Assembly (NCBI GenBank): GCA_965248535.1
Contig: CBDFJR010000002.1
Coordinates: 768,001-832,000 of the forward strand
Length of the DNA stretch: 64,000 nucleotides
Origin: Phormidesmis sp.
GTDB taxonomy: Bacteria; Cyanobacteriota; Cyanobacteriia; Leptolyngbyales; Leptolyngbyaceae
Reading direction: 5' to 3'
Positions 1 through 64,000 of the stretch are shown here, piece by piece. Each line of letters opens with the position of its first letter. The first letter of the stretch is position 1. The position numbers and the translations under genes were made by a program. The notes beneath the pieces were generated by a model. The model saw nothing but the letters and a program-made list of their open reading frames with translations, had not been told where the DNA came from and searched no databases.

Positions 1-3000
1 TTCTTGCTGGCTGACTCTCGCAATACGATCTCTTCCATAGGCGGCACTTTGGCGGCGGGTGGTGTGGTCGGCATTGGGGGCACGGCTGTTGTCAACAAAA
101 CAGACAACGTTACTAAAGCCTTCATCAGTGGCAACTCCAATGTGACGGCTAAGGGCAACGGAGCAGCGGCAGCGATTAAGACTTGGCTAGACAATCCAGA
201 CGGCACTGAATCTACAGAAACAATTCAAGGTTTGGCGGTGATTGCCAACACTACCGAAACGATTAATGCAACGGCTGCAACTGCGGGTGTCGCTCCGCCC
301 ACGGGAGTGGGAACCGTCGGCATTGGTGCCAATGTGGTCGTTAATTTGGTGAATGACACGACTGAAGCCACGATCGATAATTCCAACATCAACAGCGCGA
401 TCGAGCTAGGCAAATTTGTCAAAGTCAAGGCCCATCAAGATACCAACATTGTTAACGCGGGTGGAGTGTTGGCAGTGGGTGATGTGGGTGTGGGGGCTGA
501 TGTTCACACCGATGTGGTCACCAACAAAACCAGAGCTTACATTACTGACACAGTGCCTGGTAGCGATGCGACTACCCGCACGGCTGTCTATGGGGCTAGC
601 GGAGTCGAGGTGAACGCTTTAACGCGAGAAAAAGTGCAAGCGATCGCGGTGGGCGCAGGCATCGGCACTTATGTAGGAGCGGCGGGGGCTGGCTCTGGGG
701 TCAAGTTTGGCTCCACGACCGAGGCGTTTGTGAAAGAGTCGGCGATTACCACGGGTGGGGATCTAAAAGTCTTAGCCAACAATCGGGTCGGTCTAGACTT
801 CTTTGTGGGGGCATTAGGCGGCAGCCTCGCCGTAGGGGCAGGTGGCTCCGTTGCTGTGGGTCTACTCAATAACACGACCAAAGCCTATCTAGAAGGTGCA
901 GTGACCACGGCTGGCGGCTCTACTCAAGTTAAAGCCGATTCGGTTGAGAAAGTCACTACTCTGGTGGCGACAGCCGGGATAGGCGGCATTGTTGGAGTTG
1001 CAGGGGCTGTGGCTGTGGTTTCGACAGGTTCGACCACAACTGCTTACATTGGGTCAGCCTTTAAGGACGATAACAAACAAGTCTTCTCTCGCAACTCGAT
1101 CGTCGCGACAACCAGTGGCGATGTGCTTGTCCAAGCAAACAACACGACCAACATCAGCGATGGAGTCGGCAATGCCTCTATTGGAGGGGGTGTTGGCGTT
1201 AGCGCTTCGGTTGACGTGATCACCGTGAAGAACACCGTCGATGCTCATATTGGGGCAGGTTCACAGGTGACGGCAGGCGGCAGCGTTAAAGTGGAAGCGA
1301 TCGCCAATAGACAGATTGATTCCACCGTCGTCGCGTTTGGGCTGGGCGGCGGCGCGGCCATTACAGGAGCCGTCTCTGTGATCAATGTGGGTACGGGTCT
1401 TAGTAGTCAAGCTTCTTCCCAGGTTAGCGGTCTACAGTCTGCCTTAAATGGGGTGACTTCACCCAACGGCGGCATCAATGGTCTGAACACAAATTCGGGT
1501 GATACCACAGCCGCCAAACTCAAGGGGTCGGTTAACGATCCTAAGAGCAATGTTTACTTTACGGTCAGCACAGCAGCCGATCCCGTGACCACCAATACGA
1601 CTGCCTTTATCGGCAATGGCGCTAGCGTTACTGCCAATGGCGGCGTAACGGTTCGGGCTGATGAAACCCTCACCGTCAGCGATAAAGATGGTGGACTCGG
1701 ACAACTAGTAGGCGGGGTCTCGATCGGGTTTTTTGGTGCCAGCGCAGGCGGGTCAGTCGGCATTGTGAATGTTGGAACAACCAGTCAGGCTTACATCGAT
1801 ACGAATGCAACGGTTTCGGCAGGGGGCGACATTGCGGTTAACGCTAAGTTTACGAGTGACCTTCAAAGCCGAGCCTACGGAGGTTCAGCGTCTTTGGGTG
1901 TGGGGTTGGGTGCCCAAGTTGCGCTCATTACCGATAACAGTACACAACTGGCTTATACCGCCAACGGCAGCAGTCTTGGCAACGGCACCAAGATTCTCAA
2001 AGCGAAGACGCTAACCATCAGCGCTGACACCACTCGAACTCTGGCAACCGAGGCTAAAGGTGCTTCTATTGCGGGAGGACTGGCGGTAGGGGCTGCGATC
2101 GCGCGCTCCACGATCGGCGGTTCGACCCAGGCGTTCTTAGGAGACTATACGCAGGTTGGTTCAGGAACGCGATCGGTCAATGCAGTTTCTCTTTCTGCTA
2201 CGGCTACCAAAACAGCCCAAGCCAACGCGCTGGCAGTAGCAGGAGCACTGCTAGGCAGCGGGGTTGCTGCCCAGGGAGATGCCTTAATTGGCACAACGAC
2301 CTCGGCTTCTACAGGCATCGGGTCACAAATCTCTACAGCCGGGGATGTGAGTTTATCGGCTCAGTCTACTAACAATGCTAATGCTCAAATTAACGGACTG
2401 GCAGGCGCGATCGTTGCCGCAGGATTGCTGAATGCCAATGCGATCGTTACTCCTGCCACCACAACTGCATCAACAGGAACACAATCCACAGTGGATGCGG
2501 GGGGCAATGTTAAGTTAAACAGCAGCGCTAACAACACCTTGTTTACTCAAGCTAGAGGCGGCGCAGGAGGATTGTTAACCGTGAGCGGACAAACAGCCAC
2601 CTCTCGTCTAGAACCCGCCAAAACGCAATCTGTGATTGGCGCAGGGGGCAACGTGATTGCTCAGGGCACCCTAGAAATTAAATCGAATAGCAGTGCTGAT
2701 GTGCAATCTGACACAAGCATTCAGTCGATCGCGGGAGTGGCTATTAACCAGGTGAAATCGGTTGCTAAAATCAGTTCTGCTACCGAAGCCAGAATTGATA
2801 GTGGGGCAACAGTTCAGGCGAATAAGCTGGATCTTAAAGCCAGCGACGATCGCATCTTTGCCAGTGCCCACAGCAGTTCTGAACTCACCTTTGGCGGCGG
2901 AACCAATTCTGATGCTGAGTCGGTGGCCGATGTGAATGCTAGGGCCTTTGCTTTCCTGGGTGCCAATGCCAAAGTCACCGCACCGGAGTTAATCAGCATT

Positions 3001-6000
3001 GTTACCTTCCAGAACAGTGTCAAAACGGATGCAACCGCAAAAACGGCGGCTACGGCAGTGCAGGCGGCGCTGAAGTCAACGGCTAACAACAACTTGATTT
3101 CTAATGCCGATGTTGTCACCGAAAAGGGATCAACGTTAGAAACCAAGTCTCTGTTTGTGCAGGCTATTGCACCCCAATTTATTCCCGATGGCTATATCAA
3201 GAATGCAGAAACTAGAGCCACTACAGTAACTGAACTGATTACTCAAATAGTGGGTGAAACCTGTAGCGTCGTGGTCACAGTCCTTACCTTGGGATTTGTA
3301 GATGGGGATGAGGTCTGCGAACCTGTTTATGAGACAGTCCGAAAAATTTTATCTAGCCCTGTAGATTCAATCTTTTTGGGCGACAAGAAGATTGCTAACT
3401 CAGTCACCTTTAATTCAGATGTCAAAATTATTGGCGGCGGCACTCGCACCCTGACCATTGATAATCAAGGCAATGTTACCAAAGCAGATGGCGTTACGTT
3501 TACTAATAATCCTGACGAGGTGATTGTCAACGACATTCTCAATCAGGGGGTTGGAAATATTAATATTCAATCGCCCTCAGGAATCGTTACCGGACAATCT
3601 ACCTTCACGATTAACAATGCGCTTGATAGCGTTAATATCATCAATGATTCTAACAAGCGCCTAACGCTGAATAACATTGAGGTTATCAACAAAAATCAGA
3701 CGACTCCTCCAGTAGTTATTAACGCAGCAACTAATACTTTTAAGTACAAGATTGTAATGAATGCGAATGACTCGATCGTCAATGTCAGAAACAACAATCC
3801 TGCGAATGCAGATATCACCCTAAGAGGACATATTGAGAACACGCTAGGGGTCACGAAGATCTACAACAAAGGCGGTAATGTTAGTTCTTTTGGCACTCTA
3901 GCTTACCTGGAAACCAGAGAACTCGAACTGAGGGCAGATACTGGCTCTGTGGGTTCGCTAAACAATCGCATTGTCACGCGCTTGCTGGTCACGGGCAACG
4001 ATCGTAAAACTCGTATCAGCGACTTGTTTGGCAATCAAGGTGTGTTTCTCGATCTCACTGCCTTTACTCGCAGCAATGCGCCTCTGGCGGTGGAACTCAG
4101 TCAAATTGGCTCAGGCAGCGATGTTGACCTGAAGATCAATGACAGCTTGACCACCAAGATTCTGCCTGTGTCTGCGGTCACATTAAACGATGGCAGAGTG
4201 GTGTTTGGGCTGATCGAAAAACTCACCAATGTTGGGTTCGATTTGCGAGATGGCAACACGGTGACGACGATTAATCGATCGGACGTTCAGAAATTTGAGA
4301 TTCAAAATCGAATTACCAATGTCCAGTCAGACAGCGCTTACACCTTTAAGTCTGCTACGGCTGCGGGCAACATCAACATCAACGCCGGAACGGGAGGCGT
4401 GGTCAAAACTAACCTGGTTTTTGCAGGTAAGACGACGAGTTCAGCCAAAGATGTGACGATCGCGACTCTCGCGGGCAACCTGATTAGCGGCACATCCGAT
4501 CAGTTGATTGCAGGACGCACCATCAATCTGACGGCAACGAATGGCACGATCGGGGCAAGCGACAATGACCTCAAAATAGATTCGTCCAATTCGGCTCTGG
4601 GCTTCTTAAATGCTCTCGCCAGTCAAGATATTTTTGTAGCTGAAGCGATCGCAGCCCTGAACGTTAATCAAGTCAAATCCAACTCTGGCAAGATTCGCCT
4701 GACGGTTAAAGATTCTCAGTCCACAGGCGAAGACCTAATCCTAAACGATACTGCCAAGATTACCGCCAGCGCTGGTTCGGTGACGCTGTTGGTGGGTGAC
4801 AATGTGCAAATGGCGCAGGGTGCCACGATCGAGGCAGCGCAGTCTGTCAGCATTCGAGGTGACTACACCAATGCAGATCTGGGTGTGGGCAGCGTGATCG
4901 ATCTGAGAGGCACGATCAAAGGCAGTTCGGCTGAAGTGATTGGGGAAGCAGACAATGATACGGTCATCATTACCAATGTCACAACAGGTACTCCAACTAC
5001 AGTGCAGACTCTGGGCGGTAATGACACCATTTATATTGGTAGCAATGCTACACCCACTGCAAATGTGAATGGTAACGTTAACCGGATTAATGCCCTCCTG
5101 CAAATTGACGGCGGTGCTGGCAATGACCAACTCAAGGTTGATGATTCAGGAGATGCTCAAGACAATACGGGCATCTTGACGAGCAATAAACTCATTGGTC
5201 TGGGCATGGGCAGTCCCAATCAAACGGATGTGAATTCAAGTTTGGGCATCGGCTACAGCAATTTAGAAACTCTGGATGTTGAGTTGGGATCTGGAAACGA
5301 CACCTTCACGATCGCCAGCACCCACACCGCAGCCACGATTGTCAACACAGCAGCCGGACGAGACACCGTAACTGTGCAAACGATCGCCGGAGCTACGTTA
5401 GTCAACACGGGCAGCGAGAACGACACGATTAATGTGGGCGGCATCGGTCAAACCGTCAATGGCATCTCGGCACTGCTGACCCTCCAAGGTGGAGCGGGCA
5501 GCGACATCATTAATGTGAACGACACCGGAGACACCCAAGCCAACACAGGGGTGTTAACCAATCGCCGTATTACAGGATTGGGCATGGGCAGCCCTGACCA
5601 AAAAGTTGTCAACGCTAGCTCAGGCATTGATTACGACGGTGCAGAAGTCTTGAACATTTCCCTGGGTTCGGCGGGCGACACGTTTACCGTGCAGAGCACT
5701 CACAGCGGCGCAACCACACTGAACAGCAATGCTGGATCAGACACGATCGCGGTGCAGTCAATTTCTGGGGCAACCACGGTCAATGCTGGGGCAGATGCCG
5801 ATAGCGTTACGGTTTCGATCACGACTCCTTCTCAAGGAACGCTAGTCGTAAATGGCGGCACAGGGGACGATACTCTCAATGCTTCGGCAGCCACCCTAGG
5901 AGTTGTGCTGAATGGGGATGACGGCAATGATAGAATTTCCGGCGGGTCAGGCAACGACCTGATCGGGGGCGGCACAGGCGACGATTTTATAGACGGCAAA

Positions 6001-9000
6001 GCTGGCAACGACGAAATCTATGGAGATTCGACCTTCCCATCGGAGGCAATCAACCCTGCCTATAGCGGCTTTACCTTCTCAGGTGACATTCTCACTGCCC
6101 CAGCCGGGTCTCGACCCAAAGCCACGCAGCAAGTTCTGCAAGGCAACGACACGATCGCGGGCGGCGCGGGTCGAGATGTTGTTTACGGCGAAGGTGGCAA
6201 CGACAACATTGTGGGCGGCAGCTTTACAGCCGGGGTGGCTGACGGCACTGACTTTATCTTTGGGGGAGCCGGAGACGATGTAATCGCGGGAGATAATGCC
6301 AGCATCGATCCGGTGAGTCGCACGATCGTTAATCTTGACACCACAAACGGGGGCGACGACTATATCTTTGGCGACACCGGAACGTTGACGTTCTCAGCCA
6401 CGGGTGAGGTGATTCGGGCTGCCAACAGTTCTGCGGTGGGGGATGGAAACGACACGATCGCGGGCGGCATTGGGAATGATGCGCTGTTTGGTGGCTCTGG
6501 CAATGACACCCTTTCTGGAAACCTGGGTAACGATACTATCCTCGGTGACAACGGGTTCATGACCTTTGCAGCCGGAAACCTGATTCACATTGAGACGACT
6601 GAGCCAGGGGTCGGGGGCAATGACACGATCGCAGGTGATGAAGGCAATGACTTGATTTTGGGTGGCTTTGGCAATGACAGCATTTCTGGTAATGCTGGGG
6701 ATGACATTGTGTTAGGCGATAACGGTTTGATTAACAATGTCATTAGCGGCAATAGTGTCGCGCTGGATGTAATTGTTACCACTAATCCCGCGATCGGGGG
6801 TGACGATACGATTTCAGGGGGCGCAGGCAATGACATTGTTCTAGGGGGCGCAGGCAATGACACGATCGCGGGCGGCTTGGGCGATGATGTGTTGATCGGG
6901 GATGGTGGACGCATCACGTTTACAGGCGGCAAGGTCAAACTGATTGAGACGATCGATCCGGGGATTGGGGGCGACGACACGATCGACGGCAATCAAAACA
7001 ACGATGTGATTTTAGGCGGCTTTGGTAATGACTTGTTGAATGGCGGAGAAGGCGACGATAAAATCTTGGGAGACAACGGTAAACTTGACTATGGGTTTGC
7101 AGGGGACAACACAGTTGGAGTCGCTAGCGATAATGATTTATCAACCCTAGACTTCATCACCACGACGAATCCTACGTTAGGCGGAAATGATGAGATCTTT
7201 GGTGGGTTGGGGAATGACCAGATTCTAGGCGGAACCGGGGCTGACACGATCTACGGAGATAACGGTCTGCAAGAGCTTGATGCCAATTGGAGTGTTGCCG
7301 GAAAAGGTGATTTCAACGGCGACGGCAAAACCGATATTTTCTGGCGCAACTCGGCGGATGGCAGCCTCCTTCTATGGCTGATGGATGGCGTGACCGTGCT
7401 AAAAAGTGCGCTGCTGCCCTATACGATCGGGGCAGACTGGACAGCCCAGTTGGGTGATTTGAACGGCGATGGCAAAACCGATTTGTTCTGGCGCAACACG
7501 AGTGGAGCGACGGCGGTTTGGCTCTTTAACGGCACCAAATTACTAGATTCAGCCATACTGCCGTTCAATGTCGGGGCAGACTGGACAGCCCAGTTGGGTG
7601 ATTTGAACGGCGATGGCAAAACCGATTTGTTCTGGCGCAACACGAGTGGAGCGACAGCGGTTTGGCTCTTTAACGGCACCAAATTACTAGATTCAGCCAT
7701 ACTGCCGTTCAATGTCGGCGCGGACTGGACAGCCCAGTTGGGTGATTTGAATGGCGATGGCAAAACCGATTTGTTCTGGCGCAACACGAGTGGAGCGACG
7801 GCGGTCTGGCTCTTTAACGGCACCAAATTACTGGACTCGGCCCTGCTGCCGTTCAATGTCGGCACGGACTGGACAGCCCAGTTGGGTGATTTGAATGGCG
7901 ATGGCAAAACCGATTTGTTCTGGCGCAACACGAGTGGAGCGACGGCGGTCTGGCTCTTTAACGGCACCAAATTACTGGACTCGGCCCTGCTGCCGTTCAA
8001 TGTCGGCACGGACTGGACAGCCCAGTTGGGTGATTTGAATGGCGATGGCAAAACCGATTTGTTCTGGCGCAACACGAGTGGAGCGACGGCGGTCTGGCTC
8101 TTTAACGGCACCAAATTACTGGACTCGGCCCTGCTGCCGTTCAATGTCGGCACGGACTGGACAGCCCAGTTGGGTGATTTGAATGGCGATGGCAAAACCG
8201 ATTTGTTCTGGCATCGTCGATCGGGCGAGTCAGCCGCCTGGTTACTAGATGGCAAGACGATAGTCCAAGCCGATTCTGTGCCCGGCAGTCGTGATTTGAC
8301 CAGTCCAGCCAATGACCTGATCTTGGGCGATCACGGCAAAATTTACGAAGCCCTGCCCAGCGATCGTAACTACTTCTCGATCGACACTGCCGCAACCGAT
8401 GGCGGCGGCAACGATATCATCTACGGCGATCAGGGTGACGACATCATTCTGGGACAACAGGGCGACGATCGCATCTACGGCGGCGCTGGTGAAGATGACA
8501 TCATCGGCGGTCACAACGTGATTGGAGGCGCTGACGGAAATGACTTTATAGACGGCGGCGATCAGGCAGACGTGATTCTCGGTGATAACGGATTGATCAC
8601 CCGTCGAGCGGCGGCAACTGGCGGCTGGCAGCACTACGCGGCTCCCTTTGGCGACACGATTCGCGATGTTGTGCGCTTTGACGATATTGACGGCATCGGC
8701 GGCAACGATACGCTTTTGGGCGGCGCAGGCGACGACATTCTGCACGGACAGCGGGGTAATGACACGATCGACGGCGGCGCTGGCGACGACGAACTCTATG
8801 GAGAACTCGGCAACGACACCCTGCGCGGCGGCGACGGACAAGACACCCTGCTCGGAGATGTGGGCATCGTCACTCGTGAGTTAAACCCCAATGGCAGCCC
8901 ACGACTGAATCAAAATGGCTCCTGGCATCGCAATGTCTTGTTGACCGATGTCGGACGGCTCACAGGCACCCTCAACAGCACCACGCCTCAAGCCGGGTTC

Positions 9001-10959
9001 CAGACTCCCGATCTGCTGCTGATCACCGGAGCCTATAACCCCGACGGCAGCAAAGTCACTACCGCTAACGGCTGGAACACGCCAACCTATCAGGTGACCC
9101 TGTTTGCTGACGGCAATGACACCCTCGATGGCGGCGCGGGTGATGATGCGCTGTTTGGTCAACGCGGCAATGACACCCTTCAAGGCGGCAGCGGCAATGA
9201 CTATCTCGAAGGCAACACGGGCAACGATCGCATTGATGGCGGCACAGGCGACGACTGGATCGTGGGCGACGATAGTCATAATCCAGTTCCCTTTAATACT
9301 GAATCGCCGATCGTCACGCGGGGCATTCACCTGATTCAGCAAGACCCCAGCCTCAATCTCAATCTAGGGACGTATGGCACGATCGTGATTCCCAGTTTGA
9401 CGATCGCGCCTCAAATCGTCTCTGATCTGTTGCCCTCGCTAACGCTGACGCAGACCCTCAATGCCAATACTTTACCGATCGTGCCCCTAGTCGGATCGCT
9501 GCGCGGTCGCGATGGCACCGAGTTTAGACCGTTTGCCTCGGTGATTCCTGATATTGTCAATCATTTATCTCTGCTGGCAGGCAATGACCAAATTGATGGC
9601 GGCGCAGGTCAAGACACGATTATTGGCGATAACTACATCAGCGCGGTGCCGCTGCGATCGGGCATTGCCTCTCTTGATCAATCCCTCGACTCCCTAACGC
9701 TCTCGCTCAATCAGCTAAATTATGATCTCCACGATCTAGAGCTTGCCCAAGCCAGCCGCAGCGGAGCCGCACCGCAAGAACTGACGATCGGCAGTGACAC
9801 GATCAACGGCGGTGATGATAACGACTTGATCATGGGCGACAACGGACAGTTTTTAGGCCCATTAACGGTTAAATCTCCTGCTAATGCGGCGGCGGTGAAT
9901 GCGAACTTGATAGATTTGCAGCAGATTATTAGCAACTTTAGCACCACTGTAAATAACGCGCTTGCGCCATTTATTGCAACGGGAGCAGGTGCCCAGCCTT
10001 ACACCCTAGCGATCGGGAACGACACAATTAACGGCAACGGCGGCGACGACAAAATTTTAGCCGACGATGTGCTGATCTTAAATCCTGTGCTGAAGACGCT
10101 GAACTATGAGCGCGGTAGCTTCTGGAACTACAATTTTGCTCAAACTCCCACCAAAGCAGGTCGCACCAACTTCCGCAACTTTGATTTAAAACTGGGGAAC
10201 GATGTTGTTAACGGAGGAGATGGTAACGATACGATCGTCGGTGACTATAGTAATCTGATTATGCCGATCGTGGCTCAGTCGCCTCAAACTTCTAGCGATC
10301 GCACTCAACTGCAACGCAGCTTAAACCTGCTTTCTGAAGACGCTAAGACCTTTCTGCGCGATCTCTATAATGCTCGCTATGGCATTGACTACAGCAAAGA
10401 TAATCAGTCCAACACGCTGATCGCAGGCAATGACACTCTCAACGGCGACGCGGGGGCAGACTTGATATCAGGCGACAACAGCACCTTTATGTTGCCGATC
10501 GTCAATCGTCAAATCGACACCAGTTTTGACCTGACTAAGGGTTATCTCGACAACAGCAACGACTCATATAACTTCTTTCACGCCTTGCCTCATCAAGCCG
10601 ATGTGATCTACCGCAAACCCGAACTCGGCTTAACGCGCCTAGCCGAAGACACGATCACGGGCGGAGAGAGCAACGACATTCTCTTTGGCAGTCGCAGCAG
10701 CGATCAACTGTCAGGTGGCGGCGGCGACGATTTCTTGTTTGGCGGCGGCGATGCAGACACCCTCGACGGCGGCACGGGCACAAACACGGTGCGCCGCAGC
10801 ACCAATCCTAGCCCGGCTGATTTGAGAGCGATCGAGGCTCCGATTCGGGCGGCGGTCAATCTGCTGACTCCTGGCTTGCAGCGCTATCTGGTGGAGATTG
10901 ACCAGGTGCGAGACACGCTTTCTCTAGACGGCCAACTCGATATTCGTTTTTCAGAATAA
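1..10959 (+). CDS. Giant secreted adhesin-like protein, 5'-truncated by the window edge: N-terminal Gly/Ala/Val/Ser beta-helix repeats, then many RTX (hemolysin-type Ca-binding) repeats with an inserted FG-GAP/VCBS cassette
   Basis: Open frame of 3651 aa from the window start to TAA at 10957-10959. Repeats like 'GGSVAVxxxxxTTxAYI' in the first ~1000 aa, dozens of GGxGNDxIxG nonapeptides, and seven DxNGDGKTD motifs. Confidence 0.9.
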   Translation, partial: FLLADSRNTISSIGGTLAAGGVVGIGGTAVVNKTDNVTKAFISGNSNVTAKGNGAAAAIKTWLDNPDGTESTETIQGLAVIANTTETINATAATAGVAPPTGVGTVGIGANVVVNLVNDTTEATIDNSNINSAIELGKFVKVKAHQDTNIVNAGGVLAVGDVGVGADVHTDVVTNKTRAYITDTVPGSDATTRTAVYGASGVEVNALTREKVQAIAVGAGIGTYVGAAGAGSGVKFGSTTEAFVKESAITTGGDLKVLANNRVGLDFFVGALGGSLAVGAGGSVAVGLLNNTTKAYLEGAVTTAGGSTQVKADSVEKVTTLVATAGIGGIVGVAGAVAVVSTGSTTTAYIGSAFKDDNKQVFSRNSIVATTSGDVLVQANNTTNISDGVGNASIGGGVGVSASVDVITVKNTVDAHIGAGSQVTAGGSVKVEAIANRQIDSTVVAFGLGGGAAITGAVSVINVGTGLSSQASSQVSGLQSALNGVTSPNGGINGLNTNSGDTTAAKLKGSVNDPKSNVYFTVSTAADPVTTNTTAFIGNGASVTANGGVTVRADETLTVSDKDGGLGQLVGGVSIGFFGASAGGSVGIVNVGTTSQAYIDTNATVSAGGDIAVNAKFTSDLQSRAYGGSASLGVGLGAQVALITDNSTQLAYTANGSSLGNGTKILKAKTLTISADTTRTLATEAKGASIAGGLAVGAAIARSTIGGSTQAFLGDYTQVGSGTRSVNAVSLSATATKTAQANALAVAGALLGSGVAAQGDALIGTTTSASTGIGSQISTAGDVSLSAQSTNNANAQINGLAGAIVAAGLLNANAIVTPATTTASTGTQSTVDAGGNVKLNSSANNTLFTQARGGAGGLLTVSGQTATSRLEPAKTQSVIGAGGNVIAQGTLEIKSNSSADVQSDTSIQSIAGVAINQVKSVAKISSATEARIDSGATVQANKLDLKASDDRIFASAHSSSELTFGGGTNSDAESVADVNARAFAFLGANAKVTAPELISIVTFQNSVKTDATAKTAATAVQAALKSTANNNLISNADVVTEKGSTLETKSLFVQAIAPQFIPDGYIKNAETRATTVTELITQIVGETCSVVVTVLTLGFVDGDEVCEPVYETVRKILSSPVDSIFLGDKKIANSVTFNSDVKIIGGGTRTLTIDNQGNVTKADGVTFTNNPDEVIVNDILNQGVGNINIQSPSGIVTGQSTFTINNALDSVNIINDSNKRLTLNNIEVINKNQTTPPVVINAATNTFKYKIVMNANDSIVNVRNNNPANADITLRGHIENTLGVTKIYNKGGNVSSFGTLAYLETRELELRADTGSVGSLNNRIVTRLLVTGNDRKTRISDLFGNQGVFLDLTAFTRSNAPLAVELSQIGSGSDVDLKINDSLTTKILPVSAVTLNDGRVVFGLIEKLTNVGFDLRDGNTVTTINRSDVQKFEIQNRITNVQSDSAYTFKSATAAGNININAGTGGVVKTNLVFAGKTTSSAKDVTIATLAGNLISGTSDQLIAGRTINLTATNGTIGASDNDLKIDSSNSALGFLNALASQDIFVAEAIAALNVNQVKSNSGKIRLTVKDSQSTGEDLILNDTAKITASAGSVTLLVGDNVQMAQGATIEAAQSVSIRGDYTNADLGVGSVIDLRGTIKGSSAEVIGEADNDTVIITNVTTGTPTTVQTLGGNDTIYIGSNATPTANVNGNVNRINALLQIDGGAGNDQLKVDDSGDAQDNTGILTSNKLIGLGMGSPNQTDVNSSLGIGYSNLETLDVELGSGNDTFTIASTHTAATIVNTAAGRDTVTVQTIAGATLVNTGSENDTINVGGIGQTVNGISALLTLQGGAGSDIINVNDTGDTQANTGVLTNRRITGLGMGSPDQKVVNASSGIDYDGAEVLNISLGSAGDTFTVQSTHSGATTLNSNAGSDTIAVQSISGATTVNAGADADSVTVSITTPSQGTLVVNGGTGDDTLNASAATLGVVLNGDDGNDRISGGSGNDLIGGGTGDDFIDGKAGNDEIYGDSTFPSEAINPAYSGFTFSGDILTAPAGSRPKATQQVLQGNDTIAGGAGRDVVYGEGGNDNIVGGSFTAGVADGTDFIFGGAGDDVIAGDNASIDPVSRTIVNLDTTNGGDDYIFGDTGTLTFSATGEVIRAANSSAVGDGNDTIAGGIGNDALFGGSGNDTLSGNLGNDTILGDNGFMTFAAGNLIHIETTEPGVGGNDTIAGDEGNDLILGGFGNDSISGNAGDDIVLGDNGLINNVISGNSVALDVIVTTNPAIGGDDTISGGAGNDIVLGGAGNDTIAGGLGDDVLIGDGGRITFTGGKVKLIETIDPGIGGDDTIDGNQNNDVILGGFGNDLLNGGEGDDKILGDNGKLDYGFAGDNTVGVASDNDLSTLDFITTTNPTLGGNDEIFGGLGNDQILGGTGADTIYGDNGLQELDANWSVAGKGDFNGDGKTDIFWRNSADGSLLLWLMDGVTVLKSALLPYTIGADWTAQLGDLNGDGKTDLFWRNTSGATAVWLFNGTKLLDSAILPFNVGADWTAQLGDLNGDGKTDLFWRNTSGATAVWLFNGTKLLDSAILPFNVGADWTAQLGDLNGDGKTDLFWRNTSGATAVWLFNGTKLLDSALLPFNVGTDWTAQLGDLNGDGKTDLFWRNTSGATAVWLFNGTKLLDSALLPFNVGTDWTAQLGDLNGDGKTDLFWRNTSGATAVWLFNGTKLLDSALLPFNVGTDWTAQLGDLNGDGKTDLFWHRRSGESAAWLLDGKTIVQADSVPGSRDLTSPANDLILGDHGKIYEALPSDRNYFSIDTAATDGGGNDIIYGDQGDDIILGQQGDDRIYGGAGEDDIIGGHNVIGGADGNDFIDGGDQADVILGDNGLITRRAAATGGWQHYAAPFGDTIRDVVRFDDIDGIGGNDTLLGGAGDDILHGQRGNDTIDGGAGDDELYGELGNDTLRGGDGQDTLLGDVGIVTRELNPNGSPRLNQNGSWHRNVLLTDVGRLTGTLNSTTPQAGFQTPDLLLITGAYNPDGSKVTTANGWNTPTYQVTLFADGNDTLDGGAGDDALFGQRGNDTLQGGSGNDYLEGNTGNDRIDGGTGDDWIVGDDSHNPVPFNTESPIVTRGIHLIQQDPSLNLNLGTYGTIVIPSLTIAPQIVSDLLPSLTLTQTLNANTLPIVPLVGSLRGRDGTEFRPFASVIPDIVNHLSLLAGNDQIDGGAGQDTIIGDNYISAVPLRSGIASLDQSLDSLTLSLNQLNYDLHDLELAQASRSGAAPQELTIGSDTINGGDDNDLIMGDNGQFLGPLTVKSPANAAAVNANLIDLQQIISNFSTTVNNALAPFIATGAGAQPYTLAIGNDTINGNGGDDKILADDVLILNPVLKTLNYERGSFWNYNFAQTPTKAGRTNFRNFDLKLGNDVVNGGDGNDTIVGDYSNLIMPIVAQSPQTSSDRTQLQRSLNLLSEDAKTFLRDLYNARYGIDYSKDNQSNTLIAGNDTLNGDAGADLISGDNSTFMLPIVNRQIDTSFDLTKGYLDNSNDSYNFFHALPHQADVIYRKPELGLTRLAEDTITGGESNDILFGSRSSDQLSGGGGDDFLFGGGDADTLDGGTGTNTVRRSTNPSPADLRAIEAPIRAAVNLLTPGLQRYLVEIDQVRDTLSLDGQLDIRFSE
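7431..8212 (+). repeat. 144-bp tandem repeat (5 full copies plus a partial one) encoding 48-aa FG-GAP-like blades
   Basis: The unit start recurs at 7431, 7575, 7719, 7863, 8007 and 8151, and the copies are nearly identical at DNA level. Confidence 0.97.
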
Positions 10960-11013
10960 ACTGATTCCTTGAGTGCTCTATTGTCCCCATCTACTACCTG
11001 TGAGGAGTCTACT

Positions 11014-12198
11014 TTGAAACCCTATTGTCTTGGCTTAGTTATCGCATTGACCACAGTGGTGAGTTCTGATTTGGCGATCGCGGCTGAAAAACCGCAGGAC
11101 TCAGCGCCTAAAACCATTGCTCAAGTCACAGTGCAGGCTGCGCCATCCAGTGAACAAATTCTTCAACAAAAACTTCAGCAGTTAGAACAAAAACAACATC
11201 AGCTTGAGCAAGAAATTGAAGGATTGCGGCAGCAAATCACCGCGCCTAAACCCGTTCCGCCTGGCGTAGTTGTGCCTGTCGTGGTCGTGCCCGAAGACCG
11301 CCCCCAAAGCTGGGAAATCTCCACTCAAGTGCTGTTTCTCAAGCCCACCACCAGCAACCTGATGGATTTTGCGATCGTCGATCCAGGCACAGCGTTGGCT
11401 GTGAGCGGAGACTTAGCTAAAGTCGGCTACGATCGGGCCGCTGCCTTGCGCGTAGGGGTAACCTACCATCCGCCTCAAACCGCTTGGGCGATCTCAGCTA
11501 GCCACACTTTTTTAGACACCGACGGCAGCAACAGTGCAGTCAGACCGACCAACGGCGCGTTGTTTGCGACCTTTACCCATCCGTTTCAAAATGACTCGGC
11601 TGACACGGCATCGGCGCGATCGACGCTAGGCTATAACGCCACAGATATTGAGTTAGCCTACAATTTTCAAGTTGGCAAAAGCCTGGATATGCGAGTGTTT
11701 GGGGGGCTGCGGTTTTCAGATGTCAATCAAGAAATGACGGTCGATTATAACGGTCGCGACTTTAATCAGGGTCGAGCCATTGTTGAAAGCAGCTTTAGTG
11801 GCTTTGGGCCGCGACTGGGGGCTGAGGCAAAAATCAGGCTAGCCAGCGATTTGAGCCTGTTTGGTCGCGGAGCCGGAACCCTGCTGTTGGGGAGTTTATC
11901 GACTCGCTATGACGAAACCGATAATGCGGGTGCAGATGTCGTGGCTAGCCTTCGTCAAGACCGCAATCAGCAGATTGTACCGGGCATGGATCTAGCGATC
12001 GGGCTAAATTGGCAGCCCAAAGTCAGCCAGAGCACCAGTCTCAATTTCAGCATTGGCTATGAATATCAGCATTTGTTTAACGTGGCTGACTCGATTCGAT
12101 TTGTGAGTGCGGGCAGTCCGGGGGTGTTTACTGAGTCGCAAAACGATTTAAGCTTGCAGGGCTTTTTCCTGCGGCTTGGGTTATCGTCTCAGTTTTGA
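11014..12198 (+). CDS. Outer-membrane beta-barrel protein (Lpg1974/major outer membrane protein-like) with signal peptide and coiled coil
   Basis: GAGGAG at 11002-11007 precedes TTG at 11014. Signal peptide (AIA-AE), Q-rich coiled coil, alternating amphipathic beta-strands, FxGxGPRLG motif, C-terminal Phe (LGLSSQF). Confidence 0.75.
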   Translation: MKPYCLGLVIALTTVVSSDLAIAAEKPQDSAPKTIAQVTVQAAPSSEQILQQKLQQLEQKQHQLEQEIEGLRQQITAPKPVPPGVVVPVVVVPEDRPQSWEISTQVLFLKPTTSNLMDFAIVDPGTALAVSGDLAKVGYDRAAALRVGVTYHPPQTAWAISASHTFLDTDGSNSAVRPTNGALFATFTHPFQNDSADTASARSTLGYNATDIELAYNFQVGKSLDMRVFGGLRFSDVNQEMTVDYNGRDFNQGRAIVESSFSGFGPRLGAEAKIRLASDLSLFGRGAGTLLLGSLSTRYDETDNAGADVVASLRQDRNQQIVPGMDLAIGLNWQPKVSQSTSLNFSIGYEYQHLFNVADSIRFVSAGSPGVFTESQNDLSLQGFFLRLGLSSQF

Positions 12199-12239
12199 TG
12201 CCTCAGTTCTGGTGGCTGAGAACGGGTCTGCGATCGCGT

Positions 12240-12800
12240 CTACGAGGTGAAGCGAAACTTGCCGATAATGGATTGAAAGTCCCAGCGAATCGGATCGGAT
12301 GGGTAGTCATAAAACACAGTCAGCACCATGATCGTCTGGCGATCGCGACTCGGAAACACCACGTCATCTCCACAGATCTTGGCGCACCACGGGTAAGCGA
12401 TCGCGGGCTGCCCCGCAAAGCTATAGCTTTTGAGGCTATCTTGACGATCGCTGAAATGAGAGGCGGTCTGTTGGCTGACCCACTCTGAGGCAGAGAGTTT
12501 TTGAGGGTTGCTAAACGCCTCAATCGCAATGCTGCCAGCCTGATCGGGTGCCTTGGGCTGAAGCCGCACCCCGCGACTATCTCCGGTCGCATCTAACCGA
12601 TAGCTAGACGGATAGTCAATTTTGAATTTATAACGCTGGCTCTGATAGGTTTGATAGCCGTTTGGCGCGGGTTGCGTCGCTCGTGCAGAACGGGTTGCGG
12701 TGCGGGCGATCGCCGCCCCACTGAAAGATAAAAGACTTAATAAAATCAAAGCTCCGGTCAAAAAACTGACTTGTCTAAACGGCAAAAATGAGGTTGTCAT
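12240..12800 (-). CDS. Exported hypothetical protein (possible PsbP/Mog1p-like fold)
   Basis: Signal peptide, 'YQSQRYKFKIDYP' and 'FQSIIGKFRF' patterns. Confidence 0.55.
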   Translation of the reverse strand: MTTSFLPFRQVSFLTGALILLSLLSFSGAAIARTATRSARATQPAPNGYQTYQSQRYKFKIDYPSSYRLDATGDSRGVRLQPKAPDQAGSIAIEAFSNPQKLSASEWVSQQTASHFSDRQDSLKSYSFAGQPAIAYPWCAKICGDDVVFPSRDRQTIMVLTVFYDYPSDPIRWDFQSIIGKFRFTS

Positions 12801-12913
12801 CAGAATTAATCAACAGATCTAATCATGATGATCACAACGAACTGTGATCAATCAGGGAAATTCCTCAAATAATAACCATTCCCTTAAAACGATCGTCCAT
12901 CTTGGGTCTGAAG

Positions 12914-13735
12914 TTAAGCAACTCCCCAAATTTTGACGGTTTGATCGTCGCTGCCACTGACCAATAGAGGACGATCGCGACTCACGGCCACGGCGGTCAC
13001 TAAGCGGGAATGTCCTTGGAGCAAGCAGACTTCTCGCGCAGCGTGCAAATCCCAAATCTTGATCGTTTGGCGGCTGCCGCTTACTAAATGTCTACCGTCG
13101 TTGACCGTGACTGACGCGATCGTTTTGGGTCGTTTTTGAGAAGTTGAGATGGGTTGCTCAGTTCTCAGACTCCAGGTTTTGATCACCTGCTGTCTGGTTC
13201 TAATCGTGAAACTGTCTTCGTCAGGGTCGATCGAAATTGCGAATACGATCGCCCAGACATTCACACTAAACACCAGTTCTTTTGCCTCTAAGTCCCAGAC
13301 GTTCACCACCCCATCTCGACTGGCACTGATCACAATCTCTTGATCAGGGCGGTAGACAAAATGACGAGTAGCGACGGCGATCGCGGTGATCCCGGCGGCG
13401 TGTCCGGTCAAGGTGGCGAGACACTCAAACAGCCCATAGGGGCTATAGTCGTCTAGTGCTTTTTTTGCCTTGAGGTCGCCCCGGTTTTGCAGCAGCAGAT
13501 AGGCCACTTTTTGCACCGCCAACGACGAATCTTGCAGCCCTTGAATTAACAGATCCAGTCCGACGCTCCCACGATCGGCTTCTCTAAGTGCAGCAATGCG
13601 CTGGTCTGGACGATCGCTGGCAAACCGTCGTTTGATGCCGTCTAGCCCGCCAAGCACCACACTACCCGCCGGGACTGTCACCTGACCGCCCAGCACTGCG
13701 TCATCTCGTTTGGGTTGATTCAAAGGACTGATCAC
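12914..13735 (-). CDS. WD40 repeat protein with a cyanobacterial N-terminal helical domain
   Basis: GH...WD repeats (LTGHAAGI...VWDL; LQGHSRLV...SGSDDQTVKIW). Confidence 0.8.
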   Translation of the reverse strand: MISPLNQPKRDDAVLGGQVTVPAGSVVLGGLDGIKRRFASDRPDQRIAALREADRGSVGLDLLIQGLQDSSLAVQKVAYLLLQNRGDLKAKKALDDYSPYGLFECLATLTGHAAGITAIAVATRHFVYRPDQEIVISASRDGVVNVWDLEAKELVFSVNVWAIVFAISIDPDEDSFTIRTRQQVIKTWSLRTEQPISTSQKRPKTIASVTVNDGRHLVSGSRQTIKIWDLHAAREVCLLQGHSRLVTAVAVSRDRPLLVSGSDDQTVKIWGVA

Positions 13736-13888
13736 ACCCTTTATTCTAGTATTTAGGGCTTGCAGAATCGATAGGCTGGGGCAGCCGTTAATTTTTCTAC
13801 CTTTCTCGATCCTAATCCTGCTACGCTCAATAAAAGCTCCTTTGATGCCGACAAAGGAGATTTTTTACATCCCGAAACCCTTCAACCT

Positions 13889-15079
13889 ATGAGTCACCCA
13901 GACAGCATTGCTCCTCACGGTGGGCAACTGATTAATCGCATCGCTAGCCCTGCTCAACATGAAGAGTTTCTCTCAAAAGCAGACCACTTGCCCAGAGTGC
14001 AGCTTGACGATCGGGCAGCTTCTGACCTAGCTCTGATCGCCATCGGTGGCTTTAGCCCGCTCACAGGCTTTCTCGAAAAAGCAGACTACGATCGGGTGGT
14101 CAGTGAGATGCACCTAGCCAATGGGTTGCCTTGGTCGATTCCCGTGACGCTGCCCGTGAGTGAGGCTGTGGCCGAGCCGCTCAAAGAAGGCAGTCTAGTG
14201 CGTCTAGATGACAGTCGAGGGCGGTTTATTGGGGTGCTAGAACTGACGCAGAAATATGCTTATGACAAGGTGCACGAGGCGCTTCACGTCTATCGCACCA
14301 ACGAAGAAAAGCATCCCGGTGTGGCAGTGGTCTATCAGCAGGGTGCGATCAATCTTGCAGGCCCGGTGTGGATGCTCAAGCGCGAGGCTCATCCTCAGTT
14401 TCCGACCTATCAGATTGACCCGATCGCGTCTCGTGCGCTCTTTAGAGAAAAAGGGTGGAAGACGATCGTGGCGTTTCAGACTCGCAACCCGATTCACCGC
14501 GCTCACGAATACATTCAAAAATGTGCGCTTGAAACCGTGGATGGGTTGTTTCTGCATCCGCTCGTAGGAGTCACCAAGGGCGATGACATTTCGGCTGATA
14601 TTCGGATGCGCTGCTACGAAATCATGCTGGAGCATTACTTCCCCAAAGATCGCGTTATTTTGGCCATCAACCCTGCGGCCATGCGCTATGCCGGGCCGCG
14701 TGAAGCGATCTTTCATGCGCTGCTGCGCAAAAACTACGGCTGCACTCACTTCATCGTCGGACGTGATCATGCGGGGGTCGGCGACTATTATGGCACCTAC
14801 GACGCTCAACACATTTTTGATGAGTTTGATCCCGATGCGTTGGGAATCAAGCCGATGAAGTTTGAGCACGCCTTCTACTGCAAGCGCACGGAAGGCATGG
14901 CCACCACCAAAACCAGCCCCAGCACTCCTGAAGAGCGCATTCATCTCTCCGGCACCAAAGTTCGTGAGATGCTGCGTCGAGGTGAATTGCCGCCGCCTGA
15001 GTTTTCTCGCCCCGAAGTGGCTGCCGAACTCGCCAAAGCAATGAAGATTCCTGCACCCGTTTGGGGAGATGGGATTTAG
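13889..15079 (+). CDS. sat: Sulfate adenylyltransferase (ATP sulfurylase)
   Basis: [32 protein letters not shown] and SGTKVR motifs. Confidence 0.97.
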
Positions 15080-15088
15080 ATTTCACGC

Positions 15089-16432
15089 TCAACGCATTGA
15101 GAAAATCTCTTCAGCCGAAGAGGGATGAATACCGATCGTGCGATCGAGATCCTGTTTAGTGATTCCTTTTTTCATGGCTAGCGCAAATCCTTGCAGCATC
15201 TCGGCAGCATGATCGCTCACGATGTGAATGCCAATCACTTGATCGGTTGCACGATTGACCACCAGCTTGATCAAGGCTCTGTCAGTCTGACCACTTAAGC
15301 TGTAGAACAACGGCTGAAACTCACTTTCATAGCAGCGCACGGCCGCCTCGCCCAAATGCGCTTTTGCCTGTGGCTCAGTCATGCCCACCGATGCCGCTTC
15401 GGGGCGACAGCACACGGCCGACGGCACACTTTCATAATCCACCGTCCAAGCCTGATCACCAAAAATAGTGTCAGCAAAAGCGCGACCCTCTGACAGTGCA
15501 ACGGGGGTGAGTTGCTTGCGATTAGTGCAGTCTCCAACCGCGAAAATGTTGGGCTGACTGGTGCGACTGTGGGCATCAACGGCGATCGCGCCCCGATCGA
15601 TTTCAATGCCCACCTGCTCTAAGCCTAGGTTGCTTAAATTAGCGCTGCGCCCGATCGCGCACAAAACCAGATCGGCGGTGATTGGGTTCGGGTGGTCTGA
15701 CAGCATTAGCTGCAAGGTGCGATCGTGGGCAACAATTTCTTTAATCGTAGTGTTGCAGGCAATCTCAATGCCTCGCTGAGTCAACCCCTGATGAATGGCA
15801 GCGCTAACGGCCGGATCAAATCCATTCAGAAGGCAGTGTTCATGGTTCATTAAAAACACCTCTGCTCCAAATCCGCGCAGGGCGCTAGCAAACTCAACGC
15901 CGATATAGCCGCCGCCAACAATGGCAATTTTCTGCGGCAACTGCGGCAGGTTAAACATCTGCTCAGACGTAATCGCGTGTTCAGCACCCGGAATAGTGAG
16001 CCGATTAGGGTGACTGCCAACCGCCAAGAGAATTTTATCGGCAGTGATTTTTTGTCCAGCAACTTCGACGGTGTGAGCATCGATCAACATGGCCCGATCG
16101 GGGATCAATCGAATCCCTTTTTGAGTCAGCGATCGCGTGTGGGCTTGCCGAAATTTATCGATCGCCTGATCTCGCGCTTTGACAAATTTTGCCCAGTCAA
16201 ACTGCGGGCGATCGCCGCTCCAGCCATAGCCTTTAGACGCATCTGCATAGTGGGCAAAGTCAGCCGCATAGACCATCAGCTTTTTAGGAACACATCCCAT
16301 GTTGGCACAGGTGCCGCCAAGCTGACGAGCTTCAGCGATCGCGACTCGTGCGCCATGATGGGCTGCTTGCTTTGCCGCCCCCAGCCCTCCGGGGCCAGCC
16401 CCAATCACAAACAGATCATAATTTTCAATCAT
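15089..16432 (-). CDS. gor: Glutathione-disulfide reductase
   Basis: GxGxxG FAD motif, GGTCANMGCVPKK redox disulfide, GGGYIGVEFA, HPSSAEE. Confidence 0.88.
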   Translation of the reverse strand: MIENYDLFVIGAGPGGLGAAKQAAHHGARVAIAEARQLGGTCANMGCVPKKLMVYAADFAHYADASKGYGWSGDRPQFDWAKFVKARDQAIDKFRQAHTRSLTQKGIRLIPDRAMLIDAHTVEVAGQKITADKILLAVGSHPNRLTIPGAEHAITSEQMFNLPQLPQKIAIVGGGYIGVEFASALRGFGAEVFLMNHEHCLLNGFDPAVSAAIHQGLTQRGIEIACNTTIKEIVAHDRTLQLMLSDHPNPITADLVLCAIGRSANLSNLGLEQVGIEIDRGAIAVDAHSRTSQPNIFAVGDCTNRKQLTPVALSEGRAFADTIFGDQAWTVDYESVPSAVCCRPEAASVGMTEPQAKAHLGEAAVRCYESEFQPLFYSLSGQTDRALIKLVVNRATDQVIGIHIVSDHAAEMLQGFALAMKKGITKQDLDRTIGIHPSSAEEIFSMR

Positions 16433-16614
16433 ATTTAAACAGTTTATAAAACGCTCACCTATCGCGACTCTAGAGAGTGAGCATCGGGTGTGACAACTAC
16501 CTATAGAAAGAGAAAAATCGCTAAGTGAAATGAAAATTTAGGCTCAAAAGAGAGACGGCCACGATCGTCGCGATGAATATTGTTAAGAATGCAAAAATAA
16601 TGGACTTACTAGCA

Positions 16615-16830
16615 ATGGTTGAAACGTTTAAGCAGGGCGATCAGGTTGAGTGGAACAGTTCTGGTCAGGTGATCGAAGGCACCATTGAGAGAAAAATTAC
16701 TGGGCCGACTGACTTTAAAGGACACCACTTTGAGGCTTCAGAAGAGCATCCTGAATATCTGGTCAAGAGCGACAAGACAGGAAAAGAAGCCATTCACAAA
16801 CCCGACTCACTCAAGAAAATCGGAAAGTAA
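16615..16830 (+). CDS. DUF2945 / Hva1-Tudor-like small protein
   Basis: FKQGDQVEW...YLVKSDKTGKEAIHKPDSL pattern. The start codon is uncertain (16573, 16600 or 16615). Confidence 0.75.
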   Translation: MVETFKQGDQVEWNSSGQVIEGTIERKITGPTDFKGHHFEASEEHPEYLVKSDKTGKEAIHKPDSLKKIGK

Positions 16831-16860
16831 CAGCAGATTGCTCTTTCACCAGCATCAAAA

Positions 16861-16884
16861 AACAAGGGGCCTAAGCCCCTTGTC
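16861..16884. terminator. Hairpin between convergent genes, likely a bidirectional terminator
   Basis: ACAAGGGGC-CTAA-GCCCCTTGT preceded by an A-run. Confidence 0.7.
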
Positions 16885-16905
16885 TGAGAGTCGAAATGCG
16901 ATCGC

Positions 16906-17883
16906 TTAGAACCCGTTGAAGTTATAGCCAACCCCAATCAAGATACCGACGGCCGCTTCTCCGGTCACGGTCGCGTTGACCGCAGCCGTTGCCGTAAACT
17001 GTGAGCTAATAGGTACGTCAATTCCACCCGTTAGCAGCAGGGCCACATCGGCCCCATCTCCGGTCGAAATCGCGGCTCCGAGACCGACATAAGGAGCAGC
17101 GTTAAAGCCTAGCGCTCCCGTTGGGCCTGCCCCAACCGAGAAATCGTAGGTGATCGGCAGCAAAATCGTTACGTTATCGCTAAACAGCACCGAAGGACGC
17201 ACCGAGAAAGACGGCAGTAAGCCCACTTTGCTGATCACCGCAAAACTGCCCTGACCCAACGACGTGTCACCGCTGCCAAGTCCAATGTTTCCACCGACTC
17301 CTACATAGCTAGACCCCGATCGGGTTGCGCGTCCTGGTGAAACCTGATTCAGAATTGGGGTCGGGCTTGTGGGGGTGGTCTCAGTCGGAGTGGTAGGAGT
17401 CGTGGGAGTGGTCTCAGTCGGAACGGTCGGCTGAATCTGAGGCATAGACTGGGCCGGAGTCGTTGGCGCACTCTGAGTTTGAATCGGGGTCTGCACGGGC
17501 TGAGGAGTGGTTTGAGTCTGGGTAGGCGTTCCTTTTAAGTCAGGCTGCGAAGTCCCAGAAGGGCTGGTGCTCTGGGCCATGACGGTTCTCGGTGAAATAG
17601 AAGATTGTGTAGAGTTGACTTGAGCAGAAGTCTCAGCACCCGGCGATCGTAGACTCGACAGCCCGATCGCAGACTGAGCGACTTTGCCCGGCGTTGGCTT
17701 GACCACACGAGTAGTCTGCACCACAGCAGGCTGAGATGGAGCGCTCACAGAGCTTTCTGCAAGTGGCGCATCGTCGCTGCTGGGGCTTTCTGCCTGAGCC
17801 TGCGAGGTGCCTGCAAAAACGGCTAGACAAACCAAACTTAGGGGCAAGGCAGCATAACTAAACCGAAACAGATTGAATTTCAT
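16906..17883 (-). CDS. Exported protein with a Pro/Thr-rich linker and a C-terminal small outer-membrane beta-barrel
   Basis: Signal peptide (AQA-ES), PTETTPTT repeats, SYVGVGGNIG...IGVGYNF C-terminal barrel. Confidence 0.7.
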   Translation of the reverse strand: MKFNLFRFSYAALPLSLVCLAVFAGTSQAQAESPSSDDAPLAESSVSAPSQPAVVQTTRVVKPTPGKVAQSAIGLSSLRSPGAETSAQVNSTQSSISPRTVMAQSTSPSGTSQPDLKGTPTQTQTTPQPVQTPIQTQSAPTTPAQSMPQIQPTVPTETTPTTPTTPTETTPTSPTPILNQVSPGRATRSGSSYVGVGGNIGLGSGDTSLGQGSFAVISKVGLLPSFSVRPSVLFSDNVTILLPITYDFSVGAGPTGALGFNAAPYVGLGAAISTGDGADVALLLTGGIDVPISSQFTATAAVNATVTGEAAVGILIGVGYNFNGF

Positions 17884-18038
17884 AATTGCTCTAATACACT
17901 CAAGGCGTAGGTTCACAACGATCGGACTAAAGTCACCACAACTTTTCAGCTTGCCCTTAGAGCGTAAGAACGATCGCCGTTTGCACCCTCTCTCTAAAGA
18001 AGGAATATTGGCACCTTGAGCGAGTCAAGAAAATCTGT

Positions 18039-19403
18039 CTAGCGCCTTATGTGAGTGGCAAAGTTTTGCGATCGGGTCGGCGACAGCGTGCGCGCTTTTA
18101 GAATAGCCGCCCCTAAAAAGGCATACGACAAGATGCCAACGAGGGCCAACACAAACGGACTCACCGATCCCATTGCATTCCACAGCGCATGTAAGCTAGC
18201 CGACGAGAAATAACCGATTCCTAAAATAATCGCACTCTGTCTAGGGTTCAAAACGCTCAGCCCTACAAAATAGCCTAAATAACCGCTATAGGCCATGTGT
18301 CCTGAGATGGAGCCTAGCAGACGAGGAATCAGCAGTTGCAGTCCCATTAGCTGCCTAGGTCCATCGCCCAACTGCAACGTCGTGTTTTGAATCATGTCGG
18401 GCACATATTGCCCCAACGTCTCCAGCAACGTAAAGCCCACCGCAGAGGCGGCTCCTAGCAAAATGCCATCAAGGGGTTCTGAGATGCCAATGCGCTCTTT
18501 CCAAGGAGTCGGCAGCAGTCGCCCCACCAGATAAAATCCCAGCAGCGGCAGGGCTTTGAGTAGCTCTTCCATCAACCCTGCGCCAAAAAACATCCGAATC
18601 AGCAGCACCACAAAATTGATCGGTTCCCCGGCTTCTGGCACTTGCCCCGGCAAGAGGTGTCGAAACAGCACAATAAACAGCGGCAACACCGGACTTCTCA
18701 ACAGCAGCACCGTCGTCAGCCCCGCCAACAGCAGCACCCACCAGGGTTTGTGCTTCCCGCACAGTCGATAGACAAAATAGTAGGCAGCTAGAGCAATATA
18801 AGTCGCTAACAAAAGATTAAACGGCACTGCGTTGCCGACAGCGACAAACAGGCTGACCACAAAGCCCACCGTGATCACGCCAGGAGCGAGGTAGGCTTTT
18901 TGACGCAGATCGCCCCCCGTCGAAGCGATCGGGAAAAGCTGCGTAAAGGTGACAGAATTTCTAGGCACTCTTGACGATCGCGACAGCGGCTTAATCTCGT
19001 CGATCGTCTGCATGACAGCGGGCAAAGGACTGGGAGGAGAGCAATAGTCAAACACAAACTCTGGCCCGTTTTGACCCAACGAGATGCGATCGCCTGCCTT
19101 TAAGACTCGGCACCCTCTCAATCGTCTGCCGTTTAGGTAGGTGCCATTTGAGCTATTGAGGTCACACACCCACCAAGTCGGTCGCCCATGAGCGGTGGTG
19201 TCTGTGGGGCGAATCTCAACGTGGCGACGTGAAACAGAGCCATAGATAGTCGAATCGAGAACAATTTGACAGCGAGGGTCACGCCCGATCGCCATAATTT
19301 GTTCTGTAGACAGAGAATAAGCTGGCTGTTTCTGCTCAGAGAGGGTGCCACTGGGCAGTTGCCGCAGTGAAGCGATCGCAAGGGGTTCGCCCGTCATGTT
19401 CAC
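18039..19403 (-). CDS. FHA domain + PrsW-family glutamic intramembrane protease
   Basis: IGRD..SRRH..SNGT FHA motifs, EELLK, GFTLLE, H...LHALWN and several transmembrane helices. Confidence 0.9.
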   Translation of the reverse strand: MNMTGEPLAIASLRQLPSGTLSEQKQPAYSLSTEQIMAIGRDPRCQIVLDSTIYGSVSRRHVEIRPTDTTAHGRPTWWVCDLNSSNGTYLNGRRLRGCRVLKAGDRISLGQNGPEFVFDYCSPPSPLPAVMQTIDEIKPLSRSSRVPRNSVTFTQLFPIASTGGDLRQKAYLAPGVITVGFVVSLFVAVGNAVPFNLLLATYIALAAYYFVYRLCGKHKPWWVLLLAGLTTVLLLRSPVLPLFIVLFRHLLPGQVPEAGEPINFVVLLIRMFFGAGLMEELLKALPLLGFYLVGRLLPTPWKERIGISEPLDGILLGAASAVGFTLLETLGQYVPDMIQNTTLQLGDGPRQLMGLQLLIPRLLGSISGHMAYSGYLGYFVGLSVLNPRQSAIILGIGYFSSASLHALWNAMGSVSPFVLALVGILSYAFLGAAILKARTLSPTRSQNFATHIRR

Positions 19404-19556
19404 AGATTTCAGCAGACGGCATGGGTCTGAGATATCGGTAGGCTATCTCAGACTATGGGTAGTATAGGAAACATTTCATACATAATTCTCAGTCCCCCTG
19501 ATTAAATCATAAAGTTTGAATGAAGAAACAGTCACTCAAACGCCGTGATTTGAGAT

Positions 19557-19754
19557 TTATTTTTGATTGGCTCTGGTGTCTAACACAGCCGTATAAAAGA
19601 AAATTGCTGTGAGCGGCACACTGAGCGCGAGAATCACCCCGGTAACTAGCCCACCTAGCTGAGGGCTACCCGACGAGAGTTCAAAGACAGAACCGACAGC
19701 GGCGATCGCGGCAATGCACGATCCACCTAAAAACACACCACTTTTTGGAGTCAC
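19557..19754 (-). CDS. Small two-TM cyanobacterial membrane protein
   Basis: 65 aa, two hydrophobic helices, AAVGSVFEL motif. Confidence 0.65.
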   Translation of the reverse strand: MTPKSGVFLGGSCIAAIAAVGSVFELSSGSPQLGGLVTGVILALSVPLTAIFFYTAVLDTRANQK

Positions 19755-19780
19755 GGAATTTTGCCCCTAATGTCTAATCA

Positions 19781-19904
19781 TTCTAACGGGCGCGGTGTAT
19801 CGTGCCCCCACGCAAATCTCGATTTAACCGTTCTGACGGGCGCGGCGTACCGTGCCCCTACGGTCTGACGGGCGCGGCGTACCGTGCACCTACGCAAATC
19901 TCGA
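19781..19904. repeat. Three direct copies of a GTAG-type REP hairpin
   Basis: ACGGGCGCGGYGTAYCGTGC(C/A)CCYAC at about 19786, 19836 and 19868. The reverse complement begins GTAGGGGCACGG. Confidence 0.8.
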
Positions 19905-19919
19905 CCTGAAATTCCAATC

Positions 19920-20480
19920 CTAGATCGGTTTGACTGCGTGAGACGAAAAGCCCCGCTTGGTGAGTTCTTGAGTCAGTGCCAGCTTATTTTCGACCCGATC
20001 GACAAATAACACCCCGTTTAAGTGATCGATTTCGTGCTGAATGGCGCGGGCGAGTAACCCCGTGGCGCTGATCAGTTGAGGACGGCCGTGCTCATCTTTA
20101 AAAGCAACGTCGATCGCTTCGGGGCGCGTCACATCTAGATAAACGCCTGGAATGCTCAAGCAGCCTTCTTGCCCAACTTCAAGATCAAGGCTTGATTTTT
20201 TGATCATCGGATTGATCAAAATCAGGGGAGGCGTGGCCGCGTTGTCAGGGTCACAGTCCACCACAATTAGCTGCTTGTTGATCGCCACTTGTGGAGCCGC
20301 TAACCCGATGCCATCTTCGCTATACATGGTTTGCAGCATCTCTCGCACCATCTGACGAATCTCAGCATCAATTTTTGAGATGCGCTTGGCGGGCTGACGC
20401 AACACGCGATCGCCCAATTGATGAACCTCTAGGGGTGGCTTCGCTAACTTTTTCTTCTCAACCAAAACTTCAGAAGTCAT
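19920..20480 (-). CDS. def: Peptide deformylase
   Basis: GIGLAAPQ, EGCLS and QHEIDH motifs. Confidence 0.97.
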   Translation of the reverse strand: MTSEVLVEKKKLAKPPLEVHQLGDRVLRQPAKRISKIDAEIRQMVREMLQTMYSEDGIGLAAPQVAINKQLIVVDCDPDNAATPPLILINPMIKKSSLDLEVGQEGCLSIPGVYLDVTRPEAIDVAFKDEHGRPQLISATGLLARAIQHEIDHLNGVLFVDRVENKLALTQELTKRGFSSHAVKPI

Positions 20481-20619
20481 GGACTTAATTTCTCAACAAT
20501 AATGACAAAGGTCGAACTGATTCCGCTTTAGATCTATCTTAACCAATTCTGGCGACTCCCTCAAATGTTGGAAATTTTCTTGTTGCAAATCCATCGCCAT
20601 CGCCACCGTTTTTGCAAGA

Positions 20620-20643
20620 GGGCATGGCGTGCCATGCTCCTAC
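20620..20643. repeat. REP hairpin of the same family
   Basis: GGGCATGGCGTGCCATGCTCCTAC. Confidence 0.65.
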
Positions 20644-20791
20644 GGGGTTGCGCGATCGTGGGGATGGGTGGGGCAATATCGGGATTGATCCCGTTCACAA
20701 ACCAAATCACGATCGCGTCCCAAATTTCTGAGAAGCTTTGCCAACTTGGTGATAAAAGATAACGGAGACGACCAAAATTTGGGGATGATGC

Positions 20792-21694
20792 GTGTTTCGT
20801 TTTTTGACAAAGCTAGATTATTTGGGGCGAGAAACGCTGCTCGGTCTACGTCGCGGCGGTTGGATGAACTGGGCAGCCATTAGCACGGTGACGGTGCTGC
20901 TGTTTTTGTTTGGCATGGGCTTACAGGCTTCTTGGCAGCTAGAGGGCTTGCTAAATCAGGTGGGCAGTCAGCTAGAAGTTTCGGTCTATTTAGAAACCGG
21001 GGTCGATGGCGCAACGCTAAAACCCGTGGTGACCAAGTTTCCAGAGGCCGAGGCGGTGAAGAGCATTTCCAAAGAAGAGGCGTGGGCAACCTTGGTCAAA
21101 GAGTTGGGTGTGTCTGATCTCAAAGATGCCGATCGTCAGCTTGAGGGCAATCCATTAGTAGACGAACTCAAAGTCAGGGCTAAATCTTCGCAAGCGGTGC
21201 CCAGTTTGGCTAAAAAGCTAAAAGGCTTAGCCGGAGTAGAAGACGTGCAGTATGTAGACGAAGCGGTCAAGCGCATCGCTCAACTCAATCGCGGCTTAAG
21301 TTGGCTGAGTTTGATGATTACTGGATTGTTGACGCTGACAGCGATCGCCGTAATCAGCACCACTATCCGCTTAATTGTGATGGCTCGTCGTCACGAGATC
21401 GAGGTCATGCAGCTAGTCGGGGCTACCTCAAGCTGGATCTATCTGCCGTTTATCATCCAAGGTGTGGTGTTTGGGGTGGTGGGGGCCACGATCGCGTGGG
21501 GATTGATTCGAGCGGTCGAACAGTTTTTGAGAAACTTGCTGGCACAGCAGCCAGATTTTGTGCAATTGTTAGCAACGGATCTGTCTGTGCGCCCGATCGA
21601 TGCGCTAGCGCTGCCCCTGATCCTGTTGGGATTTGGTGGCTCTGTGGGTCTGCTGGGCAGTCTCTTCGCCGTTCGTCGCTTTGCAACTCGTTAA
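20792..21694 (+). CDS. ftsX: Cell-division permease-like protein FtsX
   Basis: Four-TM layout with a periplasmic loop, ARRHEIEVMQLVGA...IYLPF motif. Confidence 0.88.
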   Translation: MFRFLTKLDYLGRETLLGLRRGGWMNWAAISTVTVLLFLFGMGLQASWQLEGLLNQVGSQLEVSVYLETGVDGATLKPVVTKFPEAEAVKSISKEEAWATLVKELGVSDLKDADRQLEGNPLVDELKVRAKSSQAVPSLAKKLKGLAGVEDVQYVDEAVKRIAQLNRGLSWLSLMITGLLTLTAIAVISTTIRLIVMARRHEIEVMQLVGATSSWIYLPFIIQGVVFGVVGATIAWGLIRAVEQFLRNLLAQQPDFVQLLATDLSVRPIDALALPLILLGFGGSVGLLGSLFAVRRFATR

Positions 21695-21716
21695 TCTGCC
21701 ATTCACCCAATTCATC

Positions 21717-22526
21717 ATGACAAAATCCCAATGGGACTGTTTTTTAGAAAACTTAGGCGAGTGGCAAGGTTCGTTTACCCAATTCTCGCCGCGAGGAGAG
21801 CTTCTCAGCGATACGCCGTCTCTGTTATCGCTAGAAGGGATAGACAACAACCAGAACGTGCGTTTGACGCTGCGCCGTGAGGGAAAACCGGATCTAGTCA
21901 GTGAGTATTCGACGATCGGGGGCGGGCTAAGGTTTTTTGAAAATGGGGCGTTTTCTCAAGGGGCGATGCAGTTTGCGCCCTATACCCAGTTTGGGGCAGA
22001 GTTAGCTTTGCTGCATAGCGATCGTCGCCTACGTCTAGTGCAGTTGTTTGACAGACGGAGTCAGCTTGAGCAGTTAACCCTGATTAGAGAGCAGAGAGTC
22101 GGAACCAGTGCGCCAGAGCGGCCACCCTTGACGGTGGAGGATTTGATCGGTGAGTGGAGCGGCGAAGCAGTGACGATTTACCCTGACTGGCGATCGCCCG
22201 ACTCCTATCTAACCTCCTTAAAGCTGCACCGTGAAGGACACGATCGTCTGGTGCAAACGTTGACGATCGGGGCAGAAAAACCCTTCACTTCGACCGCAAC
22301 GATCCAGGGTTCGGTGCTGTGGTTTGAGGGCGTGCAGGTGCTGTTGTTGCCCGATGGGGGTTCTTCGACGTGCCCGGTGAAAATTAAATTGGGTCAGCCA
22401 TTGTTTTTAGAAGTGGGCTGGTTGCTTCGGCCCGATCTGCGTCAGCGCTTGATTCGTCGCTATAACGCTAAAGGAGAATGGGTGAGTTTAACGATCGTGA
22501 CCGAACGGAAAACTGCGTTCGATTAA
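21717..22526 (+). CDS. DUF3598 family protein
   Basis: SQWDCFLENLGEWQGSF N-terminus and RQRLIRRYNAKGEW C-terminus. The ATG at 21717 avoids overlap with ftsX. Confidence 0.8.
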   Translation: MTKSQWDCFLENLGEWQGSFTQFSPRGELLSDTPSLLSLEGIDNNQNVRLTLRREGKPDLVSEYSTIGGGLRFFENGAFSQGAMQFAPYTQFGAELALLHSDRRLRLVQLFDRRSQLEQLTLIREQRVGTSAPERPPLTVEDLIGEWSGEAVTIYPDWRSPDSYLTSLKLHREGHDRLVQTLTIGAEKPFTSTATIQGSVLWFEGVQVLLLPDGGSSTCPVKIKLGQPLFLEVGWLLRPDLRQRLIRRYNAKGEWVSLTIVTERKTAFD

Positions 22527-22679
22527 ATTCACCTACACGAATGTCGTTATTTCATCATCGGTGAATCTCTGGCTCAACGGTTGTTGCTAGTGGTTTATTT
22601 AAAACGAAGTGCAAGAACCCGCATTAATTCTGCCCGTCCTGCAACCCGTGCTGAGAGAAAACTCTATGAGCAACCCTGA
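22527..22679 (+). pseudogene. 5'-truncated BrnT-type toxin remnant
   Basis: Frame translates to ...ECRYFIIGESLAQRLLLVVYLKRSARTRINSARPATRAERKLYEQP*, matching the BrnT C-terminal pattern (R-I-I-S-A-R-x-A-T-x-x-E-R-x-x-Y). It has no start codon and overlaps the next ATG. Confidence 0.7.
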
Positions 22680-22962
22680 ACAAAATCTCAACTCGCGTCT
22701 TCATCCCCGTCAGACAGAAGCCGTTTCGATACAAGTTCCAGTTGACACTTTAGAATCTCTCAAAAAAATTGCAGATAGTCGAGAGATGACTCTAGAAGTG
22801 CTATTGAGCCTCTATATTGGGCGAGGGCTGCGGCAAGATTTGTCTAAACTTTTTTCTGAGCGGGTGTTAGAAACAACGGCTCAGGTATTAGTAAGACATC
22901 TGCAATCGGAAGAAGAAATCTCAAAAATTTTACAAGAGATTCAGGCTGAGACAACTCGGTGA
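22666..22962 (+). CDS. Putative ribbon-helix-helix antitoxin (BrnT partner)
   Basis: 98 aa, 'VSIQVPVDTLESLKKIADSREMT..LL..YI' RHH-like pattern, overlapping the toxin remnant. Confidence 0.65.
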   Translation: MSNPEQNLNSRLHPRQTEAVSIQVPVDTLESLKKIADSREMTLEVLLSLYIGRGLRQDLSKLFSERVLETTAQVLVRHLQSEEEISKILQEIQAETTR

Positions 22963-23027
22963 ATTATCTAGTGTTGTCTATAGATTTAAGGATTTGTAAG
23001 GGCAGAAAACGCCCCTACTTCTACGCT

Positions 23028-23390
23028 TTAACGAATCGCGCCATTATAGAGAACGATCGTCTTAAAATCGGCTTTGTCTACTCGCACGTCGCTCTCCACA
23101 AAGGGAACATCAGAGCCAGGAGCGCTGCCTTTAAAGGTAAACAGCCAAAAATCACCTTTGTCTACATAGGGAGATTGAGCCGCAAACCCGTGCATCGATC
23201 GCTCGGCTCGATAAACGCCAAGCCCACCATTTGCCGCCTCACCCGCTTGACGCGCTAGATTTTTAGCACGGCTGAGAGCCTCAATTTCTTTGACTTTTGT
23301 CTGAACGATGGGATCGGTAAATTGAGCACGAGCGATCGGGCTGATCACAAACGGAAACACCAGCAGCGTTAGCACTATGAGATATCGCAT
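23028..23390 (-). CDS. Exported hypothetical protein
   Basis: Signal peptide (ARA-Q), RAKNLARQAGEAANGGLGVYRAE motif. Confidence 0.65.
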   Translation of the reverse strand: MRYLIVLTLLVFPFVISPIARAQFTDPIVQTKVKEIEALSRAKNLARQAGEAANGGLGVYRAERSMHGFAAQSPYVDKGDFWLFTFKGSAPGSDVPFVESDVRVDKADFKTIVLYNGAIR

Positions 23391-23463
23391 GATCAAAAGC
23401 TCCACAGAATTGTTCTAATTTTATTTCTCGAATTGTTAAAAGATGAATCGTTGCCATTTTTGT

Positions 23464-24234
23464 CTAGACGCAATCGAGTCGGGGCAAGTTGCCAAAACTT
23501 ATCGATTGAATTTGATCATAACGATCGACGATCACATCCGCATTCGCCAATTGATGAGGCTGGGTGCCTCCCCAAGTCACCCCGACGCTGGCGATCGCGC
23601 CGCCTCTGTGCGCCAGTTCAATATCTGCGCCCGAATCTCCGATCACTAGAGTGGTCGCCGGAGCCACGTTTAAAGCTTGGCACGCCAAATGCAGCAGTCG
23701 GGGGTCGGGTTTGCTCAACCCATCTGGGCAGCCCATCTGCAACTGAAAATAAGCACCGAGATCGTAGTGCCCGACAAACTCCTGCACGTTTTCTGGAGTG
23801 TCAGCCGAGAGAATACCGACCTTGAGATCAGCATCCGCTAAGGATTGGAGCAATGGCAACGCCTCGACAAAAAGCGGAGTCAGTTTGGCTTTTTGGGAAA
23901 GGGCACGATCGGCGTTGAGCAACGCGGTGTGCGCGATCGCTTTTGCCTCGATCCAGTCTCGCCCGGTAGCGGCAATGCAGGCGGCCGTTGCGATTTCATC
24001 TTCTTGACGAGTCGAGACAGCAATGAGTCCCACGGGGTTGACTCGCCCGTCTACTAGCCCAAAGGTTCTTAAAAGCGAGTCTCTCACGCCGGGCACTTGA
24101 GCCTCGACAAAGCCCGATCGTTGCAGTGCCAGAGCCACCAAAAAGTCATGAACATCGGCTAACGTTCCGTCTTTGTCGAAGAGAATTGCCTCGACGTTAT
24201 AGAACGTCTTGATACCACACTGAATCGTTGCCAT
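23464..24234 (-). CDS. HAD-superfamily hydrolase
   Basis: FDKDGT motif I, KPDP, GDSxxD. Confidence 0.9.
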   Translation of the reverse strand: MATIQCGIKTFYNVEAILFDKDGTLADVHDFLVALALQRSGFVEAQVPGVRDSLLRTFGLVDGRVNPVGLIAVSTRQEDEIATAACIAATGRDWIEAKAIAHTALLNADRALSQKAKLTPLFVEALPLLQSLADADLKVGILSADTPENVQEFVGHYDLGAYFQLQMGCPDGLSKPDPRLLHLACQALNVAPATTLVIGDSGADIELAHRGGAIASVGVTWGGTQPHQLANADVIVDRYDQIQSISFGNLPRLDCV

Positions 24235-24271
24235 GGGAGTTTCTAAAAGCCAATAAGAAATCTAAAAGCCA

Positions 24272-24300
24272 AAAAAAAAGAGGGATGTGACTCCCTCTCT
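24272..24300 (-). terminator. Intrinsic terminator of rps1
   Basis: Minus strand reads AGAGGGA-GTCACA-TCCCTCT followed by a T-run. Confidence 0.8.
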
Positions 24301-24324
24301 GGTGACTTAAAAATGGTGCGGCAG

Positions 24325-25428
24325 TTAGTCGTCGATCGCCGGAACCAAGTCTTCAATGGCTTCAGCCTCCGCCTCAACCGGATCAAGAACTTCAACAAGA
24401 TCAGACGCTTCAACAAGATCAGGCACTTCAACAAGATCAGGAGGAATTTCTGCCTCTTCTTGAGCCGAAGGAATGTCTTCTTCAGCCACAGCCACCTCTT
24501 CAGCGACGGCCGCCGGAGCGCCACCCTGCTGATTGATCTGCATTTGTTCACGATATTTAGCTGCCATTTCCTCAGCTTTTTCGTAAACCACGTCAGGGTT
24601 TTTCACCATGTCGCCGGGTTCTGGCTCTAGCTGCTTAGTAGACAGCGAGATTCGACCGCGCTCGGCATCAAGGTCAATGATCATCACCTTCACTTCGTCA
24701 TTGACGTTAAAGACGCTGTGAGGCGTGTCAATATGATCGTGAGAAATTTCTGAAATGTGCAGCAGACCGCTCACGCCGCCGATGTCGATAAACGCGCCAT
24801 AGGGCTTGATGCCGCGCACTGTGCCGATGACAACTTCGCCCACTTCGAGACGGTTCATCTTGCGCTCAACCAAGGCACGACGATGACTGAGCACCAGACG
24901 GTTCCGCTCTTCGTCTACTTCTAAAAACTTGAGAGGCAACTCTTCGCCCACCAATTCTTCTTTGGGCTTGCGAGTGCTGATGTGAGAGCCGGGAATAAAC
25001 CCGCGTAGTCCTTCGATTCGCACCAGGGCACCGCCTCGGTTGGTGGCAAACACCAGCGATCGCACCGTGGCATCTTCGGCTTGAAGTTGCCGAACTCGCT
25101 CCCAGGCGCGCATATACTCAATGCGGCGGATAGAAAGGGTTAACTGCCCGTCTTCATTTTCATCTGCCAAAATGAAGAATTCGCGAGTTTCGTTAGACTG
25201 CAACACTTCTTCGGGGCTGTCAATGCGGTTGATTGACATTTCCTGAATGGGAATGTAGGCAGCAGTTTTGGCACCGATGTCAATCAGTGCACCTCTTGGC
25301 TCTAGACTAAATACGGTTCCGGCGACGACATCACCAGGGCTGAAGTGATAATCGTATTTGTCGAGCAGCGCTGCAAAATCTTCGTGAGTAAAGCCGACAT
25401 CAATAGTTAAAGTGTTCTGATTGACCAT
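24325..25428 (-). CDS. rps1: 30S ribosomal protein S1 (cyanobacterial type, three S1 domains)
   Basis: FAALLDKYDYHFSPGD, KPYGAFIDIGGVSGLLHISEIS, acidic tail. Confidence 0.97.
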   Translation of the reverse strand: MVNQNTLTIDVGFTHEDFAALLDKYDYHFSPGDVVAGTVFSLEPRGALIDIGAKTAAYIPIQEMSINRIDSPEEVLQSNETREFFILADENEDGQLTLSIRRIEYMRAWERVRQLQAEDATVRSLVFATNRGGALVRIEGLRGFIPGSHISTRKPKEELVGEELPLKFLEVDEERNRLVLSHRRALVERKMNRLEVGEVVIGTVRGIKPYGAFIDIGGVSGLLHISEISHDHIDTPHSVFNVNDEVKVMIIDLDAERGRISLSTKQLEPEPGDMVKNPDVVYEKAEEMAAKYREQMQINQQGGAPAAVAEEVAVAEEDIPSAQEEAEIPPDLVEVPDLVEASDLVEVLDPVEAEAEAIEDLVPAIDD

Positions 25429-25469
25429 GCTGATAGTTTCCCAGTGGTATCTCCGTAAGGGTTCGCCTC

Positions 25470-25515
25470 CTGTCGATGCGTATGCACAGAATGTTTGTGT
25501 GCAGCCTACACCTTC
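25470..25515 (-). ncRNA. Candidate cis-regulatory leader hairpin upstream of rps1 (cyano-S1/cyano-30S-like position)
   Basis: Minus strand GGTGTAGGCTGCACA...TGTGCATACGCATC can pair into a stem 40-90 nt upstream of the ATG. Family identity was not verified. Confidence 0.45.
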
Positions 25516-25670
25516 ACCTCTTTCCTATTGTAAGAGATTTGCTTTGGACAGACTAAGAGTTTAGAAGCATTATCATAACGCAACCCGGCTCCCTCTTCAC
25601 ACTTGAATATTTCTGAAGGAGGCTACTTTTTGGCAGACTTTTTGGGCTAGCCCTCAGTGAGACAGGCGAT

Positions 25671-26699
25671 TTACGCTGAATTGGGGCGGGCCGGATCGGG
25701 GGATCGATCGGAAAAGCGATCGAGATAGCGTCTCAGCTCAAAAAATTTCAGCAGGGATGCTAATGGCGTGGTCTCAGCCGTGGGGGTGGTCGTGGCGATC
25801 GTGTCAACCGTCGCTGGAGTTAGATAGCGAAACACCTCATGGGTCAGGGTTGAGCGCACCGCTTCGGGCAGCCCTTGAAGCTCAATCTTGAGTCTGGCAA
25901 GCCGACTTTTGGCGAAGGCTACCTGAAAGCGAGACCGCTTGAGGAGGCGCTGTTGAATCGCATGGTAGAGGGGATCGTCCGATGTAAGTTGATCGAGGCT
26001 GCCGTCTAAAAGATGGGGAATCACGTCTAGATTTTCTTCCAAAAATAACAGACTGCCCTCCTGGTTATAGCTATCGAGTCCGTCAATGCCTAAGGCCCCA
26101 ATATCCGCCAAGGCTAGAATTTGCGCGACGATCGCGACAGGCGGCTTAGAGTGGTATAAATTAGCCTGATAGATGGCTTGCTCGGTTGGATCGTAGGTGC
26201 AGATCGTGGACTCGATCGCAGCTTGAATGGTAGCAATATCGTCATCGGTGACGATGGCCAGACTGTTAGGGTCACGGGTTCGCAATTGCTGATTTAAAGC
26301 GTGAACATAACTGAGCAGTCGATCGAGGGTTGCCCGCTCGCTCACCCCTGATTCTCGCCGCCGCGAGGCAGACTGGTTAGGTTGATCCACAAATATCTGA
26401 ATCATGTCATGAGCCGCCACACACAGATCAAGCAGCAACTCGGTTCGAGGCAGGTCAAAGGCTGGCCCCGATCGCCCCTCTAAATAGGGATAGACGACCT
26501 GAGAAATCTGGGTAGCTCGCCGTCTGACTGTTTTTAAATGATCACGGGTGTGATAATAAAGCTGCTTTTCCACAACTTCGCGATCAAATTCCTGCAATGC
26601 AAACGCTTTAATCTGAGCAATGCTCTCGTCAATGCTTTGAGGAATCTCTAACCAACAGTCTGGAGAATAAACAGACGATCGTAAAGAATTTTGATTCAT
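25671..26699 (-). CDS. HD-fold metal-dependent phosphohydrolase-like hypothetical protein
   Basis: YYH...H, AAHD and LADI motifs in HD order. Confidence 0.6.
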   Translation of the reverse strand: MNQNSLRSSVYSPDCWLEIPQSIDESIAQIKAFALQEFDREVVEKQLYYHTRDHLKTVRRRATQISQVVYPYLEGRSGPAFDLPRTELLLDLCVAAHDMIQIFVDQPNQSASRRRESGVSERATLDRLLSYVHALNQQLRTRDPNSLAIVTDDDIATIQAAIESTICTYDPTEQAIYQANLYHSKPPVAIVAQILALADIGALGIDGLDSYNQEGSLLFLEENLDVIPHLLDGSLDQLTSDDPLYHAIQQRLLKRSRFQVAFAKSRLARLKIELQGLPEAVRSTLTHEVFRYLTPATVDTIATTTPTAETTPLASLLKFFELRRYLDRFSDRSPDPARPNSA

Positions 26700-26856
26700 G
26701 AACGCGTATGCTGCTGATGGCAGGCGAGAAGTGCTGCTATCAGACTGACATCCTCAATTGTCTCCTGAGGAATGGAAGAGATTGCCTACCTTGAGACAGA
26801 ATTCGTGGCGATCGATCGGGCTTAGGAAGCTTTTCAAGACTGGGGCAAGCCGTCGG

Positions 26857-28182
26857 TTAGTTACGATCGACCCTATCTAAACGCGCTAGCGCCTGGACTG
26901 TCTCAAGCTCAGAGTCAGAACCCCGTTGGCGCACAGAATAAAAATTGTCGAGATCCAAAAGCGTGTGAAGCAGTGTGTTTGCCCCCTGGGTGCACTGTTC
27001 TGGCGAGGTGTATTCTGCTTCTGAATGGCTCACTCCTGCCCGACTCGGCACAAAAATCATCCCCATATCGGTGATCCGGCCAATTTCTAGAGCGTCGTGA
27101 CCTGCTCGACTGGGCAGATGATGGTAGCTCAACCCCAAACGCTGACAGACAGATGCGATCGTGGTTTGCAGGTGATCTGCGGCAGGGGTTGGCTCGACGC
27201 ACAAGAGCGGTGCCATCTTGATCTGAGTGTGGGTGTCAGCCGCAATAAACTTCAAGTCTTCTTTGAGTTGCTCTACCATGTCATCTAGACACGCTTTTGA
27301 GAGGTCGCGCATATCTACAGTCAGGTCTACGTTGCCCGCCACACTGTTGACTGAGTTAGGTGAAACGGTTAGATATCCCACCGTTGCGACGGGATTGCTG
27401 GGCATTCTTCGAGCCAGATTTCGCACCGTGAGAATCACTTGAGCCGCCGCTACTAGGGCATCTTGCCGCCCGTCCATGGGGGTTGTTCCAGCATGGTTCT
27501 CTTGTCCAACAATGGTGATCACTTTACGTCGAATTCCAACAACCCCTTGAACAATGCCAATCTGATTTGCAGTTTTTTCTAAGACGGCCCCTTGCTCTAC
27601 GTGAAGCTCGATAAATGCAGCTAGGTCTGAGGAGTTTCGTTTTGCCGTTGCTAGTTCGTCCCAGTTTCCTCCAATGATTTCCAGGCAGTCTTGAATCGAG
27701 TCTCCGGGTTTGGGCTGGTAGCGATCGGGCGAGTTGAGGAGCGCTGTGCCTGCGATCGCTTGACTGCCAATCATGGTGCTTTCTTCATCGGTGAACACGA
27801 TCACCTCGATCGGATGGTTGAGTCGCAGATTGTTTTCTCGCAGGGTTCTCACGACTTCAATGCCTGCTACGACTCCCAGGGCCCCATCAAACCGCCCCCC
27901 AGTTGGAACAGTGTCAAGATGCGATCCGGTGGCTAAGGCTGGCGCGCCTGCAATGGTTCCGGCATAGGTGCCCATCAAGTTTCCGGCTGCATCCGTGCGG
28001 ACTGTCATGCCTGATTCTGCCATCCACTGCTGCACCAGATAGCGAGCTTGCAAATCTTCGGGTGTGAAGGCAAGGCGGCGAATGCAGCCAGAGGGTTGGT
28101 GGCCTATTTTGGCGAGGCGGTTGATGTGATGGTTGAGGCGATCGCCATTCACCGTCAAGATCGAAGTCACTGTCATTGTCAT
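26857..28182 (-). CDS. M20-family Zn amidohydrolase (allantoate amidohydrolase / N-carbamoylase type)
   Basis: GSHLDTV, GRFDGALG, DEE, ELHVEQG, HAGTTPM, AGHDA, SH motifs. Confidence 0.92.
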   Translation of the reverse strand: MTMTVTSILTVNGDRLNHHINRLAKIGHQPSGCIRRLAFTPEDLQARYLVQQWMAESGMTVRTDAAGNLMGTYAGTIAGAPALATGSHLDTVPTGGRFDGALGVVAGIEVVRTLRENNLRLNHPIEVIVFTDEESTMIGSQAIAGTALLNSPDRYQPKPGDSIQDCLEIIGGNWDELATAKRNSSDLAAFIELHVEQGAVLEKTANQIGIVQGVVGIRRKVITIVGQENHAGTTPMDGRQDALVAAAQVILTVRNLARRMPSNPVATVGYLTVSPNSVNSVAGNVDLTVDMRDLSKACLDDMVEQLKEDLKFIAADTHTQIKMAPLLCVEPTPAADHLQTTIASVCQRLGLSYHHLPSRAGHDALEIGRITDMGMIFVPSRAGVSHSEAEYTSPEQCTQGANTLLHTLLDLDNFYSVRQRGSDSELETVQALARLDRVDRN

Positions 28183-28204
28183 GTCCTTGATTTAATTCCT
28201 GTAA

Positions 28205-28918
28205 TTAATGAAAGAGAACTGAATGAGATTGCGAAGTTGGATAGGCTAAATCACCTACTTTGCTGGTTCCAAGTCTTAGCCCTACTAGGGCCTCTACGAA
28301 TTTGACGGCGGCGCTGACTCCATCAATCACCGGAATTCCCAATTCTTGACTTAGTTGGGAGGGTAGATCTGCCATGCCGCCACAGCCCAGCACGATCGCG
28401 CCACAGTGATCTTCTTTGAGCGCCAGACGGCATTCTTGTAAAATTGCAGTTCTCGCCTGGGGCGTTTCTAAACTCAAAACGGGTAGGTCGATCGCTCGCA
28501 CCTTGTGACAAAATCGCGTCATTCCATAGGTGTCAACCAGATGTTGAGCCATGACCCGTGTGCGCCCTAGCGTGGTGACAATCGAGAACCCAGTGGCGAT
28601 AAAACTGGCAGCGTGCATAGCGGCTTCGGCAATGCCTAACACGGGGCCCTTGGCCAACTCCCGCGCTGCTAGCAGCCCCGGATCGCCAAAGCAGGCAATC
28701 ACATATCCATCGATTGCCTCGGCTTCTCCTTTGCGAATCTCTTCTAAAACCCCAACGACACTTAACGCTTCGTCATAATGTCCCTCGATCGCGGCAGGGC
28801 CCGAGACTGGATTGCAGGCCACGATCGCCGTTCCAGGGCTGGCAGCCAATTTTGCGGCAGCCCCGATTTTCTCAGTCATGCGGGCAGTGGTGTTGGGGTT
28901 GATGACTTTGATTTTCAT
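28205..28918 (-). CDS. Hydantoin/allantoin racemase (Asp/Glu racemase family)
   Basis: INPNTT..MT, IACFGDPG, LGCGGM and IDGV motifs with both catalytic Cys. Confidence 0.9.
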   Translation of the reverse strand: MKIKVINPNTTARMTEKIGAAAKLAASPGTAIVACNPVSGPAAIEGHYDEALSVVGVLEEIRKGEAEAIDGYVIACFGDPGLLAARELAKGPVLGIAEAAMHAASFIATGFSIVTTLGRTRVMAQHLVDTYGMTRFCHKVRAIDLPVLSLETPQARTAILQECRLALKEDHCGAIVLGCGGMADLPSQLSQELGIPVIDGVSAAVKFVEALVGLRLGTSKVGDLAYPTSQSHSVLFH

Positions 28919-29001
28919 AGAAATGGGTGAACTCTCAAGCAGCAATCACTGACGATGATCTCTGCGATCGAGGGCTGGGAGTGCCTGACTTTTATTTGTG
29001 T

Positions 29002-29039
29002 ATGTATACATTTATAGCATACAAATTTTGTATACAATC
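29002..29039. promoter_or_regulatory. Putative GntR operator upstream of the racemase operon
   Basis: Palindromes ATGTATACAT (29002-29011) and TTGTATACAA (29028-29037). Confidence 0.7.
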
Positions 29040-29150
29040 CTCAAGCAATCGAACCACGACTCAACCTACGAGGCACTAGAGGGTTAGGGTCGGACTAACG
29101 GCGGATCACTATTTCTCGATTTGGAGTGCTATTTTGATCATCACTCCGAC

Positions 29151-29888
29151 TTACGAGAGAGAGGGAATTCTCGCGTTTAGGAGATCCACCAAACTGGTGG
29201 GCTTTTTAAGGGAAGCACGAGCGTTTAAGGCTTTCTCGATGCCATCTAAATGGCGCATCGCGGCGGCAACTGCGGCTTCTTCATTGCCCGATGCAATGTA
29301 GTCTAAGATTTCACTGTGTTCATCTTTGGTGCAGATGGGCATATTGCTGACTTCATAGAAAAATGCCAGGGACGTTTGGGGCACTAATTCTTTTAAAAAC
29401 CTGCCGAGAAATTTATTCCGACCCAGATCGGCAAGCTGCATGTGGAATTGAGCCGATAGCCGCGTCAACCGAGGCATATCTTGCGCTTCACAGGCTTGGC
29501 GTTCTTCGGTAACCAGTTTTCTGAGCGCAGCAATTTGTTTGCGGGTGATGGTTTTGGTAACATCTCGAACGATCGCCGCTTCGGTTAACCGCCACGCCTC
29601 ATAAATTTGCTTAGACTCTTCTAGCGAAAGGCTAGACACAAAAGCTCCCCGATTGGGTTCTAGCTTGACTAAGCGATCGTGAGACAACCGTTGCAGCACC
29701 TGCCGAACAATGGTGCGGCTCACGCCATAGTGCTCTGCCAAAAGACTCTCGCCTAGCTTTGTTTCTGGCGGCAGTCTGCGCTCTAAGATCGAGCTATAAA
29801 GCTCTGCGTAAATAACCTCTTCGGTCGGCTTTGACTTGGGTTGAGTCGGCAACTGTGCATCGGGCATAGATGAGTTGAGCTTTGGCAA
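29151..29888 (-). CDS. GntR (FadR/FCD) transcriptional regulator
   Basis: LAEHYGVSRTIVR wHTH, PNRGAFV, FH...EH...H FCD motif. The start may be ATG 29867. Confidence 0.92.
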   Translation of the reverse strand: MPKLNSSMPDAQLPTQPKSKPTEEVIYAELYSSILERRLPPETKLGESLLAEHYGVSRTIVRQVLQRLSHDRLVKLEPNRGAFVSSLSLEESKQIYEAWRLTEAAIVRDVTKTITRKQIAALRKLVTEERQACEAQDMPRLTRLSAQFHMQLADLGRNKFLGRFLKELVPQTSLAFFYEVSNMPICTKDEHSEILDYIASGNEEAAVAAAMRHLDGIEKALNARASLKKPTSLVDLLNARIPSLS

Positions 29889-30153
29889 AGAGTTTATAAA
29901 TCACAGAACGAATTAGCAGAAGATGATCACCCATCTTTGCTCCCCATCGCTATATTAACTGTCGAAACCGCCCAAGGGTGATCCTCCCGTTTTGGAGTTG
30001 CCCGATCGCGTTCTAAGGTTGCAATCAATGGCTAATCGCCTGAGAAGATTTTGCGGAGAGCGATCGCATCTAGCTCGATCGCCTTCAGAATCTCCACGCC
30101 CTTGAGCAAAATTGCTGAATGTATCGCAAAACACTTTTTTGAACTTGAAAATC

Positions 30154-30176
30154 GCGTACAAAATTTGTATACAATC
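30154..30176. promoter_or_regulatory. Second putative GntR operator in the divergent gntR/ABC promoter region
   Basis: GCGTACAAAATTTGTATACAATC matches 29017-29039 at 21 of 23 positions. Confidence 0.72.
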
Positions 30177-30415
30177 TTCGTCTACAATTCAGTTTGCAAA
30201 GATTGTATCGAGAATGCCAGTTTTACAACTTCATTGGGTCTAATAGTTGACTAGTCATTGACGAAAAATTCTCCAGACGTTCGCTGCCTCCCTCAGCAGC
30301 AGTTCTTTAACAGACCCTGATCAGGGGTTCTCACCCTAGAGCATCCCTTGTCCAGATCTTCACTGAGTTCATCAGGTTTCATCACGACATCCATTTTTTC
30401 TATGTAGGAGCAATT

Positions 30416-31615
30416 ATGACGATTGACACCGGAAGAAAAACCCTTGGAGTCAACAAAACTACCTCATCTTCTACCACCGATATTCAGCAAGCTTTGGCGC
30501 AAGCGGCTGCTGGGGTCTCTCTACGATCGATTACCAAAAAATATGGGTCTGTGACCGCCGTTGAAAACATCACCCTCGACATTCCGGCTGGCAAATACTG
30601 TTGTCTGCTGGGGCCGAGCGGCTGTGGTAAAACAACTGTTTTGAGAATGATTGCCGGACACGAAGAGATTAGCAGTGGAGACATCCTCATCGGCGATCAG
30701 CGGGTCAACAATCTGCCAGCCGCCAAACGCAACACCTCAATGATGTTTCAAAGCTATGCTCTGTTTCCTCACAAAACTATTTGGGAAAACATTGAGTTTG
30801 GGTTGAAAATGCGGAACGTGCCGGACTCAGAGCGCCGCGCCCGCGTCGGAGAGATTTTAGAAATGATTGGTCTGAGTCACACCGCCGATCGCCGACCCAC
30901 CCAACTCAGCGGCGGGCAACAACAGCGCATTGCTCTAGCGCGGGCCCTCGTCACCCGCCCTCAAGTGTTGATGCTAGACGAACCCCTCAGCGCCCTAGAT
31001 GAAAATCTGCGGGTGCGGATGCGAACTGAACTTCGCAAGATCCAAAAGCAATTTGGTTTGACCTTTATTCAGGTCACGCACCACGTTGAAGAAGCCTTTT
31101 CTCTGTCTGACATGGTGGTCGTGATGACCCACGGGCGGCTCGATCAAGTGGCCACACCCGATGAATTGTACGATCGCCCCGGTTCTCAGTTTGTTGCCAA
31201 GTTCATGGGCGACAACAATATCTTCAGCGGCAAAGTGAACACCGTCGTCACTGATGCTGAACTAGAAGTCATTCAGCTAGAAACAGAGGGGTTGGGGCCC
31301 CTATACTGTCGCGGCTACTCTAGCCCAGTCGGGACAGAAGCCGCTTGCTCGGTGCGTCCTGATCTCCTTCACGTTGAGGCTTACAACCCAGAGATTCCGG
31401 TTAAGTCAACCCTAGCAGGCAATCAGGTGGTGGCTCGCATTACCGCCGTCGAAATGACTGGGTATGTGACGCGAGTTTCGCTCATGGCTGAGGCAACCGG
31501 ACAAGAACTGCTCTATAAAGCCCGCACCAATGACTGGAACTGTAATGCCCTGGGTGAGGGACAGTTAGTGGTTCTCAGTTGGTCAAAAGATGATTGCGTT
31601 TTTCTGCCCTACTAG
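30416..31615 (+). CDS. ABC transporter ATP-binding subunit (PotA-like, TOBE)
   Basis: GPSGCGKT, LSGGQQQR and LDEPLSALD motifs. Confidence 0.93.
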   Translation: MTIDTGRKTLGVNKTTSSSTTDIQQALAQAAAGVSLRSITKKYGSVTAVENITLDIPAGKYCCLLGPSGCGKTTVLRMIAGHEEISSGDILIGDQRVNNLPAAKRNTSMMFQSYALFPHKTIWENIEFGLKMRNVPDSERRARVGEILEMIGLSHTADRRPTQLSGGQQQRIALARALVTRPQVLMLDEPLSALDENLRVRMRTELRKIQKQFGLTFIQVTHHVEEAFSLSDMVVVMTHGRLDQVATPDELYDRPGSQFVAKFMGDNNIFSGKVNTVVTDAELEVIQLETEGLGPLYCRGYSSPVGTEAACSVRPDLLHVEAYNPEIPVKSTLAGNQVVARITAVEMTGYVTRVSLMAEATGQELLYKARTNDWNCNALGEGQLVVLSWSKDDCVFLPY

Positions 31616-31727
31616 CTGCTAGCAGCGCATTTTGTGAAAGTCTTCTCACAGGAGTTATTCATCTTCTTTGTGAGATTGCTGTGCAAATTTTTTTCATGGT
31701 CTCTATCGTGTGTGAGCCTTAATCGCA

Positions 31728-33032
31728 ATGTCAAAAATCAGTCGTCGTCAAGTGATTAGAACCGGGCTAGCTGCTGGGGCAATGGTCGCCGCCGCAAGCT
31801 GTAGCCCCAAAAAAGAAGCCGCGATCGGAGGCGGCTCACCGGGAGTGATCACCAATTCTTATAAAGATGTCACCCTGCGGTTTATTGGCACCGGGGCCGC
31901 CCAAAGCAAAGAAATTAAGGCCCAAGCCGAAAAAGATTTGGGCTTCAAGATTCAACTCCGGGCGCTAGGCACCGAAGAAAACAATCAGATCGCCATTACT
32001 CAGCCCAAGCAATATGACATTTTTGATGGGGAATATTTCAGTCTACCCCTAGTGTTTCCATCAGGAAATCTGCAACCGCTGGAGGTGAAGAAGATCAAAA
32101 ACTGGGACAAAATTGTTTCCTACTTCACCACAGGCAAATTTGCTGACGGGGCAAAGGTGAACACGTCGCAAGGAACAGCGCCCTTCAAGGTGATGTATGT
32201 CAAAGCCAAAGATTCTAAAGAGTTTTCACCCACGCCGACCGACTGGGCCACGTTGATTCCGTTTCAATACAATGCTGACACCTTGGGCTATCGACCTGAC
32301 CTGACGGGCAAAAAGATCGAATCTTGGGCAGAACTGCTTGATCCCAAATATAAAGGCAAAACGGCCTTGTTGGATATTCCCTCGATCGGGATCATGGATG
32401 CCGCCATGGTCTTAGAAGCCGCAAACTTGATGAAGTTTGGCGACAAGGGCAACATGACCAAAGCAGAACTCGATAAAGTCACCGACATGCTGATCAAGCT
32501 CAAAAAAGAGGGGCAGTTTCGAGCCTTTTGGAAAAACTTTGACGAGTCGGTCAACCTGATGTCATCGGGGGAAGTAGTGCTGCAATCGATGTGGTCGCCT
32601 GCGGTGACAGCCGTTAAAGCACGAGGAATTGGCTGCGTCTATGCTCCCCTCAAAGAAGGCTATCGCGGCTGGGGTGGCGGCATTGGCATCTCTAAAAACT
32701 TACAAGGGGTCGCCCTTGATGCCGCCTACGAGTATCTCAACTGGATGCTAGATGGCTGGATGGGCGGATTTTTGGCTCGTCAAGGCTACTACAGCGCTGC
32801 ACCAGAGACTGCCCGCAAGTTTATGAAGCCAGAAGAGTGGGATTTTTGGTATGAAGGCAAACCAGCAGCGATCGACATCATTGATCCCTTTGGCAAAAAG
32901 ATTGAGTCGAAGGGGGCAGTCCGAGATGGGGGTTCCTTTAGAGATCGCTTTGCCAATATTGTTTGCTGGAACTCAGTCATGCAAGAACAGACCTACCTAG
33001 TGCAGAAGTGGAACGAGTTTGTGGCGGCTTAA
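31728..33032 (+). CDS. ABC substrate-binding lipoprotein (PotD/PotF-like) with a Tat signal
   Basis: SRRQVI twin-arginine motif, AAS-C lipobox, KEGYRGWGG. Confidence 0.85.
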   Translation: MSKISRRQVIRTGLAAGAMVAAASCSPKKEAAIGGGSPGVITNSYKDVTLRFIGTGAAQSKEIKAQAEKDLGFKIQLRALGTEENNQIAITQPKQYDIFDGEYFSLPLVFPSGNLQPLEVKKIKNWDKIVSYFTTGKFADGAKVNTSQGTAPFKVMYVKAKDSKEFSPTPTDWATLIPFQYNADTLGYRPDLTGKKIESWAELLDPKYKGKTALLDIPSIGIMDAAMVLEAANLMKFGDKGNMTKAELDKVTDMLIKLKKEGQFRAFWKNFDESVNLMSSGEVVLQSMWSPAVTAVKARGIGCVYAPLKEGYRGWGGGIGISKNLQGVALDAAYEYLNWMLDGWMGGFLARQGYYSAAPETARKFMKPEEWDFWYEGKPAAIDIIDPFGKKIESKGAVRDGGSFRDRFANIVCWNSVMQEQTYLVQKWNEFVAA

Positions 33033-33047
33033 CCGTTGGAGACGTGT

Positions 33048-33120
33048 GTAGGTTGGGTTAGAGAATAGCAAAACCCAGCCCTTTATCAGGATTGGACGCT
33101 GTAATTTCAGCCCAATCTAC
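33048..33120. repeat. Degenerate REP doublet (GTAGGTTGGGTT...CCCAATCTAC)
   Basis: Imperfect terminal inverted repeat GTAGGTTGGG / CCCAATCTAC with internal hairpins. Confidence 0.6.
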
Positions 33121-33164
33121 AGCCCTGAGAGTGATTTTATAACCGTTGGTGAGAGGAGTTGAAT

Positions 33165-34877
33165 ATGTTGACGTTACTCAGAACCGTCCTGGGGCGGAGT
33201 TCTATGGTCTTGATGGGGTTGGTGATATCTGCTCAAGTGCCGCTGGCTCAGAAGACCGTGGCTGAAACTGCTCCGGTTTCTTTATCGGTTGATACTGGGG
33301 CTGCTTCCTCAAAGCAGATTGATTCCGATGCTCAGAACGCTCTTCAAGATCAGGTGACATCTGTCTCCCAGCTTTCTGATGTTAGACCCACTGATTGGGC
33401 CTTTCAGGCCCTGCAATCGCTGGTTGAACGCTATGGCTGCATTGCGGGATATCCCGATAAAACCTATCGAGGCAATCGGGCCCTGACTCGCTATGAGTTT
33501 GCGGCAGGGTTAAATGCGTGTCTCGATCGGGTGAATGAACTGATCGCAGCCGCCACCGCAGACCTGGTTAAAAAAGAAGACCTGGCAACCCTGCAAAAAC
33601 TGCAACAAGAGTTTGCAGCAGAGCTAGCCACCCTGCGGGGGCGAGTCGATGCGTTAGAAGCGCGAACAACCACCCTTGAAAAGCAACAATTTTCTACCAC
33701 AACCAAGCTGAATGGTCATGTGGTTTTTGCCATGGTGAATGCGTTTGGCGGCAAAAAAGCCATCACCTCTGGAGCCAATCTGCGACCCGCAACGCCTGGT
33801 GAGTTTGGGGGCGGCCCCGGTGCTAGACCTGTGCCTGCTCCGACTGATGTTGATAAAAACTTGATCTTCACCGATCGGGTGCGGTTAATTCTAACGTCTA
33901 GCTTCACGGGCAAAGACAAGCTGATCATGCGACTGCAAGCAGGCAACACTCCATCATTAGCCGATGCCACAGGCACACCGTCTTCTAAGCTGGCGTTCAC
34001 CTCGCCCAGCAACAATGCTCTCAGCGTCAACCAGCTAGAATATCGCTTTCCATTGGGCGATCGGGGCACATTTTACGCCGAAGCCTTTGGATTTCTAGAT
34101 CTCTTTGTGCCCACACTCCATCCTCTCGATGGTGACTATGACACGGTGTTGACGGGGTTTGCTTTGCGGAGTCCGATTTACTTTCCCAGTGGGGTGACGG
34201 GTGCAGGGTTTAACTACAACATCACCGATGCCATTAATATCGGCGGCGGTTATCTAGCCGGAACGCCTACGGCTAACAATCCTGCCTCTGGTGTAGGTGC
34301 GGGTGGGTTGTTTAACGGCCCCTATGGTGCTCTAGGACAAGTGACGATTAGACCGTTTGATAAGTTTGCGATCGCGCTCACCTATCTGCACTCTTACGAC
34401 GACGGCAGCGGCAACGCGCCCCCCGGTGGATTTTTTGGCGGCACCAACTCCGCCTTTCCCTTTGGCCCCTTTGCCACCTCAAACAATGGCTATGGCGTAG
34501 AAGCACAATATGCCTTTAGTCCCCAATTTTCGCTCAGTGGCTGGTACTACTACGCCAACGCTAAGGCAGAAGGCGGGTTTGGCAAAGGAGCCAATGCCAC
34601 CATTCAGTCTTGGGCCGTGGCACTGGCGTTTCCAGACTTGTTGAAAAAAGGAAACCTAGGCGGTGTGGTGGTCGGAATGCCTTCAAAAGTCACGCAGAAT
34701 GATGTGAGAGGATTTGCCGATCGAGACACTGCCATTCAGCTTGAAGCCTTTTATAAAGTTCAGGTCACCGATCACATCGGCATTACTCCCGGTGTGGTGG
34801 TGATCACCAATCCAGAACACAACCGCAACAATGACACGATTTTTGTTGGTTTAATCCGAACTAATTTCAATTTCTAA
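33165..34877 (+). CDS. Cyanobacterial SLH-domain porin (OprB-like)
   Basis: QVTSVSQLSDVRPTDWAFQALQSLVERYGC SLH signature, QFSTTTKL, C-terminal RTNFNF. GAGGAG RBS at 33153. Confidence 0.93.
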   Translation: MLTLLRTVLGRSSMVLMGLVISAQVPLAQKTVAETAPVSLSVDTGAASSKQIDSDAQNALQDQVTSVSQLSDVRPTDWAFQALQSLVERYGCIAGYPDKTYRGNRALTRYEFAAGLNACLDRVNELIAAATADLVKKEDLATLQKLQQEFAAELATLRGRVDALEARTTTLEKQQFSTTTKLNGHVVFAMVNAFGGKKAITSGANLRPATPGEFGGGPGARPVPAPTDVDKNLIFTDRVRLILTSSFTGKDKLIMRLQAGNTPSLADATGTPSSKLAFTSPSNNALSVNQLEYRFPLGDRGTFYAEAFGFLDLFVPTLHPLDGDYDTVLTGFALRSPIYFPSGVTGAGFNYNITDAINIGGGYLAGTPTANNPASGVGAGGLFNGPYGALGQVTIRPFDKFAIALTYLHSYDDGSGNAPPGGFFGGTNSAFPFGPFATSNNGYGVEAQYAFSPQFSLSGWYYYANAKAEGGFGKGANATIQSWAVALAFPDLLKKGNLGGVVVGMPSKVTQNDVRGFADRDTAIQLEAFYKVQVTDHIGITPGVVVITNPEHNRNNDTIFVGLIRTNFNF

Positions 34878-34901
34878 TCGGGTTATAACCAATCCATCCC
34901 A

Positions 34902-34935
34902 GTAGGGCAGGTTTGGTGATCCCAACGCCTGCCCT
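34902..34935. repeat. GTAG-type REP hairpin
   Basis: GTAGGGCAGG...CCTGCCCT. Confidence 0.6.
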
Positions 34936-34962
34936 TGGCTCCCATCCTCAAGCGGAACCCCT

Positions 34963-35877
34963 ATGACAGCCACTCAAAATCGCTCAACCTCTGCGCTGCC
35001 TGTTCGCCCCAGTCGAGCAAAACCGTTTAACTGGAAGGCTCTTCAGCCCTATCTGCTAGTCTCTCCCCAAACGATCGTGCTGCTGTTGTTTTTGGTGTTG
35101 CCGATCGTGGCCATCATCACCGTCAGTTTTTGGAACTTCAATGGCTATTCAATGGTTCCTGGCTTTACGCTGGCGAATTACATCACGGTTTTTACGTCTA
35201 AAGTCACGGTCGCGACTTACCTCAACACGTTTAAGTTTGCGGCAGTGGTGTGGTTGATTTGTCTGCTGATTGGTTACCCGGTTGCCTATTTTCTGTCATT
35301 TCACATTAAAAACTCAACGTGGCAAACGATTCTATTTTTGATTTGCACGGTGCCGTTTTTGACCTCAAACATCATTCGGATGATTTCCTGGATTCCTTTT
35401 TTAGGGCGAGAAGGATTGTTAAACCAGGCGTTGATGGGGCTGCATTTAACCGATCAGCCAGTGGAAATGTTTCTGTTTTCTGACTTCTCAGTGATTTTGG
35501 CAATGGTGCATCTCTATGCGCTATTTATGGTGGCACCCATTTTTAACAGCATGATGCGAATCGATCGGGCGCTGGTGTCTGCGGCCGAAGATGCAGGGGC
35601 ATCGCCCTTTCAAATTCAGAAAGAAATCATCTTGCCCTTATCAGCGTCAGGAATTGCGATCGGCACTATTTTTATCGTCACCCTAGTGATGGGAGAGTTT
35701 GCCACCGTGCGGCTGATGGGCGGCGGACAGGTGGCCTCAGTGGGCAACTTGATTAAAAACCAGATTGGCAGTTTGCAATATCCCCTGGCTGCTGCAAATG
35801 CGGTCATTTTGCTGATCATTACGCTAATTTTGGTCGTGGCTATTTTGCGCGTCGTCGATATTCGTAAAGAACTGTAG
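34963..35877 (+). CDS. ABC transporter permease (PotB-like)
   Basis: Six TM helices, AAEDAGAS EAA loop. Confidence 0.9.
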   Translation: MTATQNRSTSALPVRPSRAKPFNWKALQPYLLVSPQTIVLLLFLVLPIVAIITVSFWNFNGYSMVPGFTLANYITVFTSKVTVATYLNTFKFAAVVWLICLLIGYPVAYFLSFHIKNSTWQTILFLICTVPFLTSNIIRMISWIPFLGREGLLNQALMGLHLTDQPVEMFLFSDFSVILAMVHLYALFMVAPIFNSMMRIDRALVSAAEDAGASPFQIQKEIILPLSASGIAIGTIFIVTLVMGEFATVRLMGGGQVASVGNLIKNQIGSLQYPLAAANAVILLIITLILVVAILRVVDIRKEL

Positions 35878-35884
35878 AGGCATC

Positions 35885-36709
35885 ATGGAAAAAAAACGTC
35901 CTCTCTCTTACTATTTGCTGGCTGGTTTTTTTGGTCTGTTTGTGCTGTTTCTCTACGGCCCCATGTCCGCCATTTTTATTCTGTCGCTGCAAGGCCCTGA
36001 AGGCAATTTAACCTTTCCGATGAAGGGGTTTAGCCTGATGTGGATGCAGTCAGTGTTTGAGGAACAGCGAGTCGGAAACTTTGTCGATGCATTTTGGCGA
36101 TCGCTCTGGTTAGGGTTGATTGTCATGGGGTTGACCGTTCTCTTCAGCGTCATGTCGGGCATGGCATTTCGCGGCCGCTTCAAAGGCTCAAATGTGATTT
36201 TTTATCTCACCATTTCTAGTCTGATTGTTCCCAGCATTCTGATCTCGTTGGGGATTGCAGTCGTGTTTAACCTATTAGGGTTAGAAAACGCCTGGTATAC
36301 CTCAGCATTAGGCGCGCATCTGACTTGGACAATTCCGTTTGCATTCTTAATTATGTTAGGCATCTTTGGGCGGTTTAACCCTGCCTATGAAGAAGCGTCT
36401 CGTGATCTGGGTGCCAATGATGTCACAACATTCTGGCAGATTGTTTTTCCGCTCATTGCGTCTAGTGTGGTGGGGGTGGCATTGCTGAGTTTCACGTTGT
36501 CCTACGATGAGTTTACGCGCACGTCTTTGGCATCGGGTGACACAAACACCCTGCCCCTAGAAATCTTTGGCATGACGACTAACGTCACGTCTCCGGCGCT
36601 CTATGCGTTAGGCACTCTCACAACGATTTTTTCGTTTGCCTTGATTGGACTGACTCTATTTGTGATCACCTATCTCTCAAAGCGGCAGAGCCAGCCAAAG
36701 CGCGAGTAG
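35885..36709 (+). CDS. ABC transporter permease (PotC-like)
   Basis: EEASRDLGA EAA loop, SFTLSYDEF. Confidence 0.9.
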   Translation: MEKKRPLSYYLLAGFFGLFVLFLYGPMSAIFILSLQGPEGNLTFPMKGFSLMWMQSVFEEQRVGNFVDAFWRSLWLGLIVMGLTVLFSVMSGMAFRGRFKGSNVIFYLTISSLIVPSILISLGIAVVFNLLGLENAWYTSALGAHLTWTIPFAFLIMLGIFGRFNPAYEEASRDLGANDVTTFWQIVFPLIASSVVGVALLSFTLSYDEFTRTSLASGDTNTLPLEIFGMTTNVTSPALYALGTLTTIFSFALIGLTLFVITYLSKRQSQPKRE

Positions 36710-36976
36710 GTAGTTTAGCCAAATTTAATTCTGATCTTTTATGGGAGATGGACGATCGCGGTTGCATCCAGACGAAAGGGAGGAAGATAGAATCACTAAC
36801 CTGAGAGGACTTTAATTCAAATAGTTTAGAAGGGCTTAGGGCAATCTAGTGCTCAGAGATTTATGAAAGCGATCGCAATCGAGCACTTGCCAGTACTATT
36901 TGCTTGAGCACTTTACGCCAGATAGCGTATATATTGGCTCACTCTCACCGTTCCGTAAGCTCTTCTTCTGATTTTT

Positions 36977-39605
36977 ATGTGGCAAACTGTCTTTCTCAAG
37001 CGTCTGCCTCGATTGCTCCAACCCAATCAGCTAGCCATCTTTGAGGCGTGTTTGATCGGGTTGATCTCTGGTTTAGCCGCGGTCTTGCTCAAGCAAGGAA
37101 CGGGCGCGATCGGAGGGTGGCGTTTGCACCTTGCCCAACAATATCCAGTCTGGATCGCCTTGCCCATCGTCGGCTTGGTGGGAGGATTTTTGGCTGGGTT
37201 GCTGATTGAGCGAGCCGCCCCCGAAGCCACCGGAAGCGGCATTCCGCAAGTGAAAGCTGCTTTGGGTCATGTCTCGATCGCTCTGAATGCGCGAGTGGCG
37301 ATCGTCAAACTTTTGAGCACGCTGCTCTCGCTGGGATCGGGTTTAACCCTGGGGCGACAAGGCCCGACCGTGCAAATCGGAGCCGCGATCGCCGCTCAAC
37401 TCAGCGCCTGGGTGCCCACCTCGCCCGAACATCGCCGCCAGTTGATCGCGGCCGGGGCGGCCGCCGGACTCGCGGCCGGGTTTAATGCCCCGATCGCCGG
37501 GGTCTTATTCGTCGTCGAAGAACTGCTGCAAGACGTGTCAGGGCTGACCTTGGGAACCGCCATTTTGGCCTCGTTTATCGGGGCAGTTGTGTCGCGGCTT
37601 TTGGGCGGTGGCGGACTGAATGTGAACATGACTGGGCTGTATACCAGCTTCTCGATCGCCGAGATTCCGATTTTCATCGGGCTAGGAATTTTGGCGGGGC
37701 TGTTTGGGTCTTTGTTTAGTCGCGGGGTGCTGTTGAGTCTGACGGTGAATCGGCGTTTTTTAAAAGTTGGCCTACCGTTAAAAATCGGGTTTGCCGGGTT
37801 GATCTCTGGGTTGGCCGTCGCCTTTCTTCCGGCGGTTTTGCGCGATAACGCCAGCCTCCAAGAAGTGTGGCTCACAAGCGAACTAGGCTGGAAGATTACG
37901 GCCGTGCTCTTCGTCACCAAATTCATTTTGACGCTTGATCGCGTCTGGGTCAGGGGCCCCTGGCGGTTTATTTGCTCCCTCGCTGATTTTAGGGTCTGCC
38001 CTAGGCTATCTCGTCAGCACGGCGGCCCAACATTTGCAGTTGATGGGCATTCCTCTAGGGGTTGAGTTTGGCGAAGGACTGATCACCACCTCAGCTTTGA
38101 CGGGCATGGGAGCCTTTTTTAGTGCTGTCACCAGAGGCCCGATCACGGCGATCGTGATTGTCTTTGAGATGACGACTAACTTTAATCTCGTTTTGCCGTT
38201 GATGATCGGGTCGGTGACGGCTTATCTCGTGGCCGAAAGTCTCTACAGTGGCTCGATTTATAAACATTTGCTGGCCTCAAACGGCATTCATCTCAAGCCA
38301 GAAACGGCGATCGATGCCCGTCTCGCGGGGTTGACGGCCGCCGATATCATGCAGCGCCGCGTCGAAACGGTTTCGAGTCAGATGCGATTAGATGAAGCGA
38401 TTCAGGCGTTTTCACGATCGCACCATCGCGGCTTTCCGGTTGTCGATGACGGCAAGCTAGTGGGGATCATTACCCAGAGCGACTTGACGAGAATTCATGA
38501 GCGACATCTGGCAGGCGATTTGTTTCTAAATCTAATCATGACTCCTAACCCGGTCACGGTTAGCCCGACGGCTCCCCTGTCTCAGGTGCTCTATCTGCTG
38601 AACCGATTTAAGATCAGTCGTCTGCCCGTGCTCGATCGCCGTAACCTGTTGGGAATCATCACCCGCGCTGACATTATTCGCGCTGAGTCTGAGCAGTTGA
38701 GCGGCGATCGTCAGGTCGGCCCGCAGCCCGATCCCTCTTATGTGGTTTATCAAACCCGTGCGCCAGCCGTCGGACAAGGGCGTTTGCTCGTGCCGATCTC
38801 TAACCCCCAGACGGCTGAGTCTCTGCTGCAAATGGCGGCCGCGATCGCCCGTGAGCGCCACTATGAGTTGGAGTGCCTGCAAGTCATTTTGATTTCGCGA
38901 CATCAAGCCCCCGCAGAGACGGCGGTTTCGACCACGATCAGCCGTCGTCTCTTAAAACGGGCGGCGCGGCTGGGCGAAGAGTGGCAGATTCCAGTGCATA
39001 CTCAAGTGCGCGTTACTCACGATGTTGCCCACGCCATTTTAGAAGCCGTTAAAGATCGCCACATTAACCTGCTGCTCATGGGCTGGAAGGGCAGCACCGT
39101 CACACCGGGGCGAGTCTTTGGCAATGTGGTCGATACGATTATTCGGCAGGCGAGTTGTGATGTGGTGTTGATCAAAAATCCCAGTGCTGGCGATGCGGCT
39201 TTGCCACCTAAGCTCGATCGCTGGCTGATTCCCACGGCGGGCGGGCCCAATTCTCGGCAGGCGATTCAGCTTTTGCCTGCGTTTGCGCGGTTGACCACAA
39301 AGCCCCAAGTCTTTTTGTGTCAGGTGCATCAGCCTGAGCAATCGCCTGCTGATATCGAAGCGCTCAAAGATGCGATGGTGTTTTTGAGCAATCGTCTGCG
39401 GTGCCCGGTGATGCTGCGATCGGTGTGCGCCAAATCGGTGTCTGAAGCCGTAGTCGATCTGGCTCAAAAAGATCAGTGTGATGTGATTGTGCTAGGCGCA
39501 ACCAGAGAAGGACTGCTGCAACAGGTGATCAAAGGCAACATTCCTGAAGAGATTGCGCGGCAGTGTGACTGTACGGTAATTTTGGTACGAAGCGCGATCA
39601 AATAA
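36977..39605 (+). pseudogene. ClC chloride channel/antiporter with CBS pair and USP domains, split by a +1 frameshift at about 37934 (pseudogene or sequencing error)
   Basis: GSGIP and GRQGP motifs in ORF1; GGLFAP, CBS and USP regions in ORF2. Removing one base of ACG-CTT-GAT-C joins KFILTL to IASGSGAPGGLFAP. Confidence 0.85.
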
Positions 39606-39684
39606 AAAGCTGTTCGATTTGATACATTCTCAAAAAGAGCGATCGCGTTAAGTGGAACTAAAGTTTGTGTTTGAGATATCCCGT

Positions 39685-40947
39685 ATGAGATTGAATGGTC
39701 TGCTCGTTAAGTTGATCAACTACCCGGCTCTAAAGTCTTGGAGACTGATCGCGGTTTTAGGGCTGCTGCTAGGGTCGTGTGGCAGTCCCAGTGCTAAGTC
39801 ACCCCCTGATGCAGCCCCTCAAGGGTCGCCTGCTGCCGGAAAAGACTTTACGATCGGCATGGTGCTAGTTGGGCCAAAACAAGATGGCGGCTGGAATCAA
39901 GCCCAATTTGAAGGACTTCAAACAGCGTTGAAGACAATTCCTGGCACCAAATTAGAATATGTCGATAAAGTTAACGGGGGCGATCGTCCCAATGTTAAAG
40001 GCTCTCAAGTTGCCGATGATCTGATCAGCAAAGGGGCTAAGTTTATCATTTTTAACTCTGATGATTTCAAAGATGACGCGCTGGCTACTGCTAAGAAACA
40101 TCCCGATGTGACGGTGATTCACGCCTCTGGTGACTATGCCTGGAAGGACGGAAAAAACTTTAAAAATCAGCCAAACTTGGGCAACATCATGGGGCGGATG
40201 GAGTATGGCAAGATGATTGCAGGCTGCGCGGCAGCTTTGGGCACCGAGACCGGAAAGATCGGCTATCTGGGGCCCTTAATTAACGACGAAACCCGCCGCT
40301 ATTCATCATCTGCCTACCTAGGGGCAAAATATTGTTGGCAAACCTATCGCCAAAAAAAGGCAGAAGACCTCACCTTTAAAGTCACCTGGATCGGGTTTTG
40401 GTTCAACATTCCGGGTAAGACGCTAGACCCGACTAAAGTTGCAGATGACTATTACAACGGTGGCTATGATGTCGTGATGTCAGGCATCGACACGCCCGAA
40501 GCAGCGGTGCAGGGCAAAAAAGCGGCAGAAGCGGGCAAAAAGGTGAAATTTGTTCACTATGACTTAGCCTCTGGCTGCAATTTAGCGCCTGATATTTGTC
40601 TGGGTGTGCCTTACTACAATTGGTCGTTTCCCTATGCCAACTCGATTAAGAAAGCGATCGCGGGCAGCTACACCAGCGAATTCACCTGGCTGGCACCCGA
40701 TTGGAAAAATATCAACAGTGCTGAAACGTCAATGGTCGGCTTCAACCCTGGCGCGGCCCTAGGCGACAACAAAAAGTTTTTAGATGCGTTCATCAAAGGC
40801 TTAGGAGACGGCAGCATTAATCCTTTGAAAGGCCCGTTAAACTTTCAAGACGGAACGCCTTTCTTAAAAGCTGGAGAAACCGCCACCGATCAGCAGATTT
40901 GGTATTTGCCCCAACTGTTAGCAGGCATGGAAGGATCGAGCAAATAA
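39685..40947 (+). CDS. BMP-family (nucleoside-type) ABC substrate-binding lipoprotein
   Basis: LGS-C lipobox, VGPKQDGGWNQ, WIGFWF..DP. Confidence 0.88.
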   Translation: MRLNGLLVKLINYPALKSWRLIAVLGLLLGSCGSPSAKSPPDAAPQGSPAAGKDFTIGMVLVGPKQDGGWNQAQFEGLQTALKTIPGTKLEYVDKVNGGDRPNVKGSQVADDLISKGAKFIIFNSDDFKDDALATAKKHPDVTVIHASGDYAWKDGKNFKNQPNLGNIMGRMEYGKMIAGCAAALGTETGKIGYLGPLINDETRRYSSSAYLGAKYCWQTYRQKKAEDLTFKVTWIGFWFNIPGKTLDPTKVADDYYNGGYDVVMSGIDTPEAAVQGKKAAEAGKKVKFVHYDLASGCNLAPDICLGVPYYNWSFPYANSIKKAIAGSYTSEFTWLAPDWKNINSAETSMVGFNPGAALGDNKKFLDAFIKGLGDGSINPLKGPLNFQDGTPFLKAGETATDQQIWYLPQLLAGMEGSSK

Positions 40948-40955
40948 AGTCACTC

Positions 40956-40982
40956 TAGGGGCGCGGCAGGGCCGTGCCCTAG
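40956..40982. repeat. REP hairpin
   Basis: TAGGGGCGCGGCAGGGCCGTGCCCTAG. Confidence 0.6.
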
Positions 40983-41033
40983 GGTTGCATTAGTCCCAAG
41001 TCGCTCATCAATAGAACCCGATAATAGAACCCG

Positions 41034-42524
41034 ATGAAAGTCGAACTTCAAAGCATTTCAAAACGGTTTGGCAATGTGCAAGCGAATGATCAAGTTTCGC
41101 TGGTGGTCGAAGCCGGAACTATTCACGGGTTGTTAGGCGAAAATGGAGCCGGAAAAAGCACGCTCGTCAAAGTGCTGAGTGGGTTCATCAGCCGAGATGC
41201 CGGGGCAGTCTTGCTAGACAAAAAATCGGTAGAAATTAAAACGCCTGCTGACGCGATCGCGGCGGGCATTGGGATGCTGCACCAAGACCCGTTAGACTTT
41301 CCGCCGCTGTCGGTGTTAGAAAATTTTATGGTGGGCAAACCTGGAACTGGATTGATTGATCGGCGGCGATCGCTGCGCCAATTACGGCAGTTGGCGGCCG
41401 CTTTTAACTTCAATCTCAACGGCTATGAAACCGTCAACAATCTCACCGTGGGCGAACGTCAGCAGTTAGAACTTCTGCGGCTGTTGTCGTTGGGGGTGAA
41501 CATCCTGATCTTAGACGAACCCACTACTGGAATTTCTGCCTCTCAAAAAACCGCATTGTTCACGGCAGTCAAGCAGCTAGCCGCCGAGGGAAAATCGATT
41601 ATTTTTGTCTCCCACAAGCTAGAAGATGTTGAAGAATTGTGCGATCGTGTCACGGTTTTGCGGCACGGCAAAGTCATGGGCCGGGCTGAGATTCCCTGCG
41701 CGGATGCGGTGCTGATCGAGATGATGTTTGGGCGCGAACTAGCTCCACCCCTTAAGCCCCAGACTCGTCAAGCCGAAACCATGCTGCACCTGGAAAAAAT
41801 TCGGGTTGCCACCGATCGCTTGACGCTTTGCCTCGACGATCTCACCGTCTATAAAGGTGAAGTGATCGGACTCGCCGGACTCGAAGGCAGTGGACAACAA
41901 TTGTTGCTATTGCTCTGTGCGGGGTTGCTGCATTCTGCTTCAGGACAACTGACAATTAATGGTGCAGACATGACGCGCCAACCCTACTCAGACTATCTCG
42001 ATCGGGGCATTGGATACTTGCCCGCCGATCGCTTAAAAGAAGGATTGGTGAGGGGTCTGTCGATTCACGATCACGTCGCCTTACGGACTCCTACCCGCAG
42101 TTTATTTGTCGATTGGCAAGCAACCTTAAAGCAAACGGTGCAAGCGATCGCGACCTTTAACATTCGCGGCAAGCCCAACACTCCAGTCGAACGATTGTCA
42201 GGCGGCAATCAACAGCGCACTCAATTAGCCTTGCTGCCAGTGCCTTTAAATTTGTTGTTAATGGAGCACCCAACACGGGGCTTAGATATCGAATCTGTAT
42301 TATGGGTGTGGCAACAGTTGATTACTCGATGTCAAACGGGCACGACCATTTTGTTTATGTCCTCTGATTTAGATGAGATTATGCGCTACAGCGATCGGGT
42401 GATCGTGTTTAGTGGGGGGAAAGCGTCTCGCCCGATCGCCGTTACTGATCTCACCGCCGATCGCTTAGGAGAATTGATCGGCGGTCGTTTAAGCGATGCA
42501 ATGGAGCTATCAGCAATCTCATGA
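41034..42524 (+). CDS. ABC ATP-binding protein with duplicated NBDs (sugar/nucleoside type)
   Basis: GENGAGKST, LDEPT, LSGGNQQ, PTRGLD. Confidence 0.92.
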   Translation: MKVELQSISKRFGNVQANDQVSLVVEAGTIHGLLGENGAGKSTLVKVLSGFISRDAGAVLLDKKSVEIKTPADAIAAGIGMLHQDPLDFPPLSVLENFMVGKPGTGLIDRRRSLRQLRQLAAAFNFNLNGYETVNNLTVGERQQLELLRLLSLGVNILILDEPTTGISASQKTALFTAVKQLAAEGKSIIFVSHKLEDVEELCDRVTVLRHGKVMGRAEIPCADAVLIEMMFGRELAPPLKPQTRQAETMLHLEKIRVATDRLTLCLDDLTVYKGEVIGLAGLEGSGQQLLLLLCAGLLHSASGQLTINGADMTRQPYSDYLDRGIGYLPADRLKEGLVRGLSIHDHVALRTPTRSLFVDWQATLKQTVQAIATFNIRGKPNTPVERLSGGNQQRTQLALLPVPLNLLLMEHPTRGLDIESVLWVWQQLITRCQTGTTILFMSSDLDEIMRYSDRVIVFSGGKASRPIAVTDLTADRLGELIGGRLSDAMELSAIS

Positions 42525-43561
42525 TCCCGAAAACTCTTTATTATCAACTGGCTGCCATTGCATTGGCGCTGCTGTTCATCACAGCAATCATCTTAGGAGT
42601 TGGTGCATCTCCTGCTCAAGTGATCGCTGAGATTTGGTCAGGTGCATTTGGTAGCGTTGGTCAATTTGCAAGAGTGATTGCAACGCTTGCGCCGCTTTTG
42701 CTGTGTGCGAGTGGATTGCTGTTTACATTCACCGCAGGGTTATATAACTTAGGCATCGAAGGGCAAATTGCTTTTGGAGCGATCGTCTCCACGTTTGCAA
42801 TCCAACTGACTCAAAATATGCTTCCTCCAGCGTTGGTGATTGCATTAGCGATCGTGATGGGTGGGTTAGGTGGTGCCCTGTGGGGATTGTTTGCAGGAGT
42901 GCTCAATGTCTATGGGCGCATTAACGAAATTTTTGCAGGCTTAGGTCTTAACTTTGTGGCCGATGGATTAGCTCTCTATCTAATTTTTGGCCCTTGGAAG
43001 CGAGAAGGCGTGGCCTCCATGAGCGGCACTGAGCAGTTTTCAGAAGCGTTGTGGCTACCGACGTTTAGCGATACTGATGCGAGTCCGATCGCACTGCTGA
43101 TCGCGATCGCTGCGGTTATCATCACATTAATTACCCTGCGAGGCACCTATTTTGGCTTACGGTTACGAGCCGTCGGGCAAAACCTTCGCGCTTCCTATGT
43201 GTTAGGCATTCCTTCTATTCGTCAATTGTTGAGTGCGTTCGCAATCTGTGGTGGATTTGCTGGCATTGCCGGAGCGTTGCAAGTTCTAGCAGTTTTTCAT
43301 CGTCTAATTCCTAATATTTCTAGTGGCTTAGGTTACCTCGCACTGTTGGTTGCCATGTTAGTTGGACTGAATGCCTGGTTTATACTTCCCGTTGCGTTTT
43401 TCTTTAGCGCTTTGAATATCGGCAGCCTACAGCTTCCATTAGATTTAAATCTAGAATCTTCTCTCGCGGGTGTGATCCAAGGGACGCTGGTTCTATTTGT
43501 TCTATTGAGTCGCGGGGTCAGTGAATTGCGCCGTCAGGCTCCTAAAAAACTCCCGTCCTAG
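42521..43561 (+). CDS. ABC permease (nucleoside/BPD_transp_2 type)
   Basis: NLGIEGQ, GLRLRAVGQN, multiple TM helices. Confidence 0.88.
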   Translation: MIPKTLYYQLAAIALALLFITAIILGVGASPAQVIAEIWSGAFGSVGQFARVIATLAPLLLCASGLLFTFTAGLYNLGIEGQIAFGAIVSTFAIQLTQNMLPPALVIALAIVMGGLGGALWGLFAGVLNVYGRINEIFAGLGLNFVADGLALYLIFGPWKREGVASMSGTEQFSEALWLPTFSDTDASPIALLIAIAAVIITLITLRGTYFGLRLRAVGQNLRASYVLGIPSIRQLLSAFAICGGFAGIAGALQVLAVFHRLIPNISSGLGYLALLVAMLVGLNAWFILPVAFFFSALNIGSLQLPLDLNLESSLAGVIQGTLVLFVLLSRGVSELRRQAPKKLPS

Positions 43562-43640
43562 CGCTGTTTCTGCTTCGCTTTTCTCCATAGTTTGCCGATA
43601 GGATTATTGATAAATATCGAACTCCTTGCGTCAGTGACTG

Positions 43641-43778
43641 ATACCAATTTCGGATGCAATTGCGACTGATCGTTCAATCCGACGGGTCACGGCATGCCAT
43701 GACCCTACGCTTTTTGTACGGGTATGGCACTGCCGTGCCCTCGTGCGGATCTGTCGCATTCACAAATCAAATTGGTAT
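43641..43778. mobile_element. 138-bp MITE/REPIN-like element containing two REP hairpins
   Basis: Terminal inverted repeats ATACCAATTT (43641) and AAATTGGTAT (43769-43778), extending imperfectly to ~31 bp. Internal REPs at 43682-43708 and 43716-43741. Confidence 0.65.
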
Positions 43779-43790
43779 GAGTTTTAAATC

Positions 43791-45347
43791 TTAAGCGTCG
43801 ATTTCTAAGGAACCGATGGGATAGGCCACGCAGGTCAGTGCATAACCCGCTTGCTGATCGGCACTCGTCAAGGCCGCGGGAGAATTTTGATAGCGCACCT
43901 GTCCTTTTTGAATGCTGACTTTACACGCTCCGCAGGCTCCGACTCGACACGCATGGCGCAGTTGAATGCCCTCTTGCTCGGCTGTCTCTAAAATAGAGGT
44001 GCTATCGTCGGCTAAAACCTCTCGATCGGACTTCGTGAAATAGATCACAGACACCGCAGGCTGAGTTGACAGGGGCAGATCTGAGGGAGCATCTTGACCA
44101 TTGCCGAGAGTGTAAAACTTAGACGACAGTGGTTTGATCAGGGTCGCATCCAACTGTCCCCCATCAGAGATTGCAGTTTGGGGTGCAGTGGGCGAGATTG
44201 AGCTTGACGACTGACCCCCAAAGCTTTCTTCTTGATAGTTTTGCATAGGAAATTTTAGGCTTTCTAACAAAGCGCGAATCGCCTGCATAAACCCTTCTGA
44301 GCCACACACATAAGCCGATCGCTCCAGCAGATCGGGGGCCACCATCGGCAACATTGAGGCAGAAATGCGTCCGGTTAGTCCCATCCAAGCCTGTTTGAGG
44401 GAAGGTCGAGTCACGGTGATCGCCAACCGCAAATTAGGCATTTGCGCTGCGATCGCTTCTAACTCGGCGCGAAATACCACATCTTCGGGCGAAGTGGCGC
44501 TGTAGAGGAAAATAATGTCACAGTCTATCAAGGTGTCTTGCAGCCAGCGCAGCATTGACATCATCGGCGTGATGCCGCTTCCGGCAGAAATCAACAGCAG
44601 TTTAGGCGGCACTGTGGGCAAACAGCTAAAACTTCCCATCGGGCCGCCGACGAGCTTAACGCGATCGCCCACTTTAAACTGATCGTGCAGCCAGTTAGAA
44701 ACCAGACCCGGAGACACTTCTGGCTGATCTGGCGGACTGGGCACTCGCTTCACCGTGACGCTCAAGTGATAAGGGCGAGTCGGCGATGAAGAAATCGAGT
44801 AACAGCGCCTCACGGGTTTGTCATCAATCACCATTTCTAAGTTGACAAACTGCCCCGGCTGATAGCAAAACAGCACAGGCGGTTCTGCCACTAGGCAAAA
44901 GGTTTTGACATCGGGAGTTTCGTCAACAATGCGACAACAGCGACAGACTAAATCTTCTGCGACCCAAGGCTGAGTAGGCACTAGGGTAGGAGTCTCGATC
45001 GCCGTTTCAAGACTTGCCGCCGAGATGGGAGCAACTAGGGACTCAATGTGTAAAAATGTCTGCCCAAGCTGAAGCAAATCGCCAGGGTGAAGGGGATGCG
45101 GGTCGTCTATGGGAATCATCTCCCCATTGAGCAGTGAGCCTGATGCGCTGCCGACATCAATAAAATAGTAGGCAGGGTCAAGATAGATAATCCGCCCGTG
45201 CACTCGACTGACTTCGGGATTGGTTAGCACTAGGTCGCAGGTGGTGCTGCGGCCAATCACCCAATCTGTTTGTCCGGGGTAAGATGCTTGAAGCTGATGA
45301 TTTTGAAACTCTCGCTGTTCAAAGTTAACTGATTTCAGGATCAACAT
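43791..45347 (-). CDS. FHA domain + FAD/NAD(P)-binding oxidoreductase + C-terminal 2Fe-2S ferredoxin
   Basis: IGR..SRVH FHA motifs, RCYSISS, GLVS, AGSGITP, YVCG, EESF, and C-x4-C-x2-C...C (ACRVGACGAC..LTC). Confidence 0.9.
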   Translation of the reverse strand: MLILKSVNFEQREFQNHQLQASYPGQTDWVIGRSTTCDLVLTNPEVSRVHGRIIYLDPAYYFIDVGSASGSLLNGEMIPIDDPHPLHPGDLLQLGQTFLHIESLVAPISAASLETAIETPTLVPTQPWVAEDLVCRCCRIVDETPDVKTFCLVAEPPVLFCYQPGQFVNLEMVIDDKPVRRCYSISSSPTRPYHLSVTVKRVPSPPDQPEVSPGLVSNWLHDQFKVGDRVKLVGGPMGSFSCLPTVPPKLLLISAGSGITPMMSMLRWLQDTLIDCDIIFLYSATSPEDVVFRAELEAIAAQMPNLRLAITVTRPSLKQAWMGLTGRISASMLPMVAPDLLERSAYVCGSEGFMQAIRALLESLKFPMQNYQEESFGGQSSSSISPTAPQTAISDGGQLDATLIKPLSSKFYTLGNGQDAPSDLPLSTQPAVSVIYFTKSDREVLADDSTSILETAEQEGIQLRHACRVGACGACKVSIQKGQVRYQNSPAALTSADQQAGYALTCVAYPIGSLEIDA

Positions 45348-45397
45348 CGGGATTAACCTCTTGGGTGATGAGCAATTTGCACAGAGTCTGGTTTTGG

Positions 45398-45510
45398 GAT
45401 CGTGGATTAACGATATTGGTGAATGGCATGGGCCAGGGGCACGGCAATGCCATGCCCGTACATCGATCTGGGGTCGCCCCGGATATCGATTCGTTTTTTA
45501 ATCCCCGATC
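45398..45510. repeat. REP-containing inverted-repeat element
   Basis: GATCGTGGATTAA ... TTAATCCCCGATC ends, with internal AGGGGCACGGCAATGCCATGCCCGTAC at 45435-45461. Confidence 0.55.
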
Positions 45511-45519
45511 GCTAGGGGA

Positions 45520-47214
45520 TTAGACATTCGATTTTTTAGATGGTTTTGCGATCGTTCTAGCCAGGGTGATAGCGCTGTGAAAGGCTTCGGTTGAGGGCTG
45601 AGAGCAGGCGAGAATCTCTGAATTTGTGGCCGCGATCGTCTCGATCGTCGAAAAGTGATCGGCATCGGTTAGCTGCAAATCTTGTCGCAGTTGCCGACAA
45701 AATTCAAAACTGCCAGAGGCACTCATGGTTTGCTGTCGCAGCAAGTCGAGCACAACTCCCGTATAGGTTTGCAGCCGCAATTGTTGAGAGACTCCCTGCA
45801 AAACTTTGACCAGCGTATAGATTTCATCGGGGGTGAGATCATCGAGCGATCGTCCTTCTAAAAGCGCTGGCTCGATCGCCAGCTTTTGCAACTGTTTGCG
45901 GAGGCTAGTGGTCATATTTTCGCGCTCATATTGAGAGCGAGTGCGGCGCATTGTGCGATAGAGCCACAGCGAACCAACCAGAACAATGAGAGCATTAAAC
46001 GCAAACAGGGGATAGTCGGGCAAACGGTTGAGCGAAGGACGAGCACCATAGGAAAAGAACGTCCAAAAAGAGGTGACCGTAAACAGCGTAAACACAATAT
46101 GCTGTGCCTGCTCTTGAGAAATAGCGCGACCTTTTCTAACAATCACTTTGCGACACAGTTTTTCTGCAATCAGCCCCAGCGTGAAAGTGATTGCGATTAA
46201 GACTGCAAACGTGATGAACACTGCAAACGCTTTTGGAATCGGAATGCTGTGCTGATAAAGATAAAACCCAGTGTCGAATGAGTTGGCAACCTGATCGTGT
46301 TCATGAGTCCATGCGCCTGTGAAGTAATAATCCCAGTTGCCCGCATAGAGGAAATAGTATAGATAAAACGCAATCACCATCCCCAAATAGCCATATTGAA
46401 CAAGCCGACGACCGGGTTTATTCAACTCTGTCCAATAAGTCTTTTCGGCATCAATATCAATGCAGGCTGTTTTGCATCCCACGCAGGCACTTTGTTCTCT
46501 GCCCGTTTGGGAGTCAGTGGTGCGACACATCGATTGAGTCACGGCTGCTTTAGGCTTGAGATAATTTTGACTGCCTAGGAGCGATCGTGGCCCCGTGTAA
46601 ACCATCTGCACAGGTGCCATCGGGCAAAAATATTGACACCAGCTTTTGCCCGCATACAAATAGCCCACCAGCATGGCGCAGAGAATCGTCGCGATCAGAA
46701 AGATGCCCAGGGCAAAACGATCGGAGTTGACGTAGAGAATTCGCAGCCCTAACCCCAGCACAAATAGCCCAAACTGAACATAGAGATGGTTGCGCCCTAG
46801 CCAGGAATTTTCCCCGATCGTCACGACCTCCTTTCGCACCTCACCTGTGACCCGATCCACCACTTTTTTTCGTCGCTGAATGCCTAGCGCCCGCGGGATC
46901 TGTGACAAAAAAGAGAGCGGACAAATTCGCCGCCAAAATTCATGGCCAAGCACCAACAGCACAAAAATTGCAGTCGGCACGATCATGGCCCACCAGATCA
47001 GAGCACTCATTGAAAAGGGTGCCTGCGCCAGACACGTCTCTCGAACCTTGACACACTGACTGAGATTGATCCGAAATGGACTGCTGAGATTGTTAGGCTG
47101 AGTCCACGCGATCGTAATAGGGTCATAAAAAAGTGACGCAATTAACACCAGCCAGCCAATGGTTAGCAACCAGCGGACACGGTGCATGGTCTTCTCAGAA
47201 ACTTGTTGCAGCAT
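45520..47214 (-). CDS. Multi-TM 4Fe-4S binding membrane protein (NapH/CcoG-like CxxxCP motif)
   Basis: WRRICPL, WCQYFCPM and SACVGCKTAC motifs, about 8 TM helices. Confidence 0.8.
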   Translation of the reverse strand: MLQQVSEKTMHRVRWLLTIGWLVLIASLFYDPITIAWTQPNNLSSPFRINLSQCVKVRETCLAQAPFSMSALIWWAMIVPTAIFVLLVLGHEFWRRICPLSFLSQIPRALGIQRRKKVVDRVTGEVRKEVVTIGENSWLGRNHLYVQFGLFVLGLGLRILYVNSDRFALGIFLIATILCAMLVGYLYAGKSWCQYFCPMAPVQMVYTGPRSLLGSQNYLKPKAAVTQSMCRTTDSQTGREQSACVGCKTACIDIDAEKTYWTELNKPGRRLVQYGYLGMVIAFYLYYFLYAGNWDYYFTGAWTHEHDQVANSFDTGFYLYQHSIPIPKAFAVFITFAVLIAITFTLGLIAEKLCRKVIVRKGRAISQEQAQHIVFTLFTVTSFWTFFSYGARPSLNRLPDYPLFAFNALIVLVGSLWLYRTMRRTRSQYERENMTTSLRKQLQKLAIEPALLEGRSLDDLTPDEIYTLVKVLQGVSQQLRLQTYTGVVLDLLRQQTMSASGSFEFCRQLRQDLQLTDADHFSTIETIAATNSEILACSQPSTEAFHSAITLARTIAKPSKKSNV

Positions 47215-47333
47215 AGGTGTTACCTCTTGTCATAACGGTGAGTGTCACGTCAGCTAGACACGACAAAATGCAAAACTAGAGCAAAATTTATCGATCGACA
47301 ACCCTGCGAAAACGGCAGCCGTCATTAAATTAA

Positions 47334-49298
47334 TTAATGAATCGCTTCATGATTGATTTGCCAAAAACTAACCCGTTGATTTGCATTCCAAGTCACTAAA
47401 TAGTCATGATCGGGACTGAATGCAACATTAGTCGGATGCTCTAATGTTCCTGTCTCTCGCATCGCTAAACTTCCCGATTGAGGAATCCAAGTGCGAACGC
47501 TGCCGTTACCGTGAACGGTCATAATATTGCGATTGCATTTAGAAATGAGAATAGGATTGGCAGAAGCTTCGGGCAAAATCTGAACTAAGACTTCGCGGTT
47601 GAGATCCCACATCAGTCCTCGGTCTTTGCCAAAGCTAATCAGCGTGTGATCATTCACCAGTTGTAAGCCCACGATCGTATCGGTATGCCCCGAAAACGTT
47701 CGGTGAATCTGCCCGGTGCGAAGATCCCAGATTTGAAGCTGGCGATTAGCACAAGGTGCAGCATCACAAGACCCGCGACTGGCTGTGATCAGAGTGTCAG
47801 AAGTCGCGCCATAGGTGAGAGCGGTCACGTCTGCTTGAGAAAAGTTTAAAGTTTGCAGCAGGGTGCCCGTGTTTAAATTCCATTGGCGCAGGGTTCTATC
47901 TTTACTACTACTGACCAATGTTTGTAGATCCGGACTAATTGCGATCGCTGTTACAGACTTTTGATGTCCTCTAAACGTTTGCAGCAATTTTCCTGACGTT
48001 GCATCCCAAAGCTGAAGCGTCCCGTCTTCGCGACCACTGACCAAAACCTTGCTGTTTCGGCTCACTGCTAACGCTGTCACAGGTGCGTTATATCCCGCCA
48101 GTGTCTTGATGCGGATGCCACTGGGCAATGACCACAGCCGCAAAACATGATCGGCTCCGGCGGTGACCATGACTCGATTATCAGGGGCAATCAGCACCCG
48201 CTCGACCCCCGACTTAATCGACATTTCCCGCAGCATGGTTAAATGCCCATCAGACGGAGGAAGAAACTTCTGCTCTAGTTGAGTGAATGCAGATTTAGCC
48301 TGCTGACCATAATCTAGAAACCATCCGCCCACTGCCCCTTTAGAAGCCTGCGAAGCCACCGTTCCGATCAATAACAGCGTGCTGGCAGGCAAAACCAACT
48401 GTTGCACCCATTGATGTTTGCGACGAACCCCTTTTTGAAAACTCTGGGCTGCGGGCAATGTCTGAAGGTCGGTCAAAACCTCTACGGCCTCTTGGTAGCG
48501 ATCGCCGACTCGACTTCGCACCATGCGATTAAGAATCACTAACAGATCGGGAGGAACAGAAGACGACTGTAGATAACGCTGCCAATCTAGCTCCCCAGAG
48601 ATCAAATCTTGCTTAAACTGCCGCGGATCAACCCCCGTCAGCAGATGAATCACCACAATGCCCAACCCATAGAGGTCGCTGCTGATCTGAGCCATTCCCA
48701 GGCGTTGTTCATCGGGCATATAGCCCGGAGTGCCAATTTCAAGGGGCAGCAAGTCAGTGCCAGGTTGCAGACTAGCCTCGGTTTCTGGCAGGCGATCGGC
48801 TGCGCCAAAGTCAATCAAAACCACCTTGCCGTCTCGACGACGACGAATTAAATTGCTAGGTGTAATATCGCGATGGATCACCCGATGCGAATGAATATAG
48901 TTCAAAACAGGCAGCATTTCTAGCAGCAATGCGATCGCCGCCTTAGCAGAAAAGCGCTTTCCGTGAGTTAACCATTGGCTCAAATTTTCACCCTCAATAT
49001 ACTCTTGCACCAGATAGGTTGAATCCGGTTCTTGTTCTTGAACGTAAGCAAAGAGTGTCGGAATTTGCTTGTGATGTTGCCCAAACTGCTCTAACAGATG
49101 AGCCTCTGTCTCAAACAAGCGATGCGCTGTCTCTAGCGAAATCGTGCTGTGTGCGGGCAGTTTAAGACACTTGACAACGCACAGCGGATGTTGAGGAAGA
49201 TATTTGTCGCGAGCCAGATAGGTTTCGCTAAACCCTCCCGCTCCTAGCTTCTCTAAAATCAGGTAGCGTCCAGTTAATAGTTGCCCAATCATGCTCAT
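47334..49298 (-). CDS. Ser/Thr protein kinase with C-terminal WD40 repeats
   Basis: LGAGGFS, VVK, HRDITPSN, DFG, GTPGYM, then a hydrophobic stretch and GH...WD repeats. Confidence 0.92.
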   Translation of the reverse strand: MSMIGQLLTGRYLILEKLGAGGFSETYLARDKYLPQHPLCVVKCLKLPAHSTISLETAHRLFETEAHLLEQFGQHHKQIPTLFAYVQEQEPDSTYLVQEYIEGENLSQWLTHGKRFSAKAAIALLLEMLPVLNYIHSHRVIHRDITPSNLIRRRRDGKVVLIDFGAADRLPETEASLQPGTDLLPLEIGTPGYMPDEQRLGMAQISSDLYGLGIVVIHLLTGVDPRQFKQDLISGELDWQRYLQSSSVPPDLLVILNRMVRSRVGDRYQEAVEVLTDLQTLPAAQSFQKGVRRKHQWVQQLVLPASTLLLIGTVASQASKGAVGGWFLDYGQQAKSAFTQLEQKFLPPSDGHLTMLREMSIKSGVERVLIAPDNRVMVTAGADHVLRLWSLPSGIRIKTLAGYNAPVTALAVSRNSKVLVSGREDGTLQLWDATSGKLLQTFRGHQKSVTAIAISPDLQTLVSSSKDRTLRQWNLNTGTLLQTLNFSQADVTALTYGATSDTLITASRGSCDAAPCANRQLQIWDLRTGQIHRTFSGHTDTIVGLQLVNDHTLISFGKDRGLMWDLNREVLVQILPEASANPILISKCNRNIMTVHGNGSVRTWIPQSGSLAMRETGTLEHPTNVAFSPDHDYLVTWNANQRVSFWQINHEAIH

Positions 49299-49621
49299 TA
49301 TCCTTTGTGCGCGGACGTGCTCAAAGGGCTGGTGTCCGCGAAAACCATTAAAAAGCTCGTTGAGATTGCCTAGAAAGACTCAGGAGATTTCCCGCTGAAA
49401 ATTGATCGAAATGCACCTTCCCCAAGTCTGGGAATTCTCAGTTAACGTCCTTTAGTGAATGCTGTGAAGACTTAAGCCAAAGCGGTAGATAAACCTCAGC
49501 CTAACTCCAGTTCATGAATGAATGAGATGTAACTTTGGCTAGATGCTCGTGTAGATTATAACGATTAGCGTCGCTGTTGACCACCCACTCTGCCAAAAAT
49601 CAGCAAAAAGAGAAGGTAAAT

Positions 49622-49657
49622 TAATTAGAACTAGGTCTGATCCCCCTGTTCTAATTA
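49622..49657. promoter_or_regulatory. Paired inverted motif 1: TAATTAGAAC-N16-GTTCTAATTA
   Basis: Read directly. A minus-strand TGGTCA-N17-TATAAT promoter at 49583-49555 points to the kinase gene. Confidence 0.65.
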
Positions 49658-50254
49658 GTCTAATATGGGGCGATCGGGCTGACTGATCGAGATCAATCGC
49701 CTTAACGTTTTTCAAAATTGGGGAAGTTAGGGGCAAAAAGCTTGATACCTGCAATAGAGATCGTTCGGTGCAGCAATGCTTAGAGAGAGCATTGAAGGTG
49801 CAGCCATAGCAGAATAACTGGCTGGTGCAGATATTTTGTGCCAATTTACCAACAAGCCCATCCCAGTTCGCCCCTGCGACCCTCCTCGATCGTAAAAGAC
49901 TGTGACACTTCAAAAACAAGCACAGGCACGGATTTTAATTTGTAGAGAATCAATGAGTCTAGGATGCAGTAATCAGGATCGTTGGCAATGAATTCAGTTG
50001 AGCAAATGCTGACAAAACGATTTAACCTTTTGTTAGGGTAGACAGGTTTGCCGAAGAACATGGGTGCAGCTACTAGAGAGTTTGTTCGTCCAGATCAGGC
50101 TCACTCCATTCAAGCAAGTAGAGATCGAGTCCATTGATTCTAGGTTTCAATCGAAGCTTTTAGAAAGGCTGGCTCAGATCACTGCCAAAGCTTAGAGTCG
50201 GTGCAAATCTACTCTGAGACGCGCTTCACCCGAAACACAGGCATATAGTCAAAG

Positions 50255-51808
50255 ATGATTTCTACTTTTTGGAATATTCCTGGAATTCAATCTTGCAAGT
50301 CATTAGAGTTCTTAGAGCGATCGCTGACTCCGACAAGCGTGTATGACCAACAAGGACACATGCTTTATGCCAGCCAGAGCTTTTTAGAATTGCTGTTGAC
50401 TCCTGCGCCAACTCGCTTCTTAGATTGTTTTCCATCGACATCCATCGCGTTAATAGAATTGACCAAGGTTTGGGAGCAAGCTCTGCAAGGCGAGACTCCC
50501 CGATTTCTCTCTAAAACCAGAGACGCAGCAGAAACGCTCGAATGTTCCCTTCAGTTTGATCCAGAAGCCAACTTGATGTGGGTCAATGCTAAAAAAATTG
50601 ATGCCGCCGAACGAATTCGCAATCTCACAGAGGCTTATGAACAGGCGATTGCCCGATCTGCTCACGCCAACCTGGCAACAGTTTTGATCAATCCTCAGGG
50701 CGGCATCATTCAGTGCAATCAAAATCTGCACAAGCTTTTAGGAACTAGCGATCGCGATCTCCTCAATCTTGAACAGTTTGTACATCCCGAAGATCGGTTT
50801 ATTGATCAGCCGTTAAAGCAAAATTTGCTCGACGGCAATCTTCATGCCTACACGATCGAAAAGCGGTTTATTTCTAGAAACAACGAGGTTCTGTGGCTGA
50901 ATGTCAATGTCTCCTCGATCGCCATTTCTGCCTGCATTGAAGGACATCAGCGTTATTATGCCGTGCTGTTAGAAGACATTACAGAAAGTAAAAAGATCTA
51001 TAGCACGTTAGTAAGAACCGAAGAAAAGTGGAAAACACTTTTTCTCAATAGCCCTTATTTGTTTATTCAAACTAGCCCCAGCGGCCAAATGATCTATGTG
51101 AGTCCTGCGGTAGAAGACTTGCTGGGCTATCAGCCCGAAGAGTTGCTCGGACGACAGATCAAAGAACTCATTCACCCTAGCAATTTAAACGAGGTAGATC
51201 TGGCTCTCCAGCTATGGAGCAGCAATATTCAAACCCACCAATCCGGCATTGAATGCTGGTGGAGAGCCAAGTCTAACCGATGGGTGTCCCTGTCAATTCA
51301 AGGACAACGGTTTCCTTCGGCGCTAGAAATTGATGGCGTGATCATCAGTGGGCACAATATCACCGATCGTAAGTGTTTAGAAGTAGAACTGAGGGCAAAC
51401 GAAGAGAAGTTTAGATCTCTGGTGCTCAATAGTTTGGGCGTTGTGTTTCGCTGTGATGCAAGCTACATGATGGAGTTTGCTAGCGACGGAATTCAAGACA
51501 TGACCGGGTATCCGGCTTCTGTTTTTGTGAACAATCAGGTGCGATCGTATCTCAGCATTGTTCACCCAGATGACATTATCGTTCTTAAAGATTCACTGAT
51601 TCAAGCGGTTTTAGACCGTCATCGCGGCTCGATCAATTATCGAATTATCGATGCCCAGGGTCAGATTCGCTGGGTCACCGAACGTAAGCAAGGCGTATTT
51701 GACCAGAACGGCAACTTGTTATGGCTTGATGGCGTGCTGCTAGAAGTCAGCGATCGCAAGCCCCTAGAGGCAGAGTTGCGTCGCCGAGAAGCGATCGAGG
51801 GCAATTGA
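50255..51808 (+). CDS. Multi-PAS/PAC sensor protein with no output domain
   Basis: Repeated HPED/HPSN/HPDD, DITE/NITDRK PAC ends and EEKW/EEKF linkers. It terminates directly after the last PAC. Confidence 0.82.
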   Translation: MISTFWNIPGIQSCKSLEFLERSLTPTSVYDQQGHMLYASQSFLELLLTPAPTRFLDCFPSTSIALIELTKVWEQALQGETPRFLSKTRDAAETLECSLQFDPEANLMWVNAKKIDAAERIRNLTEAYEQAIARSAHANLATVLINPQGGIIQCNQNLHKLLGTSDRDLLNLEQFVHPEDRFIDQPLKQNLLDGNLHAYTIEKRFISRNNEVLWLNVNVSSIAISACIEGHQRYYAVLLEDITESKKIYSTLVRTEEKWKTLFLNSPYLFIQTSPSGQMIYVSPAVEDLLGYQPEELLGRQIKELIHPSNLNEVDLALQLWSSNIQTHQSGIECWWRAKSNRWVSLSIQGQRFPSALEIDGVIISGHNITDRKCLEVELRANEEKFRSLVLNSLGVVFRCDASYMMEFASDGIQDMTGYPASVFVNNQVRSYLSIVHPDDIIVLKDSLIQAVLDRHRGSINYRIIDAQGQIRWVTERKQGVFDQNGNLLWLDGVLLEVSDRKPLEAELRRREAIEGN

Positions 51809-51995
51809 ATCGGATCGAAAGGTTGATTCTTAATAAATCTCCCGGCTTCTTCGTCTAATCTTTGCATTTAGACTTTCTAGATTAAGAGAGCTTTAGGATA
51901 GAATAAGTTCACCGAGTTGACCAACTTAGGTCTAGCGAGTTAGTCTAACAAAATCGCTCCGTGGTGTGTAGGTTCCACAATCTTTTTGCCCTAAT

Positions 51996-53357
51996 ATGAG
52001 TCGTGAAATTTCCCCAGTGGGCGTTGACGAGCGGCTAATTCAAGCAGCGATCAAATCAGACCTTGAGGCGGTGACTGAAGGAGGGTTTCAGAGTCAGCTT
52101 GGGCCGCAAGAGACAACGCCTGAAGACGAGCTTGAGCGTCAGGCTGACTTACTCGATCAGTCCATTCAGCTTCCTGCTAAGGCAAAGGTGGCGTTGATTC
52201 GCAGGCTGATGTCTCACCTTGAAGCTGACAACATTCAAACCATTGTCGAATTTGGGTTAAGGGAGATCGGCGATCGTCATCGTCGCGGGGTAGCGGCCTC
52301 TGCCCTCGTCGAGCACAACACTCGACTGCTGCTCAAAAAAGACTACAGTTATCAAACTCGTGGTCTTGATGAACCCACTCAATATTTTGTCTATCTAAGG
52401 CGGCGCAAACCCAAATTAGACCGATATATTGGCACGCTGTTTCATGTGCCTCAAGGCTGTGTGCTTTCCTACTTTCTAGATGCTGAAGAACGGCTGATCT
52501 TCAACCCACCGCACAATGTTTTTCAACTACGAGACAGCAAAAATCCTGACATTGTTCAAGTGGTGCGGTTGATTTGCTTGGAGCCTCCCCCGCCAGACTA
52601 CACCTTTGCCAAGCAGCAAAATGACCTGCCCAACATTCAGCTACACCTAGAATATCTCGATCTCCAAACTCACCAACCCATTGCAAAGCTGACCTACCCG
52701 TTTCCGATGTGTATGCACGAGGGAGGCAAGCTCGATCGCTATCGCTGGGAAGTAACTACCGTCACCTCTTCGCCTGATCTGCCCATTGCCCGTCAACACT
52801 TTCCTCAAACCTCTGTGGTCGAGCCGTTGCCCTCAGCAGGTGTCGTCTCAGCAGCGCCCAAGTTTGACCCCAATCTCGCGCCCCTCGATCGCTCTAAGCC
52901 AGAGACTGCTCAACCCCTGCGCCGCGTGTTAGAGCTACAGCCAAAGCCCCTGACGTTTTATCTGAGCGATCGCGGTGACGCAGATGCAATTTTAAAGCGA
53001 ATGCGGTTGTGGGTAGCCTGGAGCGAGAAAGCCATGCCGCAATCAAAATGGGAGATTGTTCAAGATGCAGGCAGTTATACCCTGATGAATGCTCGGTTTA
53101 AACGACGAATTTTGCGATTCTCGCCTGACCTAAGCGCTGTCATCTTAGAGCATTCCCTGCCAGTTTTGATGAAATGGTTTCACGATTTGAGCTTGGCGGT
53201 GTCTCAGTCTCAAAACCAGCGACAATACACTTCGGTGCAATTAAAGCTGGCTCACACGCTGTTTATAGAAATGAGCCTACCTCAAACTGATCCCTTCATT
53301 GCTCTCAACAAATTGTTTGGCGCAGAGTTTTCTAAAACGTCTCCGACCAACACCTAG
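51996..53357 (+). CDS. Hypothetical cytoplasmic protein
   Basis: 453-aa ORF with no recognised family, containing a basic YFVYLRRRKPKLDRYIG segment. Confidence 0.75.
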   Translation: MSREISPVGVDERLIQAAIKSDLEAVTEGGFQSQLGPQETTPEDELERQADLLDQSIQLPAKAKVALIRRLMSHLEADNIQTIVEFGLREIGDRHRRGVAASALVEHNTRLLLKKDYSYQTRGLDEPTQYFVYLRRRKPKLDRYIGTLFHVPQGCVLSYFLDAEERLIFNPPHNVFQLRDSKNPDIVQVVRLICLEPPPPDYTFAKQQNDLPNIQLHLEYLDLQTHQPIAKLTYPFPMCMHEGGKLDRYRWEVTTVTSSPDLPIARQHFPQTSVVEPLPSAGVVSAAPKFDPNLAPLDRSKPETAQPLRRVLELQPKPLTFYLSDRGDADAILKRMRLWVAWSEKAMPQSKWEIVQDAGSYTLMNARFKRRILRFSPDLSAVILEHSLPVLMKWFHDLSLAVSQSQNQRQYTSVQLKLAHTLFIEMSLPQTDPFIALNKLFGAEFSKTSPTNT

Positions 53358-53426
53358 CCCAAACCGTCTAACTCGCGGGCAACGGCAAGACCGCTAGCCA
53401 TCTGTTTAAAGCTGCAAAACTCGATC

Positions 53427-53467
53427 GGCTCCCAAAACCAGTTCTTAAGACTTGAAGGTTTGGGAGC
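53427..53467. terminator. Hairpin between convergent genes
   Basis: GCTCCCAAAACC ... GGTTTGGGAGC. Confidence 0.5.
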
Positions 53468-53521
53468 ACGATCGTTCTGCCTGTCACACTTGATTCAGGG
53501 TTGCTATGGCTGCAAAGTCTG

Positions 53522-54388
53522 CTACTTAAGCCCGATCTTCACCGTCTTTAGAGCCACAGAGGGCATTGGCGGCGCGTCTACGGCAGCAATTTGCAGCAAG
53601 GATGCGTCTGGCTCATAGCGTTGTATCATTGCTTGCTGCAACAACTCCTGCACCGGGAGACTATTGTAGAGAGGAGAACCCTCTAGTGACTTGATGGCAT
53701 CAATCACTCCCGGCCAATCTTCGGCAGATTGTGCGGCAACGGCCTGATTGAACAATTTAGCTTGTTGACTCCACCGCTGCTTGAGTTCTACGCTGCGATC
53801 GTGCCATTGGCTAGTGTCTGGAATGCTGTCTAACAGGGCGATCGCCGGAGCAATCTCACCTTGTTGAATGTGGTTGGTTGCTTGGCGCACTAGCTCTTGT
53901 GACCACTCTTCCTGAAGTTTTTGCACTAACTCATAGTGCTGACTATTTTTCGGAATTCCGGCGACGGTGGTGACGGCTACTGTCAACTGATCCCGGCTGG
54001 CAGCCGCCTGCGCTTGGTTTAACAAATCGGCGTATACCGCTTCCATTTTGCTGGGCAGCTTGTCAGATTGCCCATGGCTCTGCAACTGATCACTCCACTG
54101 ATGATTTAGAATTTTTTCGGGAGGTGCAGTCGTGAAGTATTGCACGGCTTTAGAACAATGCTTTTCTAAAGCGGCACTAGTGGGGATCTGGGGACAGGAT
54201 TGGGGGTTAACCTCTGACACGGCTGCTTGTGAGCCATTGTTAATCAACAGTGCAGAGCAAACAATCATGCCACTGCTAGCCGCCATTCTTAAATCAGAAG
54301 TCTGAACATTGAAGGGCAAACGGCGGTTTTTTTTGAAGGAGGGAGCGATCGAAGGGTCTGTAAACGGCTCTAATAGCTGATGGCTCAT
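53522..54388 (-). CDS. Hypothetical protein with an N-terminal hydrophobic segment and helical repeats
   Basis: Repeated 'A...A...IP..S....' helical units resembling extracytoplasmic parts of cyanobacterial kinases. Confidence 0.6.
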   Translation of the reverse strand: MSHQLLEPFTDPSIAPSFKKNRRLPFNVQTSDLRMAASSGMIVCSALLINNGSQAAVSEVNPQSCPQIPTSAALEKHCSKAVQYFTTAPPEKILNHQWSDQLQSHGQSDKLPSKMEAVYADLLNQAQAAASRDQLTVAVTTVAGIPKNSQHYELVQKLQEEWSQELVRQATNHIQQGEIAPAIALLDSIPDTSQWHDRSVELKQRWSQQAKLFNQAVAAQSAEDWPGVIDAIKSLEGSPLYNSLPVQELLQQAMIQRYEPDASLLQIAAVDAPPMPSVALKTVKIGLK

Positions 54389-54587
54389 AATTAGGAAAAT
54401 TACACAATGAACGATCGTGATATGGCAACCTGTTTTGAGTCGTGATTGATTCGCTCACAAACCCAAGATTGGAGAAACAAAACACGGATTCCGCCAACCT
54501 TGGGCTTTGAGGCGGTCGCTCTGCACCTCATGATTGATTGAGAGGGGCTATAACCCCAAACCATCAGAGGACTGTCGAGACCGAAGA

Positions 54588-55406
54588 TTAGACCAGGGTA
54601 AAATCGGCTGCTGAAAACTTGGATAGATTGGCCAATCCAGTTTCGCCCCGTTGATTATCTAAATTAGCCAACACGCTCACATCTCCACCATTGCTCAGAT
54701 CTTGAGAGTAGGCCAAACGGGTCAACCCCAAGGTCGAGTTGAAGTAAACAAACGCGCCTTCGTGAGCGGTGATCTGATCATTGTTGGCGATCGCACGAGC
54801 CGCCGCCCCTGCTGCCGGAAAGGGATCGGTGAGCACAATTACGTTACTGTCTCCAGCAATCTGAGACGACTGTCCTTTTTGAAACTTGAGGGTGTCAAGG
54901 TTCAGATCAAACTTGTTGAATGCAAATTTATCTTCTCCGATCGTAAAGTCTGAAATCACATCAGGCTGGTTTAGAACATTGATGCCTGTTTTGCCAGCAG
55001 GTGCCGGAATGCCGTTGGCAAACACATCGCCCGTGTAGACAAACTGATCGGCTCCTGCGCCGCCCGTGAGTTGATCGACTCCATTGCCGCCAACCAGCAG
55101 ATCATTGCCCGCATCACCCATGATTAGATCGTTGCCATTGCCGCCTGAGAGCCGATCATTGCCAGTGCCCCCAAACAAGGCATCATTGCCGTTGTCGCCG
55201 GAGAGAAAATCGTTGCCATCATTGCCGAGCAGCAAATCGTTGCCTTCTTTACCTCTAGCAACGTTGTTGGTGGTGTTGCCAACAAACAGATCATTGGTTT
55301 GTGCGGTGCCGTTAAAAGATAAACCATCGGTGGCGCGATTGACGGTAGTGATGTCGTTTAAGAGCGCTAAGACTGTCTGTAGTCCAATTTGGGCGTTAGT
55401 AGTCAT
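54588..55406 (-). CDS. RTX / hemolysin-type Ca-binding secreted protein
   Basis: About 8 GxxGNDxLx nonapeptides, DVISDF motif, C-terminal FSAADF. No Sec signal peptide. Confidence 0.88.
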   Translation of the reverse strand: MTTNAQIGLQTVLALLNDITTVNRATDGLSFNGTAQTNDLFVGNTTNNVARGKEGNDLLLGNDGNDFLSGDNGNDALFGGTGNDRLSGGNGNDLIMGDAGNDLLVGGNGVDQLTGGAGADQFVYTGDVFANGIPAPAGKTGINVLNQPDVISDFTIGEDKFAFNKFDLNLDTLKFQKGQSSQIAGDSNVIVLTDPFPAAGAAARAIANNDQITAHEGAFVYFNSTLGLTRLAYSQDLSNGGDVSVLANLDNQRGETGLANLSKFSAADFTLV

Positions 55407-55898
55407 GGTGATTTCCTTAAGATTGATTGAACTCTAGAGCGGCTCAAGTCAGCTTATAAACTAGAAGCTGTGGCCACTTGGATTCGGTTGGTTGAAATGA
55501 TCTGAGGGGCGATCGCACTGAGCAAAATCGGCTAACAGCACGAACCCAGCACCCTGCCTTTGCCACCCCTGATAAAGTCTGCCGTTGATCTCGCTTGAAT
55601 GAATCTTTAGGATGGACTGGTCAGACTCAACGAATTAGCTACCCACTCCATGAGTTTACTATGAAGCTTCACTCTATACCAAGGTTAAAGAACTAAATGG
55701 ATTTCTCCAACCTGGTAATCTCAGAACTTTCTAAAGACAGCCTAACTTTTTTATACCTGCCTAAGTTTGCGAGTCTAGAGTGATATCTAGAAAAAAATCG
55801 TCTCAATACTGGGACTATAACGTAATTTTAGCGATCGCATCTAGCGAATTCACTCAGTGTTTGGTGTTTTATTTTTAACCAAAAAGCCGTAATATTGC

Positions 55899-55936
55899 TA
55901 ATTAGAACCCACTGATTTGAGAAATTGTTCTAATTA
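55899..55936. promoter_or_regulatory. Paired inverted motif 2: TAATTAGAAC-N18-GTTCTAATTA
   Basis: Read directly. Confidence 0.65.
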
Positions 55937-56135
55937 AATAATTTATCAAATAGTATCCGGGTTGTTGCGGGTTAGCCTGTATAAATGACAGTCAGGATGT
56001 AGCTGACTGCTGGTTAATGCACACCAATATCCACCTAGAAATTTTCTGGTGACGAGTTTAGATCTCTGGGCACAAGTCCTTAACCCCTTGAACCCTTGAA
56101 GCCTGCGGAGTTAATAGAAAACCTACGGCGGTAGT

Positions 56136-56169
56136 TAATTAGAACTTAATTTATGGTTGGTTCTAATTA
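56136..56169. promoter_or_regulatory. Paired inverted motif 3: TAATTAGAAC-N14-GTTCTAATTA
   Basis: Read directly. It abuts TAGACA-N17-TAGCCT (56173-56201), a candidate promoter of the T1SS operon. Confidence 0.65.
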
Positions 56170-56343
56170 GTCTAGACAGGCGGTAGATAGTGTTGTAGCC
56201 TGTGAAACGATGAGGCATTGCCATGATCTAGATTGTTGACTAGTTCATAAAAACTATATGCGTGGTTTCTCAATCTGCTGATTCACCGCGACACACGTTA
56301 GCTGATCAAAAAGATTGTCTATTTGAACATTTGGAACACTTCC

Positions 56344-57135
56344 ATGAGTAGCTGCTTAAAGATTGGTAGTCGCCTGTTAGATGGTGACCAAATTATCTCT
56401 GCTTTAGTTCAATACAAGCTTCTAGAACCGCTAGTTGGGCATCTCTTGTTAGACGAAGTGGTTAAAGAAGTTCCTCTATTAAAACAGGAGGTTTTTCACA
56501 CTCTAGTAGGCGAGAGCGAGACCCCCATACCCGATGACTTTGAGGGTTTTTTAACTCAATGGTGTCAACAAAAGGAGATTGCCCTAGAGTATTTTAAGAC
56601 CGTGATGATGCGCGAGTGGCAACTGCAAAAATTTAAACAACTTCAGTTTGATGATCAAGTAGAGTCAGAGTTTCTTCGCATTAAGTCAGATCTCGATCGA
56701 GTGGAATATTCACTGATTCAGCTTGATGATGGGGCGTTGGCCCAAGAAGTCTATTTTCAGCTTCGAGACGATGGCGTAGAGTTTGCTCAACTTGCCCAAG
56801 CATACTCATTGGGGCGTGAGCGACACGCAGGCGGATTAGTCGGCCCAGTGGCATTTTCGACACTGCCGATCGACGTTGCGGCCTTATTTCATCACCAACA
56901 AACGGGAATAGTTTACGCTCCGGTGCCTGTCGGCGATCGATTTTGGGTAGTGCGACTAGAGCGAGTCATTGCTGCTCGGCTGACTGAGGTAACTCGATCG
57001 GCTGTGGTCGATCGTCTCTATACTCAATGGCTGCAAACGCAAGTTCAAAAAGTGATGGATACACCGGGAGCGATCGCGGTGCAGTCCAATACAACAGAGC
57101 AATCTTTAGAACTCCAACGTGTTCCCTCTGGGTAG
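56344..57135 (+). CDS. PpiC/parvulin-type peptidyl-prolyl isomerase associated with a T1SS
   Basis: VEYSLI...AQEVYFQL...FAQLAQAYS...GGLVGP. Confidence 0.85.
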   Translation: MSSCLKIGSRLLDGDQIISALVQYKLLEPLVGHLLLDEVVKEVPLLKQEVFHTLVGESETPIPDDFEGFLTQWCQQKEIALEYFKTVMMREWQLQKFKQLQFDDQVESEFLRIKSDLDRVEYSLIQLDDGALAQEVYFQLRDDGVEFAQLAQAYSLGRERHAGGLVGPVAFSTLPIDVAALFHHQQTGIVYAPVPVGDRFWVVRLERVIAARLTEVTRSAVVDRLYTQWLQTQVQKVMDTPGAIAVQSNTTEQSLELQRVPSG

Positions 57136-57192
57136 CCTTCAATTCCTTAGGAGATGAGATTAACAGAGTTTACAGCGTGAGGATTCGTATCA

Positions 57193-60175
57193 ATGATGCA
57201 AAGTGATGAACGAATGCAATCGTTTCTGACAGATTTTTTTACGGCATGGCTGTTTAAACCTTTGCCCGATCATTTGCGAGGCGCGATCGCGGCAAAACTG
57301 CGGTTGTGTTCTTTTCAGCCGGGGGCGGTGATTTATCCCCCAACCGAGTTGCCGTCAGATGTTCACTTTATTGTGCAGGGAAGCGTGCGGATTCTCGGCG
57401 CTGATTCTCAAAAAAATCCAACGCTGGGGGTGCTAGGGCCGGGCACTGTGATCGGGTGGGATAGCTTGATTCGTCGCGTTGGAGAGGGATCAGTGCGCGC
57501 TGCAATGACTCCTCAGGTCGCCGATCGAGAAGTGTTGACGCTGGCCCTTGCAGCCGATGAATTTGAATCACTGGCCTTAAACTATCTCATGCCTGTGTTG
57601 ATGCAGCAGGTAAGTTTATTAGAACTCTTTGATACTCTGTCTCGTGCGCTGTCGCATTTGCTCGATCCAACCTCTGATCTCGATTTGTCAGAAGTCGTGC
57701 AGTCGATCGATCGAGGACAGTTTGCCGTTGCTCAACATTGGGATGCAGCCATGCCAGAGGCGCGATCGCTGACGCTCTCCGACGATCGTATCTGGCTAGT
57801 CAGCGGAGGTGGAGGGTTGAACTTGCCGATCGGAACTCCGATCACCCACGTCAACCAATTGCAGCAAACTCGTCCGTCTCGATTTCCGGTGCGGTTGTTG
57901 GGACTCGATCGCGTCTGCCTAACCTCAACCCTTCAACAAACTCCGGCAATTCTCGCCCCGATCGAGCCTTCTGCTCCCATTTCTGCCCCTGATGATAAAG
58001 CCTATCCTGCCTGGAAGTCGCGTTCTCTAGAACCGATCGAGGACATTGTAGCGTGCTTTGGAATGGTCTGTGAGCGCCTACAGGTGCCCTATCGTCCCGA
58101 CTCTATGCGCCGCTCACTCAAACAGCAATCGCTCGATCGGTTTAAACCCGTCGATCTGTATATGCGGATTGCTCAAGCGATCGGGCTAAATGCTCAAGTG
58201 ATTAACTTCACGCCTACGGGCGGCGGCATCAATCGGCTGATCACTCCGGCGCTGATTCAGTTTGGGGATGTGTTTGCTGTGCTCTATAGCGTCACACCGA
58301 CCATGACCGTGTTGGGGTCACCCCGAACTGGATTGGTGCGCTTGACTCCCGATCGGTTAGCAGAACGCTTGACGATCGAGTCTCCTTCAGGCTCCGGGGC
58401 AGCGGCTTGTCGAGCGATCGTGCTCGATCGACTTGGTGTCTACGCCGACCAAGCGGTTTGGGTTCCAGCGGTTTGTGCCTATGGTGATCAAACAGCGCGA
58501 TATTTTGGTGCAGGTTCTGCTGGCTTCGATCGTCATTCAACTGTTGAGTTTGGGCAATCCCTTATTAGTGCAGCAGGTAGTCGATAACGTGATTATCGGG
58601 GCCAATGTAGGCGCGATGTCAACGTTTGGAACGTTGATGATTGTGTTTGCACTTCTAGAAGGGGTGTTGACTATTCTGCGGACGCAAATGTTGACCAGCA
58701 CCACCAACCGCATGGATCTGCATCTAGGCGTTGAAATTGTGCGACATCTGCTGCATTTGCCCCTAAAGTTTTTTGAACAGCGTCCAGTCGGAGAGCTAGC
58801 TTCGCGGTTATTAGAATTAGAAAACATTCGTCAATTTATGACAGAGACGGCAATCACTACAGTGATGGATGTCGTGTTTTCGATATTTTATATTGGCGTA
58901 ATGCTTCTTTATAGCACTCGTTTAACGCTGTGCGTTCTGGCGACAGTTCCTATTGTAATTATTTCGACCCTGCTGATGTCTAAAATTCAGCAAAAACTGA
59001 TTCGGGTTAAAGCCGATCAGGGGGCAAAAGTGCAGTCCTATATGGTCGAAGTTTTAAGCGGCATTGCGTCGGTTAAATCTCAGCACATGGAGTCTTTAGT
59101 CGAAGCAACCTGGCGCGATCGCTATGTGCAATATCTGACCAGTGGCTTCACAACCTCAAACATCAACACAGTCTTTTATTCCTATAGTAATTTTCTCAAC
59201 ACAGTCAGCAGTTTGTTGGTGCTGTGGGTCGGTGCCGAACTGGTGCTGAAGGGTGAATTAACTCTGGGTGGACTGATCGCCTTTCGCATTTTGACGGGGT
59301 ATGTGACGGGCCCACTTTTGCGCTTGGCGCGGCTCTGGCAGCGATTTCAAGAAACCTCACTGTCGATGGAACTGCTCGCCGACATTGTAGACTCGCCTGC
59401 CGAAGAAGAGTTATCTCAAGAACAAAAACTGCAAATTCCCCCGATCGTGGGGCGAGTTCAATATCACGAGGTTTGTTTTGGGTTTAACCCAGGGCAACTG
59501 CAATTATCAGAGATTCAGTTAGACATTGCGCCCGGCACCTTTGTCGGCATCGTGGGTCAGAGCGGCTCTGGAAAAAGCACGTTAATGAAACTGTTGCCGC
59601 GTTTATATTTACCTCAGAGCGGCAGCATTACCATTGATGATTATGATGTTTGCAAAGTTGATTTGCACTCTCTGCGATCGCAGGTGGGTGTGGTCTCTCA
59701 AGATGCCGTCTTATTTCAAGGCACGATTCGAGACAACATTGCCCTGTTTGAAAATTTGCCCGATGAGGTGGTGATGGAAGCGGCACGGGTCGCTGATGCT
59801 CACGAGTTTATCATGCAGTTGCCCGATGGCTATGCGACGCAAATTGGCGAACGCGGCGCGGCTCTCTCAGGCGGTCAGCGACAGCGAATCGCGATCGCTC
59901 GCGTCGTGCTTCGCAACCCCCGACTGCTGATTTTTGATGAGGCCACAAGCGCCTTGGATTATGAGACTGAGCGCCGAGTTTGCACCAATTTGATGCAGCG
60001 ATTTCAGGGTCGCACCTGCTTTTTTATCACCCATCGACTGAATACGATCGCCCGCTCAGATTGGATTCTCTTTATGCAGTCTGGCATCATTGCCGAGCAA
60101 GGAACCCATCAAGATTTGATGGCACGTCGTCAACTTTATTACTGCCTCTATGCTCAACAATCACGGCAGCCCTAA
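57193..60175 (+). pseudogene. Type I secretion ABC transporter (cNMP-binding + C39-like + ABC TM + NBD), split by a +1 frameshift at about 58432 (pseudogene or sequencing error)
   Basis: cNMP and C39-like domains in ORF1. ORF2 has TPTKRFG..., GQSGSGKST, LSGGQRQR, FDEATSALD. The junction reads CGA-CTT-GGT-G. Confidence 0.85.
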
Positions 60176-60228
60176 GCAGCCAAAGGATTGTTTACAGAAA
60201 TCACCTATTGCTTGTCTGGAGAAAATCT

Positions 60229-61701
60229 ATGCGTCGTCCTCGATTGTTTGCACCTTTAGGAGCACTGAAAACCCGTTACCGAACCATGCAAGATCAGGTC
60301 GAACAAGATCTGGAAACTAAAGCAACAGGGCTACCCGCCGCTGGCAACTGGACAAAGCGACTGACGCAAGTGATTCTGCTAGGAGTCACGGTTGGGGTTG
60401 GCTGGTCAGTGTTGGCGCGAGTAGATGTGGTCGTCAACGCCAGTGGTAAATTAGAGCCACAGTCCCAGTCTCAAGTGGTGCAGGCGAGAGCAGGCGGAGT
60501 CGTGACGGCGGTGCTAGTGCGCGAAGGTGAATCAGTGAAACAAGGGCAACTGTTGATGCAGTTCGATCGGACATCACTACTCAATCGACTGCAAGAGTTG
60601 TTGCTTCAACGTCAGAGACTGGTGAAAGAAATAGCGGTGCTGCGAGTTGCCCAACAGGGAAAATCATTGCCAACGGCGGGAAAGAGCAATCTTGAGATCT
60701 CACCCGAACTGACGAGCCAGGTGCAGACGCGCTTGCTGTTGGTGGCTCAACTCACCGGAAACCCCAGCAGTCTTGCGCCCGATCAGCTTCGACGATATAA
60801 CCTCTTTCAACAGCAATTGCGCGATCGTCAATCGCTCAGTCAGCTACAAAAGTCCACGTTGCTAACCAAAATAGCTGACTCTGATGCCCAGATTACTCAA
60901 ACTCAGTTTCAGCTACAGCGAGAGCAAGAACTGCTGGCAAATTTGCGCCCATTAGTCCAGCAAGGTGCGATTCCTCGTGTCACCTTGTTGCAGCGTGAAG
61001 TCGGAGTTGGCGATCTGCAAAAACAACTGATCCAGAATCGGCTGCAAAAAGAGCAGGTAGAAATCGGGCAACTGCAAACCAGAGTTGAAGACAGCAAACT
61101 GCTAAATGAAACCCAACAGGATTTGCAAAAACAGTTGGCAGAATTAGATGCCAAATTTGACTCCATTATTAAAGACAATCAGCGCCAGATGATTGAAGTA
61201 GACTCGCAGTTGAATCAAAGTCGGCTTGATCTCAAAAATCAGGGGTTGCGCGCTCCCACCGATGGAGTGGTGTTTGAACTGGGGTCAAAACTGCCGGGTG
61301 CCGTCACTCAGCCCGGTCAGACGCTGCTGCAAGTGGTGCCTAATGAGTCGTTGACAGCACGGGTGCAGGTAGCCAATGCTGATATCGCCAATGTTCGGGT
61401 GGGGATGCCTGTTGATGTTCGCATTGATGCTTATCCCTTCACTGAGTTTGGCTCTGTCAAAGGGGTAATCTCAAAAGTAGGCAGCGAAGCGGTTCCGGTG
61501 AGTCAGCAGTCCCCGCGATCGACCGTTTTCCCCATCGAAGTGCGGCTCGATCGCCAGTTTCTTGAGCGGCGATCGCAGCGATTTTCCCTCACACCGGGCA
61601 TGACCATCACGACTTTGATCAAAGTTCGTCAACGTGCGCCTATTAGTTATGTCACCGAAGAAATCACCAAGGCCTTTGATGGCATTAAATCTGTTCGCTA
61701 G
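60229..61701 (+). CDS. HlyD-family membrane fusion protein
   Basis: One TM, VREGESVKQGQLL, coiled coil, RAPTDGVV, DAYPFTEFG, LTPGM. GGAG RBS upstream. Confidence 0.92.
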   Translation: MRRPRLFAPLGALKTRYRTMQDQVEQDLETKATGLPAAGNWTKRLTQVILLGVTVGVGWSVLARVDVVVNASGKLEPQSQSQVVQARAGGVVTAVLVREGESVKQGQLLMQFDRTSLLNRLQELLLQRQRLVKEIAVLRVAQQGKSLPTAGKSNLEISPELTSQVQTRLLLVAQLTGNPSSLAPDQLRRYNLFQQQLRDRQSLSQLQKSTLLTKIADSDAQITQTQFQLQREQELLANLRPLVQQGAIPRVTLLQREVGVGDLQKQLIQNRLQKEQVEIGQLQTRVEDSKLLNETQQDLQKQLAELDAKFDSIIKDNQRQMIEVDSQLNQSRLDLKNQGLRAPTDGVVFELGSKLPGAVTQPGQTLLQVVPNESLTARVQVANADIANVRVGMPVDVRIDAYPFTEFGSVKGVISKVGSEAVPVSQQSPRSTVFPIEVRLDRQFLERRSQRFSLTPGMTITTLIKVRQRAPISYVTEEITKAFDGIKSVR

Positions 61702-61707
61702 CCGAAT

Positions 61708-61740
61708 TAATTGGAACTAGTAATAATTTGGTTCTAATTA
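61708..61740. promoter_or_regulatory. Paired inverted motif 4: TAATTGGAAC-N13-GTTCTAATTA
   Basis: Read directly. It is followed by TTGCCA-N16-TATAGT (61764-61791). Confidence 0.65.
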
Positions 61741-62266
61741 ATGCAATTTAATTCAAAAAGGGGTTGCCATTCGCTCGAAGTTTGTTATAGTAGTTGCAGG
61801 GCGACGATGGGACTCAGAAGAACTCAAATCTCCACTCTGCCCAAGCGTTTTAACTCTTTTCACTCACCTGCATCTACCGCAGAGATCTTAGCGACATGAT
61901 CGCCCTTAGAACCTTCTAAGCATAGACTCCACAGATTTCTGGGTGATTTTCTTGGCTTGTGCAAGATTGAGACTATTGTTTCTTAAGTCCATGATCACCG
62001 CTTCAGGGTGAAATCAGAGCATAGATTAATTCTGAAACCTTAGCAGGAATCAGATGTGCATAATCACTACTGTTCAATCAGCCTCTAATTTACGAAGTAA
62101 ACCTTTTGTAAATTATGGCAACACCTGCTATCAGAGCTAATCTATCTATCGTTGTTAAAACTGATTTCTACCTGCCAAAAATTGACTGATAAAACTCTAC
62201 ATCAGCCTTGATGTCAGCAGTTTAATCTTTGCAGACTGTCCTTTTTCTTAACCGTTAGGAGCCACT

Positions 62267-63658
62267 ATGGAAGCCTTAGACAACAAAGCTCTGTTAGAAA
62301 AGCAAAACTCGACTGGAATTGCAGATCCGACTCTTGGCACTGCAAACTCTAACCTTTCGACTAGCCAATCAAAAGGCTCTCTGGTGCAAGATGCAACGTT
62401 AGAACGATCGCTCAACAACTCACTCGCAGCCGACGAGCGCGAAACTCTTCCGGCTAACCTAGATGACCACGATCACGCGCCTGTTGTTGGCACTTTTCAG
62501 TTTCACGTCGAGCTAAGTCAAGTTGCCTCTGCTAGAGGGCTTGATGTGAGCAAACTGGTGCGTGAAGATTCCTTCAAAGATAACCTTGGCGCTAAGGGCG
62601 ACTACTTGAACCCCAGAGGTGGCAACAACGTCGTGATTGGGTCGGGTGACAGTGACATTATTCGCGGCACCGGGCGCGGCTTTAACACGATCACCACGGG
62701 CACGGGCAAAGACACGATCATTCTAGGGCCCGAAACGACCAACCGAGTGCTTGACTTTGATGCTGCCAGCGATCGCTTTGTGCTATCGGGACTGAACGCC
62801 AAAAACATCATCATTGCTCAAGGCAAAAACCCCGGTAAGGGAGGACTAGACCAACCTCTTGATTCGGTCAACAATACCCTGATCATTGACAAAAAAACAG
62901 AGCACATTCTTGCATCGTTGCCGTTTGTGAAAGCATCTGATCTGTCTGAAAAGAACTTTGCTCTCAACAGCCGTGAGGCAAACAGCAGCTTGGGAGACCT
63001 CAAAGAGTTAGGCTTTAAAACTCAGCGAGGAGATGGCAAACTCACAGGCACCCAGGGGCACGATCGCTTAATCGGGGGCAGCGGTGATGACTTCCTCTAC
63101 GTGGGCAATGACGGCTTTAAGACGGGGATTGCTAAGGGCACCGGCCCGACCGAGTTTCCTTTTCCTAATGACAGCCCTGGAGTCACAGAACTCAAGACTG
63201 AGCTAAAAGACGGAGTTCTCCGCATTAATGGCACCTACAAAAACTTTGATGCTGCGCCTCTGTTTAGCCAAGGCGAAACCACCATTGATCCTAACGCTAA
63301 GATCCTCAACGGCTCAGATCCTGTGTCGTTGGTAAACAACTTCTTGAAAGTTCCCAAAGATGTTGAGGGCAACCTGCTGTCTGGCACTCACTTGCACTTC
63401 AGCCCCTCTGAAGATAGTCGCGGCAACTTTGCTGATGCAACAGTTGTTCGCTTCTTAACTAACACTCCAACTGATGCCAAGTCGGGCACGATTTCGGGTC
63501 AGTTTAACCTAACTCCAACTGAGCAAGCTGCTTTCTTGGCAGGCGATCTCTATGCCAACGTTCACACCAACATTGATCTCGATAAGGATGGTAGAGCCGG
63601 ATTCCCCACCGGAGAAAACCGCGTCAACTTCAACAAAAATGTTGTGCAGTTTGTCTAA
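62267..63658 (+). CDS. Secreted RTX-repeat protein with a C-terminal CHRD-like domain
   Basis: GSGDSD/GTGKD/GGSGDD repeats, THLH...LxxxQxxAFLAGDLYANVHT...FPTGENR CHRD signature. AGGAG RBS. Confidence 0.8.
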   Translation: MEALDNKALLEKQNSTGIADPTLGTANSNLSTSQSKGSLVQDATLERSLNNSLAADERETLPANLDDHDHAPVVGTFQFHVELSQVASARGLDVSKLVREDSFKDNLGAKGDYLNPRGGNNVVIGSGDSDIIRGTGRGFNTITTGTGKDTIILGPETTNRVLDFDAASDRFVLSGLNAKNIIIAQGKNPGKGGLDQPLDSVNNTLIIDKKTEHILASLPFVKASDLSEKNFALNSREANSSLGDLKELGFKTQRGDGKLTGTQGHDRLIGGSGDDFLYVGNDGFKTGIAKGTGPTEFPFPNDSPGVTELKTELKDGVLRINGTYKNFDAAPLFSQGETTIDPNAKILNGSDPVSLVNNFLKVPKDVEGNLLSGTHLHFSPSEDSRGNFADATVVRFLTNTPTDAKSGTISGQFNLTPTEQAAFLAGDLYANVHTNIDLDKDGRAGFPTGENRVNFNKNVVQFV

Positions 63659-63703
63659 AATAACTGACCTCTTGCACCCCTGATCTCTAGGAGAACTAAT
63701 AAT

Positions 63704-63737
63704 CTCTCAGCCCTTCAAATTCGGAGGGCTGAGGATT
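63704..63737 (+). terminator. Hairpin after the CHRD gene
   Basis: CTCAGCCCT ... AGGGCTGAG followed by GATTTCT. Confidence 0.5.
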
Positions 63738-63796
63738 TCTCAAGAAGAGTGCAAGATCTCAGTTGATATCAGAACTCATTTTTCGTGGAGGTCACT

Positions 63797-64000
63797 ATGA
63801 GCCAGATTCAGGATATTTTGACGCTAGCGATCGCCAGCCTGCTGCTGGGCACCTCAACCGCCACTGCTCAGTATAATACTTCAAATGACGATAGCTCCTC
63901 TATGTCCCAAGTCACGACCCTGAATGGATATGAGATGAGTGCTGAGGCTCTCAATTCCAATCGGGCAACTGCTAGCGAAGATGCCTACTCCTTCACAATG
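63797..64000 (+). CDS. Exported protein, 3'-truncated by the window edge
   Basis: GGAGG RBS, MSQIQDILTLAIASLLLGTSTATA-Q signal peptide, open to the end of the window. Confidence 0.65.
   Translation, partial: MSQIQDILTLAIASLLLGTSTATAQYNTSNDDSSSMSQVTTLNGYEMSAEALNSNRATASEDAYSFTM

Follow-up and report, generated by a model that had tools for sequence, protein, structure and literature searches.

Inverted pairs of a 10-bp half-site as probable operators of a small regulon in a T1SS/RTX gene cluster of Phormidesmis sp.

A 64,000-nt stretch of Phormidesmis sp. DNA (the window) contains a T1SS gene cluster in whose intergenic regions one arrangement recurs, a 10-mer facing its inverted counterpart across a spacer of variable length. 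The question is what such pairs do there, and whether they belong to the cluster or merely happen to lie in it. Four inverted pairs of the form TAATTAGAAC-N13-18-GTTCTAATTA had been noticed, and all were recovered with the same coordinates and spacers:

49622..49657, no strand: O1, TAATTAGAAC-N16-GTTCTAATTA, exact, between the kinase operon (minus strand) and the PAS gene (plus strand)
55899..55936, no strand: O2, exact pair with N18, nearest the RTX gene
56136..56169, no strand: O3, exact pair with N14, nearest the PpiC-like/T1SS operon
61708..61740, no strand: O4, TAATTgGAAC-N13-GTTCTAATTA, its left arm the sole inexact one among the four pairs, starting 7 nt past the HlyD stop codon

The genes of the cluster are as follows:

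43791..45347, minus strand: FHA, ferredoxin-reductase-like and 2Fe-2S protein (module A)
45520..47214, minus strand: polytopic membrane protein of 564 aa without a family (module A)
47334..49298, minus strand: Ser/Thr kinase with WD40 propeller (module A)
50255..51808, plus strand: PAS-only protein (module A)
51996..53357, plus strand: P0001, an orphan 453-aa protein
53522..54388, minus strand: 288-aa protein without a family, hydrophobic segment at the N terminus
54588..55406, minus strand: RTX-repeat protein
56323..57135, plus strand: PpiC-like protein (weak rotamase / TIGR04500 match)
57193..60175, plus strand: T1SS ABC transporter with N-terminal cNMP-binding domain, here in two frames (switch near 58433) and a single ORF in relatives
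59980..61701, plus strand: HlyD-type T1SS adaptor
62267..63658, plus strand: RTX and CHRD-domain protein

Within the window, the 10-mer occurs 11 times at up to one mismatch, against 2.36 expected (0 of 100 shuffles reach 11), and there are three exact pairs where 0.00 are expected. As originally described, the first 49 kb are without any such pair, and all four pairs are intergenic: the one ORF lying across O1, a 126-aa TTG ORF at 49539-49919 (minus strand), has no Pfam match and no tblastn match in orthologous loci. O1, O2, and O3 are situated in divergent regions, and O1 and O3 share the identical extension GTTCTAATTAGTCTA. The contiguous 14-bp palindrome of which each half had been described as a part, GTTCTAATTAGAAC, is absent from the 64,000-nt window.

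A sequence of this kind might play no part in regulation, as a chance repeat, the remnant of a mobile element, or a dispersed repeat, and the same exact pair does occur in unrelated genomes (Flavobacterium, SAR202, and others), with about 14 chance matches expected in 596 Gb by rough estimate. In the host, however, the four pairs are the only ones in the 5.03-Mb genome: a genome-wide scan with a degenerate consensus and spacers of 11-20 returned these four alone, 4/4 in the cluster, and the next-best pairs carry at least three mismatches. Of 13 exact half-sites genome-wide, seven are in this 12 kb. Such counts, with no more than four pairs per genome in any of 90 genomes, rule out a dispersed repeat or a MITE- or REP-like element, and with them the genome-wide dispersal that would have told against a regulon. 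Together with near-zero shuffle and reversed-pattern controls, and with the orthologous positions held in 33 of 90 genomes, they effectively refute the chance or dispersed-repeat reading, which we regard as having next to no probability.

Across the family, the consensus TAAYTRGAAC-N13-18-GTTCYARTTA was found in 33 of 90 genomes, in one to four copies each, and the exact pair in 14 of 90; the reversed-pattern control found one genome in either case. All 15 foreign loci checked are in orthologous intergenic regions of the cluster, and 10 of 12 further sites lie beside cluster orthologues; the two without an adjacent cluster orthologue are upstream of an MFS transporter (G028) and inside a 473-aa ORF (G025). 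An all-species scan gave 21 loci that hold cluster orthologues. Sites orthologous to O1 are L004/L084, L006, L009, L171-L173, L179, and the site of genome G050 (L168). Among 74 distinct sites, for which spacers of 11-20 were allowed, every spacer falls within 13-18; GAAC is essentially invariant, and variation is appreciable only at positions 1, 4, and 6. The arms are thus near-invariant, with the stem sequence kept to the base across four site classes and nine genera, and the spacers diverge in both sequence and length. Conservation upstream of orthologues, with diverged spacers, therefore extends to several genera, and the prediction of a cluster-specific regulon motif is well supported: the motif is confined to the cluster in its own genome and conserved at orthologous promoters elsewhere.

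Two kinds of genome bear on how the sites might act. In G050, the kinase/PAS/P0001 module is 200 kb from the T1SS module, and each carries a site, which points to action in trans. Four genomes (G008, G010, G084, and G086) have a PpiC-like orthologue but lack P0001; none of the four has a site upstream of it, or anywhere in the genome, and this absence suggests that the operator depends on module A. Upstream regions of paralogues were also without a site (0/8).

Each of the four sites lies upstream of a promoter-like element:

49555..49583, minus strand: kinase-operon promoter-like TGGTCA-17-TATAAT, 10/12 in a consensus scan, 38 nt from O1
55872..55901, minus strand: putative RTX promoter, weak, with a -10-like TAAAAA(T) 21 nt after O2 and a -35 position that overlaps the arm end
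56173..56201, plus strand: putative PpiC-like/T1SS operon promoter TAGACA-17-TAGCCT, 8/12, starting 3 nt after O3
61764..61791, plus strand: RTX/CHRD gene promoter-like TTGCCA-16-TATAGT, 10/12 in the consensus scan, 23 nt after O4

Three of these had been proposed as sigma70-like. Those at 49583-49555 (minus strand) and 61764-61791 (plus strand) pass the consensus scan; that at 56173-56201 falls below its threshold, though its position is conserved in orthologues. The RTX promoter at 55872..55901 was not picked up by the scan, whose promoter-like sites show no excess over shuffles. Position was compared by eye among orthologues. For the kinase promoter, a gap of 39-40 nt to GTCAA and a TATAAT/TATACT are kept in four independent orthologues; for the RTX promoter, an A/T-rich -10-like hexamer lies 18-24 nt past the operator in 8 of 13 rows, and for the PpiC-like/T1SS promoter a -10-like hexamer lies 23-28 nt past it in 23 of 32 rows. 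The CHRD promoter is kept as GGTTGCCATT...GTTATAGTAG in L014, L017, and L051, and lies 33-36 nt past the operator in L015 and L016. The distance from operator to predicted promoter is therefore conserved within each site class, as read by eye. It differs between classes: at the RTX and PpiC-like/T1SS promoters the operator sits directly against the -35, and at the CHRD and kinase promoters it is some 22-38 nt upstream. The distances to the -35 are 0-3, 22-23, 33-36, and 37-38 nt, and do not all agree in helical phase. At the PpiC-like promoter the -35 is poor and the -10 is, in many relatives, TGn-extended, a combination typical of activator-dependent promoters. The divergent RTX/PpiC-like region contains two operators in 20 of 32 genomes, 85-240 bp apart in measured cases.

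Since the pair marks only the promoters of this cluster, in Phormidesmis sp. and in its relatives, a regulator dedicated to the cluster most likely docks there. On the sequence evidence, the four pairs are probably operators of a small, cluster-confined regulon bound by a trans-acting protein, most likely an activating one; both the binding of protein to duplex DNA at these sites and its activating role are what we infer. The original prediction of tandem sites for a co-regulating activator thus stands as to the regulon motif, and its activator fits the geometry, with sites upstream of or abutting weak -35 elements. The protein would be a sequence-specific DNA binder, probably with two-fold symmetry and with reading heads on flexible tethers. 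It would recognize two 10-bp half-sites (TAAYTRGAAC) 13-18 bp apart, and would activate from sites abutting the -35 (RTX, PpiC-like/T1SS) or ~22-38 bp upstream (CHRD, kinase). Such a regulon would tie the T1SS, with its cargo of RTX/CHRD proteins, to the Ser/Thr-kinase/FHA/PAS signaling module next to it. A 6-bp range of spacer lengths is unusual for a symmetric dimer, and counts against this reading, as do the differences in helical phase, the calling of promoters by eye where the scan shows no excess, and the two sites away from any cluster orthologue.

The same operators could instead be bound by a repressor or dual regulator that would cover the -35/UP region of both the RTX and the PpiC-like promoter, perhaps with the DNA between O2 and O3 looped. 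O2 and O3 do abut or overlap -35 positions, so that a protein bound to them could keep RNA polymerase out, and the paired operators of 20 of 32 RTX/PpiC-like regions would permit looping. O1 and O4, however, sit 22-38 nt upstream of their -35 elements, a distance from which simple repressors rarely act, and the poor -35 hexamers beside O3 suggest a need for help rather than blocking. We consider a repressor or dual regulator unlikely on balance. Far less probable is that each pair forms a face-to-face, bidirectional ECF-like sigma promoter, with GAAC as -35 and TCTAA as -10 on either strand: GAAC...TCTAA resembles ECF-type -35/-10 elements, and three of four sites in divergent regions would suit bidirectionality, but the distance from GAAC to TCTAA ranges over 15-20 nt, too variable for ECF promoters, which tolerate about +/-1 nt. 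Separate sigma-70-like elements are moreover conserved downstream of the sites, and the conserved genes of the cluster include no sigma factor.

For the variable spacer, two independently bound dimers, looping, or RNA hairpins had been suggested; the data on spacers and arms support the last of these least. The pairs might function as RNA hairpins, cruciforms, or single-stranded DNA recognized by structure, for example as a processing, stability, or attenuation signal for an RNA-binding protein. Every site can fold (RNA -7.3 to -11.1, DNA -3.4 to -7.1 kcal/mol), hairpins naturally allow loops of variable length, and O4 begins 7 nt beyond the HlyD stop codon. Fully compensated variants exist (e.g., L168, L147, L141, and L023), and symmetric changes in both arms number 11 cells against 5.7 +/- 1.8 in shuffles, with 4 of 500 shuffles reaching 11, an excess that sequence relatedness could likewise yield. 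Against these stands the conservation of the stem to the base, where free covariation would be expected of a structure. Changes in one arm (64) far outnumber the same change in both (9), so that most arm changes are uncompensated; 65 of 860 cells are unpaired, mostly at mid-stem positions 4 and 6. Overall, pairing holds in 92.4% of cells, compared with 91.5% after shuffling. Real spacers stabilize the hairpin by only 0.4 kcal/mol more than shuffled ones do (t about -2), no significant gain, with 2.36 inner pairs vs. 2.19. Flavobacterium elements with the same 10-mers, unlike these sites, show covarying inner stems. The sites lie at fixed distances upstream of conserved promoter-like elements, and an Rfam search of them gave no match at E<=1. 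Intrinsic terminators are ruled out: the stems have three G/C per 10 positions, and none of the four sites has a following T-run or a terminator-like call. Recognition by structure seems to us improbable, if less so than a sigma promoter.

The favored reading, a protein-bound operator, can be set beside known systems. Operators of LytTR-type activators (AgrA, ComE, PlnC, and others) are similar in that their repeats, 9-10 bp long and separated by some two helical turns, lie against the -35 or just upstream of it at a few promoters, and serve a dedicated, often secretion- or peptide-related regulon. Most of them, however, are direct repeats whose spacer is fixed at 12-13 bp, where these are inverted with 13-18 bp. 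Pfam detected no LytTR domain in any cluster protein, and none came up when the beta domain of P0001 was compared with known folds, although a LytTR fold could escape such searches. AraC-type activators likewise have flexibly linked DNA-binding domains, tolerate differences in spacing and orientation, and abut or overlap the -35, but read half-sites of ~17 bp with a double HTH, compared to 10 bp here, and there is no AraC/XylS domain in or beside the cluster. SinR operators share a GTTCT-containing half-site (GTTCTYT), inverted or tandem with variable spacing, and control secreted and matrix functions; SinR is an XRE-type repressor of Bacillus, whereas here the half-site measures 10 bp and carries a TAATTA extension. 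Class II CRP/FNR/NtcA sites resemble these in placing an inverted repeat beside a weak -35 and in co-regulating clusters in cyanobacteria, but have short fixed spacers within a 14-22 bp site centered near -41.5, where here only the promoter-proximal arm lies. In agreement with the original prediction, the NtcA consensus GTA-N8-TAC was not found within the four sites as read, nor was the CRP consensus TGTGA-N6-TCACA. The LexA/Cheo box, GAAC-N4-GTTC, has the same GAAC/GTTC tetranucleotides, and the SAR202 matches of the all-species scan are in fact tandem boxes of this type; its spacing is 4 and its targets are the SOS set, as opposed to a spacing of 13-18, a conserved TAATTA extension, and a secretion cluster. 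As a cis-element the motif is new, of a kind already familiar but unusual in its geometry.

As for the protein that would read it, none of the conserved cluster genes encodes a recognizable DNA-binding domain, nor is there an XRE gene among them. The product of 51996-53357, P0001, had been named as a candidate. It co-occurs with the motif, the two being found together in 32 genomes of the 90-genome family set and each alone in one, and has only 17 representatives among 1.84 billion clusters. Its homodimer model scored 0.50 (best control, 0.00). Of proteins solved as one-chain pairs, 20 of 30 reach that mark; of those solved as single chains, 1 of 23 does. At least 40% of contacts agree between runs, with a partner pLDDT of 66-68 and an interface at residues 48-95. 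The model lends support, short of proof, to the binding of P0001 to itself. No DNA-binding domain or fold was detected in the protein; fold searches with its beta domain reached a best Z of 4.5, and Foldseek matched nothing at E<=0.001. P0001 is put forward, tentatively, as the best in-cluster candidate for reading the operator. It is conceivable, though doubtful, that it may found a new class of activator with a novel DNA-binding fold: a homodimer joined through its N-terminal helices, in which each flexibly tethered globular domain would read one 10-bp half-site. Such tethering would explain the tolerance for spacers of 13-18 bp, and P0001 would place the T1SS and its RTX/CHRD cargo under the neighboring Ser/Thr-kinase/FHA/PAS module.

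If the regulator is instead an ordinary factor encoded elsewhere, the result amounts to a new regulon motif, solid but routine. The operator is a direct handle for finding the regulator, which may have a new fold, and its long half-sites and variable spacing are informative on how much spacing symmetric regulators can tolerate. To our knowledge, little is known of how protein secretion is controlled in filamentous non-heterocystous cyanobacteria (Leptolyngbya/Phormidesmis-like). Conserved in about a third of the family genomes, the element defines what is probably a compact regulon, four promoters linking a T1SS and two RTX-type proteins to a eukaryote-like kinase/FHA/PAS module.

The original prediction described four inverted pairs of one 10-mer, and all four were recovered: TAATTAGAAC and its complement are paired at 49622-49657 (O1, N16), 55899-55936 (O2, N18), and 56136-56169 (O3, N14), and the fourth pair, at 61708-61740 (O4, N13), has one mismatch, in its left arm. 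Their setting is as follows, with gene assignments made by Pfam and NCBIfam where indicated.

Genes and putative operators of the cluster, in window coordinates
43791-45347, minus: FHA/ferredoxin-reductase-like protein (Pfam/NCBIfam)
45520-47214, minus: 564-aa membrane protein
47334-49298, minus: Ser/Thr kinase with WD40 propeller (Pfam/NCBIfam)
49622-49657: O1, between the kinase and PAS genes
50255-51808, plus: PAS-only protein (Pfam/NCBIfam)
51996-53357, plus: P0001, orphan protein of 453 aa
53522-54388, minus: 288-aa protein with a hydrophobic segment at the N-terminus
54588-55406, minus: RTX-repeat protein (Pfam/NCBIfam)
55899-55936 and 56136-56169: O2 and O3, between the RTX and PpiC-like genes
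56323-57135, plus: PpiC-like protein (Pfam/NCBIfam)
57193-60175, plus: HlyB-type ABC transporter (T1SS) with N-terminal cNMP-binding domain (Pfam/NCBIfam)
to 61701, plus: HlyD adaptor (Pfam/NCBIfam)
61708-61740: O4, between the HlyD and RTX/CHRD genes
62267-63658: RTX/CHRD protein (Pfam/NCBIfam)

The gene set is syntenic in three other family genomes (G040, G072, and G028) and split in a fourth (G050), where the T1SS module is 200 kb from the kinase/PAS/P0001 module. Just beyond the window end (L128:786-1349), the next gene after CHRD encodes a DUF2808 protein, and it is kept there in the three syntenic genomes. Named strains carrying the cluster are Phormidesmis priestleyi ULC007 and Leptolyngbya sp. 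NIES-2104 and NIES-3755. No convincing small conserved ORFs were found in the 956-nt kinase/PAS spacer. The transporter gene is in two overlapping frames, with a switch near 58433, and is a single ORF of 982-1030 aa in all four relatives; either a frameshift or an indel in the assembly would account for this. A CLC chloride-channel gene (36977-39605) also appears to be broken, with Voltage_CLC matches in each of two overlapping ORFs, and this second frame break in 64 kb may be a sign of assembly indel errors.

At up to one mismatch the 10-mer occurs 11 times in the window (2.36 expected; 11 reached by none of 100 shuffles), with three exact pairs where 0.00 are expected. The source genome (5.03 Mb, 50% G+C; the window is G000:C2:768001-832000) has 13 exact half-sites, seven of them within the window; the pairs ranking next after O1-O4 have at least three mismatches, and a degenerate consensus with spacers of 11-20 matches O1-O4 only. 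A dispersed repeat, occurring regardless of gene context, was the main reading set against a regulon in the original prediction. It is ruled out by these genome-wide scans, which return just the four cluster sites, and by the one to four sites per genome among relatives. A recombination site or inverton is likewise rejected, as there is no sequence in common between the spacers of partner sites. A related arrangement at another spacing, TAACTAGAAC-N10-GTTCTAGTAA, is found at G000:C2:7318-7347 and C5:990890-990919, outside the operator range; both copies are inside a duplication of at least 3 kb (the length compared), 98.5% identical and in opposite orientation.

The pair is also conserved. Exact pairs are present in 14 of 90 Leptolyngbyaceae genomes (6 of 27 genera), against one genome for a reversed-pattern control, and all 15 foreign exact-pair loci fall in orthologous intergenic regions, as expected of sites conserved upstream of orthologues: three kinase/PAS, eight RTX/PpiC-like, two HlyD to CHRD, and two between two CHRD paralogues. 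When one genome was scanned for each species, 109 stretches were returned, with cluster orthologues at 21 loci, including Leptolyngbya-, Phormidesmis-, Elainella-, and Coleofasciculus-like records; spacers at these 21 are 13-18 with a single exception (L061, N7). Variants carrying one to four mismatches are seen upstream of PpiC-like orthologues without an exact pair. The half-site consensus derived from 74 distinct sites, with spacers of 11-20 permitted, is TAAYTRGAAC, with C at position 4 in 14% of arms, G at position 6 in 20%, and GAAC essentially invariant. Spacers of 13, 14, 15, 16, 17, and 18 account for 25, 13, 16, 11, 3, and 6 of these sites, and none is outside this range. The consensus pair is found in 33 of the 90 genomes, at one to four per genome (control: one genome), and 10 of 12 further sites examined are beside a CHRD gene or kinase/PAS pair. 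Two consensus sites have no cluster orthologue nearby: L169:2973-3005 (G028), which precedes an MFS sugar-transporter gene by 83 nt, and L174:2996-3033 (G025), within a 473-aa ORF without Pfam match that has a TPS-domain protein nearby, as well as a histidine kinase/OmpR-type pair. Where an N13 operator precedes a PpiC-like gene (L131-L144), the spacer itself is conserved in several genera, as AGTTnnnnAAAYTG, which could serve as a third recognition element or constrain DNA shape.

The sites also hold a consistent position relative to candidate promoters. A consensus promoter scan found promoter-like sites no more numerous than in shuffles, so the argument rests on conserved position rather than on matches. 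Past the PpiC-like-proximal site, a -10-like hexamer starts at 23-28 nt in 23 of 32 aligned sites, mostly preceded by TGn (counted by eye), which would place the -35 position 1-9 nt past the arm. The promoter proposed beside O3 (56173-56201, TAGACA-17-TAGCCT) thus has relatives' -10-like hexamers at matching distance in its favor, although with 8 of 12 consensus positions it is under the scan threshold. The two other proposed promoters are supported by conserved position: beyond O1, a kinase-side GTCAA...TATAAT is found 39-40 nt past the operator in four independent orthologues, and downstream of O4, on the CHRD side, GGTTGCCATT...GTTATAGTAG is conserved at 22-23 nt in four genomes and found at 33-36 nt in two others. 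On the RTX side, an A/T-rich -10-like hexamer is 18-24 nt past the distal operator in 8 of 13 aligned sites (by eye, weak). Between O2 and O3 (~55975-56015) a conserved TATAAA precedes the inverted repeat CAGTCAG...CTGACTG, also present in L012, L065, L007, and L023. A leader of ~470 nt (61792-62266) separates the CHRD promoter-like element from the start codon; long stretches of it are conserved in L014 and L051, and some in L017, and it has no Rfam match.

At the RNA level, the sites can fold, at a predicted -7.3 to -11.1 kcal/mol. The real spacers, however, barely add stability over shuffled ones: 0.4 kcal/mol is gained (t about -2), with 2.36 inner pairs vs. 2.19. Among arm changes in 74 sites, 64 are in a single arm and nine are identical on both. 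In 86 sites, 92.4% of paired arm positions can pair vs. 91.5% in shuffles, G-U and A-C being indistinguishable because row orientation in this test is arbitrary; the 65 unpaired cells are mostly at positions 4 and 6. Changes on both sides are modestly in excess (11 cells vs. 5.7 +/- 1.8 in shuffles, reached by 4 of 500), which could reflect pairing, a lineage-specific shift of reader preference, or sequence relatedness. An Rfam search returned nothing at the sites (and one sub-threshold miRNA match elsewhere), and a scan of the four sites found no terminator signal. Recognition as duplex DNA is more likely than a hairpin, since the arms are conserved base-for-base in nine genera and all four site classes, the sites are upstream of predicted promoters, and there is neither terminator nor Rfam signal.

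The all-species stretches beyond the 21 cluster loci are unrelated to the cyanobacterial sites. At 19 Flavobacterium loci (L025, L027, L031, L040, L043, and others) the 10-mers form the outside of a longer hairpin that is bordered by a T-run and an A-run and resembles a bidirectional terminator-like element; its inner stem covaries, whereas the cyanobacterial spacers add little stability. In SAR202 Chloroflexota (L022, L042, L049, L053, L070, L081, L088, L091, L097, and L098) the pair (N22) consists of two tandem GAAC-N4-GTTC boxes inside a promoter, between TTGACT and TAAAAT and directly upstream of a ribosome-binding site, and looks like a LexA-type operator.

What reads the sites could be encoded within the cluster or elsewhere. 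No known DNA-binding domain was found in the conserved cluster genes by Pfam, NCBIfam, or inspection of neighbors; conserved neighbors in four genomes are cluster genes only, none with an HTH. G050 has a sigma factor and a LuxR-type gene near module A (the FHA/reductase-like, membrane protein, kinase, PAS, and P0001 genes), not conserved elsewhere. The original prediction had put forward P0001. The motif does follow the kinase/PAS/P0001 module: each is found in 33 of the 90 genomes, 32 in common, although this is partly circular, P0001 being itself a cluster member. The exceptions are G030 (84% complete; more divergent sites only) and G079 (74% complete). More informative are genomes that have the T1SS module but lack module A: in the four with a PpiC-like orthologue (50-54% identity) and no P0001, no site is found, nor is there one in any of eight paralogue upstream regions.

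P0001 belongs to an orphan family (164 proteins in a first search; 17 representatives among 1.84 billion in a profile search). It has no match in Pfam or NCBIfam and none in a PDB sequence profile search at E<=10, and 10 distant relatives checked have no Pfam domain. A portal-like identity was given no weight (protein-atlas scores all below 0.9). The AF2 model (pLDDT 72) comprises N-terminal helices, a beta-rich domain, a disordered linker, and a basic C-terminal domain (pI 9.7, although the domain pI values are not informative). Foldseek found no match at E<=0.001, and the best VIA scores (Z 6.7 for the N-terminal helices, 5.5 for the C-terminal domain) are under the meaningful level; the beta domain folded alone (pLDDT 83) gave at best propeller-blade fragments (Z 4.5), with LytTR proteins absent among the matches listed. 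A two-copy model scored 0.50 (best control 0.00), passing a mark that 20 of 30 proteins with solved same-chain pairs also reach, as does 1 of 23 with single-chain structures; runs had at least 40% contact agreement and partner pLDDT 66-68, with the interface at residues 48-95. The modeling supports dimerization, and a dimer with tethered domains would fit inverted half-sites at variable spacing, as a fit only. As a candidate reader, P0001 tracks the motif and is modeled as a dimer; the searches gave it no known DNA-binding domain or convincing fold match, and the reader could just as well be the product of a gene outside the cluster.

Literature searches with motif strings and for cyanobacterial T1SS/RTX/CHRD/cNMP regulons, judged from search listings, returned only unrelated publications. 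Cis-elements of this kind are familiar; what is new, as far as these searches show, is the motif, with 10-bp half-sites at 13-18 bp spacing and no recognizable cognate factor. The paired site is a real, conserved, cluster-restricted cis-element, most likely serving as operator for a dedicated regulator, which probably activates a regulon of T1SS, RTX, CHRD, and kinase genes.
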